A stretch of 47,828 bases of DNA from Saprospiraceae bacterium (GCA_043778415.1 JAYWGG010000356.1:1-47828), one strand, 5' to 3'; positions 1 through 47,828 are shown, counted from the stretch's first letter. The notes: generated by a model from the sequence alone, not told the origin. Numbers and translations: made by a program.

Positions 1-230
1 TCCGAAAACGGATTGAATATAAATGATTGGACAGTCGCCATTTGCTGTATTTATGCTCTTTGAGCTGGTAAAATTATGCGTTTGTGCGAAAGAAAAAAAC
101 ACAAACGCAACGAATAACACTTCTCGCCCGAAATAGTTTTCAGAATTTGCTAAAAAAACGCTCTAAAATCAGATGCGATTGGGAAGAATTTAAAGTTATA
201 TTTGAAGAAATGTTATTTCTAATCCAAAAG

Positions 231-387
231 GAACGTGTCTAAAGTAAACTACTTATTCTTTCTGCTCAATTACAACCAATCACTGCGTTATTTTTTCGTT
301 TCAACGCCCTGCGTTGCGCCTCAAAAATGCCTTGTTATTGTTTGAATTGATTGGAAAAAATTGAGTACTTTATTTTTTCTTCATTCC
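231..387. repeat. About 157-bp intergenic repeat element, copy 1 (upstream of secA)
   Basis: Aligns by eye at roughly 90% identity with 4101-4255. Starts gaacgtgtctaaagtaaactac and ends ttttttcttcattcc. Has internal inverted repeats ctcaatt/aattgag and ccaatca/tgattgg, plus a caacgc-cct-gcgttg hairpin. Confidence 0.8.
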
Positions 388-504
388 AAAGAATTTATAA
401 TTTTTTCATTCTGCCTGACAAAATGTCAAAAAATAGATATTTTTTTGTTTTGGAACAATAAATGCACCTAAATATCTGCGCTGCAAAATTTGATAAAAAG
501 TAGT

Positions 505-512
505 TATCTTTG
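505..512 (+). promoter_or_regulatory. Candidate Bacteroidota -7 promoter box (TAnnTTTG) for secA
   Basis: tatctttg matches TAnnTTTG and lies 47 nt upstream of the secA ATG. This is a motif match only. Confidence 0.3.
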
Positions 513-558
513 CATTTCTATTTATTAAAAAAAAAGTACCCGTTTACCAACAGTAAAA

Positions 559-3500
559 ATGTTCAATTTTCTAAAAAAAATATTCGGCACCAAACAAGAC
601 AAAGACGTAAAAGCCTACACGCCTACCGTCCATGAAATCACCGCTATCGGAGAGGATTTGAAGCAACTCAGCCACGATGACTTGCGCCAGATGACGTATG
701 AGTTTCGCCGCCGAATCGCCGAATTTCTCGAAAATATTGATGCCGACCTCCAAAATTTAGCCGAAAAAGTAGCCGAAGAGCAAGACATTCACCGCAAAGA
801 AGACTACTTCAAGGAAATCGATGAACTCAAAAAAGAACGCGACACCCAGCTCGAAGTGGTGCTGAAAGAGTTGCTGCCCACTGCCTTCGCCGTCGTGCGC
901 GAAACCAGTCGCCGTTTTCAACAAAACCCAAGCATCGCCGTCACCGCTACCGACCACGATAGGGCGATTGCTGCCAAAAAAGACTACGTCCGAATAGAGG
1001 GCGAGCAGGCGATTTGGCACAACCAATGGACGGCTGCGGGCGGACAAGTCAAATGGGACATGGTGCATTACGACGTGCAGATGATAGGCGGCATGGCACT
1101 CAACGAAGGAAAAATCGCAGAAATGGCTACGGGCGAGGGCAAAACGCTCGTTTCTACGCTGCCGTCTTACCTCAACGGACTTACAGGACAGGGCGTTCAC
1201 GTCATCACGGTCAACGACTATTTGGCGCGCCGTGACTCCGAGTGGAACGGTCCGCTTTTCGAGTTTTTATTTCTGACGGTGGACTGCATCGATAAGCACC
1301 GCCCGAACTCCGAAGAGCGTCGCCGCGCCTACGCCGCCGATATCACCTACGGAACGAACAACGAATTTGGATTTGATTATCTCCGCGACAACATGGTGAC
1401 ATCGCCCGAAGAACTCGTCCAGCGCAAACACCACTTTGCGATGGTAGATGAGGTGGATTCTGTCCTGATTGACGATGCGCGGACTCCGCTCATCATCTCG
1501 GGTCCGATAGTCGGCGACGCAGAAGACCGCGAATACCAAGAGTTCAAGCCTGCGGTAGAAAATTTGATGGCGGTGCAGCGCAAGTTGGCGACCGAATTTT
1601 TGGCACAAGCAAAAAAATTATTTCAAGACAATATTACTGGCAACAATGAAGGTGAGGGCGGAATGTTCTTGCTTCGTGCGCACCGCGCAATGCCCAAATA
1701 CCGCCCGTTGATAAAGTTTTTGAGTGAGGACGGCGTGAAAGTTGCCCTCCAAAAGACCGAAAATTTTTATATGCAAGAGCAATCCAAAAATATGCACAAA
1801 GTAGATGCTGGATTGTATTTTACGATTGACGAAAAAAACAGACAGGTCGAGCTGACCGAAAAAGGCGCAGAATATCTCGCAAAAGGCAGCGACGACAAGG
1901 AATTTTTTATACTTCCCAACGTTGCAGAGCGCATTATTGACATTGACCGCAGCCCAGCGACCGATTTGGAGAAAGAAGAAGCCAAAATCAAAGTAGCCCA
2001 AGAATTTTCGGTGAAGTCCAAACGCCTGCACGCAGTCAGCCAGTTGCTGAAAGCCTACACGCTTTTTGAGAAAGACGAGGAATATGTGGTCATAGAAGGC
2101 GAAGTAAAAATCGTAGATGAGCAAACTGGACGTATGATGGAGGGCAGACGCTACTCCGACGGCTTGCACCAAGCTATAGAAGCAAAAGAAAACGTAAAAA
2201 TCGGCGAAATAACCCAGACCTACGCCACAGTGACGCTACAAAATTACTTCCGAATGTACCACAAACTTTGTGGAATGACGGGAACTGCCGAAACAGAAGC
2301 GGGCGAATTTTGGGAAATCTACAAGCTCGACGTGGTGACTATCCCCACCAATCGCGACATGACTCGAATGGATATGGAGGATATGGTTTTCAAGACCAAT
2401 CGGGAGAAAACCAACGCCGTCATTGACGAAATCAATCGCCTCAGCGAAGCTGGTCGTCCCGTTTTGGTCGGCACGACTTCGGTAGATGTGTCCGAAAAGT
2501 TGAGCCGTATGCTCCAACTTCGTGGCGTAAAACACAATGTTTTGAACGCCAAACAGCATCAGCGCGAGGCGGAAATAGTCGCAGAGGCGGGCGTAGCAGG
2601 TCACGTCACGATAGCGACCAACATGGCGGGACGTGGGACGGACATCAAGCTCGGCGAAGGCGTAAAAGCATCTGGCGGCTTGGCGATAATCGGTACAGAA
2701 CGCCACGAAAGTCGGCGCGTAGATAGGCAGTTGCGCGGTAGAGCAGGGCGGCAAGGCGACCCTGGAACTTCCCAGTTTTTTGTTTCGCTCGAAGACCCGC
2801 TCATGCGACTGTTCAACTCGGACAGAATCGCAGGCTTGATGGACAGAATGGGACACAAGGACGGCGAGGTTATCCAACATTCGATGGTCACAAAATCCAT
2901 CGAGCGGGCGCAAAAGAAAGTAGAAGAAAACAACTTCGGCACTCGCAAACGCTTGTTGGAGTACGATGACGTGATGAATATTCAGCGCGAAGCCATTTAC
3001 AAAAAACGCAACAATGCACTGACGGGCGAGCGTTTGGTCGTAGATTTGGACGCAATGTTTCACTCGGTAGCCGAGAATTTGGTAGCCAATTTTCATCCCT
3101 CCAAAGACTACAACGGGTTCCGAATGGCATCGCTGACCAACTTTGGGATTGACCCCGAAATGGACGCGACCGCTTTCCAGCGCAGCCCCGAGGCGACCGT
3201 TATCCGCGAGTATCAGGACAAAGTTTTTTTGGTGTATGGACACAAATGCAGTAAAATTCGTGAGGTATTGTACCCAATCGCCAAGAATGTCTATGAAAGA
3301 GAAGGTCACATCTATCGCCGCTTGGCAATCCAATTCACGGACGGTGTCAGCCGAATGTTGCCCATCACGGCGGAGCTGGCGGACGCTTCCAAGACCGAAG
3401 GAAAATCCATCATCAGAGATATTGAAAAAACCGTAACCCTCGCCCTCATCGATGACCTCTGGAAAGAGCATCTTCGGGATATGGACGACCTCAAAGAGTC

Positions 3501-3876
3501 CGTCCAAGCCGCATCTTTCGAGCAAAAAGACCCTTTGGTCATCTACAAATTGGAGGCATATCGCTTGTTTGAAGATTTTATCCACCGCGTCAATTCGAGA
3601 GTAGTTTCGTACTTACTGAAAGGCAGCCTGCCGATGGAAAGCGAAGAAAATATTGCGCAGCAGCAACAAAATCTCGCCCGCCAACAGCAACGCCAGCAAC
3701 TGCGCGCACCAAAAATACAAACCAACCGACAAGCGGAATACGAAAATGCAGGCGGAGCGCAGCAACGCCTTTCGCAGCAACCCATGATGGCGCAGCAAGC
3801 GGAACAAAAAATCAGTCGGAACTCGCCCTGCCCGTGCGGAAGCGGAAAGAACTACAAAAACTGTCACGGAAAGTAG
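559..3876 (+). CDS. secA: Preprotein translocase ATPase SecA
   Basis: 1105 aa. Motifs MATGEGKTLV (Walker A), MVDEVDSVLIDDARTPLIISG, TNMAGRGTDIKLG, and the C-terminal zinc-binding tail CPCGSGKNYKNCHGK. Confidence 0.97.
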   Translation: MFNFLKKIFGTKQDKDVKAYTPTVHEITAIGEDLKQLSHDDLRQMTYEFRRRIAEFLENIDADLQNLAEKVAEEQDIHRKEDYFKEIDELKKERDTQLEVVLKELLPTAFAVVRETSRRFQQNPSIAVTATDHDRAIAAKKDYVRIEGEQAIWHNQWTAAGGQVKWDMVHYDVQMIGGMALNEGKIAEMATGEGKTLVSTLPSYLNGLTGQGVHVITVNDYLARRDSEWNGPLFEFLFLTVDCIDKHRPNSEERRRAYAADITYGTNNEFGFDYLRDNMVTSPEELVQRKHHFAMVDEVDSVLIDDARTPLIISGPIVGDAEDREYQEFKPAVENLMAVQRKLATEFLAQAKKLFQDNITGNNEGEGGMFLLRAHRAMPKYRPLIKFLSEDGVKVALQKTENFYMQEQSKNMHKVDAGLYFTIDEKNRQVELTEKGAEYLAKGSDDKEFFILPNVAERIIDIDRSPATDLEKEEAKIKVAQEFSVKSKRLHAVSQLLKAYTLFEKDEEYVVIEGEVKIVDEQTGRMMEGRRYSDGLHQAIEAKENVKIGEITQTYATVTLQNYFRMYHKLCGMTGTAETEAGEFWEIYKLDVVTIPTNRDMTRMDMEDMVFKTNREKTNAVIDEINRLSEAGRPVLVGTTSVDVSEKLSRMLQLRGVKHNVLNAKQHQREAEIVAEAGVAGHVTIATNMAGRGTDIKLGEGVKASGGLAIIGTERHESRRVDRQLRGRAGRQGDPGTSQFFVSLEDPLMRLFNSDRIAGLMDRMGHKDGEVIQHSMVTKSIERAQKKVEENNFGTRKRLLEYDDVMNIQREAIYKKRNNALTGERLVVDLDAMFHSVAENLVANFHPSKDYNGFRMASLTNFGIDPEMDATAFQRSPEATVIREYQDKVFLVYGHKCSKIREVLYPIAKNVYEREGHIYRRLAIQFTDGVSRMLPITAELADASKTEGKSIIRDIEKTVTLALIDDLWKEHLRDMDDLKESVQAASFEQKDPLVIYKLEAYRLFEDFIHRVNSRVVSYLLKGSLPMESEENIAQQQQNLARQQQRQQLRAPKIQTNRQAEYENAGGAQQRLSQQPMMAQQAEQKISRNSPCPCGSGKNYKNCHGK

Positions 3877-3902
3877 GATAAGAAATTATCGTTGATTCAC
3901 GA

Positions 3903-3931
3903 GTTACCGACACCTTTGAGGTGTCGGCAAC
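3903..3931. repeat. REP-like palindromic hairpin, copy 1
   Basis: gttaccgacacct-ttg-aggtgtcggcaac. Nearly the same sequence recurs at 31799-31825. Confidence 0.7.
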
Positions 3932-3959
3932 TTCGGTTTGTCTTTGTTGGTAACAGTAG

Positions 3960-4003
3960 AAAGACCGTCCGTTCCAGATTTGGAGCGGACGGTCTTTTTT
4001 ATT
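3960..4003 (+). terminator. Intrinsic terminator of secA
   Basis: Perfect 11-bp stem aagaccgtccg / cggacggtctt with a 14-nt loop, followed by a T-run. Confidence 0.8.
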
Positions 4004-4039
4004 TTCTAAAAAATACTTACTTTTACGAATAGTATTTAG

Positions 4040-4094
4040 GAACGCATCTGAAATAAATTACCCATTTTTTTTGTAAAATCACAATCAATCACTG
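4040..4094. repeat. Partial (5-prime part) copy of the intergenic repeat element
   Basis: gaacgcatctgaaataaattac ... acaatcaatcactg parallels the first ~55 bp of the 4101-4255 copy and lies directly adjacent to it. Confidence 0.6.
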
Positions 4095-4100
4095 TCTTAA

Positions 4101-4255
4101 GAACGCGTCTAAAATAAACTACTTATTTTTTCTGCTCAATTACAGCCAATCACTGCATTATTTTTCGTTACAACGCCCTGCGTTGCGCCTCAAAAATGCC
4201 TTGTTATTGATTGAATTGATTGGAAAAATTAAGTATCTTATTTTTTCTTCATTCC
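4101..4255. repeat. About 155-bp intergenic repeat element, copy 2 (between secA and hsdM)
   Basis: Roughly 90% identical by eye to 231-387, with the same internal inverted repeats. Confidence 0.8.
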
Positions 4256-4338
4256 TTATTCATTGGTTCGATTTATTTGGGAAATTTGAGTTTTTTGTTT
4301 TTCTTTATTCTCAAATAATTTATCACAAATATTAACAA

Positions 4339-7206
4339 ATGAAAGATAATAAAATCAAACTATCGCAATTAGAAAGTTTCCTGATGAAGGCAGCGGATAT
4401 TCTGCGTGGCAAAATGGATGCGTCAGAATATAAAGAGTTCATTTTTGGAATGTTGTTTCTGAAAAGAATGAGTGATGTGTTTGACCAAAAAAGGGAGCAG
4501 TTTAAAAAGAAGGATTATAAAGATTTAGATGGAGCAGTCTTGGCAGAAATCTTAGAAGATAAAATCACTTACGGTGAAACTTTTTTTGTTCCAAAAAGAG
4601 CAAGATGGAATGAAGAATTTACAGATGAAAATGGTGTGCAACAGCCGCCCATAAAACACTTGCAAAATAATATTGGGCAAATGCTGAATAAAGCTTTAGA
4701 TGCCATCGAAGAGGCAAACCCCGATACACTTTCAGGAATTTTTAAGGGCAGGATAAACTTTAATAAGGAAGTAGATGGAAAGGCTATTGTAAAAAATGCC
4801 GACCTAAAGAAAATGATAGACCATTTCAATGAGTTTCCCGATTTGATCAATGAAAATTTTGAGTTTCCTGATTTGTTGGGTGCAGCTTACGAGTATTTGC
4901 TAAAGCATTTTGCCGATGAAAGCGGTAAAAAAGGAGGGCAATTCTATACACCAAATCAAGTAGTGCGGCTTTTAGTGCAATTAATAAAGCCACAGGAAGG
5001 AATGAGTATTTATGACCCTACTGCTGGCAGTGGTGGTATGCTCATACAGTCACATCAGTATGTAGAAGAACAAGGACAAAATGCAAACAATCTTCAATTG
5101 TTTGGTCAGGAGAATGACCCTACGGTAGTTGCCATTTGTAAAATGAACATTATTTTGCACAACATTACCAAATATACTATTGAGTATGGCGATACATTAG
5201 ATGAACCATTAAACGAAAAAAACGGACAGCTTATTCAGTTTGATAGAGTAATTGCCAATCCTCCATTTTCTCAAAACTATGGTTTGGCTACAATGAAACA
5301 CAAGGAACGTTTCCCTTATGGCTTTGCTCCCGAAGATGGCAAGAAAGCCGATTTAATGTTTGTGCAGCACATGTTGGCAAGCTGCGATAAAAAGGGCAAG
5401 GTTGTAGTCGTAATGCCTCACGGGGTATTGTTTAGAGGAGGTAAAGAAAAAGACATTAGGGAAGGTATGTTAAAAGCCGATGTAATTGAAGGTGTGATTA
5501 GTTTGCCTCCTCAATTATTTTATGGCACTGGTATTCCTGCTTGTATTATTGTACTGAATAAAAACAAGCCCGATGAATTAAAGAATAAAGTGTTTTTTAT
5601 TAATGCTGATAAAGACTTTGCCGAAGGCAAAAAACAAAATACCCTACGACCAGAAGACATTGAAAAAATAGACTACGTTTTTACCAATAAAATAGAAGAA
5701 GCCAAGTATGCCAAGTTGGTTGATATAGCCAACATTGAAGCAAATGATTACACACTAAACATCAGGCGTTATGTAGATAATACCCCAGAGCCTGAACCCG
5801 AAAATGTAAAAGCTCATTTGGTGGGTGGTATTCCTGTGGCAGAAATAAAAGCCGTACAAACTACCCAATGCCTCAAATTCAAATACAACGGCAACCAACT
5901 TTTTAAGGATAAAAACGAAGCCTTTAAAGAATTTGCCATTACTGAAAAAGCAGCCATCAAAGCCAATATTGATGATGATAAAAACGTAAAGGAAACATTA
6001 TTGCATTTAGGCTTAAACCTTGCCGACTGGTGGCAAATTGCCAAAGAAGATTTTTCAAAATTAGCACCAGTAATAGAACCGGTGCAAGCTAATACAGCAA
6101 GCGAGGGGATAGTGAATTATATCTCATTAGGTGGCGATAAAATACCCAAAGTGCGTAAGGAGTTGTTAGATACCATTAAAGAAAAATTTGTACCCATTGG
6201 CGTATTAGATAAGTTTCAGGTAGCAGGTGTGTTTGTAAACTGGTGGGATAATATCAAGTACGACCTCAAAACTATTATGCAAAATGGCTGGGATTCTGGT
6301 CTGATTCCCGATGATTATTTGATAGCCGAGTTTTTCCAAAAAGAAATGACAGAAATTGAGACAACGGAAATAGCACAATCCGAAAAAGAAACAATATTTG
6401 ATGAAGCCATTGAAGAAGCAATAAATCTTTTAGAATTAATACCAAAAGAAGAAGAAACTACCATACCAACAGCTAAAGTAAAAACTGATTTAGCTAAAGA
6501 AATTAAAAGATTATTAGATGAAAAAAAGAAGCCCGAAAAAGCTAAACCCTATCAGGAAGTCGAAAAGAAAATATTAGATACGGAAACAGCAATTAAAGAA
6601 CTAAAGGCTACACTAAAAGCCAAACAAGCCGAACTGGAGCTAAAACTGATTCTAAAACGCTATGGTACAGATGATGAAAAAGCCGAAAGCAAAAAACTAT
6701 TGCTAACAGCTAATACTGAAATAGACAAACTGAAAGACGCCGTAGAAGAAATAAACGAGGAGTTTGATCTGGAAATGACGGCTTTTTCTATCCAACAAAC
6801 CCAAAAAACACTGAAAGCATTAGATAAATCTGTAAAATCAAAAACAACAGCTAAATCAGTGACTCAGACCATTGCAGACGTAACTGCAATAGCCAAGACT
6901 TATAATGCCCTGATTAAAGACAAAACCATTATCCAAACCAAACTAAACAAAATTGATGCCTTGTTTGCAGATATTGGCGGCATTATTACCACCGAACAAA
7001 CCCAAATGTTGATACTCAAAAAGCATTTTGATATTATAAACAACCAACTGCAACGCTACTTAAATGCCGAAAAAAGAACGTTAATAAGTGCCTACGAAAA
7101 CTTGTTTGATAAATACTTTACTTCTGCACAGAGCATAGAACAAAGCCGAAATAAAACGATGAATGAACTCAATGATTTTTTAACCCAATTAAAATATTTG
7201 AATTAA
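4339..7206 (+). CDS. hsdM: Type I restriction-modification methyltransferase subunit HsdM with a ~470-aa C-terminal extension
   Basis: N-terminal HsdM-type region (LESFLMKAADILRG, FGMLFLKRMSD). AdoMet motif DPTAGSGGML and catalytic motif IANPPFS. 955 aa against about 500 for typical HsdM. The distal part is K/E-rich and looks like coiled coil. Confidence 0.92.
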   Translation: MKDNKIKLSQLESFLMKAADILRGKMDASEYKEFIFGMLFLKRMSDVFDQKREQFKKKDYKDLDGAVLAEILEDKITYGETFFVPKRARWNEEFTDENGVQQPPIKHLQNNIGQMLNKALDAIEEANPDTLSGIFKGRINFNKEVDGKAIVKNADLKKMIDHFNEFPDLINENFEFPDLLGAAYEYLLKHFADESGKKGGQFYTPNQVVRLLVQLIKPQEGMSIYDPTAGSGGMLIQSHQYVEEQGQNANNLQLFGQENDPTVVAICKMNIILHNITKYTIEYGDTLDEPLNEKNGQLIQFDRVIANPPFSQNYGLATMKHKERFPYGFAPEDGKKADLMFVQHMLASCDKKGKVVVVMPHGVLFRGGKEKDIREGMLKADVIEGVISLPPQLFYGTGIPACIIVLNKNKPDELKNKVFFINADKDFAEGKKQNTLRPEDIEKIDYVFTNKIEEAKYAKLVDIANIEANDYTLNIRRYVDNTPEPEPENVKAHLVGGIPVAEIKAVQTTQCLKFKYNGNQLFKDKNEAFKEFAITEKAAIKANIDDDKNVKETLLHLGLNLADWWQIAKEDFSKLAPVIEPVQANTASEGIVNYISLGGDKIPKVRKELLDTIKEKFVPIGVLDKFQVAGVFVNWWDNIKYDLKTIMQNGWDSGLIPDDYLIAEFFQKEMTEIETTEIAQSEKETIFDEAIEEAINLLELIPKEEETTIPTAKVKTDLAKEIKRLLDEKKKPEKAKPYQEVEKKILDTETAIKELKATLKAKQAELELKLILKRYGTDDEKAESKKLLLTANTEIDKLKDAVEEINEEFDLEMTAFSIQQTQKTLKALDKSVKSKTTAKSVTQTIADVTAIAKTYNALIKDKTIIQTKLNKIDALFADIGGIITTEQTQMLILKKHFDIINNQLQRYLNAEKRTLISAYENLFDKYFTSAQSIEQSRNKTMNELNDFLTQLKYLN

Positions 7207-8198
7207 TGGAGATTAGAGAAAGTATATACCAAAATGTAAAAGAAGTGTTGTTGCAAGCTCGTAATAACACCTATTCATATATAAATGCACAAATGATTTT
7301 TGCTTATTGGCAAATAGGCAAAATTATTGTTGAGGAGGAACAAAAAGGTGAAAAAAGAGCAGAATATGGCAATTTTTTATTGAAAGAATTAGCACAAAAA
7401 TTAACGCTCGATTTTGGAAAAGGATTTGATGAAAGAGAACTAAGGCGAATTCGCCAATTTTATAATTGCTTTCCAATTCGGGACGCACTGCGTCCCGAAT
7501 TGACTTGGACGCACTACCGATTGATAATAAGGATAGAAGACGAAACGGCAAGGCAATATTATATAACAGAAAGCATTACCCAACACTGGAGTACCCGAAA
7601 ATTAGACCGAAATATTAGTACTCAATATTTTCAACGAATTATAGCCAATAAAACAAAGCAATTAACCAATAGCAAAGAGGTAAATAATACAAATAGCTAT
7701 TTTATTAAAGACCCTTATGTGTTGGAGTTTTTAAACTTATCCAGTAGCATAACACATAAAGAAAAAGACATTGAGAATGCCATCATAAAGCATTTAAAAC
7801 AGTTTTTATTAGAATTAGGTAAAGGATTTGCTTTTGTGGCACAGCAAAAATTAATTAGAACCGAAACTTCCGATTTCTATATTGACTTGGTGTTTTACAA
7901 CTATCTACTTAAATGTTTTGTAGTTATAGATATTAAAAACGCTAAACTTACCCACCAAGATGTAGGGCAGCTGGATATGTATGTACGGATGTATGACGAC
8001 CTCGAAAAAACCGATACTGACAACCCCACCATAGGCATTTTGCTTTGTGCCGATACCGATAATGTAGTAGCCAAATACTCGGTACTGAACGACAATAACA
8101 ACCTTTTTGCAAGCAAATATCAATTGTATTTGCCTACCGAAAAACAACTGCAAGAATGGCTTAAAAATGAACCTTTAAATATTGACAATAATGGTTAA
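7206..8198 (+). CDS. YhcG/DUF1016-family PD-(D/E)xK nuclease-like protein, paralog A
   Basis: 330 aa. N-terminal YWQIGKIIVEEEQKGEKRAEYG block. C-terminal FYIDLVFYNYLLKCFVVIDIKNAKLTHQDVGQLDMYV, giving D...DxK. The start shares one nt with the hsdM stop (TAATG). Confidence 0.8.
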   Translation: MEIRESIYQNVKEVLLQARNNTYSYINAQMIFAYWQIGKIIVEEEQKGEKRAEYGNFLLKELAQKLTLDFGKGFDERELRRIRQFYNCFPIRDALRPELTWTHYRLIIRIEDETARQYYITESITQHWSTRKLDRNISTQYFQRIIANKTKQLTNSKEVNNTNSYFIKDPYVLEFLNLSSSITHKEKDIENAIIKHLKQFLLELGKGFAFVAQQKLIRTETSDFYIDLVFYNYLLKCFVVIDIKNAKLTHQDVGQLDMYVRMYDDLEKTDTDNPTIGILLCADTDNVVAKYSVLNDNNNLFASKYQLYLPTEKQLQEWLKNEPLNIDNNG

Positions 8199-8205
8199 TG
8201 ATAAA

Positions 8206-8251
8206 AAACTCAACGATTTTTTAACCCAATTAAATTATTTAGGATAATGGA
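8206..8251 (+). repeat. Duplicate of the hsdM 3-prime end and stop/start junction
   Basis: 39 of 46 positions are identical to 7165-7210 in my own character-by-character alignment. It encodes a relic KLNDFLTQLNYLG* against the hsdM tail ELNDFLTQLKYLN*. Both copies end in TAATGGA. Confidence 0.85.
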
Positions 8252-9479
8252 AGAAAATCAAATACAAATTCCTGAGGGGTGGGAAGGTAAAGAGTTAGGG
8301 ACTTTGTACTTAGAAAAAAGAAAGTCTAAGTTTAAAGTATCTGATGCTACTAATTACGGAGGCATACCATTTTACACAAGTGGTGATGCTGTTTTGGAGC
8401 ATAACGAAATACAGACGGATGGCGAAAATATTTTTTTGGCTACTGGTGGTATTGCTAATGTAAAGTTTTATATAGGTAATGTTGCCTACTCAACAGATAC
8501 CTATGTAATTGTAGGCAAAGAAAATATTAGTACCCAATTTTTATATTTCAAACTCCTTGACCAGTTGTATTACATCAATACAAATTATTTTCAAGGAAGT
8601 GGTTTAAAGCATTTGCAAAAAAAGGACTTTAAAAAGCATTTTTTTACTTTACCAAAATCCACCACCGAGCAAACCACCATAGCCAACATACTTTCTAAAT
8701 GCGATGAAGCCATAGCCAACACCCAAGCCTTAATAGCCAAATACAGCCGTATAAAAACAGGCTTAATGCAAGACTTGCTTACCAAAGGCATTGATGAAAA
8801 CGGGAATATTAGAAGCGAACAAACCCACGAATTTAAAGATAGCCCGCTTGGGAGGATTCCAGTGGAGTGGGAAGTTAAAAAAATGGGAGATTTAATTTTA
8901 GCTATTGACCCTCAACCCGACCACAGAACGCCACCTGCCTTTATTGATGGTGTGCCTTATGTTGGAATTAGTGACTTTATAAGTAATGGAGAAATTGATA
9001 TAAAGAATTGTAGAAAAGTAGGGTTTAATGTTTTAGAAAAACAAAGAAATTCATTTACAATCGAGTTAGGCGATTTGATATTTGGTAAAATAGGTACAAT
9101 CGGTAAGCCCAAAATATTGCCTGATTTTAATAAGCGGCATTTCACTCTAAGTGCAAACGTTATTCTTATTAAGCCAATTGAATGTCCTGATTTTATTTAT
9201 TGGACTTTAGTTTCTGACTATATAAGTAATCAAGTAAGCCTTGCCATTCATTCTACTTCACAACCTGCATTTGGTATGGAGAAAATTAGAGATTTGAATG
9301 TACTAGCACCAAAACCAAAAGAAAGGGAAAGAATAACTGAAAAGTTGAAAAAGATAGAGGAATTATTTTCAGCAGAGCATATACAACTCGCCAAACTTCA
9401 ATCCCTCAAAACTGGTTTGATGCAAGATTTATTGAGTGGGAGGGTGCGGGTAAGTACATTAATAAAAGAAACGGAATGA
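8247..9479 (+). CDS. hsdS: Type I restriction-modification specificity subunit HsdS
   Basis: 410 aa. Two target-recognition halves are separated and followed by the conserved helices KTGLMQDLLTKG (central) and KTGLMQDLLSGRVRV (C-terminal). Confidence 0.92.
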   Translation: MEENQIQIPEGWEGKELGTLYLEKRKSKFKVSDATNYGGIPFYTSGDAVLEHNEIQTDGENIFLATGGIANVKFYIGNVAYSTDTYVIVGKENISTQFLYFKLLDQLYYINTNYFQGSGLKHLQKKDFKKHFFTLPKSTTEQTTIANILSKCDEAIANTQALIAKYSRIKTGLMQDLLTKGIDENGNIRSEQTHEFKDSPLGRIPVEWEVKKMGDLILAIDPQPDHRTPPAFIDGVPYVGISDFISNGEIDIKNCRKVGFNVLEKQRNSFTIELGDLIFGKIGTIGKPKILPDFNKRHFTLSANVILIKPIECPDFIYWTLVSDYISNQVSLAIHSTSQPAFGMEKIRDLNVLAPKPKERERITEKLKKIEELFSAEHIQLAKLQSLKTGLMQDLLSGRVRVSTLIKETE

Positions 9480-10492
9480 TGCAAATAAAAAAAGACCTTA
9501 TACAGCAAATACAAGCCATCATAGCCAATGCACAAGCAAAGGCTATCCGTGCCGTAGATACGGAAAGGGTATTGATGTACTGGCAAATTGGCAAAGTAAT
9601 ATTTGAAGAGGAGCAGCAAGGGAAAAACCGTGCCGATTATGGTTCTTTTTTAATAAAATCCTTAGCAGAAAGCTTGCAACCACAGTTTGGCAGTGGCTTT
9701 TCTTACCGTCAATTAAACTGGTATAGACAGTTTTATAAAGGGTTTCCAATTGTGTCCGCACTGCGGACACAATTCAGTTGGTCACACTACAAAACATTGT
9801 TAAGTATCGACAGTCAAGATAAAAAAGACTTTTACATAGCCGAGACAGAGAAAAACAACTGGACAGCAAGGCAACTGGAACGCCAAGTAAATAGCCAATT
9901 ATTTGAACGCTTATTATTGAGCAATGATGTGCAAAGTGTGTTGGCAGTAGCCCGTGAAGAAAAACTACCTACGGATGCTAAAGAAATTATTAAAGACCCA
10001 ATGGTATTGGAATTTTTGGGCTTACGCAGAGAAACAGCGTACTACGAAAAAGATTTAGAAACCGCCATCATTACCCATTTACAGGATTTTATTTTAGAAT
10101 TGGGCAATGGTTTTTCGTTTGTAGCGAGGCAAAAACGCATATATATTGAAGGCGATGAATTTTTTATAGACTTGGTTTTTTATAATCGCTTGTTGCAATG
10201 CTTTGTAATTATTGAAATAAAAACCACCAAATTAACCCATCAAAACATTGGGCAATTGCAGATGTATGTAAATTATTACGATAGGTTTGAAAAACAAGAT
10301 TTTGAAAACAATGCTATTGGCATTTTGCTTTGCACCGATAAAAACGATGCAGTAGTTAAAATTACATTACCTGAAAACAATAAAAATATTATAGCCAGTA
10401 AATACCAACTCTATTTACCTACTGAGCAGCAATTGATAGATGAAGTAAAAAAGGAAATCGAAAAATTAGACAATAGCAAAACTAACCAATGA
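9476..10492 (+). CDS. YhcG/DUF1016-family PD-(D/E)xK nuclease-like protein, paralog B
   Basis: 338 aa. YWQIGKVIFEEEQQGKNRADYG block. C-terminal FFIDLVFYNRLLQCFVIIEIKTTKLTHQNIGQLQMYV, giving D...ExK. ATGA overlaps with both the hsdS stop and the hsdR start. Confidence 0.8.
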   Translation: MMQIKKDLIQQIQAIIANAQAKAIRAVDTERVLMYWQIGKVIFEEEQQGKNRADYGSFLIKSLAESLQPQFGSGFSYRQLNWYRQFYKGFPIVSALRTQFSWSHYKTLLSIDSQDKKDFYIAETEKNNWTARQLERQVNSQLFERLLLSNDVQSVLAVAREEKLPTDAKEIIKDPMVLEFLGLRRETAYYEKDLETAIITHLQDFILELGNGFSFVARQKRIYIEGDEFFIDLVFYNRLLQCFVIIEIKTTKLTHQNIGQLQMYVNYYDRFEKQDFENNAIGILLCTDKNDAVVKITLPENNKNIIASKYQLYLPTEQQLIDEVKKEIEKLDNSKTNQ

Positions 10493-13400
10493 TAAAGAGC
10501 AACGATAAAACCACGGGTAATTTAGGTTCATCGCTTAAATTAGATGAAAAAAGCCACGTTGAACAACCGTTCATTGAGCAGTTAAAAGGTTTAGGCTGGA
10601 ACAAAGGCAGCAATCAAGTGTTGGAACTGCCCATGCAACAAACACCCGACCAGAGTTTTCGTACTTCGTTTGCAGAAGTGGTTTTGCAGCCCAAACTTCG
10701 CCAGTCATTAATGACAATCAATCCATTTTTAACAGATGTGCAAGTGGACGAAGTGGTTAGGAAGATGACTACTTTCCAGAAAATCAGCCTGATAGAAAAC
10801 AACCAGCAAGTGCTAACTTATCTGTTAGAAGGCACAAGAGTGGCTACCAATGAGCAAACAGGGGAACTCAGCCCGACGGTGCGGTTCATTGATTTTGAAA
10901 ACATTGAGAACAATATTTTTACAGCTATTTCGCAATTCAAAGTAAGAGTAACCGGCACAGACCACCACATAATACCCGACCTTGTATTATTTGTCAATGG
11001 TTTGCCTGTTGTAGTAATAGAAGCCAAATCATCAAAAGTAAAAGAATCCATTGCCGAAGCCATAGACCAGCTTATGCGGTATAGTGAACAACGAGGCGAC
11101 ACAGGCGAAGGCAACAAAGAATTATTTTTTTACAATCAGTTTATCATTGCTACCTGCCGTACCGAAGCCAAGTTTGGCACCATAACCACAGGTATAGAAA
11201 AACACTTTTATCGTTGGACAGACCCCTATCCTCGGTCATTGAATGATTTGGAACACGGTGCATCTAGCCCAAACGACCAGCAACGTATGGTTGCAGGTAT
11301 GTTGGATTTAAGAAACCTATTAGACATAATTCAGGTATTTACCGTTTTTCAAATAGACGATAAAGGCAAAAAAATAAAAGTAGTAGGCAGATACCAACAG
11401 TTTAGAGCAGTAAAAATAACAGCTAAAAGGCTAATAGAGGGTAGAAATCCACTGGAGCGTGGCGGTATTATTTGGCACACACAAGGTTCGGGCAAGTCGC
11501 TTACAATGATGTTTTTGGTAAGAGAAATGCGGCTAAAGCCAGCTTTGCAGTCTTGGAAAATAGTTTTTGTAACCGATAGAACACAATTAGAAGAACAGCT
11601 ATCCGAAACTGGGCACAGCATCGGTTTTACCATCAAAAACGCAAACTACATCAACTCTAAAGCCAAGCCAGACGGTAAGAGTTTGAAAGAATTATTGAGC
11701 AATGATAACTCGGATATGGTAATGGCGATGATTCATAAGTTTCAAGAAAATGGAGAGTTGGAAGGCTCGCCGCAATTTCCCGAATTAAATGCCAATAGCA
11801 ATATTTTAGTAATGACCGATGAAGCCCATCGTGCTCAATATTCAATACTTGCAGCTAATTTAGACAAAGCTTTACCCAATGCCACATCAATAGGTTTTAC
11901 GGGTACACCCACAAGCAAAACCGAAAAAAAATATAAAGATTACATTGATAAATACACCATGCGGCAGGCAATAGATGATGGCGTTACTTTAGAAATAGTA
12001 TATGAAGGCTTTACTCACAATGCCGAAATTCCTGATAAAGCTGGAATGGATAAAAAGTTTGAAGATGTATTTAGCGATTATCAACTAACAGAACGCTTAC
12101 AGATATTAGGCTTTGGTACTCGTGATGCTTATTTAGAAGCCATTGAAACCATTAGAGATAAGGCAAAAAATATGGTAACACACTATGTAGAGCAAATATT
12201 TACAGGTGGTTTTAAGGCTCAAATAGTTGCCAATAGCCGTGAAGCAGCAGTAAGGTATAAAGTGGCTATTGAGGAAGCATTAAAGCAAAAAATTGCTGAA
12301 TTGGAAATTAGCAAATCCATAATGGATGTAAAAATAGATGTGCTAAAAAAACTTGAGGTTGCAGTAGTTATTTCAGGCAGTCATAACGATGCTTTGCATA
12401 TAAAGGCATTTACCAATGGTGATTATCACAAAAAGAGTATTAAGCGTTTCAAACTTCCATTTGGCAAAACAGATGAAGAAGATACAGCCCTTAATGGCAA
12501 TGTAGGTATCATCATAGTAAACAATATGTTGCTTACTGGCTTTGATGCACCTATTGAGCAAGTAATGTATTTAGATAGAGTAATAAAAGAACACAATTTA
12601 TTACAAGCTATTGCAAGGGTAAACAGAATTGGCTCTGAAGGCAAAAACAAAGGATTTATTGTTGATTATGTAGGTGTAGGGCATCATTTAAAACGAGCTT
12701 TAGATACTTATGCCAAAAAAGAAATACAAGACATTTTAGGATGTATTAGTAACGATGAAGCAGAACTAAATGAACTTATAAAAGCACACAAGGACATTTG
12801 GGAATTTCTTGAAAAGAACGGCTTAACAGATTTTTCGGATGCTGATTTGTTCAATGATATTTTTTATGATGAAGACATACGATTTGAATATATCAAGTTG
12901 TTTAAAAAATTCACTTCTTGTTTTAATGATGTTTTACCAAAAAAAGAAGCCTTAAAATTTTTTACTGACTGGAAAAGTTTTATTGAAATAAATGAATTAG
13001 CACACAGACACTTTAGAGATGGTCGTTTCAGTATGAAGGATATTCCACCAAAATTGAGAGGCATCGCAGATGAATTTTTGAAGAGTAAAGGCTTAGAACA
13101 AACCGTTGCACCAATTTCAATTATGGCAGATAACTTTCAACAAGGGGTAAACGCAAAGAAAAGAGAAAAAACAAAAGCAGCCGAAGTAGAACACGCCATT
13201 AGGCATTACATTGATATTAATTTAGATGAAGACCCCGCATTGTTTGCTTCGTTTGCCAAGACCTTGGAGGAGATTTTAGAAAACTTCAAAGGCAACTGGA
13301 AAGCAATCTATGAAGAGTTAGAAAAACTAAGGGAGAAAATTAAGAACAGAGAAAAGGAAGAAACCTACGGTTTAGACCGCAAAAAACAAATGCCTTTCTT

Positions 13401-13686
13401 CAATTCATTTAAAGATTACCTATTTGAAAATAGAAAATTAACCGATGAAGAAATTGCCCAAAACGTAAACCTAACTCAGCATATTTTCAATTTAGTTTCC
13501 ACCGAAATAAAATTGACAGGCTTTTGGGATAGTACTCCGGCACAGTCTAAACTCAAAGCAGAATTGCAAAAGATGCTGTTATCGACAGAGTTCAATAAAT
13601 TACCGAACATTGTGCTGAAAAGAAGCGAGTTGATTTCAAGAATAATGGAGTTGGCGGAAACCAATCATTTTAAAATTATTGCATAA
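10489..13686 (+). CDS. hsdR: Type I restriction endonuclease subunit HsdR
   Basis: 1065 aa. N-terminal PD-(D/E)xK (IIPDLVLFVNGLPVVVIEAKS). Helicase motif I TQGSGKSLTM, motif II MTDEAHRAQ, and QAIARVNR. Confidence 0.95.
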   Translation: MIKSNDKTTGNLGSSLKLDEKSHVEQPFIEQLKGLGWNKGSNQVLELPMQQTPDQSFRTSFAEVVLQPKLRQSLMTINPFLTDVQVDEVVRKMTTFQKISLIENNQQVLTYLLEGTRVATNEQTGELSPTVRFIDFENIENNIFTAISQFKVRVTGTDHHIIPDLVLFVNGLPVVVIEAKSSKVKESIAEAIDQLMRYSEQRGDTGEGNKELFFYNQFIIATCRTEAKFGTITTGIEKHFYRWTDPYPRSLNDLEHGASSPNDQQRMVAGMLDLRNLLDIIQVFTVFQIDDKGKKIKVVGRYQQFRAVKITAKRLIEGRNPLERGGIIWHTQGSGKSLTMMFLVREMRLKPALQSWKIVFVTDRTQLEEQLSETGHSIGFTIKNANYINSKAKPDGKSLKELLSNDNSDMVMAMIHKFQENGELEGSPQFPELNANSNILVMTDEAHRAQYSILAANLDKALPNATSIGFTGTPTSKTEKKYKDYIDKYTMRQAIDDGVTLEIVYEGFTHNAEIPDKAGMDKKFEDVFSDYQLTERLQILGFGTRDAYLEAIETIRDKAKNMVTHYVEQIFTGGFKAQIVANSREAAVRYKVAIEEALKQKIAELEISKSIMDVKIDVLKKLEVAVVISGSHNDALHIKAFTNGDYHKKSIKRFKLPFGKTDEEDTALNGNVGIIIVNNMLLTGFDAPIEQVMYLDRVIKEHNLLQAIARVNRIGSEGKNKGFIVDYVGVGHHLKRALDTYAKKEIQDILGCISNDEAELNELIKAHKDIWEFLEKNGLTDFSDADLFNDIFYDEDIRFEYIKLFKKFTSCFNDVLPKKEALKFFTDWKSFIEINELAHRHFRDGRFSMKDIPPKLRGIADEFLKSKGLEQTVAPISIMADNFQQGVNAKKREKTKAAEVEHAIRHYIDINLDEDPALFASFAKTLEEILENFKGNWKAIYEELEKLREKIKNREKEETYGLDRKKQMPFFNSFKDYLFENRKLTDEEIAQNVNLTQHIFNLVSTEIKLTGFWDSTPAQSKLKAELQKMLLSTEFNKLPNIVLKRSELISRIMELAETNHFKIIA

Positions 13687-13706
13687 TTGTCAATTATTAA
13701 TTATTT

Positions 13707-14441
13707 GTGATGGAAGAGAAAAAAACATATAATAGTGATAAATTTGCTCAATTAGTCATTAACAATTTACCATTAATAACTATTAAATATAGTAAAATAC
13801 GTAAAACGGTAAATATTACCGTTGAAAGAGATAGGCGTATTGTAGTCACTGCCCCCGAAGAAACGTCTTTAGAAAAAATAGAAGAAATAATACAATCAAA
13901 AAAACAATGGTTGAAAGAAAAAATAAACCATGCCCAGAAGTATCCAGTTGAAGTTCAGCAAAAAGAATTTGTATCTGGTGAAGCCATTATGTATTTAGGA
14001 ACAAATTACCAACTAGAAGTAGTAAACGAAGCTATTGAGGGAATTGAGTTTGAGCAAAGATTCAGAATTTCTAAAGCCAATCAACCCAATGCAAATGCTT
14101 TATTTAAACATTGGTACTTACATCAAGCATTAAAGTTAATTGAACCATTGGCTGCCAATTTTGCAAAGAATTTAGGTGTAATATATAATGAGTTCAAAAC
14201 CTCCGAAATGAAATATCGTTGGGGTTCTTGCACTCCTGCCAATAATATCATTTTCAATTGGCGAATTATCAAAGCACCGATGTATGTTTTGGAGTATTTA
14301 GTAGCCCACGAATTAGTACATTTAATGGAGAACAATCACACACCGAGATTTTGGAATATACTATCCATACAAGTACCTAATTATTTGAAAGCAAAAAAAT
14401 GGCTCAAAGAAAATGGACATTTGTTGGAGGTAGACTTTTAA
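13707..14441 (+). CDS. DUF45/YgjP-like (M48-related) zinc metallopeptidase-fold protein
   Basis: 244 aa with HExxH in LVAHELVHLMENNHTPRFW near the C-terminus. Sits 20 nt downstream of hsdR on the same strand. Confidence 0.75.
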   Translation: MMEEKKTYNSDKFAQLVINNLPLITIKYSKIRKTVNITVERDRRIVVTAPEETSLEKIEEIIQSKKQWLKEKINHAQKYPVEVQQKEFVSGEAIMYLGTNYQLEVVNEAIEGIEFEQRFRISKANQPNANALFKHWYLHQALKLIEPLAANFAKNLGVIYNEFKTSEMKYRWGSCTPANNIIFNWRIIKAPMYVLEYLVAHELVHLMENNHTPRFWNILSIQVPNYLKAKKWLKENGHLLEVDF

Positions 14442-14442
14442 C

Positions 14443-14798
14443 TAACTCATGTTACGCAAAGAAACTTTTTTACCAAAATTTTCAAACTGCATTTTATTCA
14501 AGGTGACTGTATTTTCAGACGTGCCTGGTAGAAATTCAAGTTTTTGCAAAAATATCGTCTGGCGAAGTAAAAACTGTTTGAAGTCTGGCGGAGCCGACGA
14601 GTATTTTTTGCGCGCCGACGAGATTTTTAAGCAAAAACTTGAATCTCTACAGAGTATTTGATTTTTTTGCTTACTTTCTTCTCCCTCCCCTCTGGGAAAG
14701 GTCGGGTTGGGGATAAAAAAAGTGACAAAGGACAAGAAAATTACCACAAAAATCAAGCTCAAGTGAGCCAATTTAAAATCCTTGCGTAACATGAGTTA
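14443..14798. repeat. 356-bp element bounded by perfect 17-bp inverted repeats (MITE-like or structured element)
   Basis: taactcatgttacgcaa (14443-14459) is the exact reverse complement of 14782-14798. A nested 13-bp inverted repeat ttcaagtttttgc (14535-14547) pairs with gcaaaaacttgaa (14631-14643). An internal direct repeat gccgacgag occurs twice. Confidence 0.7.
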
Positions 14799-14823
14799 AT
14801 AAAACAAATATTTTGAGTAAAAT

Positions 14824-14862
14824 AAAAAAAAGACCGTGCGAAATCCGCACGGTCTTTTTTTG
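14824..14862. terminator. Bidirectional intrinsic terminator
   Basis: 10-bp stem agaccgtgcg / cgcacggtct with a 5-nt loop, an A-run upstream and a T-run downstream. Lies between the Type I islet and the convergent MbnP-like gene. Confidence 0.8.
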
Positions 14863-14881
14863 TTTAGAAGTAACTTTTCTC

Positions 14882-15628
14882 CTACTTCAAGCTAAAAGCA
14901 CTCTGATATTGCTTGGTGATGAATACCGAAACGACAGTATCTTGAGTGCTGTGCGCCGTTTGGTGGAGCGTAATATCTACATTTTCGGTCGCATTTTCTA
15001 AAATTTTGTTTACATCAAACTGCACCGCCAGCTTCTGGTTGGAGTCGTTGATACTAAAATTTTTGTTGAGCGTGACTTCGCGATAAAAGCGGTCGGCGCC
15101 CGTGTGGTAGGCAAAATAAACCACGCCATTGTTGGACGAAAATTGCCCTTCGGTCTTCGAGAAAATATAACTGCGCCAGCTGCTCCAATACTCGGCGGTT
15201 TCTGAAAGCGGATTATCGCCCCCAAAATCGGCGGGCGTTTTAGCATTTTCGCCACTTCCTACACCGATACCGAAGCGCAAACCTTTGTATTCGCCACTCG
15301 GAATATTTTTTAGAGTAAGATTTTGCCCTGCCGCAGCAGCGTTAATATCCGAAAAACTCAAGTCCACGAAGCTCGTCGGCAACACATTTACTTCCGAGCC
15401 GTCGGTTTTTATCAGTCGAGTGTTGGAGAGATAAAACGCAGACCTCGTGAACTTCAAGGGTTTTGACTGGTAAGTTACAGGCTGCAACATCACCAACGGC
15501 TGCCCCGAATAGTTGGCAGTAAAATTGAGCTGTGCTGTGTTACCCATGTTTTTGTCAGTGGTCGTGCAGTTAGAAAAAAGCGATGCCACAGAAGCAAACG
15601 CAAGCAAAATAAGGAATTTATTTTTCAT
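14882..15628 (-). CDS. MbnP-like lipoprotein (putative)
   Basis: Lipoprotein signal MKNKFLILLAFASVASLFSNC. I chose this internal Met; the ORF track extends to 15658. Blocks FYLSNTRLIKTDGSEV and YHTGADRFYREVTL resemble the MbnP family as I recall it. Confidence 0.5.
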   Translation of the reverse strand: MKNKFLILLAFASVASLFSNCTTTDKNMGNTAQLNFTANYSGQPLVMLQPVTYQSKPLKFTRSAFYLSNTRLIKTDGSEVNVLPTSFVDLSFSDINAAAAGQNLTLKNIPSGEYKGLRFGIGVGSGENAKTPADFGGDNPLSETAEYWSSWRSYIFSKTEGQFSSNNGVVYFAYHTGADRFYREVTLNKNFSINDSNQKLAVQFDVNKILENATENVDITLHQTAHSTQDTVVSVFITKQYQSAFSLK

Positions 15629-15691
15629 CTGTTCAGATTTTTTTGTGAGAATAATCATACTCTCAAACGTTTGAAAATTGATTTTGTTATG

Positions 15692-16534
15692 TCAAGGCAG
15701 CACAAAAAAAGCGGACGATGTGTTGCTAAAAATCGTATTGGCAACGGTCAGGTCGTCGTCGGTGCTAAACTGGACGTTCTGAAACCACTTTTTAAAGTTG
15801 ATGCCCAATTTTAGGGTAATGTCGTAGCCGACGCGAATTTTTCTGTTGAAAGAGAGAGAAACCAACGCCGCTTGAGGTTTAGAAATAATAATTTGAGAGG
15901 GCAAAAGCCCCGCTACGGTGTCGCGTTGGAACGAAATTTTATTAAAAAAATAGCCTTTGCTGGCGTTCCACATCGTGTCGGGCTGCACTCCCAACACGGA
16001 GTTTGCCGCGAATTTGGTGGTGTCCACCTGATTGAAGTAATCGGAAAGCCCTACCCGAAACTGCAAGGTCGTAAAAAAACCGTTGTCCGCAAAAGTCCCC
16101 AACGAAAACGATTTGAAAGATTGATTGTCGGGCGAAACGAGCAGAATATCTTTGCGAGCAAAACTATCTTTAGAGTTGCCGATGTGAAACGTATCGGACA
16201 CTGTAGCTACCGAACCGTCGGCTCTAATGAACTGAAAATCAGACAGATAGAATTTTATTTTGTGGATACTAAAAAATTGAACTCCGTCCGTCGTATATTT
16301 TTTGTCATAAAAAAAAGTAATCAGCGAGTCGCCACGCGACGTGACGGTATCGGTTTTGAAGTAAGTTTCGAGCGTAAGTTTGGGATACACGCAGCAGCAA
16401 GTGTTGTCGGCGGACGGGTCGTAGTTGGCGGCACCAACGTCCAAACAGCCGTCTTTTGCTTTTTTGCAAGCCCCAAAAAGCAACAATAAAAGTACGATTT
16501 GTACTATCGAAATGCCTAATTTCTGACGGTTCAT
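15692..16534 (-). CDS. MbnP-like lipoprotein paralog (putative)
   Basis: Lipoprotein signal ...LLLLLFGACKK, Cys-rich GCLDVGAANYDPSADNTCCCVYP, and FYLSDFQFIRADGSV, which parallels the neighbouring gene. Confidence 0.45.
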   Translation of the reverse strand: MNRQKLGISIVQIVLLLLLFGACKKAKDGCLDVGAANYDPSADNTCCCVYPKLTLETYFKTDTVTSRGDSLITFFYDKKYTTDGVQFFSIHKIKFYLSDFQFIRADGSVATVSDTFHIGNSKDSFARKDILLVSPDNQSFKSFSLGTFADNGFFTTLQFRVGLSDYFNQVDTTKFAANSVLGVQPDTMWNASKGYFFNKISFQRDTVAGLLPSQIIISKPQAALVSLSFNRKIRVGYDITLKLGINFKKWFQNVQFSTDDDLTVANTIFSNTSSAFFVLP

Positions 16535-16580
16535 AGCTGGGCAAAAAAATTAAGAAAGGTGGAGTTACAAAATCAAAAAA

Positions 16581-17405
16581 CTACTTTGCACTGGCGGGAC
16601 TTTCGTAGTCTTTGAGTATCTTTTTGACCATTTGTTTGACTTGCGATGAAAATTCTTTGTTCAGAATCCAGTGGTAATATTGGCGGTCTTCGGAGAGTAT
16701 TTTGCCTGCTGGCTGCCCAATGTATTTCCCAAAATTAAAAACAATCGTGCCGTTGGCATCTAATTTGAGCTTTTGCGTAGCGTCCAAAGTCTTCAAATCA
16801 TTCGTAAATTCGTGCAGCACTTGCATATCGTTTTGGATAGGAGCGGGGACGAGGTTGCCGTCTTCGTCCAACAAATCTACGCCGTCGTAGCGAGCCAGCT
16901 GCCCTCTGAAAACGTCCGCCGTAGCACGCACGTCGGCGAGCGCGTCGTGTGCGTCTTCGAGTTCTTGCCCACAATAGAGGCGATAGGCGGCTTTGAGTGT
17001 CCGCGATTCCATTTTATAAAAAATTCGCTGTACGTCTATCGTTTTGCGCTTTTCTACGCTCCACTCTATGCCCGCGCGGTCAAATTCTTCCATCAAAATC
17101 GGTATGTCGAAGCGATTGGAGTTGTAGCCTGCCAAGTCTGCGCTGCCGATGAAGTCAAAAATCTGTTGAGCAACTTGCCCAAAAACGGGTTTGTTGGCGA
17201 GCATTTTGGGGGTGATGCCGTGTACTTTCATTGCTTCCTCTGCAATCGGAATGGTCGGATTGATGAGTAGAGAAAGCTCGGCGGGCGGCTGTCCGTTGGC
17301 AAAATATTTGATAAGTGCGATTTGCACGATTCTGTCGCGCACCACGTTGAGTCCCGTAGCCTCGATGTCAAAAAAAACGAGGTCGCGCTGAAGGTTGAAG
17401 TTCAT
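16581..17405 (-). CDS. DEDDh 3-prime to 5-prime exonuclease domain protein (DnaQ/epsilon-like)
   Basis: 274 aa with FFDIEATGL (ExoI), YNSNRFDIPIL (ExoII) and HDALADVRAT (ExoIII). Confidence 0.8.
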   Translation of the reverse strand: MNFNLQRDLVFFDIEATGLNVVRDRIVQIALIKYFANGQPPAELSLLINPTIPIAEEAMKVHGITPKMLANKPVFGQVAQQIFDFIGSADLAGYNSNRFDIPILMEEFDRAGIEWSVEKRKTIDVQRIFYKMESRTLKAAYRLYCGQELEDAHDALADVRATADVFRGQLARYDGVDLLDEDGNLVPAPIQNDMQVLHEFTNDLKTLDATQKLKLDANGTIVFNFGKYIGQPAGKILSEDRQYYHWILNKEFSSQVKQMVKKILKDYESPASAK

Positions 17406-17434
17406 AAGATAGTTGAGCGTTTGAATTTTTTTAT

Positions 17435-18304
17435 TTACCCCAGATAAGAGCGTAAGTCGCCTTTATTTTGAGTTTTGCGCAGTCGGCGGATAGCGCGTTC
17501 TTTTATTTGGCGCACGCGCTCGCGGGTAAGTCCATATACGTCGCCGATTTCTTCGAGTGTCAGGAGTTTGTAGCCGTTCAGCCCATAGAATGATGAAAGT
17601 ATTTCCATTTCGCGCGGCGCAAGCACCGAAAGTCCTTCCACTACTTCTGCTCGGAGCGATTGCTCCATGAGTTCGGACTCTGGATTGGCACCGTCGGATT
17701 CGCTTTGGAGGAAGTCGAGCATCGTTGCGTCGCTGTCTTCGCCGCCCATCGGTGCGTCAAAAGAGATGTGGCGAGTGTTGCCTTTCATCATGTTATTGAC
17801 TTCTTTGAGCGACAGTCCTAATATTTCCGCCAGTTCTTCGTTGCTGGGGTCGCGCTCAAACTCTTGCGAAAAAGAAATAAAGGCTTCATTTACTTTGTTG
17901 TAAGAGCCGACTTTGTTGATGGGCATTCGCACGATGCGAGAGTACTCGACGATGGCTTGCAGAATAGACTGGCGAACCCACCAAACGGCGTAAGAAATAA
18001 ATTTGAAGCCTTTGGTTTCGTCGAATCTTTTAGCGGCTTTTATCAGTCCGATGTTTCCTTCATTGATGAGGTCGGCGAGGGACATTCCTTGATTTTGATA
18101 TTGCTTGGCGACGGACACTACAAATCGGAGATTGGAGCGGGTCATCAGTTCGAGTGCGTCTTGGTCGCCGGCGCGGATTCGGCGAGCGAGTTCAGCTTCT
18201 TGCTCGGGCGTGAGCAAGGGTATTTTACCGATGTCATTGAGATATTTGTCGAGTGCAAGACTTTCTCTCGACGTGATTTTATGATTAATTTTTAGCTGCC
18301 GCAT
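17435..18304 (-). CDS. rpoD: Primary RNA polymerase sigma-70 factor
   Basis: 289 aa. Region 2 NLRFVVSVAKQY...GLIKAAKRFD...FISYAVWWVRQ. Region 4 TLEEIGDVYGLTRERVRQIKERAIRRLR. Confidence 0.93.
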   Translation of the reverse strand: MRQLKINHKITSRESLALDKYLNDIGKIPLLTPEQEAELARRIRAGDQDALELMTRSNLRFVVSVAKQYQNQGMSLADLINEGNIGLIKAAKRFDETKGFKFISYAVWWVRQSILQAIVEYSRIVRMPINKVGSYNKVNEAFISFSQEFERDPSNEELAEILGLSLKEVNNMMKGNTRHISFDAPMGGEDSDATMLDFLQSESDGANPESELMEQSLRAEVVEGLSVLAPREMEILSSFYGLNGYKLLTLEEIGDVYGLTRERVRQIKERAIRRLRKTQNKGDLRSYLG

Positions 18305-18477
18305 AATTATTTCTTTCAGTGGAATGGCTTTGGTTTCAGGCTTTTATTTATACGTTTGATGCCGATGAAAGTTACAAAAATATATTGGTCGGGGACGGAA
18401 AGTATGAAATAAAGATAAAAGTAAAATTTATTCATTTGTAAGAAGCTGTACCTAAATAGTTTTATATATTGGCAACA

Positions 18478-18593
18478 GCTTTAGCTGTTGTATAAAAAAA
18501 ATGGTGCATCGGCTTTAGCCAAATACTTGCCCCAAGCGAGTCGTTTAGGCTAAAGCCAATACCAATTATTATTCGTTGCCCAACTGCTAAAGC
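18478..18593. promoter_or_regulatory. Array of four GCTTTAGC/GCTAAAGC motifs upstream of rpoD
   Basis: gctttagc at 18478 and 18512. gctaaagc at 18549 and 18586. Spacing is 34, 37 and 37 bp, in a two-plus-two inverted arrangement. The two outer motifs sit at the tips of local hairpins. Confidence 0.4.
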
Positions 18594-18661
18594 AGTCGGC
18601 TATTAATGCAGACTAAATAGGCGCAAGTACTTAACAAACTCTAACTTGGAGAAGTTTAATT

Positions 18662-20086
18662 TTATTTGCCTTTGCCTTGCGTCAGCACCAAAATCGTGTA
18701 AAACATAATCTTGAAATCTAACGCGAGCGAGCGATTTTCGATGTAGAGAATATCGAATTTGAGGCGTTGGAGCATTTCTTCTACGCTTGATGCGTAGCCG
18801 TATTTTACTTGTCCCCACGAAGTGATGCCCGGGCGAACTTTCAGCAAATGCTTGTAGTGCGGCGCACGCGCCATGATTTGTTCGATGTAATATTGCCGCT
18901 CGGGGCGCGGACCTACGAGCGACATATCGCCGATGAGGACGTTCCAGAATTGCGGCAGCTCATCGAATCGCCACTTGCGCATCGTAGCTCCCCACGGCGT
19001 GCAACGGTTGTCGCCGTCCCGCGAAAGCTGTGGTCCGAGCTGTTCGGCACCAACGTACATGGAGCGAAATTTGAAGATTTTGAACGGTCGTCCATTCAGT
19101 CCGATGCGTTCTTGGACGAAAAAAATAGGTCCCGACGACGATAATTTTACCCTAAAAATAATGAACGCATAGAGCGGCGAAAGCAGCAGCAAAAAAAGTA
19201 AGCTGGCTATCACGTCCACCAAACGTTTGAAAAGTCGCTGCCAATGTGGCATCATTTCTTGTTTGATTTCGATGAGGACGGCTCCGTAGAGGTGGTTCAT
19301 TTTGACCGTTCCGAGCATAATATCGTACATATCGGGAATGATTTTGATGAGTATTTTGTCGTCAAAATCAAATAAAATATTCAGAATATCGCGCAGTCGG
19401 TTGTGTTCGGAGGTTTCGATAGCGATGATAACTTCTTCGATGGCGTGCTGTCGAATTACGTTTTCGAGGTTCTCTATTTTGCCGAGTTTGGTGAGGTACA
19501 TGGCGAGTTCGTTGCTGCTTTGCCCGTTGGTATCTATGAATCCGACGAAATTATTGCCGAGTGCTTTTTTGCGCTGCGCAATATCTTCGTAGAGTTCGAG
19601 CGCGTTGGCGTTGCCGCCCACGATGAGTGTTTTGTAAGTCACCAAGCCTGACTTGAGCCTTCGGCTGGCGCGCGTGAGCAGTATCATGCGCATCGTGACG
19701 GTGAGCAAAAAGTGGCAGGCAAAGAGTGCGAAAAATGATTTGTAGTAAGTTCGGTAGCCTTTTACGAAGTCGTCCAAAATGAGTGTAAAAAATAAAAATG
19801 TGACTCCCAAAAAAGTGAGAAAAAACGTTTTGGTCAGCACAGAAAGTCGGCTCATTCGGTAGAGGTCGCGGTACTCATCAAAGATAGAATAAAACAAAGC
19901 CCAGCCGGTGGGAATTACCAAAACGCCGAAATAAAAATTTTGGTCTTGCAGCAGAGTTTCCCATTTCCAATCGAAGCCCTCCACATTTTTTCTATACATA
20001 AAAAATACGACCCACGCCGCCATCGCCATCAAAAAGTCGGCGAATGCGTAGAGCAAAATATCTCGTTGGCGTTGTCGTTTAGTCAT
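18662..20086 (-). CDS. Polyprenyl glycosylphosphotransferase (WbaP/exopolysaccharide sugar transferase family)
   Basis: 474 aa. N-terminal transmembrane segments. C-terminal bacterial sugar transferase domain: KRLVDVIASLL...GPIFFVQERIGLNGRPFKIFKFRSM...DELPQFWNVLIGDMSLVGPRP. Confidence 0.88.
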   Translation of the reverse strand: MTKRQRQRDILLYAFADFLMAMAAWVVFFMYRKNVEGFDWKWETLLQDQNFYFGVLVIPTGWALFYSIFDEYRDLYRMSRLSVLTKTFFLTFLGVTFLFFTLILDDFVKGYRTYYKSFFALFACHFLLTVTMRMILLTRASRRLKSGLVTYKTLIVGGNANALELYEDIAQRKKALGNNFVGFIDTNGQSSNELAMYLTKLGKIENLENVIRQHAIEEVIIAIETSEHNRLRDILNILFDFDDKILIKIIPDMYDIMLGTVKMNHLYGAVLIEIKQEMMPHWQRLFKRLVDVIASLLFLLLLSPLYAFIIFRVKLSSSGPIFFVQERIGLNGRPFKIFKFRSMYVGAEQLGPQLSRDGDNRCTPWGATMRKWRFDELPQFWNVLIGDMSLVGPRPERQYYIEQIMARAPHYKHLLKVRPGITSWGQVKYGYASSVEEMLQRLKFDILYIENRSLALDFKIMFYTILVLTQGKGK

Positions 20087-20136
20087 TTATTAGTTTCTGA
20101 TAGCTATTTGTTGAGTCTGAAGAGAATAGAATGGGT

Positions 20137-21018
20137 TTAGAAGTACAAAAATTTAATATTGTCAATAAATATTTTTCCGCTCATCTGCGTAAAATTACCA
20201 TTGGTGTCAATCGGCAATCCTGCGCGAAGCGCAAATTTATAACTTTTTAGTTGGGACGCTACCAGAGGGCGCGTAAAATTGACATAAACTTTTCCCCACG
20301 TTTTTTTGCCCAACAGGTTCAAATCGTAGTAGGGAAACGTGTTGCCGTCGGCATCTAACCCAACCAATCCGATGCGCACATCTACGTCCGACCAGTAGTT
20401 GAGTTCCGCCCAAACCTGCGTAGCTCCCTGCGTCTGCAAGCCCGAGTAGGAGTCAATGGTCGCCACTTCCACAAATGCGTTGGCGGTGTCAAGTACGATC
20501 ATGCCAGACTTCATGCCCTCAAAAACATTTTCGGTGCTGGCGACTATTTTGGTATTCAGGTTGAGGTCGCGGTCGTCGCGGAGCAGTTGGCTGGCACTCT
20601 CAAAATTTTCGATAAAAGCGAATTTTGTCGTGCTGGTGTAGGAAAAAACTGGGCTTACGGTATCTATTTTTTGGGGCGAAAGCTGCAGCGAAAAAACATT
20701 GGGAGCGTAAAAAGGGTACAAAACGGGTGCGGCGAGAATACCATTTTCGTGTACGCCCGCAAAGATTCTGAACTCATGCTGCCCAGTAGCGAGGACTGGA
20801 AAGGTAGCGGGCAGTGGATAGCCGCCCAAAAAATTATTGTCCATATAAACCCACGCTTCGGTAATTTTGCTCGACACACTGCCTTCTTGGTCGTTCCGAA
20901 CTTGCAGCGTCATCTTTGGGATATGGACGTAGGCTGGGATTTGCGCCTCCTTGCTCGTGCAAGACACCATCGAAGTCAGCAGGATTGCTGCGAAAATAAT
21001 TGAATAAATAGCTTTCAT
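20137..21018 (-). CDS. Hypothetical lipoprotein
   Basis: Signal MKAIYSIIFAAILLTSMVSC (internal Met chosen; the ORF track extends to 21048). I recognise no catalytic motif. Confidence 0.5.
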   Translation of the reverse strand: MKAIYSIIFAAILLTSMVSCTSKEAQIPAYVHIPKMTLQVRNDQEGSVSSKITEAWVYMDNNFLGGYPLPATFPVLATGQHEFRIFAGVHENGILAAPVLYPFYAPNVFSLQLSPQKIDTVSPVFSYTSTTKFAFIENFESASQLLRDDRDLNLNTKIVASTENVFEGMKSGMIVLDTANAFVEVATIDSYSGLQTQGATQVWAELNYWSDVDVRIGLVGLDADGNTFPYYDLNLLGKKTWGKVYVNFTRPLVASQLKSYKFALRAGLPIDTNGNFTQMSGKIFIDNIKFLYF

Positions 21019-21057
21019 ATTTTTTGTTTTAGTCGTATTTTGTGACATTCGAGTTTT

Positions 21058-22041
21058 TTAGCCTAATTGTGCTACGATTCGGTGGGCGACCTCCAGAGCA
21101 CGAAACCCGTCTTCGAGTGTCACACGCACCGCCGAGCCGTCCAAAATACTGGCTGCGAATGTTTCCAATTCCATTTTTATAGCGTTGCTTGGCTGGATTT
21201 CGGGCATTTGTATCTGTATCATTTTCGTACTGCCGTCCGCCGTTTCGAGTTCCATGAGATTGGCTTCGGGCGGCATTTTAGCAGCCGTTTCGGGGTCGAA
21301 GAGCCGAATAATTTGGGCTTGTTTGTCCAAAAAATCAAGACTGATGTAAGCATCTTTCTGAAAAAATCGGACTTTTCTCATCTGTTTCAAGCTGATTCGG
21401 CTGGCGGTCAAGTTAGCCACACAGCCGTTCTCGAACTCCAATCGGGCGTTGCAAATATCGGGAGTCTGACTGACTACCGCCACGCCGCTCGCGCTCACAC
21501 TCCGCAGCGGCGACCGCACCAAACTCAACACAATATCCAAGTCGTGAATCATCAAATCCAGCACCACAGATACGTCCGTCCCGCGCGGATTGAAGGTTGC
21601 CAAACGGTGCGCTTCAATAAACATAGGCTGCAAAGCTACATCGCCAAGTGCCAAAAAAGCGGGATTGAAACGCTCCACATGACCGACTTGAATAATTAAT
21701 TTTGGCGAATTGTGACATAGTTCTACGATTTTTTTTCCTTCTTCTACCGTATTTGTAAGGGGTTTTTCGACAAAAATATGTTTGCCTGCGCGGACGGCTC
21801 GCTCCAACAGTTCAAAGTGCGTAATCGTCGGGGTCACGATGTCCGCCGCATCTACGGCAGCCAAAAGCTGGTCAGCATCTCCAAAACGCGGGATTCCGAA
21901 AGTCGCTTCTACGGCTTCGGCAGCCTCGTCGTTGGGGTCAAAAAAGCCAACTAATTCAAGTCGCGGTATTTGCTGAATACATTTTAGGTGTATTTTGCCG
22001 AGATGTCCTACTCCAAAAAGCCCAATTTTTAATTTCTGCAT
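21058..22041 (-). CDS. Gfo/Idh/MocA family NAD(P)-dependent oxidoreductase
   Basis: 327 aa with N-terminal Rossmann KIGLFGVGHLGKIH and EKPL in HIFVEKPLT. Confidence 0.85.
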   Translation of the reverse strand: MQKLKIGLFGVGHLGKIHLKCIQQIPRLELVGFFDPNDEAAEAVEATFGIPRFGDADQLLAAVDAADIVTPTITHFELLERAVRAGKHIFVEKPLTNTVEEGKKIVELCHNSPKLIIQVGHVERFNPAFLALGDVALQPMFIEAHRLATFNPRGTDVSVVLDLMIHDLDIVLSLVRSPLRSVSASGVAVVSQTPDICNARLEFENGCVANLTASRISLKQMRKVRFFQKDAYISLDFLDKQAQIIRLFDPETAAKMPPEANLMELETADGSTKMIQIQMPEIQPSNAIKMELETFAASILDGSAVRVTLEDGFRALEVAHRIVAQLG

Positions 22042-22154
22042 AAAATTTTTTCAAAAAACGAAGGCAAAAGTACATATTTGGGAACGATATTTTTTTATTT
22101 TAGGTATATCAAAGTATTTATTTTAACAAAAAATTTAGCCTAAAAAAACCGTAA

Positions 22155-22194
22155 GAACGCGTCCAAAACAAATTACTTTACTTTTCTCCATTCC
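22155..22194. repeat. Short (about 40 bp) form of the intergenic repeat
   Basis: gaacgcgtccaaaacaaattactttacttttctccattcc matches the first ~33 bp plus the last ~7 bp of the 155-bp element, without the central ~115 bp. Confidence 0.55.
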
Positions 22195-22278
22195 AAAAAA
22201 CCAACGTCTAAAATATTTATCAATTTTTTAATTTAAAAAAACAACTACCATATTGTGTTTTGTAGTATTTTTAGGGCT

Positions 22279-24912
22279 ATGAAACAATTATATTTTACAC
22301 TGTTAGTCTGCCTTTTTGCGTCTGCTCCGCTTCGTGCGCAGCTGCAAGACGATTTTTCCGATGGAGATTTCAATACAGGCACTGTTTGGCTCGGAGATGC
22401 CGCCAATTTTACGGTCAATGCTGCCAAAGAATTACAGCTCAATGCGCCTGCGCCGTTGCCGTCGGGAAGTTCTGACACGTCACAGATTTACACTTTTGTA
22501 AATTTTCCAGACAGCGTTATTTGGGATTTTTACCTTCGGTTGGGCTTCGCTCCGTCCACTTCCAATCAGTCAAGAATCTATCTGCAAGCCGACCAAAATA
22601 CGCTCGCCAACTCCAACGCTTACTACTTGGAATTGGGCGAAACCAACGCCGATACGCTCAAACTCTTTCGGCAAGATGCCAACGGAACTATCACAAAAGT
22701 AGCTGTTTGCACACAAGGTTTTTCGGTTTCCATAAAAGCTAAAATACGCGTAACTCGCACATTTTCAGGAGTTTGGAATATTTTTACGGATTATTCGGGT
22801 GGAAATAATTTGACTTTGGAGGCTTCGGCAACCGATAACATTCACAAAAGCGTGGACGCACAAACTTTTGGTTTTTGGTGCAAATATACTTCGGGCAACA
22901 AGGACAAGTTTTTCTTCGACGACATAAAAATTTCTTCGCTTTTGCCCGACTCGCAGCCGCCTGTTTTGTTGGGTGCAACCGTAGCAAACGCCAATTTATT
23001 AGATGTCACATTCAACGAAAAATTAGATAATAATTTTGCCTCCAATAAAAATAATTTTTCTATCAATCAGGGAATCGGCGCACCAGCCGCCGCCGCTTTG
23101 GACGCTGTGAATAAGAATATTTTGCACCTGACTTTACAGAATCCGCTACCGAGCAACCAGTATATTTTGACTGTCACAAATGCAAAAGATACCGTAGGAA
23201 ACGTGAGTTCGGTCGCTCAAATTACTAATTTTGCTTACATCAGTTTTCAGACTGCCGACCGCTTCGACCTCCTCCTCAATGAAATTATGGCAGACCCAAC
23301 TCCCACGATAGGTTCTTTGCCCGCCGTCGAATACATCGAAATTTATAATCGAAGCAATAAAACGATAAATTTGAGCGGCTTTCAGCTTTCCAATGGAAAT
23401 GTTACTCGCACCACGCTGCCGTACTACGCATTGCAACCAAAACAATATTTGGTAATATTCGATAATCAACAAAATATAAAATTTCCTACTTTGGATACTT
23501 TGAGCGTCACTTCGCTTATTTCGTTCAGCAACGATGGCGACGATGTCAGTTTGATTGCGCCCAACGGGGACGTAGTAGATGCTGTCACTTACGATATTTC
23601 TTGGTATCAAAATACCCAAAAAGCGGCTGGCGGCTGGTCTTTGGAGCGCATCAATCCGTCCGCGCCCTGCGACAACAGCAGCAGCAACTGGTCGGCTTGC
23701 AGCAATCCAAACGGCGGTACGCCTGGCTTCGCAAATTCAGTTCTCAAATTAGAAAATGATACCAAATCGCCTAACTTATCGTTGGCTTTTCCGAGTTCGA
23801 GTACAGAAATTTTAGTGACTTTTGATGAAGGTTTGGACGCTTCTACGGCTTCTACGGCTTCTAATTATACCATTTCTGACGGTATCGCTGTGTTGTCTGC
23901 GGCTTTACAAAATGCTGATAATAAGCAAGTTAAGTTAATTTTACAGAACCCTTTGCAGACAAATACAGTTTATACATTTACTGCCAAAGTCGGCATCAAA
24001 GACTGCGCGGGCAACGCACTTTTGCAAAATGCGACGCTTCGATTGGCGATACCGCAAACGCCGATCGCAAAAGATATTATCATCAACGAAGTTTTATTCA
24101 ATGCGCCGACGGGTGGCGTGGATTTTGTGGAGCTTTACAATCGCTCCAAAAAAGTCGTGAACGTCAGTGAATTGAGAATCGGGAATTTCGCCAACGGCAA
24201 CCAAAGTATCCAACCCATTTCTGCGAATTATTTGCTTTTTCCGAATGAATATATTGCGCTTACCCCAAAAATTGTGACCACTAAAAATTCATTTTTTGTA
24301 AAAAATCCAACAGCACTTTTAGAAAACGCACTCCCAACTTTGGACGATAAAGCTGGAAATGTGACATTGTTTACTTCGGGAATTTTTAATATCAATATCA
24401 TAGATTCCCTCGATTATGACGAATCTTGGCACAATGCACTGCTTTCCGATAAGAATGGAGTTTCGCTCGAGCGCGTCAATCCGTCCTTGCCGACCAATGA
24501 CAAAAACAACTGGCAGTCCGCCGCCGCTTCGGTAGGTTACGCTACGCCAACGTACAAAAATTCGCAGTATTTAGAGTCGTCTGCGCCTGCTGGAACAGAT
24601 ATTTTTACGCTGGCGAAAGATGTCTTTTCGCCCGACGGCGACGGCTACGAAGATTTTTTATCCCTTGATTATCAAACAGATAGGTCTGGTTATCTGGCTT
24701 CGGTACGGATTTTTGATAGCAGCGGACGTTTGGTAAAAAATCTGCTCAAAAACGAATTGCTCGCCACGCAAGGCAGCCTCCGCTGGGACGGAGATTTGGA
24801 CTCTGGCTCGAAAGCCCGCATCGGAATTTATATCCTGCACCTACAAATTACGGCGGCGGACGGAACGGTAAAAGAACAGAAATTGACCTGTGTAGTCGCT
24901 GCAAAATTGTAA
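22279..24912 (+). CDS. Secreted lamin-tail-domain (LTD) repeat protein
   Basis: Signal MKQLYFTLLVCLFASAPLRAQ (internal Met chosen; ORF track start is 22255). Two LTD-like modules: LLLNEIMADP...EYIEIYNRS and IIINEVLFNAP...DFVELYNRS. C-terminal FSPDGDGYEDFL beta-sandwich-type domain. Confidence 0.7.
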   Translation: MKQLYFTLLVCLFASAPLRAQLQDDFSDGDFNTGTVWLGDAANFTVNAAKELQLNAPAPLPSGSSDTSQIYTFVNFPDSVIWDFYLRLGFAPSTSNQSRIYLQADQNTLANSNAYYLELGETNADTLKLFRQDANGTITKVAVCTQGFSVSIKAKIRVTRTFSGVWNIFTDYSGGNNLTLEASATDNIHKSVDAQTFGFWCKYTSGNKDKFFFDDIKISSLLPDSQPPVLLGATVANANLLDVTFNEKLDNNFASNKNNFSINQGIGAPAAAALDAVNKNILHLTLQNPLPSNQYILTVTNAKDTVGNVSSVAQITNFAYISFQTADRFDLLLNEIMADPTPTIGSLPAVEYIEIYNRSNKTINLSGFQLSNGNVTRTTLPYYALQPKQYLVIFDNQQNIKFPTLDTLSVTSLISFSNDGDDVSLIAPNGDVVDAVTYDISWYQNTQKAAGGWSLERINPSAPCDNSSSNWSACSNPNGGTPGFANSVLKLENDTKSPNLSLAFPSSSTEILVTFDEGLDASTASTASNYTISDGIAVLSAALQNADNKQVKLILQNPLQTNTVYTFTAKVGIKDCAGNALLQNATLRLAIPQTPIAKDIIINEVLFNAPTGGVDFVELYNRSKKVVNVSELRIGNFANGNQSIQPISANYLLFPNEYIALTPKIVTTKNSFFVKNPTALLENALPTLDDKAGNVTLFTSGIFNINIIDSLDYDESWHNALLSDKNGVSLERVNPSLPTNDKNNWQSAAASVGYATPTYKNSQYLESSAPAGTDIFTLAKDVFSPDGDGYEDFLSLDYQTDRSGYLASVRIFDSSGRLVKNLLKNELLATQGSLRWDGDLDSGSKARIGIYILHLQITAADGTVKEQKLTCVVAAKL

Positions 24913-24994
24913 AATTATTTGCTTATTAGTGACATGGATTATTTGACGCATAAGTTAATGATTGACAAAACTTATAATAAAAAAACTAAAAAAA

Positions 24995-25031
24995 AGCATT
25001 TATTGTGCGAACACAATAAATGCTTTTTTTT
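24995..25031. terminator. Bidirectional intrinsic terminator between convergent genes
   Basis: 13-bp perfect stem agcatttattgtg / cacaataaatgct with loop cgaa, flanked by an A-run and a T-run. Confidence 0.85.
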
Positions 25032-25054
25032 AGTTTCAGCTTCTAAAAATGAAG

Positions 25055-28000
25055 CTAATTTTTTACTACTTTAATCACTTGTTGTTTTCCGTTGCCAAAG
25101 ATATGCAAAAAGTAAATGCCGTCGGCAAAATTAGAACATTCTACGACAGTTGTATTTTCGGATAATTTTTGTTGTGATATTTTTTCTCCCAAAATATTAT
25201 ACAATTCATAGCGGCTGTCTGCAAAATATTCCTGTTGCACGATAGTCAGTTGATTGCTCGTGGGGTTCGGAAATACTTTGACCAAATTAGGCTGCTCGGC
25301 ATCTGCGGTGGCGGTCAAGACGCGCGTTCCGTTGGCGAACCAAACGCCCCATTTCGTATTGTTTTTGTAGGTAGCGGGCGTGCCAGTGGCGTTGATTTTG
25401 TCCGCCGCCATATTTGCGATGACCAACAAATCGGTGTTGTTGTTGTTCGTGCCGAGGATTACTTTGTTGTCCAAGCGCGAAAAATTTGGATAGCCGGGCT
25501 GATTATTTTGGTAAATAGTTCCCGTCGTTCCGTTTTCGATGTTGATTCCGATGACTACATACTGGTCTTGCTCTTGGTCGATGTAATCTACAGCCACGAC
25601 GGACGGCGAATTTTTAGAAAAAGTAGGGTTGCCGATGCTGATTCCGTTGGGAAGGCTGGAAAATAATTTCTGAATTTTGCCGTCGCCGAAATTTCCCGCA
25701 CTCTTGTTGTAAGCTCTCAAAATGCCTACGTCCCAGTAATTGACGGGCGCAGAGCCGTTGTTGATTTCGTTGTAAGAGTCATAAATTACATTATTTCCAG
25801 AATAATCCCACTCCAAAGCGTCTGCGAATTTCACGTCGCCCGTCGTAATTCCGTCTGTATAAGTCGGATTGTAGAGCGTAAATAACTTCCAAGGATTAGC
25901 GACTGCGTTGAAGTCGTAGGTATATATTTGGTTCACTTCCTGCTCTGGCACTGCCGCAAGCTGGTAGCCGTCTTTTGAAAGTGCCGCATTTTTCCAAATA
26001 GGGTCGTCGCTGATGATTTCTTCGGGACCAAAACTTCCTGCTGCCCAATCAATCGGAATATAGTGAATTTTTTTGTCCGTACCGATAAACACAACCTCCG
26101 AGCCGTCGTCCGAAATGCTCGGCTTGCTGATGTGCGCAGTTGTGCTTAACACGGTCGGCGATGTTCCCGCAGGGTTAGAAATAAAAATTTTCGTTTGTCC
26201 AGCGTCAGAATACAAAATTAAATCTTGTCCGGGATTCGGAGGGATACTCGTTTGGTAATTCGTGCCGCCTGTGCCGCCGCCCGAGCCGCCAGCGATTCCG
26301 ACTGCGTCGAAAGCTTGGACTGCCGCCGTATTGACTGCCGCGCCGTAGTTCAGGTCTGCAATAGACTGAATAACGGCGTTGCGAAGGTCTGTAAATTTGG
26401 AGGATTTTGTCAAATATTTTGTCAAAGCACGATAAAAAACTTGCTCGCCTTTGTCTTTTCCGACCGCCGCGTTGTTGGCGAACTTGTAATATGCAAAATT
26501 TGGAATCCCACTATTGATATGCACGCCGCCGTTGTCCTGACTGCCCGTGTAACGCTCGCTGTAGCTTTGCGGCTGCCAGCCGGGGCTGCCCAAGCCGCTT
26601 CCGCCGTTGTGTGGATTGGACAAATCACGCAGCGCACCGCTTGGGAAGCTGCCGATTTTGACTACATCTTCGCCCATTTGCCAGTCGTTGCGGTCAATCA
26701 TTGCGCCAAAAATATCGGCGAAAGATTCGTTGAGTGCGCCCGATTCGCCTTGATAATTCAGGTTGGCAGTGCTTTGGATAACGCCGTGCGACATCTCGTG
26801 TCCGGCTACGTCCAAGCCGCGCGCCAGTGGTTTGAAAGCCTGACTTCCGTTGCCGTAAAACATAGCTTCGCCGTTCCAAAAAGCATTATCCAAGCCGCCG
26901 CCGTTGTCGTCCGCCACATTGATGAGCGAAATAATAGTGCCGCCCGCGCCGTTGATGGAGTTGCGATTGAACGTATTTTTGTAGTAGGTGTAAGCAACTC
27001 CGCCGTTGTAATGAGCCGAAATGGCAGTCGCATTATTCCAAGAATTATTAGAAGACGTGACATGGTCGTATTGAAATCCGTTTCCAGAAGGAGAAGTATT
27101 CATCGCATCGAGCGTCCAGACAGCTCCGATAGGGTCGTTGGGCATCGTAGAAGCTGTCGCCTGATACATCGGACGAGAAATGTCAATCATGTAGTAACCA
27201 CTGCCTTTTTGGTAGGTATTGACGAGTCGAGTTACGCCGAGCAAGTCGGTTGCGGTAGCGGTCGCGGGTCCGTCCAAGGGCGGAGGAGCGAGCGTATTAT
27301 TTTTTTCTAATTTAATATCTTTGTGACATTCATGGAGCGTATTTTCGTTGTGTGCAAAGCGACATACGTTGTTGTATTTGTTCAAAATCTTGCCAGTCTT
27401 TGCGTCCGCAAAATATTCCCAACGGTCTAAAATATTTGGTACGATCGTCCAGTGCCAGACCAAAACGGGCGTTTTTTTGTCGTCGTGCCAGATGATAAGT
27501 TGCGGCTCTGCGTCTGCTTTTACCAATCTTTTTTCGGCATCTGTGAGTGTTTTTAGTTTAGAAACTCTCGAAACATCACTGCGAATGGCTTGTTTTGCTT
27601 GCTCCGAAGATATTGCGGGTACAATATTCGGAATCGTTGGAGTCGGAAAAGTATTTCCGTTGAGCATAAATATTACTCCATTTTTTTCGTGCGCGATGAG
27701 TTCGCCGCCCCACACGTCCACGCCTTTGTACTGTTGTTGTAGCCAAGTGTGAGTAACTCCCAAATCATCGGTTTCTGTCTTTTTTGTGACAAATTCGCTT
27801 GTGACATTTTTTATTTTCCAAAAATATTGTGTTGCCTCCAAGTAAGTCTGGAGCTGCAACCGTGCGTCTGCGGCGGTGGCGACCAAGCTGCCCGTGACCA
27901 TAGACGGCTGCGCGTCCGACGAGTTGATGAAGCGCAAATTGGGCTGTTCGGGGCGGGCAATCGTCGGCGGCGGAAGTGTTTTGAAGTTTAATTCTGTCAA

Positions 28001-28183
28001 GTTTTTTAGGACATTGGCGGCAGGCGGCACGCCTTTTTTAATATTTTTTAGGGGTTTTAGCTGCGAAATATCAATGCTGCTGCCAGTGCCGACCGTAGGC
28101 GTGCGTTGAAATTTATTTTGAGCAAACGCCGAATGACTTGCGAGCGACAGGACTAAAAATGTGATAAAAAAAGAATGTTTCAT
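25055..28183 (-). CDS. Secreted M4 (thermolysin-family) metalloprotease with C-terminal T9SS sorting domain
   Basis: 1042 aa. Signal peptide. HEMSHG zinc motif plus GALNESFADIFG. The long C-terminal region ends in VFPNPTSNQLTI...GIYFLHIF...VIKVVKN, typical of a Por/T9SS CTD. Confidence 0.9.
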   Translation of the reverse strand: MKHSFFITFLVLSLASHSAFAQNKFQRTPTVGTGSSIDISQLKPLKNIKKGVPPAANVLKNLTELNFKTLPPPTIARPEQPNLRFINSSDAQPSMVTGSLVATAADARLQLQTYLEATQYFWKIKNVTSEFVTKKTETDDLGVTHTWLQQQYKGVDVWGGELIAHEKNGVIFMLNGNTFPTPTIPNIVPAISSEQAKQAIRSDVSRVSKLKTLTDAEKRLVKADAEPQLIIWHDDKKTPVLVWHWTIVPNILDRWEYFADAKTGKILNKYNNVCRFAHNENTLHECHKDIKLEKNNTLAPPPLDGPATATATDLLGVTRLVNTYQKGSGYYMIDISRPMYQATASTMPNDPIGAVWTLDAMNTSPSGNGFQYDHVTSSNNSWNNATAISAHYNGGVAYTYYKNTFNRNSINGAGGTIISLINVADDNGGGLDNAFWNGEAMFYGNGSQAFKPLARGLDVAGHEMSHGVIQSTANLNYQGESGALNESFADIFGAMIDRNDWQMGEDVVKIGSFPSGALRDLSNPHNGGSGLGSPGWQPQSYSERYTGSQDNGGVHINSGIPNFAYYKFANNAAVGKDKGEQVFYRALTKYLTKSSKFTDLRNAVIQSIADLNYGAAVNTAAVQAFDAVGIAGGSGGGTGGTNYQTSIPPNPGQDLILYSDAGQTKIFISNPAGTSPTVLSTTAHISKPSISDDGSEVVFIGTDKKIHYIPIDWAAGSFGPEEIISDDPIWKNAALSKDGYQLAAVPEQEVNQIYTYDFNAVANPWKLFTLYNPTYTDGITTGDVKFADALEWDYSGNNVIYDSYNEINNGSAPVNYWDVGILRAYNKSAGNFGDGKIQKLFSSLPNGISIGNPTFSKNSPSVVAVDYIDQEQDQYVVIGINIENGTTGTIYQNNQPGYPNFSRLDNKVILGTNNNNTDLLVIANMAADKINATGTPATYKNNTKWGVWFANGTRVLTATADAEQPNLVKVFPNPTSNQLTIVQQEYFADSRYELYNILGEKISQQKLSENTTVVECSNFADGIYFLHIFGNGKQQVIKVVKN

Positions 28184-28213
28184 AGTAAAGTTAAGAATAT
28201 TGAGGGTGAAAAA

Positions 28214-28687
28214 TTAGCGATTGGGAGTTTGAGTGGGTTCTATTTTTTTAGGTTCTTGAACTAAAAGGTTTAGGGCGCGGTAGAAAATATCAGCAGACTT
28301 GTGGGACGGCGATTTCGTGCGACTCCACACGAATCGGCGCGGATTTTCGCCAGTTTGCTTGTCCCGAAGCTCCAAAAAACTGTAGGTATTGGAAGGGTCG
28401 TTGATGGTATCTTTCACGGAAGTGAACAAATTGCGTCCTTCAATAAAATATTGCTTCGCAATTTTTTTATTCGCCGACTTAATAGCTGCCCAAACCGAAT
28501 CTTGCCCTATTTTTTTGAAGATTTGTCCGTTGTCGAGCAACAAAAAAGACGTTTCTATGCCCGCAAATCCACCGCCATTCCCGAATATAATTTGTTCGGC
28601 AGGCAGCTTACTCGCCGAATATTTTGGAGCGCAAGCTGTGGCTGCACAAATTATCAGCGCAATCAAGTAAAATAAAGTTTGTTTCAT
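28214..28687 (-). CDS. Hypothetical lipoprotein
   Basis: 157 aa with signal and lipobox LIICAATAC. No recognised domain. Confidence 0.5.
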   Translation of the reverse strand: MKQTLFYLIALIICAATACAPKYSASKLPAEQIIFGNGGGFAGIETSFLLLDNGQIFKKIGQDSVWAAIKSANKKIAKQYFIEGRNLFTSVKDTINDPSNTYSFLELRDKQTGENPRRFVWSRTKSPSHKSADIFYRALNLLVQEPKKIEPTQTPNR

Positions 28688-28787
28688 CTGATATATGTAT
28701 TAATATACAAAGGTAAGAAAAAAGGATTGTTTTTTTGGATTTGTTACTTCATTATTGAATAATTCTAAAAAAGTGAAATAAAAAAAT

Positions 28788-28795
28788 TAAATTTG
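28788..28795 (+). promoter_or_regulatory. Candidate -7 promoter box (TAnnTTTG) for the Type IIG gene
   Basis: taaatttg lies 27 nt upstream of the ATG at 28822. This is a motif match only. Confidence 0.3.
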
Positions 28796-28821
28796 CAATC
28801 GAACAAAAGAAAATAGTTGCG

Positions 28822-31722
28822 ATGACGAATAAAGAAAAAGGTTTGAAGAAAGTGATGGAGTTGGTCGCTCGCTTTGAGGAGCAACTTCCTGCGTACACGA
28901 AATCTAATTACAACGAAACGCAGGTGCGTATAGATTTTATTGACCCGTTTTTTCAGGCATTGGGTTGGGACATTGACAATACGCGAGGGCTGGCGGAAAG
29001 CTATAGAGAAGTAATCCATGAAGACCGCGTAAAAGTGGGCGGTGCTACCAAAGCTCCTGACTACTCGTTTAAGTTGAGTGGTGGGCAACGTTTATTTTTT
29101 GTAGAAGCCAAAAAGCCAAGCATACTTATAAAAAATGCGATGCAGCCTGCTTATCAAGTTCGGAGATATGGTTGGAATGCGAAATTAAACGTAAGTCTTA
29201 TCACCGATTTTGAGGAATTTGCTGTCTATGACTGTACCAAAAAGCCCAATCCAACTGACCAAACCAGCGTGGCAAGGCTTGAATATTTGACATTCCGGGA
29301 GTACGAAAAAAAGTGGGATTTTCTTTGGAATACTTTTAGCAAAGAAGCAGTAATCAATGGCAGCTTTGATAAATTTGTCGCTACTACCGCGACTAAAAAA
29401 GGAACTACGACCGTCGATAAAGAATTTTTAATCTCCCTCGACCAGTGGCGGACTTTACTCGCCGAAACCATTAGCAAAGACAATAAGCAACTCAACGAAG
29501 ACGAACTAAATTTTGTAGTCCAACAAACTTTGGACCGAATAATATTTTTGAGAATCTGCGAAGACAGAGGTATTGAACCCTACGGAAGTTTGCAGGAGGC
29601 TCTGAAAAGCGGTGACTATTACAAAAATCTTTTGCAAGAGTTCAAACAAGCCGACCAAAAATACAACAGTGGTCTATTTGACTTCAAAAAAGATACTACC
29701 AGCCGCCAAGTAAGCATCAATAACAAGACGCTCTACACAATTATAGACCAGCTCTATTATCCAGAGTGTCCTTATGAGTTTTCGGTGTTGAGTGTAGAAA
29801 TATTGGGAAGTGCCTACGAACAGTTTTTGGGAAAAACAATTACCATCAACACGCGCGGCAAAGCGGTCATAGAACTAAAGCCCGAAGTAAGAAAAGCGGG
29901 CGGCGTTTATTATACTCCTCAGTATATCGTGGATTATATTGTAGCCAACACCGTAGGAAAACTAACGGTTGGTCTGACCCCGACGCAAGTAAGTGAGTTA
30001 AAAATAGTAGATCCAGCCTGTGGCAGTGGCAGTTTTTTGTTGGGGGCGTATCAGTATCTATTGTACTGGCACAAAGATTATTATGCTCAAAATAACACAA
30101 AAAACACACTCACGCCCGAAGGCAATCTGACCACCACCGAGAAAAAAAGAATATTGCTCAACAATATTTATGGCGTTGATATAGATACCAATGCGGTAGA
30201 AGTAACCAAACTTTCTTTGCTGCTCAAATGTATGGAGGGCGAAACTCAAGCCAGTATTGCCCAACAAATGACTATCTTCAAAGAGCGTGTGCTGCCTACG
30301 CTCGACGAAAATATAAAGAGCGGCAACAGCCTGATAGACACAGATTATTACGACAATCAATTAGACTTTGGCGAAGAGCGGAAAATAAAACCGTTCAACT
30401 GGCAAAAAGCGTTTCCTGCGGTGTTCAATAGGAATGTACAGATTGATAATTCTTTGCCGTTCAAGGAGCAATATGACAAAGTGAAGAATTTGGACGCTAC
30501 GACCAAAGAGTTTATCAGCAGTATCGTCCGCGAACCAGTAGCTCAATACGGAACAAAAAACAACGGAGGCTTTGATGTAGTGATTGGAAATCCGCCGTAT
30601 GTAGATTATAGGCTAATTGGTGAGAATCAAGTTCGGTATTTAAACCAAAAATATCAATCTACACAAACAAAAGAAAAATGGAGTTTATATTTACCATTTG
30701 TAGAGTTAGGAACAAAAATATTACGTCCAAATGGAATGTATGGTAACATTATACCTAATACTTTTTTATCAGCAGACTTCGGAAAACCAACAAGGAATCT
30801 ACTACTCAATAAAACATCAATCAATGAAATTGTAGATGTGTCTGTTCTAAAAGTATTTGGTAGTGTGGGGACGTATCCAATTCTATTATTTTATACCAAT
30901 GCTTTTACGATTACTAATGAAATTAAGATTAGTAACCCGAAGTCTTCAGCCGAAATAGAAAATTTACGTTTTGAAAAAATTAAACAATCAGACATAGTTT
31001 CCAAGAACCAGAACTACATCATTTCGACCGCCTACAACAGTAACAATTTTAATCTCATTCAAAAAATTGAAAAACAAGGCGAAATTCTAAAGAATATTGC
31101 TACTAAATTTAGTTGGGGTACATCAATTGTTGGCTTTAAATCTTACAAAATATCCGAAAATGACTATAAAAAATTGAGTGAAAAAGATAAATTGATGTAC
31201 CGAAAAGTATTGCAAACGGCAGATATTAAAAATTATGGAATACAATGGAAAAAAGAATACATAGACAAATCAATTTATTCGGAAAATGTTAAAGAATGCT
31301 TCGAACAAGATAAAATAGTTATAGCAAGGCTTACAAAAAGAATACAAGCAACATTAGATACTCAAAAATATTATTTAGGAAAATCCTCTCAAATTATTAC
31401 CGACAAAATAGACGCAAAGTATTTATTGGCTTTACTGAATTCAAATATTTTAAACTATTTTTTTTCTATAAAATTTACCAACACACATTTGGCTGGTGGT
31501 TATTTGCGCTTTGATATTCCTTACCTTCAGCAGTTACCAATCAGAATAATTGATACCAAAAAGAGCAATGAAAAACAAATTCAAAACCAAATTATTTCCT
31601 GTGTCGAACAATTATTGACGCTCAACAAAGACCTACGAACCGCCAATCTCGATACCCAAAAGCAACAGATAAAAATGAGAATAGACTACAATGAAGACAA
31701 AATAAACGCTTTAGTATATTAA
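28822..31722 (+). CDS. Type IIG restriction-modification enzyme (Eco57I-family; nuclease, gamma-class N6-adenine methyltransferase and specificity domain fused)
   Basis: 966 aa. N-terminal PD-(D/E)xK (APDYSF...LFFVEAKKP). Motif I VDPACGSGSFLL. Motif IV VVIGNPPYV. C-terminal TaqI-like specificity region. Ends at an in-frame TAA just before a conserved tail. Confidence 0.85.
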   Translation: MTNKEKGLKKVMELVARFEEQLPAYTKSNYNETQVRIDFIDPFFQALGWDIDNTRGLAESYREVIHEDRVKVGGATKAPDYSFKLSGGQRLFFVEAKKPSILIKNAMQPAYQVRRYGWNAKLNVSLITDFEEFAVYDCTKKPNPTDQTSVARLEYLTFREYEKKWDFLWNTFSKEAVINGSFDKFVATTATKKGTTTVDKEFLISLDQWRTLLAETISKDNKQLNEDELNFVVQQTLDRIIFLRICEDRGIEPYGSLQEALKSGDYYKNLLQEFKQADQKYNSGLFDFKKDTTSRQVSINNKTLYTIIDQLYYPECPYEFSVLSVEILGSAYEQFLGKTITINTRGKAVIELKPEVRKAGGVYYTPQYIVDYIVANTVGKLTVGLTPTQVSELKIVDPACGSGSFLLGAYQYLLYWHKDYYAQNNTKNTLTPEGNLTTTEKKRILLNNIYGVDIDTNAVEVTKLSLLLKCMEGETQASIAQQMTIFKERVLPTLDENIKSGNSLIDTDYYDNQLDFGEERKIKPFNWQKAFPAVFNRNVQIDNSLPFKEQYDKVKNLDATTKEFISSIVREPVAQYGTKNNGGFDVVIGNPPYVDYRLIGENQVRYLNQKYQSTQTKEKWSLYLPFVELGTKILRPNGMYGNIIPNTFLSADFGKPTRNLLLNKTSINEIVDVSVLKVFGSVGTYPILLFYTNAFTITNEIKISNPKSSAEIENLRFEKIKQSDIVSKNQNYIISTAYNSNNFNLIQKIEKQGEILKNIATKFSWGTSIVGFKSYKISENDYKKLSEKDKLMYRKVLQTADIKNYGIQWKKEYIDKSIYSENVKECFEQDKIVIARLTKRIQATLDTQKYYLGKSSQIITDKIDAKYLLALLNSNILNYFFSIKFTNTHLAGGYLRFDIPYLQQLPIRIIDTKKSNEKQIQNQIISCVEQLLTLNKDLRTANLDTQKQQIKMRIDYNEDKINALVY

Positions 31723-31770
31723 CTTTACAACCTGACGGACGAAGAAATAAAAATCATAGAAAACAACTGA
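31723..31770 (+). other. In-frame post-stop extension encoding the conserved C-terminal tail of the Type IIG enzyme
   Basis: Codons immediately after TAA (31720-31722) read LYNLTDEEIKIIENN then TGA. With the preceding ...INALVY this recreates the VYxLYxLTxEEIxIIE ending that I recall for this family. Confidence 0.6.
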
Positions 31771-31798
31771 TGCTGGCTACCGAAAAAAAGACTCAAAC

Positions 31799-31825
31799 TT
31801 ACCGACACCTTTAAGGTGTCGGTAA
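31799..31825. repeat. REP-like palindromic hairpin, copy 2
   Basis: ttaccgacacc-tttaa-ggtgtcggtaa. The core accgacaccttt[a/g]aggtgtcgg[t/c]aactt is shared with 3903-3931. Confidence 0.7.
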
Positions 31826-31836
31826 CTTGCAGCCCC

Positions 31837-33162
31837 TCACTCAAACACGACGCTCAAACTTTCGCAAATCATATCGGCGGCGTGCGATAGGTCTTCTTCG
31901 CTGTGCGCTGCCGAAACGAAGCCGACTTCGTAGCCCGAAGGTCCAAAATAAATGCCTCGGCGCAGCATTTCGTAGTGCATTATTTTAAATTTTTCCATGC
32001 TCGCGGGGTCGATTTGCCCCGCCGTCACGATGCGTTCATCGGTGAATGCAATCCAGAAAATAGAGCCGATTTGGGTGATTTTTACGCCAAAATTATTTTT
32101 GTCACAAAACGATTGTATTTTTTGGACAAAAACGCTGGTCTTGTGTTCGAGGTTTTCATAAAAATTTGGTTCGAGCAGTTGTTGGGCTGCTGCGATACCG
32201 GCTGCCATCGCTACGGGATTGCCCGATAGCGTTCCCGCTTGATAGACGGGTCCGTCGGGCGCAATCAATCCCATGAGTTCGGCACTCGCGCCATACGCCC
32301 CGACGGGCATTCCGCCGCCGATGATTTTTCCGTAGGTGACGATGTCGGGCTGGATATTGTAGTAGCCTGCTGCGCCCTCGAAGCCGACTCGGAAGCCGGA
32401 GATGACTTCGTCAAAAATCAAAAGCACGCCGAATTTGTAGCATTTTAGGCGCAAACACTCCAAAAAAGAGCGGTCTTGGAGCAGCAGTCCGTTGTTGGCG
32501 GGGATTGGCTCGATGATGACGCAGGCGATGTCGTGACCCTGTGTTTCGAGCATTTCGTGGAGTGCGGCACGGTCGTTGAGGGGCAGTACGAGCGTTTCTT
32601 TGGCGAATACTTCTGGAATCCCCGCCGAAGTGCTGACCCCGAATGTGACCAATCCCGAACCCGCTTTTACGAGCAGCGAATCCACATGACCGTGGTAGCA
32701 ACCTTCGAACTTGACGATTTTGGTCTTGCCCGTATAGCCTCGCGCGAGCCGAATCGCTGACATGACGGCTTCCGTACCACTGCTTACGAAGCGTATTTTT
32801 TCGATAAAACGGTTGTTTTCGATGAGTAATTTTGCCAGCTCGACCTCGTCGGGCGTGGGCGCACCAAAGGAAGTACCGCGATGAATGGCAGCAATCACGC
32901 TTTCGCGAATCTTGGCGTTGTTGTGACCCAAAATAAGCGGACCCCACGAGCAGCAAAAGTCTATGTACGTTTTGTCGTCGGCATCTGTGATGTGGCAGCC
33001 GTCGCCTTTTTGGATAAAAAGCGGCGGACCGAACACGGATTTGAAGGCTCTGACTGGCGAATTTACGCCTCCCGGCAAGTATTTTTTGGCTTCTACAAAC
33101 AGTTCTGCCGAGCGGCGACGCGCCACAGCAATTTCTTCGTCTATTTTCTTACTATTCATCAT
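31837..33162 (-). CDS. hemL: Glutamate-1-semialdehyde 2,1-aminomutase
   Basis: 441 aa with LPGGVNSPVRAF and a class-III aminotransferase core (FDEVISGFR). Confidence 0.93.
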   Translation of the reverse strand: MMNSKKIDEEIAVARRRSAELFVEAKKYLPGGVNSPVRAFKSVFGPPLFIQKGDGCHITDADDKTYIDFCCSWGPLILGHNNAKIRESVIAAIHRGTSFGAPTPDEVELAKLLIENNRFIEKIRFVSSGTEAVMSAIRLARGYTGKTKIVKFEGCYHGHVDSLLVKAGSGLVTFGVSTSAGIPEVFAKETLVLPLNDRAALHEMLETQGHDIACVIIEPIPANNGLLLQDRSFLECLRLKCYKFGVLLIFDEVISGFRVGFEGAAGYYNIQPDIVTYGKIIGGGMPVGAYGASAELMGLIAPDGPVYQAGTLSGNPVAMAAGIAAAQQLLEPNFYENLEHKTSVFVQKIQSFCDKNNFGVKITQIGSIFWIAFTDERIVTAGQIDPASMEKFKIMHYEMLRRGIYFGPSGYEVGFVSAAHSEEDLSHAADMICESLSVVFE

Positions 33163-33275
33163 GTATATTGAAACACAAATTTAGCAAAAAAGTGCTTGAA
33201 AAGTAAGAGAATTTTTGTTTAGAAATGAGGAAAAATAGAAAGTGTTGTTTTTTCTTGCTTTTTTTCTAAAATTAA

Positions 33276-34361
33276 CTACATCATCGCTACAAAATCATCG
33301 AACAAATACCTTGCGTCGTGCGGACCGGGTGCAGCTTCGGGGTGATACTGTACCGAAAAAGCGGGTTGGTGTTTGAGGCAAATGCCTTCTATGGAGTCGT
33401 CGTTGAGGTTGATGTGGGTGATTTCTATTTGTTCGTGCTTAGCGCGGACGGTGTCGGGGTGGATACCGAATCCGTGGTTTTGGCTGGTGATTTCGCACTT
33501 TCCTGTCCGCAAATTTTTCACGGGGTGATTGATGCCGCGATGTCCGTTGTGCATTTTATAGGTCGGAATATCCAACGCCAGTGCCAAAAGTTGATGCCCC
33601 AGACAGATGCCGAAAAGCGGTTTTTTGGCGGCTAAAATTTCTTTCACCGTAGTCACGGCATACTGCATCGGCTCGGGGTCGCCGGGTCCGTTGGAGAGAA
33701 AATAGCCGTCGGGCTGCCATTTTTGGAGTTCTGCAAAAGTGGTTCGGGCGGGAAATATTTTCAGAAAACAATCTCTATCTATCAAATTGCGGAGAATATT
33801 TTGCTTGCAGCCAAAATCCAACACGGCGACTTTGTGCTTGGCACTTGGGTTGCCGAGCGTGTAGGCTTCTGCGACGCTGACCACGCTCGCCAGCTCCAGA
33901 CCGCTCATGTCGGGAACTTTTTTGAGTTGCTCCGCAAGTATCTGAATATCAGTTACTTCTGACGAAATAATTCCATTCATGGCACCTTTGCTGCGAATGT
34001 GCAGCACGAGGGCGCGGGTATCTACGTCGGTGATGCCGACCAAATGCTCGTTTTCAAAGTAAGTTTGTAGGCTTTCGTCTGCCATTGGGCGCGAAAATCC
34101 TTCGTTGAAAGTATGACAAATAAGTCCTGCTATTTGAGGTTGAGCGGACTCTGCGTCTGTTTTTTTAGTACCGTAATTGCCGATGTGGGCGTTGGTGGTC
34201 ACGAGCAGCTGACCGAAGTAGGAGGGGTCTGTAAAAATCTCTTGGTAGCCCGTCATGCCTGTGTTGAAACAGATTTCGCCAGTGGCGGTGCCGATTTTTC
34301 CAGCCGCTTTGCCATGCCATACGCTGCCGTCGGCGAGTAAAAGTATTGCAGAAGTAGTCAT
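33276..34361 (-). CDS. carA: Carbamoyl-phosphate synthase small (glutaminase) subunit
   Basis: 361 aa. N-terminal LLLADGSVWHGKAAG...GEICFNTGMTGYQE. GATase triad region GICLGHQLL and ...QYHPEA. Confidence 0.93.
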   Translation of the reverse strand: MTTSAILLLADGSVWHGKAAGKIGTATGEICFNTGMTGYQEIFTDPSYFGQLLVTTNAHIGNYGTKKTDAESAQPQIAGLICHTFNEGFSRPMADESLQTYFENEHLVGITDVDTRALVLHIRSKGAMNGIISSEVTDIQILAEQLKKVPDMSGLELASVVSVAEAYTLGNPSAKHKVAVLDFGCKQNILRNLIDRDCFLKIFPARTTFAELQKWQPDGYFLSNGPGDPEPMQYAVTTVKEILAAKKPLFGICLGHQLLALALDIPTYKMHNGHRGINHPVKNLRTGKCEITSQNHGFGIHPDTVRAKHEQIEITHINLNDDSIEGICLKHQPAFSVQYHPEAAPGPHDARYLFDDFVAMM

Positions 34362-34367
34362 AAAATT

Positions 34368-35324
34368 TTATTTTTTGAACATTGCGTCCACGAAGGCGCG
34401 CTTGTTAAAAATTTGTAGTTGATGAATGGATTCGCCTACGCCGATGTATTTGATGGGTATTTTGAACTGGTCGCTGATGCCGATTGCGATGCCGCCTTTT
34501 GCGGTACCGTCCAATTTGGTCAATGCCAGCGCGCTGACTTCGGTGGCGGCGGTGAACTGTTTGCACTGTTCCATGGCGTTTTGTCCGGTCGTAGCGTCCA
34601 AGACGAGGAGGACTTCGTGGGGTGCGTTGGGCAATTTTTTTTCGATGCTTCGCTTTATTTTAGAAAGTTCGTTCATCAAGTTTATTTTGGTGTGGAGTCG
34701 TCCAGCCGTATCAATAATGCAAACATCGCAGTTATTTTCGACTGCAAAATTGACGCTTTCAAAGGCAACTGCGGCGGGGTCGGCTTCCATTCCCTTGCTA
34801 AAAAAATGGCAGCCTACACGGTCTGCCCAAATTTTGAGTTGATCTACGGCTGCTGCACGAAATGTATCTCCAGCTCCCAATACGACTGATTTTCCTTGTT
34901 GCCGAAATTGGTACGCCAGCTTGCCAATCGTGGTCGTTTTGCCAACTCCGTTCACGCCTACCACCATGATTACGTAGGGGCGTTGAGCGACGGGCGGTTC
35001 AAAACTATCAATTTCGGCGGTATTATTTTCGGCGAGGAGTTGGACGATTTCGTCCCTCAATATTTCGTTGAGTTCGTCTGTGTTGAGGTATTTGTCGCGA
35101 GCGACTCGGGCTTCGATGCGGTCAATAATCTTGACGGTTGTTTCCAATCCGACATCGGAGGAGATAAGGATACTCTCCAACTCGTCCAAAACTTCCACAT
35201 CTACTGTTGTTTTTCCTGCAACTGCTCGGGAAAGTTTAGAGAAAAGCCCTTCTTTTGTTTTCTCCAAGCCTTTGTCGAGGTCTTGTTCTTTTTCTTTGCT
35301 AAAAAATTTTTTAAAAAAACTCAT
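34368..35324 (-). CDS. ftsY: Signal recognition particle receptor FtsY
   Basis: 318 aa. SRP GTPase motifs VGVNGVGKTTTIGKLA, IDTAGRL, LTKLDGTAKGG. Confidence 0.95.
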   Translation of the reverse strand: MSFFKKFFSKEKEQDLDKGLEKTKEGLFSKLSRAVAGKTTVDVEVLDELESILISSDVGLETTVKIIDRIEARVARDKYLNTDELNEILRDEIVQLLAENNTAEIDSFEPPVAQRPYVIMVVGVNGVGKTTTIGKLAYQFRQQGKSVVLGAGDTFRAAAVDQLKIWADRVGCHFFSKGMEADPAAVAFESVNFAVENNCDVCIIDTAGRLHTKINLMNELSKIKRSIEKKLPNAPHEVLLVLDATTGQNAMEQCKQFTAATEVSALALTKLDGTAKGGIAIGISDQFKIPIKYIGVGESIHQLQIFNKRAFVDAMFKK

Positions 35325-35389
35325 AGTTGGTCGTTTTGATGTTGTTTCGGGAGGTTTTAATTTTTACAAATTGGGTTTGGGAACGAATC

Positions 35390-35477
35390 ATGTTGAATTA
35401 TCAACATCGAACAGATTATACAAGATTTCGGTATTCGATATTCCTTATTCGGTATTCGATATTTGATGTTGAATTAT
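35390..35477. repeat. Nested direct repeats upstream of ftsY
   Basis: atgttgaattat at 35390 and 35466 flanks two copies of ttcggtattcgatatt (35427-35442 and 35448-35463, period 21 bp). Confidence 0.6.
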
Positions 35478-35528
35478 TTTATTTTTTCTTTCCCAAAAAA
35501 AACCCATTCCGAGCTTCTGACAAAAGAC

Positions 35529-35566
35529 AAAAGGCTTTTCTTTTGACAATCAAAGAAAAGCCTTTT
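35529..35566 (-). terminator. Intrinsic terminator after the rpmB-rpmG-DUF4295 cluster
   Basis: Perfect 15-bp stem aaaaggcttttcttt / aaagaaaagcctttt with an 8-nt loop, 55 nt past the DUF4295 stop. The downstream sequence on the minus strand is T-rich. Confidence 0.65.
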
Positions 35567-35620
35567 GCAGAAAAATAGTTTTAAACACACTGCGCAAGAG
35601 CTGTCGGGGGGCAAAGTAAA

Positions 35621-35800
35621 TTACTTCGCTCCGAAAAATTCTTTCGTCTTGTCTTTATGAACGATTTGTTCTTTGTAAGTATATTTGCCCGTCACGGGGT
35701 CTTTGATACTTTTTATAACGCGTACATGGTCTTTTCCAGAGCCTGCATTGGGGTCACGTTGCTTACCAACACGCGAGTTTTTTGATACTTTCTTTGCCAT
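35621..35800 (-). CDS. DUF4295-family small protein (below the ORF-track length cutoff)
   Basis: My own translation of the minus strand: MAKKVSKNSRVGKQRDPNAGSGKDHVRVIKSIKDPVTGKYTYKEQIVHKDKTKEFFGAK. The position between rpmG and ftsY is typical for Bacteroidota. Confidence 0.7.
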   Translation of the reverse strand: MAKKVSKNSRVGKQRDPNAGSGKDHVRVIKSIKDPVTGKYTYKEQIVHKDKTKEFFGAK

Positions 35801-35853
35801 GATTGATTATTGATTAAATAATTTTGAATGAATTGGAGGAATGAGCGCGGCGA

Positions 35854-36042
35854 CTACTTGATTTCACGGTGCACCGTAATCTTGCGCATCACCGAATTGT
35901 ATTTTTTCAATTCTATGCGGTCGGGCGTATTCTTACGATTTTTTTCTGTGATGTAGCGCGATGTACCCGGAAGACCACTGGCTTTGTGTTCCGTACATTC
36001 CAAAATAATCATAATGCGATTACCTTTACTTTTCTTTGCCAT
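35854..36042 (-). CDS. rpmG: 50S ribosomal protein L33
   Basis: 62 aa: [20 protein letters not shown]...[19 protein letters not shown]. Confidence 0.93.
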
Positions 36043-36109
36043 TTTATGTTGCTATTAAAAAATTATCGAAATTGAAAAGCTCAAAATTTTATTTCTGAAC
36101 TCAAAAAAA

Positions 36110-36358
36110 CTACAGTTTTATTCCTGTATCAACGCCTGCTTTGTGCAGTTTTTTCAGGTAGGCGTACAGACCCAACTTGTTGATGGTGCGGATAGCGTGC
36201 GCCGTAATGCGGAGCGTCACCCATTCGCCAGTTTCAGGCATAAAAAAGCGTTGCTTTTGCAAATTTGGTAAAAAACGACGGCGCGTTTTTGCGTTGGAGT
36301 GCGACACGTTGTTGCCTGTAATCGGGCGAACACCTGTCAGTTGACAAACTTTAGACAT
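36110..36358 (-). CDS. rpmB: 50S ribosomal protein L28
   Basis: 82 aa: MSKVCQLTGVRPITGNNVSHSNAKTRRRFLPNLQ. Confidence 0.93.
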   Translation of the reverse strand: MSKVCQLTGVRPITGNNVSHSNAKTRRRFLPNLQKQRFFMPETGEWVTLRITAHAIRTINKLGLYAYLKKLHKAGVDTGIKL

Positions 36359-36432
36359 TTTTTTTTATTTGAATGTAATTCAATAAGAAATGAAGACAAA
36401 ATAAGTAAATTATTTTACACACATTCCTAATG

Positions 36433-36506
36433 TGACTTCGAAAGGATTCGAACCTTTAACCTCCTGATCCGTAGTCAGGGACTCTATCCAATTGAGCTAC
36501 GAAGCC
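36433..36506 (-). tRNA. tRNA-Arg (anticodon ACG)
   Basis: Hand-folded 74-nt cloverleaf. Acceptor GGCTTCG/CGAAGTC, D arm GCTC-AATTGGATA-GAGT, anticodon arm CCTGA-CTACGGA-TCAGG, T arm AAAGG-TTCGAAT-CCTTT, discriminator A. CCA is not encoded. Confidence 0.9.
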
Positions 36507-36590
36507 AATCCTAATTTTATTACTATAAAATACCTCACAAAGTTACATTCCAAAGTAATGGTTTGCAAATTCTTTGTATAAAATATTTTT

Positions 36591-37178
36591 TTATTTTTTA
36601 GTTTTTGCAGCTTCTGTTGCTGCGCTACGCAATGCACGCGGGATTTCAATAATCGCTACTGGAATGCTCGGCGAGTTGATTATTTCTACGCCTTCGCCGA
36701 CCGTGATGTCGCGAACACGTATAGATTGACCCAAATCCAAGCCGCTGATGTCGAGTATCAACTCGTCCACCAACCTATCGGGAGTGGTTTTGATTTCTAC
36801 TCGGCGCACCATCTGCAACAATTTTCCGCCTGCCTTTACGCCTGGAGAAACTCCTTTGAAACGCACTGGAATACCTACTTTTACCTGCTTTCCGGGTACT
36901 AACTCCAAAAAATCCATGTGCATCAAAACTTCCGACACTGGGTGAAACTGCATAGACTTGACGATGCACTCAACTGTCTTTCCGCCGATGGTGATTTTAG
37001 CTGTTTTGAAGTCCGGTGTATATACCAAGTGGCGTACTTCCTTTGGGGAAGTAGCAAAATGGATAGTTTCGGTGCCGCCATATATTACGCAAGGCACTAA
37101 ACCGTCGTTTTTGGTAGCTTTTGAGCCTTTCTTGCCGAGTGCTACTCGGGGTGTTCCTGCTATTGCAATGGATTCCAT
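36591..37178 (-). CDS. rplY: 50S ribosomal protein L25 / general stress protein Ctc
   Basis: 195 aa. LVPCVIYGG...HFATSPKEV, with the longer Ctc-type C-terminal domain. Confidence 0.88.
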   Translation of the reverse strand: MESIAIAGTPRVALGKKGSKATKNDGLVPCVIYGGTETIHFATSPKEVRHLVYTPDFKTAKITIGGKTVECIVKSMQFHPVSEVLMHMDFLELVPGKQVKVGIPVRFKGVSPGVKAGGKLLQMVRRVEIKTTPDRLVDELILDISGLDLGQSIRVRDITVGEGVEIINSPSIPVAIIEIPRALRSAATEAAKTKK

Positions 37179-37355
37179 TGGTCGATATTTACAAATTGAT
37201 TGAGTAGTAATTACATTTTTGAGGGCGCAGAACTAACCGCTATCTTCAAAAACGACTGCAAAGGTAGTTATTTATTTTGTTTTATTCCAAATGTTTTTAT
37301 AATTTTTATATTTTTTATCAAAAAAAGTTATCCACACATTTCTTTATCACAAAAA

Positions 37356-37394
37356 AAAGCCTCTCACTCGGTTAAGAATGAAAGGCTTTTTTTT
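37356..37394 (-). terminator. Probable intrinsic terminator after the susD-like gene
   Basis: Imperfect hairpin aaagcct(c)tca ... tga(a)aggcttt, flanked by an A-run and a T-run, about 30 nt past the susD-like stop. Confidence 0.5.
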
Positions 37395-37417
37395 ATTTTG
37401 CGGTCATTGATGGTTTA

Positions 37418-38734
37418 TTATTTATCCCACCAGACTCTGCCGTAAAGTCCGTAGGTGTTGCCTGTCGGAGTTTTTTTGTTCAAGTCTAACTCGTTTTGAG
37501 AATAGAAAAACCTTCTTGGTATAGTATTTCCAGCGTTTGGTACGAGCGCAGGAAATCCTGTTCTTCTCCAATCCGTCCATACTTCTGGATTGGTGTAGAG
37601 AGCCAAGTATTTTTGCGTCATGATTTCCTTCAATGTGACACTGGCTGGTGTTACAGTCGGTTGAGCGACGTAGGTGGCGAGTTGCGCTGCCGTCAAACCC
37701 AACTCCGCAAAGGAAGCTCCGATTGCGTCCGCATAAGCGGTCGTTACGTTCAAGCCAGTTTTTGACAAACACTCTGCTTGGATAAATTTCTGCTCCGTGT
37801 AGGTCAAAAGTCCAACTTTTTGGTCTATGGTGAACAAAGGAGCTGGATCGCTATACAGCGAAGCTCCTAATATCGGACGGCGTGGGTCATTGAGTTGTGC
37901 CAAAATAGTGTCATAATTGATACCTACTTCTGCATCGCCACGTTGTGTATTGTATTGATACCAAGGTGCTGCGCCTACTTCGTCTGCCACGAAAGCAAAT
38001 CGAGCATCGTCTGCGCTGCTCGCGAATCCGCCTCCGAGTGAGTTGAGTGCTTTGCCATAGTTGGCTGCATCTACTTTTCCCAAGTGCAAGTGAGCGCGAG
38101 CTTCCAATACGTTACAGAATTTTACCCATTTTGGAGCAGAGCCGCCATAAATTACATCATCAGTGCCGGGCTTTACGATGCCAGCCGATGTAGCGGTAAG
38201 TTTTGCTTTTGCTTCCGTGATAAGACTAAAAACGGTCGCGTAGATTTGCTCTTGCGTGTCGTAAGACGGCTGAAGATTATCTACTCCTTTGAAAGCATTA
38301 GAGTATGGAATATCGCCCCAAACATCTGTCGCCATGAGCAAAGTGAAGGCTTCTAACGCGCGAGCGATACCGCTAAAGGTATTGTAGCTGTTGGCATCGG
38401 AAGTTCTTTTTAGCTCTTGAATATCCGACAAAACGCCCGAATAGGTATTCGCCCACATAGTGCTAAAATCGTCTGGGACGAATGAATAGCCTTGATAGGC
38501 TGCAAATTGGCGGTTGTTGCCGTCAATATGCTGCGTCATAATGGACGAATAACGCGATGCGTCACCGCCATACACATAAGCAATGCGAGCTTCGATAGTG
38601 GGAAGCAAGGTTTTGGGCGAGACATTGGTCGTCAAATCTGGATTGACGTTCACGTCGCCGAAGTAGTCTTTGCAAGAACTCAAACTCAATGCGAGGATTG
38701 CAAAAAACAACAGACTTATTTTATTAAATTTCAT
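37418..38734 (-). CDS. SusD/RagB-family nutrient-binding outer-membrane lipoprotein
   Basis: 438 aa with lipoprotein signal LALSLSSC. Lies immediately downstream of a SusC-like gene. The C-terminal ...FFYSQNELDLN region is typical of the family. Confidence 0.8.
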   Translation of the reverse strand: MKFNKISLLFFAILALSLSSCKDYFGDVNVNPDLTTNVSPKTLLPTIEARIAYVYGGDASRYSSIMTQHIDGNNRQFAAYQGYSFVPDDFSTMWANTYSGVLSDIQELKRTSDANSYNTFSGIARALEAFTLLMATDVWGDIPYSNAFKGVDNLQPSYDTQEQIYATVFSLITEAKAKLTATSAGIVKPGTDDVIYGGSAPKWVKFCNVLEARAHLHLGKVDAANYGKALNSLGGGFASSADDARFAFVADEVGAAPWYQYNTQRGDAEVGINYDTILAQLNDPRRPILGASLYSDPAPLFTIDQKVGLLTYTEQKFIQAECLSKTGLNVTTAYADAIGASFAELGLTAAQLATYVAQPTVTPASVTLKEIMTQKYLALYTNPEVWTDWRRTGFPALVPNAGNTIPRRFFYSQNELDLNKKTPTGNTYGLYGRVWWDK

Positions 38735-38793
38735 AAAATATTATTATTTTTTTACTTGAATAGAAAAATTTAATTTGCTACAAAAGTTAGTGA

Positions 38794-41700
38794 TTAAAAT
38801 TTAAGGCTCAATCCAAAAGCATAGCTTTTAGCACCCGGCTGGTTGAAATAATCCAAACCTTGTGCGTTGCCGCCACCTACCAAACTTGTTTCAGGGTCAA
38901 CGCCTGTATAGTCTGTTTTTATCCACAAGTTTCTTCCTGTGAAGGAAAGTGACAAGTCGGTCAAGTGTAACAATTTCAGCACACTTGGTCGGAAACGATA
39001 AGATAGACCGATAGTACGGAAACGGATTGAACTTGAGTTTTCGATGAATTGCTCGCCGTTTGGTCCGAATCCAGAGCCCAAACCCTGATACCATGCTTGA
39101 TTGACCAATGCTTTGGTCGTGTTGGGAGAACCGTCCTCTTTTACACCTTCAAACAATACTTCCGTGTTGCGGTTTTCTGTCAAGCGGCTCATACCGAAGT
39201 TGGTCAATGCGCCTTTTGTTCCGTTCCACATTTGGCTGCCAGAGCGGATATCCAACAAAGCAGACAGTGTGAAGCCATAAACTGTGAACGAATTGGTCAA
39301 GCCCAACAAATATTTTGGGTTTGGATTTCCGACAGGGCGATTGCTTTTTTCGTCCAACAACGGAAAGCCATCTGCGTCCACTACGATTTTACCATTTGGG
39401 TTGTAATCTTTGTCCGGGTTGAATCTGTTGCCGTCGTTGGTGCGCTGCCATGCGCCTGAATAAATTTGTCCGTATTCTTTTCCTACGATGTTGTAAATTC
39501 CTGTTCCACTGAATCCGCCCAAAAATTGGGTGCTGACTCCGTCCGCTAATTTTTCTACGGTTGTTTTCCACTGCGTCAAGTTAGCAGAAATATCCCAGCT
39601 AAATTCTTTCAATCTGATTGGGGTGATACCCAATGTAACGTCATAGCCAATAGTCTTTAATTCGCCTGAATTTAATACGGCTGACGTAAATCCTGTTGAT
39701 GGTGCTGTTGGTACTGCAAAAATCAGATTTTTAGAGTTTCTTACATAATAAGAAGCGTCTATCGAAATACGGTTATTTAACAATTTTAGCTCCAAACCTA
39801 CTTCTCTATCGGTAGTTGTAGATGGTTTTAGGTTAGTTCCATTTCCCTTCGTGTCGTCCAAAGTGTAACTTGTCAAGCCATTGAATGGAAACAAAACACC
39901 GTCCGTCCAGCCATCTCCGACAGTTGGTACTGTGAAGGCTGTGTATGTTTGGTAAGGATTTGGCGCGCCGCCTCCTACTTGTCCGTAAGAAAGTCTTAAT
40001 TTTCCGAAGTTCAAAACTGAACTTGGTTTCATCAACTCCGTGAATACAAAACTGGTAGAAACAGATGGATAGAAGAATCCAATTTTGCCCAAATCAAAAG
40101 TCTTTTCTGGTACGATAAGGTTAGAAACATAATCCTTTCTGCCCGTCAAAGTGAGGTACAAAAAGTTTTTGTAGCCCAAATCCACACTTCCTAAAAAAGA
40201 GAAGTTCTTGGAGTTAGAGTTGAACGGAGTGACTGTCTTGGTAGCCGTATTGTTCAAACTCGGATAGCCCGGAAATGCAAAAGCGTCACCTTGAATCGCT
40301 ACATTGGTCAAATATTTCTGATAAATGTTAAATCCTACATTGTAGCCCAAAGAAAGGTCGCTGCTCAAGTTGGTTTGTCCCAACAAGTTCAAATAAGCAT
40401 CAATACTACGGAAACTGTAGCGGTCGTCAATGACCCTTCCTGTTGGTGCAGTTCTTGAATTAACTTCAAAAGATTGTTTTCTTACGTCGTTATACACGTC
40501 TGTACCTACTTTCGCATTTACTTTGAGCCAGCTCGTGAGGTCGTAAGTAGCATCTACGTTTCCTACCAAACGATTCACTTCGTCGTTGTAAGGAGTTTTA
40601 GAAATTACCCAATACGGATTATCGTAGCCACCGCCATTGCGATAAGTTCGTTGCGCACCGTTGGAGAAATAAAAAGCACGAGTGCTATCTTCTGGGCTGT
40701 CTGTGATGCCATTCGAATTATCGAAAGAAGGAGGCGTTCGTAATAGTCCTAACATCAAGCCAGAAATGTTAGACCCTTGCTGGATGCGGCGACTCGTAGA
40801 GTGTATGTAGTTGATAGTAGAATTAATGTGGAATTTATTATCCAAAAAATGTGCGCTGGACGCAATGCCAACCGTAGTACGGTTGAAATTATTTTTTGGA
40901 ACAAAACCATTATCGTTCAGATTACCAAAAGTCAAGCGATACGTTGCTTTGGAAGGGTCGCCTCCGCTGACCGCAAAATTATGCTGCACGCCTACGCCAG
41001 TCCCGAACACTTTGTAAGGGTCATACGCAGTAGCTGGAGAGCCTAATTTGGCTGCTGGGTTGGACTTTCCGACCAAATTTCCGTTGCGGTCGTACTCGTT
41101 GGCGATGCCGTCAAAGAACATAGTATCCATGCGTGGACCCCATGAAGTGCTGGTTGTCGTGCCAGCTCCTCTGTAACTGCCAGATGTTCCTTTTGCAAAT
41201 TTATTTTGCAACTGTGGAAGAAGAGAGGCTTGCGTAAGCGTCACGGTAGAAGAATATTCTACAGAAAGTCCGCTGCCTTTTTTGTTGCCTTTTTTGGTCG
41301 TAATCAAAATAACACCGCGCGAGCCGTCAATACCGTAAAGCGCAGAGGCTGCTGCACCTTTCAATATTGTGATAGACTCAATGTCATTCGGATTGATGTC
41401 GATAGCGCGATTGGATTGAGAAACACCTGCGGTATTCGCTTCCGTGCTGAACTCCGAATTGTCTATTCGCAATCCATCTATTACCATCAACGCTTGGTTG
41501 TTGCCGTCCAAAGAAGTCTGTCCGCGCAAGATAATGCGAGAAGACGCGCCCGCCGCACCCGATGAACTGGTGATTTGTACGCCAGAAGCCTTTCCTGCCA
41601 ACGCATCAATTACGTTGGTGGTGTTGGATTCTACGATGGACTGACCAGTTACTTTTTGTGCTGCGTAGCCCAAAGACTTTTCGGAGCGGCTCACACCCAA

Positions 41701-42021
41701 AGCGGTAACTATTACATCGCTCAAAATCCTTGCGTCTTCCGCAACTGAAACATCAACTACATTAGACGCTCCCAGCTCCATTTCGCGAGCGGAATAGCCT
41801 GTGTAGCTTACGACTATCGTACTCACTCCCTTCGGGACGTTGAGTGTGTATCTTCCGTCAAAGTCGGTGACGGTACCGGTGGTGGTTCCTTTTGCAAGGA
41901 TGTTGGCTCCGATGACGGGCTGACCTTTTTCGTCGGTGATTTTGCCCTGTATGGTTCGTTGGGCGAGGAGCGCGGACACTCCCGAAAGCACCAATATAAC
42001 CATGAGTAAGAGTTTTTTCAT
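38794..42021 (-). CDS. SusC/RagA-family TonB-dependent outer-membrane transporter
   Basis: 1075 aa. N-terminal carboxypeptidase-regulatory-like domain (IQGKITDEKGQPVIGANILAKGTTTGTVTDFDGRYTL), plug domain, and terminal aromatic ...SYAFGLSLKF. Confidence 0.92.
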   Translation of the reverse strand: MKKLLLMVILVLSGVSALLAQRTIQGKITDEKGQPVIGANILAKGTTTGTVTDFDGRYTLNVPKGVSTIVVSYTGYSAREMELGASNVVDVSVAEDARILSDVIVTALGVSRSEKSLGYAAQKVTGQSIVESNTTNVIDALAGKASGVQITSSSGAAGASSRIILRGQTSLDGNNQALMVIDGLRIDNSEFSTEANTAGVSQSNRAIDINPNDIESITILKGAAASALYGIDGSRGVILITTKKGNKKGSGLSVEYSSTVTLTQASLLPQLQNKFAKGTSGSYRGAGTTTSTSWGPRMDTMFFDGIANEYDRNGNLVGKSNPAAKLGSPATAYDPYKVFGTGVGVQHNFAVSGGDPSKATYRLTFGNLNDNGFVPKNNFNRTTVGIASSAHFLDNKFHINSTINYIHSTSRRIQQGSNISGLMLGLLRTPPSFDNSNGITDSPEDSTRAFYFSNGAQRTYRNGGGYDNPYWVISKTPYNDEVNRLVGNVDATYDLTSWLKVNAKVGTDVYNDVRKQSFEVNSRTAPTGRVIDDRYSFRSIDAYLNLLGQTNLSSDLSLGYNVGFNIYQKYLTNVAIQGDAFAFPGYPSLNNTATKTVTPFNSNSKNFSFLGSVDLGYKNFLYLTLTGRKDYVSNLIVPEKTFDLGKIGFFYPSVSTSFVFTELMKPSSVLNFGKLRLSYGQVGGGAPNPYQTYTAFTVPTVGDGWTDGVLFPFNGLTSYTLDDTKGNGTNLKPSTTTDREVGLELKLLNNRISIDASYYVRNSKNLIFAVPTAPSTGFTSAVLNSGELKTIGYDVTLGITPIRLKEFSWDISANLTQWKTTVEKLADGVSTQFLGGFSGTGIYNIVGKEYGQIYSGAWQRTNDGNRFNPDKDYNPNGKIVVDADGFPLLDEKSNRPVGNPNPKYLLGLTNSFTVYGFTLSALLDIRSGSQMWNGTKGALTNFGMSRLTENRNTEVLFEGVKEDGSPNTTKALVNQAWYQGLGSGFGPNGEQFIENSSSIRFRTIGLSYRFRPSVLKLLHLTDLSLSFTGRNLWIKTDYTGVDPETSLVGGGNAQGLDYFNQPGAKSYAFGLSLKF

Positions 42022-42264
42022 ACTAAACTGATTTTTTTGATTTAAAAAAAATTATACGTGAATTGAAGTCAAAAGTAACACATATTATTATGTTTGTATA
42101 GTTTTTAATTGTTTTTTTTATTTTTTATAAAAATAAAATTGGGGGGACAGAATTATTTTATAAAAATATTTACTTATAATTATCTGATAATCAACGCAAA
42201 AGGCTCGAAGTACGCAACATACTCCAAGCCTTTTATATCAATATTTCTTTTAAATTATTTTTTT

Positions 42265-43707
42265 TCAACATTCACTCAAGCTGATTGGGATATTGGTAGC
42301 CAAGCCGCCGTCGGAGGTTTCTTTGTATTTTACGTTCATATCCAATGCGGTTTCCCACATCGTCTTTACGACTGCGTCAAGCGAAACTTTGGCATTTTGA
42401 GGGTCGCTTTGTAGCGCAAGCTGGCAGGCGGTGATGGCTTTGATGGCTCCCATCGTGTTGCGCTCGATGCACGGTACTTGCACCAAGCCGCCGACGGGGT
42501 CGCAGGTGAGTCCCAAGTGGTGTTCCATAGCGATTTCGGTTGCCATCAGGACTTGTCGCAGGCTGCCGCCCAAACACTCGGTGAGTGCGCCTGCCGCCAT
42601 TGCGGACGATACGCCGATTTCAGCCTGACAGCCGCCCATCGCTGCCGAGATAGTAGAGCCTTTTTTGAAAATACTGCCCAACTCTGCCGCTGCAAGGATA
42701 AACTGAACGATTTTGTCGTTGCTGTTGCCGTCACAAAAAGCGATATAATATTGCAAAACTGCGGGTATCACGCCCGCTGCGCCGTTGGTGGGAGCGGTGA
42801 CTACGCGTCCGAAGGCGGCATTTTCTTCATTCACGGCGAGGGCAAAACAGCTGACCCAGTTGAGGATATTGTTGAAAGACGTGCCGCTTTTTTGGACTTC
42901 TGCGAGCCAGCTATCGTAGTCGGAATACGTTTTATTTGCCAATAATTTTTTGTTCAAGCTGTAAGCACGCCGCCTGACATGAAGCCCGCCGGGAAGCTCG
43001 CCGTCGGTGTGGCAGCCGCGATAAATACAGGCTTTCATAGTGTTCCAGATTTTCAATACGCCGTTGATAGTTTCGCGTTCTGGTCGCCATGCTTTTTCAT
43101 TTTCCCAAACTATTTCGGTCAGCGACATCATATTGTCCAAGCAATGCGTGAGCAATTCTTCTGCATTCTGGACTGGATAAGGGAGTTGGATTGGATTTTT
43201 TAGAGAAGTTTGCTTGCTGTCGCCGTCTTCGGTTCTCACGAATCCGCCTCCGATGGAGTAGTAGGTTTGGGCTATCTCCGTGCCGTCCGCAGTGGTCGCC
43301 ACGAAGGTCAGCGCGTTGGGGTGGTAGGGGAGCGAAGCGTGCATCAAGAAAGCGATATTGGTCTTTGGGTCGAATGGAATGGGGTGTATGTTGGCGAGGC
43401 GGAGTTCGTTTTTTGCGGCGATTTGTGCGATGGTCGGCGCGACGGCATCTACCTCGAAGGTGACGGGGTCGGCAGCCATGAGTCCGAGCTGGACGGCGAT
43501 GTCGGTGCCGTGACCTTTGCCTGTTTTTGCGAGCGAGCCGTAGAGCAAGATATTGACAGTTGCGATATTTGCTATGTCACTTTTTTGAGAGATTAGTTCC
43601 AAAAACTGCATGGCTGCGCGCCAAGGTCCGAGCGTGTGGGAGCTGGACGGACCGATGCCGATTTTAAAAATATCGAAGACCGAAATTTGTTCGTGCGCTT
43701 GGTTCAT
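42265..43707 (-). CDS. sdaA: L-serine ammonia-lyase (iron-sulfur dependent, single chain)
   Basis: 480 aa. N-terminal [33 protein letters not shown] region. C-terminal ...SLSEC. Confidence 0.9.
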
Positions 43708-43731
43708 AAAATCATTTTCAGTTAGGTGGTT

Positions 43732-46695
43732 CTATTTTTTTTGTGAATGGTCGAGGTTTTGGGGATTTATTTCGTTGATTAAATTAAGAATTTTGTTGGT
43801 GCTAAATTGAGTCCTGAATTTGATTTTTACGTTGCCACCAAAAAATTGTTCGGCGTGTTTTATTTTTTGATTTTCTTCCGCTCTTAAATTTTCCTCTCTA
43901 TTGACATTTTTGGTTTCGACAACGAAGTGTAGTTTTTTTGTTCCGTCCTCAAAATTCAAAACATAAGCAAAATCGGGCGAATAACTCTTCCCGCCTGCGA
44001 CAGGTATTTTGATAGAATTTTTTGGAATTTTGGTAAATACAACAACTTCCTTAATGGATTCTTTGATATTCGTTTTTTCCAAATCAGAGTCGTAATACAG
44101 ATCTTCAAAAAAATATTTTTCGCCTACTTTTTCTTCTGAATGAAGTATGCCTGCATCTGAAGCGGAGATTTCTTTGAGTGCTTCGCCTTCTTTATCTGTT
44201 AGTTTGGTAGGGTGTATGCTATTTGATACTTTTTTGTACTCAATATTAAACTTTCCTATCGCGTGGAGCATCAGGAAGTTATTAAAGTTTTCTTTGATTG
44301 TCCTTATGGTTGTTGTGTTAAGAAATTTATTAATATCTACTCTGGAATCAATGAAGGATTGGTGTAAAGTTTTTAAGTTTATGTTTAAAATTTTAGACAA
44401 TTCTTTCAAAAAATCACTGTATTTCATCGTTGAAATCGCATTTGTTGCCCGATAGTAGATAGATTCTTCTTCTCTCACAACGGCTAAATTATCTTTTATT
44501 GCTACTTCCGAAATACGTTCTCTGATACCGCTTTCGCTAAAATCATTTTTTTGATTTACTAAATAACTTAAAAATAATTGCTTAAAAGTTATTTCATTAT
44601 CAAATTTATATTCCAAAATTACCTTTTCGTTCAGTTTTTCCCAAAGTTCTTTTAGTTCGCTGTACTTTTCTGTTCTTACGGTTATTTTCTTTTTTGGGTC
44701 GGTTGCTTTACGAACTTTGTCAGAGCCAACGCCTTCAAAGATTTGTCCATAATTTTGCTTTACATAGTCATAGCCACCTTCCAAAAATTTTCTTGAAAAA
44801 TCAATTACTTTTTTATCCATAATTAATTCTTGCAACAACATATTTTCGCTCTCAAAATTGTACTTTTCTATGATTTGCTTAATCATGTCATCGCTCAACC
44901 TTTCGTGCACGACTTCTATCGAAATGGCACCTGATTTTTGATTGATTTCTTTGACGAGTTTGTCTATAAAGTCGCTTTCAGTAAAATCTACAAAATAATT
45001 TAAGAAAAAAGATTCGTCTTTTACGCGGTTGCCGTATTCATTGACGGGCAAACGAAGCCCGCGCCCGACTTCTTGCAATTTTGATATTTCGCTGCCGCTG
45101 CTTCTCAATTTACAGATTTGAAAAACATTCGGATTGTCCCAACCCTCGCGAAGTGTCCATTTTGAAAAAATAAATCGTCGGGGGTTTTCCAAGTCAAGCA
45201 TCGCTTGTTTGTCGTGTAATATTTCGTTGATTTCTTTTTCTATCGCTTCGTCTTTATCCGAGTTGTCTTTGGCAAAATATCCGCCGTGTGTCTTCGATAC
45301 ATCTTGTAGTGTTTTTTCTAAATACGTTTTATAAAATCCATCTTTTTCTGCTTTTAATAAATTTTCGGCGTGTATTTTTATTAATTTTTCAATCGTAGTT
45401 CTGATGTAGCCATCTTTATTTCGGTATTCGTCTATATTATCAATAAAAAACAAGGTGAGGGGTTTGATTTTCACTTCTCTCATCAGCAATTTTTTTTCTA
45501 ACTCAAAATGGTGTTCGATGGCTTTTTGCATCATTATCTCCTGCAAAGTTTGCGCATAGGAGTAAGGATTTATCTTATCGCCTTTTTTCAGTTCTATTCC
45601 GTTGGATAAAATGACCGTGCTTTTATTCAGATTGGCTACCAACAAATCACTCATGGCGGCGTGGATTTTTTCTAAACTTTCATTTTTGGCTACACTAATA
45701 TTTTTTTTATTATTGTTCTCCGAAAGCTCAAAAATCGCCTCTTTACCGTCCGAGTCTATAAATTTTACCAAAGCATTTTTTCCCGTTTCAAACTCTGTAA
45801 TATGCCCAATAATCCCTTTTACCAGATTTCGATTGAACGCATCTACTGCCGTCAACGTATAGACCAGATTTTGATAGTCTTTTACTTTTATGCCTTCCAA
45901 TTTATTACTTAATGGATTTTTTTGCTTGATTTCTATCTCTGGAAATGTAGCTCCGTAGCGCAATATGTATTGCGCATTTATTTTTTGTAGGTTTTCCCAA
46001 GTCTTACTTTCTACCCCAAATTTGTGCGGCTCGTCCAATATTAAAAATGGATTAGTTGCCGCAATCGCTTCAAAAGGCGTACGGTATTTGTCCAAAAGCG
46101 TCCGGTCAAAACTTTTTTGCATCGTGTCCGAATTGAGCATACCCGCATTGATAATCATGACTTGAATCGTATTTTTTTCAAATGTTTCGGCGTTCACAAA
46201 ACTGCTTACCGAAGTCGGCAAATACGACTTTTTTCTTTTGCTGCTTTTCTGGCTTTCTACGACGTGCAGATGTATTGTTTTTCCGTATTGCTCTTTGAAA
46301 TGCTCGCGGCTACTTTCCGACTTCAAAAAATCTATCGTTCCAGCCTTGATAGGCAAGGTAGGGACGGCTATGATAAATTTGAAAATGCCGTACTGCTTAT
46401 TGAGTTCAAATATCGTTTGGGTATAGGTATAGGTTTTTCCTGTACCGGTTTCCATCATAATATCTATAATATTGCTATTAAATTTTGCTTTTTCGGTAAT
46501 ATTATTGCTTTGTTGTAGTTTTTCTACATTTTTACGAAATATTCCAAAAGGTTCTTGTTGAACAATAATTGGATTGATGCGCTGTTTTTCAACCGACTTG
46601 GACGCTTGTATTTCAAGTCCATCGAAAACCGCAATCGTGCTTTTTACCGCCTGCACTTGGTGGGTCAGGTTTTTTTCAAAATTAAATGCTGCCAT
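43732..46695 (-). CDS. res: Type III restriction endonuclease subunit Res
   Basis: Helicase motif I METGTGKTYTY and motif II LILDEPHKF. C-terminal PD-(D/E)xK (YSPDFAYV...HFVVETKN). Start set at MAAFNFEKN (46695), which shares one nt with the upstream stop (TAATG). The ORF track extends to 46746. Confidence 0.88.
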   Translation of the reverse strand: MAAFNFEKNLTHQVQAVKSTIAVFDGLEIQASKSVEKQRINPIIVQQEPFGIFRKNVEKLQQSNNITEKAKFNSNIIDIMMETGTGKTYTYTQTIFELNKQYGIFKFIIAVPTLPIKAGTIDFLKSESSREHFKEQYGKTIHLHVVESQKSSKRKKSYLPTSVSSFVNAETFEKNTIQVMIINAGMLNSDTMQKSFDRTLLDKYRTPFEAIAATNPFLILDEPHKFGVESKTWENLQKINAQYILRYGATFPEIEIKQKNPLSNKLEGIKVKDYQNLVYTLTAVDAFNRNLVKGIIGHITEFETGKNALVKFIDSDGKEAIFELSENNNKKNISVAKNESLEKIHAAMSDLLVANLNKSTVILSNGIELKKGDKINPYSYAQTLQEIMMQKAIEHHFELEKKLLMREVKIKPLTLFFIDNIDEYRNKDGYIRTTIEKLIKIHAENLLKAEKDGFYKTYLEKTLQDVSKTHGGYFAKDNSDKDEAIEKEINEILHDKQAMLDLENPRRFIFSKWTLREGWDNPNVFQICKLRSSGSEISKLQEVGRGLRLPVNEYGNRVKDESFFLNYFVDFTESDFIDKLVKEINQKSGAISIEVVHERLSDDMIKQIIEKYNFESENMLLQELIMDKKVIDFSRKFLEGGYDYVKQNYGQIFEGVGSDKVRKATDPKKKITVRTEKYSELKELWEKLNEKVILEYKFDNEITFKQLFLSYLVNQKNDFSESGIRERISEVAIKDNLAVVREEESIYYRATNAISTMKYSDFLKELSKILNINLKTLHQSFIDSRVDINKFLNTTTIRTIKENFNNFLMLHAIGKFNIEYKKVSNSIHPTKLTDKEGEALKEISASDAGILHSEEKVGEKYFFEDLYYDSDLEKTNIKESIKEVVVFTKIPKNSIKIPVAGGKSYSPDFAYVLNFEDGTKKLHFVVETKNVNREENLRAEENQKIKHAEQFFGGNVKIKFRTQFSTNKILNLINEINPQNLDHSQKK

Positions 46696-47060
46696 TACGA
46701 TTGATTGATGTTTAGGAGAAGTTGTTTGAGTGTTTGCGTCGCCCATTGTCGGAATTGTGTTGCTACTTTAGAGTTCACTCTATAGCCTACCGACAATATT
46801 AGGTCTAAATTAAAGAACTCAATAGTTCGTTTAACCTCTCTTGTACCTTCTTTTTGAACTGTTGCAAAAAATGCAACAGTTGAAATTTCTATTAATTCTC
46901 CTTCATTAAATATATTTTTAATGTGCCGAGAAATTACAGATTTATCCCTTCCAAAAAGAGATGAAATTTGGTCTAAACTCGCCCAAACCATTTCGCCGCT
47001 TGCGTCTTGGCGGAGTTCAAGGCTGCCATTTTCGGCTTGATAAATAATTAATTCTTCCAT
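46695..47060 (-). CDS. RhuM-family N-terminal module only (121 aa), embedded between mod and res
   Basis: IIYQAENGSLELR...MVWASLDQISSLFGRDKSVISRHIKNIFNEGEL...FFNLDLILSVGYRVNSKVATQFRQWATQTL matches the N-terminal third of RhuM-family proteins as I recall them. It stops where full-length members continue. Confidence 0.65.
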   Translation of the reverse strand: MEELIIYQAENGSLELRQDASGEMVWASLDQISSLFGRDKSVISRHIKNIFNEGELIEISTVAFFATVQKEGTREVKRTIEFFNLDLILSVGYRVNSKVATQFRQWATQTLKQLLLNINQS

Positions 47061-47061
47061 A

Positions 47062-47828
47062 TCAGTATCTCGTTATGAAGTCTATATCACTTTTCTTTTT
47101 GTTGGCATAAGATTTGACGCTTTCGCTTATTTCGCGCAACACTTTGCTCTCAAAAAAATAGCCCCAAGCGATGATAGTCATCGGATTAAAATTTTTATCA
47201 CTGTCTATTTTCTCCAACAAAGTGCAAAGTGTGTCCGTACTGAACCCCTTGTCCATCAGGTACAGTTTTCCTTTCCCGTAGTGCGCCGTATAACCCTTCA
47301 AATCAACGGTTTGTAGCGTTTCTGTAAGTCCGATTCCGTCGTAGGTCTTCCAAGTCAAGAACATCGCTTTTACGTCTTCGGCGGTCAGTTTGGTTTCATC
47401 AAAAAGAACTAAATTTTCTTGCATTTCGTCTGCCTCCAAATCATAATCGTCCCAAATCGGCATCGTTTCGAAGACCTTGAAACAATTTTGAGTGGTAAGT
47501 TTTGAGTTGTGCGCAATTTTTTGTTCCAAGTCTTTTATTGCCGCTTTCGTTTCTTCGGTCGGCAATTCATTTTTTAAAGCCTCCATTTTTTTGCTCCATA
47601 TTTTAGTCTTTTCGTCCAAACCCGCATTTATTTTTTTGGCAGCGCGCAGCAACCTTTCTCTTGTGATGTCAAAAATAGTAGGTTCTTCGTCCGTTTTTGA
47701 GGTCGCATTTTGAGTGTTGAGTTCTTTCACAAAATCGTAAGCCGCTTTGTTTTTCTTCGGGTCTATCTCCTCCGGCAACTGTACCAATATATATTTTCTA
47801 TTGCCGCCATCTTCTGCGTTGAGCTGCA
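47062..47828 (-). CDS. mod: Type III restriction-modification methyltransferase Mod (C-terminal part; continues beyond the window)
   Basis: The reading frame stays open to the window edge. My translation upstream of the track start gives ...QLNAEDGGNRKYILVQLPEE, a block typical of Type III Mod. The gene is followed by res. Confidence 0.7.
   Translation of the reverse strand, partial: QLNAEDGGNRKYILVQLPEEIDPKKNKAAYDFVKELNTQNATSKTDEEPTIFDITRERLLRAAKKINAGLDEKTKIWSKKMEALKNELPTEETKAAIKDLEQKIAHNSKLTTQNCFKVFETMPIWDDYDLEADEMQENLVLFDETKLTAEDVKAMFLTWKTYDGIGLTETLQTVDLKGYTAHYGKGKLYLMDKGFSTDTLCTLLEKIDSDKNFNPMTIIAWGYFFESKVLREISESVKSYANKKKSDIDFITRY

Follow-up and report, generated by a model that had tools for sequence, protein, structure and literature searches.

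Proteins of the YhcG/DUF1016 family (COG4804) are among the most abundant uncharacterised predicted nucleases of bacterial defence islands, and we know of no DUF1016 protein for which a biochemical activity has ever been shown. In the EcoprrI locus, prrC lies between hsdS and hsdR, and in E. coli mrr and mcrBC adjoin hsd. PrrC itself has an ABC-ATPase-like domain and an anticodon nuclease domain, acts on tRNA and is dependent on EcoprrI.

Published work gives the wider setting. YhcG was predicted to be a PD-(D/E)xK nuclease and was linked to DUF91/NucS (Kosinski et al. 2005, PMC1189080). DUF1016 between core hsd genes is already on record, with a 17-fold enrichment beside inversion targets; Type I loci are described there with DUF1016, RhuM, GIY-YIG or Fic amid the core genes (Milman et al. 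2023, PMC9881135). Type IV systems embedded in Type I loci are documented (PMC11411939), and the concept of the restriction-modification (R-M) guardian is established and reviewed (PMC12707154). In the sole phage test that we found, one PDC-S02 representative was assayed in E. coli B against T7, T5 and T4 and was not among the protective candidates.

Here, we describe two genes of this family, DUF1016-A and DUF1016-B, inside one Type I operon in a window of 47,828 nucleotides, the whole stretch of Saprospiraceae DNA that was analysed. Both proteins are full-length, with both family domains and the E-D-(D/E)xK residues, and nothing sets them apart from other YhcG/DUF1016 members (PF17761 + PF06250; COG4804; PDC-S02). 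As in known hsd loci with accessory genes (the Campylobacter rlo ORFs, Milman et al. 2023 and Vibrio VPI-2 TgvAB), cargo lies in the hsdM-hsdS and hsdS-hsdR gaps. In contrast to those loci, both gaps of the window hold one family in two lineages, the genes are fused into a tightly coupled unit, and the slot-1 cargo is flanked on both sides by hsdM-tail sequence in direct repeat. As with PrrC, a nuclease gene is embedded in a Type I locus, and DUF1016-B occupies prrC's hsdS-hsdR slot; the analogy of position to PrrC and the rlo genes, drawn in a first-pass annotation of this sequence, is fair. However, A and B consist of DUF1016_N and YhcG_C only, with neither PrrC domain, and close relatives occur without hsd genes. 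A likeness to NucS/EndoMS, the archaeal and actinobacterial mismatch/branched-DNA endonuclease, is predicted for the C-domain only; the N-domain is modelled as helical and ParB/Noc-like, in contrast to that of NucS, and the genomic context differs.

We give a probability of roughly 55% to the following account as a whole: the low-GC block at 4.0-14.9 kb is a Type I R-M operon gained horizontally, and A and B are passengers captured independently in two known cargo slots, not parts of the restriction enzyme. The arrangement would then be real and mostly ordinary.

The operon and its two DUF1016 genes

Six ORFs, all on the + strand, lie between two terminator-like hairpins:

3958..3999, + strand: strong terminator-like hairpin after secA, a 19-bp stem then a T run; left edge of the island, GC falling from ~50% to ~33% at 4000
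4339..7206, + strand: long-form hsdM of 955 aa, extended at its C-terminus by ~450 aa; Pfam HsdM_N + N6_Mtase, PADLOC MTase_I (E 4e-248)
7206..8198, + strand: DUF1016-A, 330 aa, slot-1 cargo; Pfam PF17761 + PF06250, PADLOC PDC-S02 (E 5e-132)
8247..9479, + strand: hsdS, 410 aa, two target-recognition domains; Pfam Methylase_S in two stretches, PADLOC Specificity_I
9476..10492, + strand: DUF1016-B, 338 aa (337 from ATG 9479), slot-2 cargo; Pfam PF17761 + PF06250, PDC-S02 (E 4e-139)
10489..13686, + strand: hsdR, 1065 aa; Pfam HSDR_N, SWI2_SNF2, T1R_D3-like; TIGR00348 hsdR
13707..14441, + strand: ygjP/DUF45-like metallopeptidase, last gene, conserved in the operon family; Pfam YgjP-like (E 3e-57)
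14825..14861, - strand: hairpin, terminator-like, belonging to the adjacent minus-strand genes; marks the island's right edge, GC up again after 15000

The order hsdM, DUF1016-A, hsdS, DUF1016-B, hsdR, ygjP (DUF45), as first annotated, is confirmed by the ORFs and Pfam, and the junctions given with it can be read directly from the sequence. TAATG at 7204-7208 joins hsdM to DUF1016-A, ATGA at 9476-9479 is the overlap of hsdS and DUF1016-B, and at 10489-10492 a second ATGA overlaps the DUF1016-B stop with the hsdR start. The database gene call begins DUF1016-B at a second ATG, at 9479, which also overlaps the hsdS stop. Neither DUF1016 gene has a spacer big enough for its own promoter, no terminator-like site separates either from the hsd genes, and none was found on the + strand within 4339-14441. 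Both would be co-transcribed with the hsd genes and probably translationally coupled at the three junctions. GC is ~35% across 4.0-14.9 kb vs 45-50% in the flanks.

HsdM, HsdS and HsdR domains all occur in this one locus according to Pfam, PADLOC and NCBIfam, as in other Type I R-M systems. HsdM scores slightly below the TIGR00497 cut-off (241.6 bits, E 1.6e-71, vs 242.75 bits), its HsdM_N and N6_Mtase matches being strong, and has more than 100 relatives at 71-91% identity.

Membership of A and B in the DUF1016/YhcG PD-(D/E)xK family, as had been proposed, was upheld by Pfam. In N-to-C order and above the gathering threshold, both carry DUF1016_N (PF17761; A 144.6 bits, E 3e-42; B 141.2 bits, E 3e-41; cut-off 32.8) and YhcG_C PDDEXK (PF06250; A 193.2 bits, E 3e-57; B 191.2 bits, E 1e-56; cut-off 32.5), and both match the HMM of the PADLOC candidate PDC-S02. 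They had been described as two intact paralogs with shared blocks and roughly half identity; the blocks are present, and identity is 46% over 340 columns (E 9e-113), with the N-domain (39%) more diverged than the nuclease domain (59%). The E...D...(D/E)xK motif defined by Kosinski et al. (PMC1189080) is formed by E203, D227 and D242-I-K244 in A and by E208, D232 and E247-I-K249 in B. The catalytic signature is thus retained in both, as claimed: these residues and a RecB-type QxxxY (Q255-x3-Y259 in A, Q260-x3-Y264 in B) are invariant in a 12-sequence alignment and in an alignment of 69 relatives, where many N-domain residues are also invariant family-wide. With dN/dS of 0.05-0.08 for A and 0.03-0.08 for B (0.03-0.08 overall), close to hsdM and hsdR, both genes, which are intact, evolve under strong purifying selection.

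The AF2 models of A and B are of moderate confidence (pLDDT 65 and 73). The modelled C-domain matches NucS/EndoMS, Card1/Can2, Cas4 and Bax1 at probabilities up to 1.0 with weak E-values (5e-3 or worse), the best being 2vld and 5gke (NucS; probability 1.0, ~90-100 residues, 17-21% identity, E 5e-3), and the helical N-domain comes closest to Noc/ParB, again at E 5e-3 or worse. We count these pLDDT and E-values against the account set out above. Weak Pfam matches to NucS_C (in B) and HTH_ParB agree with the fold. A search of the PDB by sequence found no relatives of A or B, and the Pfam search found no modified-base reader domain of known kind. Each protein is predicted to have a helical DNA-binding domain resembling ParB/Noc joined to a PD-(D/E)xK nuclease domain of NucS/RecB-like type.

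Cargo slots and hsdM-tail repeats

The fixed frame hsdM-[slot 1]-hsdS-[slot 2]-hsdR-ygjP is found in nine operons of the window's HsdM family, namely the window and eight sisters (L001, L007, L228, L234, L239, L240, L241, L245), whose hsdM is 74-89% and hsdR, where compared, 78-90% identical to the window's; L245 is included by gene frame only. The ygjP gene follows hsdR in all sisters whose contig reaches that far, and the family is widespread, mostly in Bacteroidota. Slot 1 is empty in L228, L240 and L241, holds Abi_2 in L234 and L239, and holds DUF1016 in L007, L245 and L001. Slot 2 is empty in L241 and otherwise contains Bro-N, Bro-N with Fic, Fic, PDDEXK_3 with Abi_2, PDDEXK_3 with RhuM, or an unknown 453-aa protein. 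Both inter-hsd slots are generic, variable cargo sites. The spacer before hsdR ranges from 9 to ~280 nt among the sisters and is as tight as in the window only in the bare-core L241 (9 nt). With zero, one or two filled slots and with interchangeable cargo, the family is a natural series for testing the contribution of each cargo.

The 48 nt that separate DUF1016-A from hsdS repeat the 3' end of hsdM, over 45 nt at 87% identity:

7166..7210, + strand: tail repeat copy 1, made up of the final 41 nt of hsdM and the TAATGGA junction to DUF1016-A; 32-nt core with 2 mismatches to the family consensus
8207..8251, + strand: tail repeat copy 2, an untranslated hsdM 3'-end remnant just before the hsdS start (ATG 8247); 87% identical to 7166-7210

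The same tail-cargo-tail structure is present in L001, L007, L234, L239 and L245. Two tail copies accompany a filled slot 1 in five of five sister operons and one copy an empty slot in three of three; the 32-nt core was not found in 200 shuffles. Because Abi_2 cargo is flanked in the same way, the duplication is independent of cargo type and is not a DUF1016-specific homing scar. Both copies within an operon share private variants, and those of L245 are identical over the 32-nt core, a pattern that indicates recurrent duplication or gene conversion still under way rather than a single ancient event. In the excerpts of the literature on hsd-embedded accessory genes we found no mention of hsdM-tail repeats around slot-1 cargo; direct repeats bracketing any slot-1 cargo are a new detail. 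The structure suggests a simple, testable route for R-M operons to gather accessory defence genes.

Under independent capture, A would have entered slot 1, with a direct copy of the hsdM 3' end on either side, and B would have been fitted exactly to the ORF boundaries of slot 2, from the hsdS stop to the hsdR start. The repeats may keep the translation-initiation context of hsdS and could provide homology for the insertion, deletion or swap of cargo. Each DUF1016 protein would be a self-contained Mg-dependent DNA endonuclease apart from the HsdM2S1R2 complex, serving as an accessory defence layer or merely tolerated as a passenger, and would be neither a subunit nor a guarded toxin. A more tentative extension, which we think doubtful, takes the hsdM 3'-end repeats (45-60 nt) as an attachment or recombination site and the Type I operon as a small cassette-capture platform, loosely integron-like, where promoterless units of an ORF plus hsdM tail (DUF1016, Abi_2, others) would enter, stack up, drop out and be exchanged where hsdM meets hsdS, with hsdM and the hsdS start context left intact. 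If so, L001 (B-tail-A-tail-hsdS) would be a stacked array and DUF1016-A one such cassette.

Lineages, relatives and genomic settings

More than 100 relatives of A were found at 59-83% identity, and more than 120 clusters of B relatives, tightly conserved, at 82-92%. Since A and B share 46%, these values place them in different DUF1016 lineages, and a recent duplication is therefore not their origin. All A relatives at 80-83% sit in slot 1 of sister operons, and the A lineage is the habitual slot-1 occupant of this operon family.

The B lineage has other settings. P0200 (84% to B) is stably solitary between an HhH-GPD (nth-like) gene and ubiA on 22 contigs, with no R-M gene within 8 kb, and is under the same purifying selection. 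P0124 (92%) lies downstream of a PLD/SNF2 helicase without Type I genes, and P0126 (89%) fills the hsdM-hsdS gap in a Type I system not related to the window's (31% identity in hsdM, 22% in hsdR). Because relatives at 84-92% are solitary, follow a helicase or belong to an unrelated Type I system, B can do without hsd genes; judged from these comparisons, its lineage appears promiscuous, highly conserved and autonomous of them. In L001, whose hsdR is 90% identical to the window's, a B-type copy precedes the A-type copy, the order opposite to the window. The suggestion that one paralog partners the M side and the other the R side is not supported by these placements of P0126, P0124 and L001. L007 and L245 have A and no B; L013, L021 and L242 have B and no A. 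Across 20 contexts, B-type insertions share no flanking sequence except a RhuM remnant in L001 and L013; neither the conserved target nor the homology ending at cassette borders that marks a homing endonuclease was seen for them.

Our survey covered 195 full-length DUF1016 genes at 199 loci, taken from the matches listed in order of similarity to the queries; the percentages are accordingly rough. Among these listed matches, 151 of 195 (77%) have no R-M, integrase or DUF1016 neighbour, with which Pfam on immediate neighbours agrees, and 31 (16%) are R-M-adjacent, 21 of them directly 3' of a methyltransferase gene and one other between hsdS and hsdR. Adjacency within the same listed matches is 6% at genome loci, 20% at metagenome loci and 36% at viral-contig loci. 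Also among the matches listed, 82-88% run in the same direction as adjacent genes, often in housekeeping surroundings, with a median gap of 21 nt to the gene downstream; 37 of 133 overlap that gene, and split pseudogene copies are frequent. DUF1016 is present on 503 plasmids and is coupled with integrase and resolvase genes; it also lies in defence islands that include BREX, Shedu and toxin-antitoxin genes, and is rare in true phages (14/50,697 records). It holds true that no function is described for a doubled arrangement, but multi-copy DUF1016 loci are common (four copies in L001, two in one hsd operon of L053, several non-R-M tandems) and the slots are generic.

Some observations count against independence. 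R-M adjacency far exceeds what we would expect for a random gene, and embedded copies lie very consistently right after the methyltransferase gene; because of both, a functional link of DUF1016 to methyltransferases is possible. The co-occurrence of A-type and B-type genes in the related operons of the window and L001 could reflect partnership instead of coincidence, and functional cooperation of A and B with HsdMSR in the window's operon is possible. Additionally, the unprotective PDC-S02 representative (T7, T5, T4) makes a defence role a candidate only.

Alternative explanations

One alternative, which we regard as unlikely, is that DUF1016 cuts foreign DNA that is modified or otherwise unusual (branched, mismatched, replicating) and backs up the Type I enzyme against escaping phages, like mrr/mcrBC or TgvAB. 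Solitary copies would fit a nuclease tolerated without a cognate methyltransferase, as would enrichment beside methyltransferase genes and in defence islands, the predicted proximity to the structure/mismatch-specific NucS/EndoMS and the documented embedded Type IV systems (PMC11411939). The stronger divergence of the N-domain between A and B is expected if targets differ, but its many invariant residues argue for a conserved rather than diversifying ligand. A known modified-base reader was not detected in the Pfam search, and the PDC-S02 test reported no protection against T4, which has modified DNA.

It is rather improbable that the DUF1016 genes are mobile ORFs without promoters, either homing-like or hitch-hiking and of little host benefit, for which the hsd operon is a permissive landing site. 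The co-directional, tightly spaced or overlapping placement among the listed matches, their split pseudogenes, the plasmid copies with integrase and resolvase coupling, and a phage test without protection agree with such an origin, and the tight conservation of the B clade across genera implies recent horizontal spread. However, strong purifying selection extends to solitary copies, B-type insertions in the 20 contexts have no conserved target or flank, the tail duplication serves Abi_2 as well, and true phages rarely carry the gene.

We think it quite improbable that HsdMSR keeps A and/or B latent, as in the PrrC system, and that they fire as abortive-infection nucleases once a phage anti-restriction protein disables the enzyme. 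Embedding and translational coupling, B in the slot of prrC, Abi/toxin-type cargo elsewhere in the slots (Abi_2, Fic, RhuM) and the established guardian concept (PMC12707154) would suit a guard. Against it, homologues are not confined to hsd loci: relatives at 84% and 92% to B have no Type I genes nearby, relatives at 84-92% live without hsd genes under continued purifying selection, the lineage switches slot and R-M family, and DUF1016 has no PrrC-type ATPase or sensor domain. The earlier R-M-guarded interpretation is not supported, given the solitary copy beside ubiA and the 77% of listed matches without R-M, integrase or DUF1016 neighbours. The comparative data argue that DUF1016 is a self-sufficient module rather than a Type I subunit or guarded toxin; the locus thus narrows the possibilities for DUF1016 function, and experiments can therefore begin from single-gene constructs.

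An obligate pair, in which A-type and B-type proteins work jointly, either in a heteromer or as one system's two specificities, and are both retained, is highly improbable: each occurs without the other, their order differs between the window and L001, and these two operons, the ones that join both lineages, may go back to one ancestral event, although tandem DUF1016 pairs do recur in L053, L093, L097 and L099.

The Type I operon and the predicted nature of its DUF1016 proteins

ORF calling returned six genes, all on the + strand, at the positions proposed in the first-pass annotation:

4339-7206, +, hsdM (Pfam HsdM_N and N6_Mtase)
7206-8198, +, DUF1016-A, here A, in slot 1, the hsdM-hsdS gap (Pfam DUF1016_N and YhcG_C)
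8247-9479, +, hsdS (Pfam Methylase_S)
9476-10492, +, DUF1016-B, here B, in slot 2, the hsdS-hsdR gap (Pfam DUF1016_N and YhcG_C)
10489-13686, +, hsdR (Pfam HSDR_N, SWI2_SNF2 and T1R_D3)
13707-14441, +, ygjP (Pfam YgjP-like, DUF45)

The overlaps were re-read in the sequence as TAATG at 7204-7208 and ATGA at 9476-9479 and 10489-10492, and the gene order together with these junctions bears out the proposed embedding of A and B in the operon. The block of ~4.0-14.9 kb has a GC content of ~35% against 45-50% in its flanks, adjoins secA in a genome that also encodes T9SS-sorted proteins, a sign of Bacteroidota, and is bounded by strong terminator-like hairpins at 3958-3999 (+) and 14861-14825 (-); a hairpin scan found no + strand terminator-like site within it. 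A sigma-70 promoter scan stayed at shuffle level (41 found, 38.7 expected), and an exact search for the Bacteroidetes -33/-7 motif upstream of hsdM gave no match. The region upstream of hsdM has no similarity to that of the sister operons, which share the long-HsdM family of the window. A 97-aa HTH controller gene, C-protein-like, precedes hsdM in loci L228, L232-L235 and L240 and has no homologue in the window. The 340-nt region upstream of hsdM contains two tandem 61-nt units (4036-4157, 75% identical) and a partial third copy near 4226-4248. HsdM itself has a ~450-aa C-terminal extension (residues ~490-955, window 5800-7206) without a Pfam domain; family members keep it at 71-91% identity, and the PADLOC MTase_I model PDLC03031 matches up to residue ~790. 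None of A, B, YgjP and the L001 copy of a 453-aa cargo protein, which occurs in two sister operons, matched an NCBIfam model.

The assignment of A and B to the DUF1016/YhcG family of PD-(D/E)xK proteins held in Pfam searches (DUF1016_N and YhcG_C, E 1e-41 to 1e-57), and the expected signature is retained: the catalytic E, D and (D/E)xK residues are invariant in A, B and 69 relatives, as is the RecB-type QxxxY. A family-profile sequence search of the PDB gave no match at E <= 1. In the AlphaFold models (pLDDT 73 for A, 65 for B) the N-terminal domain is helical and modelled with confidence, and the C-terminal domain is alpha/beta. Foldseek placed NucS/EndoMS nearest to the latter, followed by Card1/Can2, Cas4 and Bax1, and Noc/ParB nearest to the former, all with weak E-values of 5e-3 or worse. 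These matches are consistent with weak Pfam NucS_C and HTH_ParB hits and with the PD-(D/E)xK prediction made for DUF1016/YhcG in 2005 (Kosinski et al. 2005, PMC1189080), and A and B are therefore most likely Mg-dependent DNA endonucleases with a DNA-binding domain of their own.

Separate lineages of A and B

The identity of A and B, previously put at roughly half by eye, was computed as 46% (E 9e-113; 39% in the N-terminal domain and 59% in the nuclease domain), and the conserved blocks quoted for the pair are present in both. Database searches gave A more than 100 relatives, at 59-83% identity. B sits in a very tight clade, in which the separate 90%-identity clusters at 82-92%, from several Bacteroidota genera, number more than 120. 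Because each gene is far closer to outside genes than to its neighbour (46% mutual identity versus 80-92% to outside relatives), a recent tandem duplication is ruled out, and A and B represent two lineages that were acquired separately.

Strict co-inheritance with hsdR was likewise rejected. Between the window and L001, its closest sister (hsdR 90% and ygjP 89% identical), synonymous divergence is 1.26 for A, 1.38 for B and 0.78 for hsdR, values that are near saturation. The dN/dS ratios of A and B (0.03-0.08) indicate strong purifying selection, on a par with hsdM and hsdR (0.07-0.10).

Slot contents and the hsdM tail repeat

The long HsdM (~960 aa) has many relatives at 71-91% identity, and the frame hsdM-[slot 1]-hsdS-[slot 2]-hsdR-ygjP is constant in the window and eight sister operons. 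The contents of the slots vary, so the window is one combination of many, and among the loci compared its exact M-A-S-B-R order was found in the window only.

Cargo of slots 1 and 2 in the window and its sister operons
Window: A-type DUF1016; DUF1016-B (this operon only)
L001: A-type DUF1016 together with a B-type copy; 453-aa unknown
L007: A-type DUF1016; PDDEXK_3 and Abi_2
L245: A-type DUF1016; PDDEXK_3 and RhuM
L234: Abi_2; Fic
L239: Abi_2; 453-aa unknown
L228: empty; Bro-N
L240: empty; Bro-N and Fic
L241: empty; empty

In L001 the B-type gene (83%) lies directly upstream of the A-type gene (83%), without hsdM and with an MmeI-like enzyme upstream. Positions 1-17000 of this locus (JGI 3300042330 Ga0453924_0000010) hold four DUF1016 genes of four lineages (26-47% mutual identity), interleaved with a PLD/SNF2 helicase, the MmeI-like enzyme, a truncated RhuM, hsdS, the 453-aa unknown, hsdR and ygjP. 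The 453-aa protein (L001 11280-12641, L239 13392-14753) has no Pfam hit. In L239 (18750-18919) the gene next after ygjP, and in L013 (15354-17014) the one next after hsdR, encodes a prokaryotic Argonaute (Piwi domain); the two loci represent different Type I families, and each lies on an integrase/DUF6617/DUF3987-primase element of the same kind.

In the window, the 48 nt that separate A from hsdS repeat the hsdM 3' end (7166-7210 versus 8207-8251, 87% identical over 45 nt, TAATGGA junction included), which makes A a ~1-kb insert between direct repeats of the hsdM tail. Searches with a 32-nt tail consensus, allowing up to seven mismatches, found exactly one copy, the hsdM end itself, in each of the three operons whose slot 1 is empty, and exactly two in each of the five whose slot 1 is filled, whether the cargo was DUF1016 or Abi_2; L001 has one copy behind each of its two cassettes, and shuffled sequence yielded none. 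The consensus was not found in L013, L053, L224 or L242, where DUF1016 lies outside this HsdM family, so the repeat belongs to the long-HsdM family and not to DUF1016. Judged by these sequence comparisons, the tail is tied to slot 1, whatever its cargo. In the window, L007, L239 and L245, private variants are common to both tail copies of one operon, and in L245 the 32-nt core is identical; such sharing would fit either duplication that recurs together with insertion, or gene conversion acting on the two copies. The repeat would leave hsdS with its native upstream context and would supply homology for the gain, loss or swapping of cargo.

B has no tail repeat and exactly fills the interval from the hsdS stop to the hsdR start. 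The sole repeat around it in the window, a 74% A-rich match, was judged to be chance, and 20 contexts of B-type genes showed no conserved flanks, inverted repeats or target sites, bar a RhuM remnant common to L001 and L013.

Contexts of DUF1016 genes and competing readings

Relatives of B occur in varied settings. P0200 (84% to B) stands alone, flanked by an nth-like HhH-GPD gene and by ubiA, which it overlaps; 22 contigs share this context, and there is no R-M gene within 8 kb. P0124 (92%) lies downstream of a PLD/SNF2 helicase, with a 23S_rRNA_IVP gene and HipA behind it. P0126 (89%) lies between hsdM and hsdS of another Type I system (hsdM 31% and hsdR 22% identical to the window) on an integrase/primase element. 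This comparative evidence indicates that B, at least, does not depend on the Type I system.

We surveyed 80 species-representative genome loci, 80 metagenome loci related to A and 39 viral-contig loci, annotated with iteratively built HMMs and with immediate neighbours cross-checked in Pfam; all frequencies are rough. Among the matches listed, an R-M gene was immediately adjacent to DUF1016 in 4/69 genome, 12/59 metagenome and 13/36 viral-contig cases. The first HMM annotation had placed Type I genes in 6/80 genome loci (matches listed), a figure that stands because the Pfam neighbour check gave the same picture; low HMM sensitivity was dropped as its cause. Counts of multi-DUF1016 loci, inflated by frameshifted single genes, were redone with full-length genes only. 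Many DUF1016 genes (L073, L078, L092, L150, L177, L210, L223, L226 and L227) come as two adjacent ORFs, probably frameshifted pseudogenes, so that the gene often decays even though intact copies are under strong purifying selection. Among the matches listed, 151 of 195 full-length genes have neither an R-M gene nor an integrase nor another DUF1016 gene as neighbour and 31 are R-M-adjacent, 21 of these directly downstream of a methyltransferase gene (14 in the order M>D>S) and 7 directly upstream; only L224 has, like B, a DUF1016 gene between hsdS and hsdR. Co-direction with neighbours (82-88%) and overlap with the next gene (37/133), again among the matches listed, mark tight operon embedding as a family trait and nothing special here.

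DUF1016 was found in 503 of 72,556 plasmid records (beside BREX, beside Shedu and integrase-coupled, or Tn3 resolvase-coupled beside HipA toxins) and rarely in catalogued phages (14/50,697). In L237 (5700-7963), L238 (6292-7924), L219, L222 and L092 the start of the gene overlaps the stop of a preceding gene for a site-specific recombinase, such as a tyrosine integrase (E. coli IncHI1A plasmid) or a Tn3 resolvase (Sulfurimonas plasmid); an integrase was the upstream neighbour in 4/70 of the genome sample (matches listed).

We favour, with a probability of about 0.55, the reading that A and B are independently captured, autonomous DUF1016 genes, carried as cargo in a mobile Type I operon whose two slots are generic and with which they would be co-expressed though probably not belonging to the system. 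The arrangement adds one more case to an already known type. Milman et al. 2023 (PMC9881135) report a 'DUF1016 family protein' 17-fold enriched next to programmed-inversion targets, and also a Type I system in which a DUF1016 gene separates core genes. PADLOC models the family as the phage-defence candidate PDC-S02. A cold-seep study tried eight candidates, one PDC-S02 representative included, against T7, T5 and T4; four protected, and the representative was not one of them. Slot 1, with its tail-cargo-tail structure, possibly provides the one new element.

A Type IV-like back-up by these predicted endonucleases is an unlikely alternative. Marginally less probable is a selfish passenger, and a PrrC-like guard held latent by the R-M complex is slightly more doubtful again. 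The guardian idea as such is established for PrrC and PARIS (PMC12707154). Most surveyed genes have no R-M system beside them. The first-pass proposal of guarded nucleases, one on the M side and one on the R side, found no support, since relatives of B are solitary or sit in another slot or system and the 151 genes lack R-M neighbours. An obligate pair is highly improbable.

Between ygjP and the next gene, a ~370-nt segment (14437-14804) with 26-nt terminal inverted repeats (88% complementary) and two nested inverted-repeat pairs looks like a MITE-type element; its 116-aa ORF has no Pfam match. Immediately right of the hsd island, 14882-16534 (-) encodes two adjacent MbnP-domain paralogues of 258 and 280 aa. 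A second low-GC island (28822-31722, +) codes for a fused methyltransferase-restriction enzyme of the Eco57I/MmeI type, 966 aa long, that has a TaqI_C specificity domain; no DUF1016 gene adjoins it. A third (43732-46746, -, on toward 47787) encodes a Type III Res-like protein with ResIII helicase and RE_endonuc domains.

Follow-up and report, generated by a model that had tools for sequence, protein, structure and literature searches.

The stretch of DNA analysed here (the window, 47.8 kb with a GC content of 42%) contains a Type I restriction-modification (R-M) operon in which hsdM, DUF1016-A, hsdS, DUF1016-B and hsdR follow one another in that order on the + strand. The methylase subunit gene hsdM (4339..7206; 955 aa) matches Pfam HsdM_N and N6_Mtase (PF12161, 2e-29; PF02384, 8e-107) and encodes a C-terminal extension of ~470 aa past the N6_Mtase domain; HsdM homologues of ~960 aa number in the thousands, and their C-terminus (...ELNDFLTQL[NK]YL[NS]) is nearly invariant. 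The specificity subunit gene hsdS (8247..9479) matches Methylase_S (PF01420) in two stretches, and the restriction subunit gene hsdR (10489..13686) matches HSDR_N (PF04313), SWI2_SNF2 (PF18766) and T1R_D3-like (PF22679). The locus thus has what characterizes a Type I R-M system, namely the HsdM domains, an HsdS with two Methylase_S domains, and an HsdR with an SF2 helicase and HSDR_N. Downstream lies a gene for a YgjP-like metallopeptidase (13707..14441, + strand; Pfam YgjP-like), the conserved final gene of the operon family, which follows hsdR in nearly all related loci. The same layout (hsdM of ~960 aa, hsdS, variable cargo, hsdR, and the ygjP-like gene) recurs in a large family of Bacteroidota Type I R-M operons.

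The cargo genes in the window are two DUF1016 genes that are 46% identical. DUF1016-A (7206..8198, stop codon at 8196-8198) is embedded between hsdM and hsdS, contains Pfam DUF1016_N and YhcG_C, encodes a PD-(D/E)XK nuclease of the YhcG type, and is matched by the PADLOC model of the phage-defence candidate PDC-S02 (E = 5e-132). DUF1016-B (9476..10492), the second cargo, lies between hsdS and hsdR, matches the same candidate (E = 4e-139), and has an ATGA overlap at both of its junctions. A match to a PADLOC candidate and a co-oriented position between the core genes of a single system are the features expected of an embedded defence gene.

Duplication of the hsdM 3' end

DUF1016-A splits the hsdM/hsdS overlap of the family into two TAATG junctions, and each junction lies in one copy of a direct repeat (7165..7210 and 8206..8251, both + strand) with 39/46 ungapped identities and an exact run of 20 nt. 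A preliminary description of this DNA had reported a 39/46 duplication of the hsdM 3' end around DUF1016-A; its segments and its count were reproduced exactly, and the translations of both copies agree with the reading frames that it gave. The pair was also recovered by an independent repeat search of the window (family D7, 45 nt, 87%). Copy 1 is the genuine hsdM 3' end, encoding the true HsdM C-terminus (...ELNDFLTQLKYLN*), and its TAA (7204-7206) overlaps the ATG of DUF1016-A (7206-7208). Copy 2 is a relic of the hsdM 3' end with a regenerated TAATG junction; its frame reads KLNDFLTQLNYLG*, and its TAA (8245-8247) overlaps the ATG of hsdS (8247-8249). A profile of the hsdM tail matches copy 1 at 7156-7200 (44.5 bits) and copy 2 at 8207-8240 (27.7 bits, E = 4e-6). 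Copy 2 falls inside an ATG-initiated mini-ORF of 18 codons (MVNDKKLNDFLTQLNYLG*; 8191..8247, + strand), the ATG of which lies over the last DUF1016-A codons and the TAA over the hsdS ATG. If a 9-nt gap is allowed, the similarity may run on to cover 7150-7210 and 8200-8251, in which case copy 1 may start at 7150 (AATAAAAC), an extension that is weak from the window alone. What has been duplicated is genuinely the 3' end of hsdM, its last 11-20 codons along with the stop/start junction, and the duplication goes with an accessory defence gene placed exactly at the stop-start overlap of hsdM and hsdS.

The second-best 46-mer match in the window reaches 27/46 (+ strand) or 28/46 (- strand), and when the window is simulated 200 times with a first-order Markov model, the best match averages 26.6 with a maximum of 29. 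Since 39/46 lies far above this simulated maximum, AT-richness does not explain the repeat, and the possibility raised in the preliminary description that the similarity is no better than AT-rich chance can be set aside. The arrangement of the window recurs identically in five contigs (L058-L062) that stem from different assemblies or samples, which excludes an assembly artefact.

Tail copies at the hsdM/hsdS junctions of related loci

Of the 55 related genome loci that could be read, 52 have hsdM directly abutting hsdS, mostly with a T[AG]ATG overlap. The closest of these empty sites, L063, has an hsdM that is 91% identical to that of the window at the amino acid level (87% nt); it is a good empty site because its direct hsdM/hsdS junction is combined with the same hsdS TRD1 allele as in the window (88% aa). 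Where cargo separates hsdM from hsdS, the hsdM 3' end clearly occurs a second time, ahead of the next gene, in seven of nine locus types, and an eighth (L047) has a decayed trace, nearly gone and seen by eye; the DUF1016-A loci may trace back to few events, and the nine types are therefore not independent. The tail-profile search found second or third copies only where cargo separates hsdM and hsdS (none in canonical loci without cargo at this junction) and identified homologous relics in at least six other locus types besides the window.

The cargo accompanied by a tail copy is either DUF1016 (two subtypes; PDC-S02 candidate) or AbiD (PADLOC AbiD match), and DUF1016-A orthologues at this junction in other loci are 80-83% identical. 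Single units comprise DUF1016-A with a perfect repeat (L163, 59/59 nt) or a duplicated tail (L156), a broken B-type DUF1016 with a tail copy (L002), and AbiD with a tail copy (L066/68/69). Two units are stacked in L162 (AbiD remnant, relic, DUF1016-A, relic) and in L150/L168 (B-type DUF1016, relic, DUF1016-A, relic), and in L168 the relics persist though the 10 kb examined upstream contain no hsdM gene. Remnants of cassettes are present in L156 and L162. L010 has no relic, its AbiD stop lying directly over the hsdS ATG, so at least one locus can do without it.

Profile alignment demonstrates that the length of hsdM coding sequence in the relics varies from about 32 to 67 nt, to which the last codon and the stop are added, and that the relics form a decay series from 59/59 identity (L163) down to a 32-nt core; the left boundary varies, and the core proximal to the ATG is kept in every relic. 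All nine relic frames are open, with a stop on the next gene's ATG or ≤5 nt upstream; the native 1-nt stop/ATG overlap is present in six, and eight contain an in-frame, ATG-initiated mini-ORF starting at or over the upstream gene's stop, the relic without an in-frame ATG being the first in L150/L168 (r1). Across the family, the hsdM tail and the first ~36 nt of hsdS form a single conserved DNA block, to which the junction alignment assigns the hsdS 5' end of the window (ATGGAAGAAAATCAAATACAAATTCC, MEENQIQIPEGW). Synonymous identity is modestly raised in the last 10 hsdM codons, a small excess given without a statistical test. The junction RNA of the window is unstructured (folding z = +0.2 and +0.4 for the two copies), and RNAalifold on 68 junction copies found no consensus pairs, and no structure or covariation indicative of a cis element.

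The duplication is restricted to the hsdM/hsdS junction. A duplicated hsdS tail was found at none of 29 hsdS/hsdR junctions with cargo, compared with tail duplication in 8/9 locus types at hsdM/hsdS (Fisher's test, p = 2e-7), and within the window a duplication sought at the flanks of DUF1016-B was not found, an internal contrast to DUF1016-A. Orthologues of the DUF1016-A clade also occur in unrelated contexts, after a PLD/SNF2 helicase gene (L164, L169), inside a Type III R-M system (L170), or alone (L167), which identifies the gene as mobile cargo; no flanking repeats were found around DUF1016 in L164, L169 and L170.

These comparisons support part of the preliminary description and narrow the rest. 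Empty sites in relatives and other hsd loci with DUF1016 and duplicated tails (L163, L156, L162, L150/L168), both of which it had proposed to look for, are present. Its reading of a cassette insertion into the hsdM-hsdS TAATG junction gains from the empty sites, the recurrence and the mobile cargo, and loses its specificity and its generality. The duplication is not tied to DUF1016, as the same relic follows AbiD in L066/68/69 and the AbiD remnant in L162; judged by the refuting condition that the preliminary description had itself set, the part of its reading that is specific to DUF1016 fails. Nor do DUF1016 genes plug into coupled junctions in general, given the two ATGA overlaps of DUF1016-B without a repeat, the 0/29 at hsdS/hsdR, and the lack of flanking repeats in other systems. 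Copy 2, which had been called a non-coding relic, is indeed an hsdM 3'-end relic, but may not be simply non-coding (mini-ORFs in 8/9 relics, stops near the ATG in 9/9).

Possible origin and role of the tail copy

The explanation that we favour, by a modest preference, is that the tail copy restores a coupled translation context and that the repeats allow gain, loss and stacking of cargo by homologous recombination; we infer both the translational role and the recombinational route from sequence comparison. In its favour are the repeat itself with the empty sites, its recurrence and its junction specificity, the open relic frames with a stop at or near the next ATG, the conserved junction block with its unstructured RNA, and the mosaicism of the loci. 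Each gene embedded at the hsdM/hsdS junction would behave as a cassette consisting of an ORF and an hsdM-tail copy. The upstream copy would remain the real HsdM C-terminus and pass ribosomes to the cargo ATG via the native TAATG overlap, while the downstream copy would rebuild the native 40-60 nt of AU-rich, unstructured context before hsdS or the next cassette, usually with a short ORF running from the cargo stop codon to the next start codon. Because of this rebuilt upstream context and short ORF, hsdS may still be translationally coupled despite the 1-kb insertion. The mini-ORF at 8191-8247 ends in TAATG on the hsdS start, as coupling would require. Initiation in Bacteroidota is not led by Shine-Dalgarno sequences and uses upstream sequence and low secondary structure instead (PMC6847099). 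Points against the favoured explanation are the overlaps at hsdS/DUF1016-B/hsdR (ATGA), which do without duplication, the dispensable relic of L010, the possible descent of the DUF1016-A loci from a small number of events, and the relics of L168 that persist with no hsdM gene in 10 kb upstream. The direct repeats could also serve as homology for RecA-type recombination, leading to scarless loss (yielding a junction like that of L063), to stacking (L162, L168), and to cassette exchange between the mosaic loci of the family. A search for an excision product, confined to assembled contigs, found none.

It is possible, if rather unlikely, that the copy is a neutral scar, the hsdM end having been duplicated by chance through illegitimate or overlapping-arm homologous recombination and having left a functionless, decaying relic with occasional gene conversion from the real tail. 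Such a scar would fit the graded decay series, the mere trace in L047 and the absence of a relic in L010, the missing ATG in L150/L168 r1, and the lack of structural covariation, all of which, together with the small synonymous excess, are also points against a functional copy. It would fit, too, the 85% identity between relic and real tail in the window, which equals the divergence of the window and L063 loci (85-87% nt), and the visible mosaicism of the loci (hsdR 98-99% identical where hsdM is only 87% identical). A by-product of recombination would, however, be expected also at hsdS/hsdR, where flanks are conserved and cargo is far commoner, yet none of the 29 loci has one; moreover, none of the nine relics has lost the reading frame or the native stop/ATG geometry, and the part surviving in every relic is the core closest to the ATG.

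An improbable alternative is that the relic hitch-hiked, a new hsdS (TRD1) from a canonical locus having recombined into an existing hsdM-DUF1016-hsdS arrangement and brought the donor's hsdM tail with it. The exchange of hsd modules between loci is compatible with this, as is the window relic encoding LNYL, the family majority, where the resident hsdM tail encodes LKYL; the relic and the first 36 nt of hsdS are also nearly identical in the window and L002 despite a different TRD1. In stacked arrays, however, the relic precedes DUF1016 genes and not hsdS (L162 r1, L168 r1), the L163 relic equals its resident tail over all 59 nt including the rare AAT AAT (N-N) variant, both window copies carry the rare TTT TTA variant, and L063, with the same TRD1, has a resident-type LKYLN tail.

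More improbable again are site-specific cassettes, in which the tail copies would be recombination sites (attC/attI-like or dif-like) of a dedicated recombinase. The integron-like appearance of the arrays, with promoterless ORFs in one orientation, each followed by a ~60-nt repeat and stacked at a fixed site, and the perfect 59-nt repeat in L163 suggest this possibility; against it, no integrase, transposase or recombinase gene was found in the operon, in 12 kb scanned downstream, or among the called upstream genes, and the repeat is ordinary conserved hsdM coding sequence of varying length and left boundary, without conserved secondary structure or palindrome. Chance similarity or an assembly artefact, suggested by the AT-rich region, is refuted by the simulations, the five independent contigs and the relics in other locus types.

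A bolder version of the coupling and recombination reading, which we regard as doubtful, is that the hsdM 3' end serves as the docking module of a recombinase-independent cassette system (units of ORF and tail) and as a portable coupling adaptor. Recombination between tail copies would then insert, stack, swap and scarlessly excise defence genes, each tail copy plugging the next gene into the operon. If true, this would be an integron-like logic made from coding sequence and would explain non-disruptive embedding in Type I R-M operons. Embedding in R-M, BREX and DISARM operons is now used for immune-system discovery, and with it comes the question of how a gene can enter a tightly coupled operon and leave it intact. 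The present locus family offers a concrete sequence-level signature for this question, the sole junction with translationally coupled flanking genes being the one at which the inserted gene is accompanied by a copy of the upstream gene's end. It becomes testable whether translational coupling sets limits to operon insertion in the Shine-Dalgarno-less Bacteroidota, and whether short repeats of coding sequence enable the gain, stacking and loss of defence cargo via ordinary recombination. As a marker, too, the tail copy is of practical use, since orphan hsdM tails should reveal embedded or decayed cassettes; if the relic is only a scar, it is a clean record of locus assembly, of modest interest.

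Comparison with known systems

The direct repeats of target flanking an insert, and the empty site in related genomes, resemble a transposon target-site duplication. The duplicated length is, however, large and variable, and the insert is one ORF trimmed to its start and stop codons; no inverted repeat bracketing it was reported by the repeat search of the window, and Pfam found no transposase or integrase domain in 7206-8205, only the DUF1016 ORF. A transposon-like target-site duplication is therefore unlikely, considering the variable relic length, the insert without transposase or terminal repeats, and the scanned flanks without a recombinase gene. The stacked promoterless ORFs in one orientation, each with a ~40-70-nt repeat, at a fixed site and with differing cargo (L162, L150/L168), recall integron cassettes, a resemblance only. 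Family loci differ in having no IntI-type integrase nearby; no IntI tyrosine recombinase adjoins the array in related loci or in the flanks of the window (secA, a beta-lactamase-fold gene, ygjP, MbnP-like genes, an exonuclease and a sigma factor). In contrast to attC, the tail repeat is not a structured imperfect palindrome but a piece of the neighbour's coding sequence. Exchange, if it occurs, probably proceeds by general homologous recombination.

Translational coupling through a stop-start overlap is exemplified by trpB-trpA. In EcoKI, hsdM and hsdS have a 1-nt overlap and are reported to be coupled (PMC3510504). Most loci of the present family and 6/9 relics share this 1-nt overlap (TAATG/TGATG), whereas coupling in the window would be relayed via a vestigial mini-ORF copied from the upstream gene's end. 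We know of no demonstration of a relay through such a mini-ORF for any hsd locus.

Accessory genes are found in several Type I R-M operons (e.g., PrrC in EcoprrI, TgvAB in Vibrio cholerae VPI-2, and the Campylobacter rlo genes). Embedding in Type I R-M, BREX and DISARM has been described (bioRxiv 10.1101/2024.01.29.577857; PMC11411939), and DUF1016 between hsd genes has been noted previously (PMC9881135). Payne et al. 2024 have PDC-S02 (DUF1016), which is a defence candidate only, among their 'guilt-by-embedding' candidates, and state that the significance of embedding is yet to be explored (bioRxiv 10.1101/2024.01.29.577857). No description of a duplicated hsdM 3' end around an embedded gene was found in the searchable literature. 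Like other embedded defence genes, the cargo of the window is an accessory gene that lies between core hsd genes and shares their orientation; unlike them, it belongs to a family in which the ORF is paired with an hsdM-tail copy, and this only at the hsdM/hsdS junction.

The duplicated hsdM end in its operon

In the window, secA (559-3876) is followed by a strong terminator-like hairpin (3958-3999) and then, on the + strand, by hsdM (4339-7206, 955 aa), DUF1016-A (7206-8198), hsdS (8247-9479), DUF1016-B (9476-10492), hsdR (10489-13686), and a ygjP-like gene (13707-14441), all genes being assigned with Pfam. The two DUF1016 genes, which are cargo embedded in the operon, share 46% identity and both match the PADLOC phage-defence candidate PDC-S02. 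The hairpin 3' of secA is the only strong terminator-like site on the + strand, with none found within the operon; sigma-70-type promoter hits in the window occur at chance level (this type not being relevant to Bacteroidota), and an Rfam scan of the window returned no family at the junction and one tRNA elsewhere. The stretch from the secA terminator to hsdM, where the promoter of the hsd operon presumably lies, contains two tandem 61-nt units that are 75% identical (4036-4157).

The preliminary description had proposed that a duplicated hsdM end flanks DUF1016-A, and this duplication was confirmed: an ungapped alignment of 7165-7210 with 8206-8251 has 39 of 46 identities, including an exact run of 20 nt, and a window-wide repeat search independently recovered a 45-nt direct repeat (87%, 1041-nt spacing). 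Chance similarity between AT-rich sequences is excluded, since first-order Markov simulation of the window (200 runs) gave best 46-mer matches of 26.6 on average and 29 at most; the next-best matches within the window itself are 27/46 (+ strand) and 28/46 (- strand). The arrangement is shared by L058-L062, five contigs that come from different assemblies and samples. The repeat pair is real, neither a product of AT-richness nor an assembly artefact.

Copy 1 (ELNDFLTQLKYLN*) is the genuine hsdM 3' end; its TAA (7204-7206) overlaps the DUF1016-A ATG. Copy 2, the relic (KLNDFLTQLNYLG*), has a TAA (8245-8247) that overlaps the hsdS ATG, and it is contained in an 18-codon ORF (8191-8247; MVNDKKLNDFLTQLNYLG*) whose own ATG overlaps the final codons of DUF1016-A (stop at 8196-8198). 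No repeat flanks DUF1016-B, which overlaps its neighbours at two ATGA junctions. Both copies share the rare variant TTT TTA (TTT CTA in most loci); the relic encodes LNYL, as does the majority of the family, and the resident tail encodes LKYL. In the assembled contigs of the four public biofilm-metagenome runs that contain the sequence, no join bypassing 7207-8247 was present; rare variants are dropped from data of this form.

Empty sites and recurrence of the tail copy

The HsdM of the window is a member of a very large protein family, with more than 8000 homologues of ~960 aa, chiefly from Bacteroidota, and a near-invariant C-terminus (...TM.ELNDFLTQL[NK]YL[NS]). Ordinary HsdM proteins are about half this length; residues ~485-955 of the window protein form a C-terminal extension of ~470 aa with no Pfam domain, and a total length of ~945-985 aa is kept in nearly all of the best 120 homologues listed. 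Across the 57 related loci recovered in a scan of species-representative genomes, the order hsdM, hsdS, variable cargo, hsdR, ygjP-like is conserved. Candidate empty sites, which had been put forward as the comparison to make, are abundant, with hsdM abutting hsdS in 52 of the 55 loci with a readable junction, usually through a 1-nt T[AG]ATG overlap. A single conserved DNA block spans the junction, made up of the final ~45 nt of hsdM and the initial ~36 nt of hsdS (ATGGAAGAAAATCAA...; MEENQxxIPxGW), and the variable target-recognition domain TRD1 comes after it. L063 encodes the closest HsdM (P0002; 91% aa and 87% nt identity to the window) and has hsdS directly after hsdM, with the TRD1 allele of the window (88% aa, residues 1-150) and a different TRD2; a better empty site could hardly be expected.

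The hsdR genes of three related loci (L168, L063, and L002) are 98-99% identical to one another and 90% identical to that of the window, while hsdM of L063 and L002 is only 87% identical. These operons are mosaic, their modules having been exchanged individually. DUF1016-A is patchily distributed among close hsdM relatives, and a comparison of DUF1016-A and hsdM identities across loci gave no decisive incongruence; a single ancient insertion followed by losses, or repeated transfers, would fit this comparison, which does not separate the two.

Additional tail copies, sought by peptide search and then with a DNA profile of the hsdM tail, occur only in loci with cargo between hsdM and hsdS; neither search detected a second copy in canonical loci. 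Further DUF1016 genes flanked by duplicated hsdM tails had been predicted and were found. Compared with the window order (hsdM, DUF1016-A, relic, hsdS), L163 has a DUF1016-A orthologue (81%) between perfect 59-nt repeats (AATAAAACAATGGCTGAGCTAAATAATTTTCTAACCCAATTAAAATATTTGAATTAAGA); L156-161 have an orthologue (80%) followed by what remains of another DUF1016 gene and by a relic within a 39-codon ORF that was called by the gene caller and ends on the hsdS ATG; L162 reads hsdM, AbiD remnant, relic, orthologue (82%), relic, hsdS; and L150-155/L168 read B-type DUF1016, relic, orthologue (83%), relic, hsdS. In L002, a broken B-type DUF1016 runs in frame into a relic followed by hsdS, and in L066/68/69 the order is AbiD, relic (KPMAELNDFLTQLNYLK*), hsdS. 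Tail copies thus accompany three kinds of cargo, AbiD included, and the duplication is therefore not specific to DUF1016. With AbiD cargo in L047, only a decayed relic trace is seen by eye, and in L010 there is no relic, the AbiD stop directly overlapping the hsdS ATG.

Profile alignment indicates that relics retain from 32 to ~67 nt of hsdM coding sequence, with the stop-proximal part of the tail kept in every case. The reading frame is intact in 9/9; the relic stop overlaps the ATG of the next gene in six and lies 1-5 nt upstream of it in the rest, and eight have an in-frame ATG at or over the stop of the upstream gene (exception: L150/L168 r1). At one extreme the relic matches the real tail at 59/59 positions (L163); at the other, what is left is a short core with small in-frame deletions. 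The rare variants shared by both copies, TTT TTA in the window and N-N in L163, point to in situ duplication or gene conversion as the likely origin of the copies there. A uniform left boundary at hsdM codon -17, drawn by eye, is supported by the profile alignment only for L163, L156, and L066; the remaining relics are detectable from codons -14 to -11 only, and a common boundary at codon -17 is tentative.

Decayed cassette remnants were also observed between hsdM and hsdS, namely a fragment of the DUF1016 palindrome region in L156 (6997-7050), a 62-codon AbiD remnant in L162 (3587-3775), and the chimeric broken B-type DUF1016 of L002 (9960-10565). L168 (1-17552, an extension of L150) has no hsdM gene within 10 kb upstream; it carries two hsdM-tail relics, hsdS, hsdR, and ygjP, with upstream genes for an HTH protein, a PLD/SNF2 helicase, an MmeI-like methyltransferase, and four consecutive DUF1016 paralogues. 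The composition of this locus suggests that two restriction systems were fused or that one replaced the other; the relics are orphans.

The coupled junction and the origin of the copies

The most informative comparison is that between the hsdM/hsdS and hsdS/hsdR junctions (8/9 vs 0/29; Fisher p = 2e-7, the nine locus types not being phylogenetically independent). Cargo is much commoner between hsdS and hsdR, and none of the 29 loci with cargo there has a duplication of the hsdS tail before hsdR. Nor do repeats flank DUF1016-A-clade genes in other settings, whether they follow a PLD/SNF2 helicase gene (L164, L169), lie within a Type III R-M system (L170), or occur singly (L167). Among more distant DUF1016 relatives, 49-71% identical and covered at 80 metagenome loci, most lie outside hsd loci and none has a tail relic beside it. 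The proposed cassette insertion therefore survives in part: empty sites and further flanked DUF1016 genes exist, but specificity for DUF1016 is lost, as is a general footprint of DUF1016 insertion, given the lack of repeats around DUF1016-B and in L164, L167, L169, and L170. A transposition-type target duplication is probably not the origin of the repeat.

The evidence best supports a model in which the hsdM/hsdS overlap accepts an extra gene chiefly when a copy of the native upstream context stays in front of hsdS. In this model, the upstream copy remains the HsdM C-terminus and would couple the cargo gene, and the downstream copy would supply hsdS, or the next cassette, with the same 40-60-nt leader, carrying a short ORF that ends on the following ATG. 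Translational coupling of hsdM and hsdS is already known, as reported for EcoKI (PMC3510504), and initiation in Bacteroidota proceeds without Shine-Dalgarno pairing, relying on upstream sequence and low secondary structure (PMC6847099). The junction RNAs of the window are unstructured, both copies folding no better than shuffles (z = +0.2, +0.4), and synonymous identity over the last ten hsdM codons is modestly above that of upstream codons. The direct tail repeats would double as homologous-recombination substrates, which could account for why empty sites are pristine, why units are stacked in L162 and L168, why remnants of cassettes persist in L156, L162, and L002, and why the distribution of DUF1016-A is patchy. 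We infer both the translational role of the tail copy and recombination as the route.

An RNA stem at the junction was considered and is not supported. Complementarity of the tail TGATTTTCT with hsdS codons 2-5 (AGAAAATCA), and in part with the 5' end of DUF1016-A, is accounted for by conserved coding sequence on both sides; the stem does appear in many single-sequence folds. In an alignment of 68 junctions, 80.7% of cells pair, but the covariation does not surpass that of shuffles (180/500), and RNAalifold predicts no consensus pair.

A serious rival, considered less likely, is that the tail copy is a neutral scar on which selection acted only when the insertion took place. Against a functional role of the copy stand the absence of a relic in L010 and its near loss in L047, the decay series among relics, the missing ATG of L150/L168 r1, the lack of detectable RNA structure or covariation in the 68 junctions, and the regeneration of the DUF1016-B ATGA overlaps without duplication. 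Import of the relic along with a foreign hsdS allele is unlikely, because relics in arrays also precede DUF1016 genes and the L163 relic is identical to the resident tail. Nor is a dedicated site-specific recombination system likely, since none of these loci has a recombinase gene within it or nearby, and the repeat lacks conserved structure.

Cargo features and relation to known systems

A perfect or near-perfect palindrome lies inside the DUF1016_N coding region of DUF1016 genes (ORF nt ~265-300), e.g., at 7474-7502 in DUF1016-A (CAATTCGGGACGCACTGCGTCCCGAATTG) and 9748-9774 in DUF1016-B (AATTGTGTCCGCACTGCGGACACAATT), and also in L073-L102 and others. Its arms differ in sequence among homologues while symmetry is kept (i.e., compensatory changes), and its centre is usually CA[CT]TG; perfect arms of at least 11 nt occur in 30 of 86 DUF1016 ORFs, and in 0 of 86 shuffled controls do they exceed 9. 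The palindrome may serve as an operator, as a site for the nuclease itself, or as an RNA hairpin. The AbiD cassette (L066 10891-11113; L010 10943-11158) comes with ~220 nt of non-coding DNA, in which TAACTTTG or TACCTTTG occurs; because these fit the Bacteroidota -7 promoter motif TAnnTTTG, AbiD may have its own promoter. At its left end, the cassette carries a sequence (ATGAAAATCAA) similar to a truncated hsdS start. Highly varied cargo, including TIR/SEFIR, Piwi (prokaryotic Argonaute), PDDEXK_3, RhuM, Fic, and large helicase-nuclease proteins, is found between hsdS and hsdR or just after ygjP in L063 (4223-5422, 9347-10992), L163 (9404-10826), and L010 (13332-18300). In the operon family with ~960-aa HsdM, cargo is carried chiefly in the hsdS/hsdR gap.

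Accessory defence genes embedded in Type I R-M operons are known (bioRxiv 10.1101/2024.01.29.577857; PMC11411939; PMC9881135), with examples including PrrC, TgvAB, and guilt-by-embedding candidates such as PDC-S02 (bioRxiv 10.1101/2024.01.29.577857; PMC11411939). A literature search of incomplete coverage found no description of duplicated hsdM tails or of restriction to the coupled junction. The window shares embedded cargo with these systems and differs from them in its recurrent 'ORF + hsdM-tail copy' anatomy. Embedding and coupling were known before; apparently new here is the recurrence of this unit, confined to the coupled junction.
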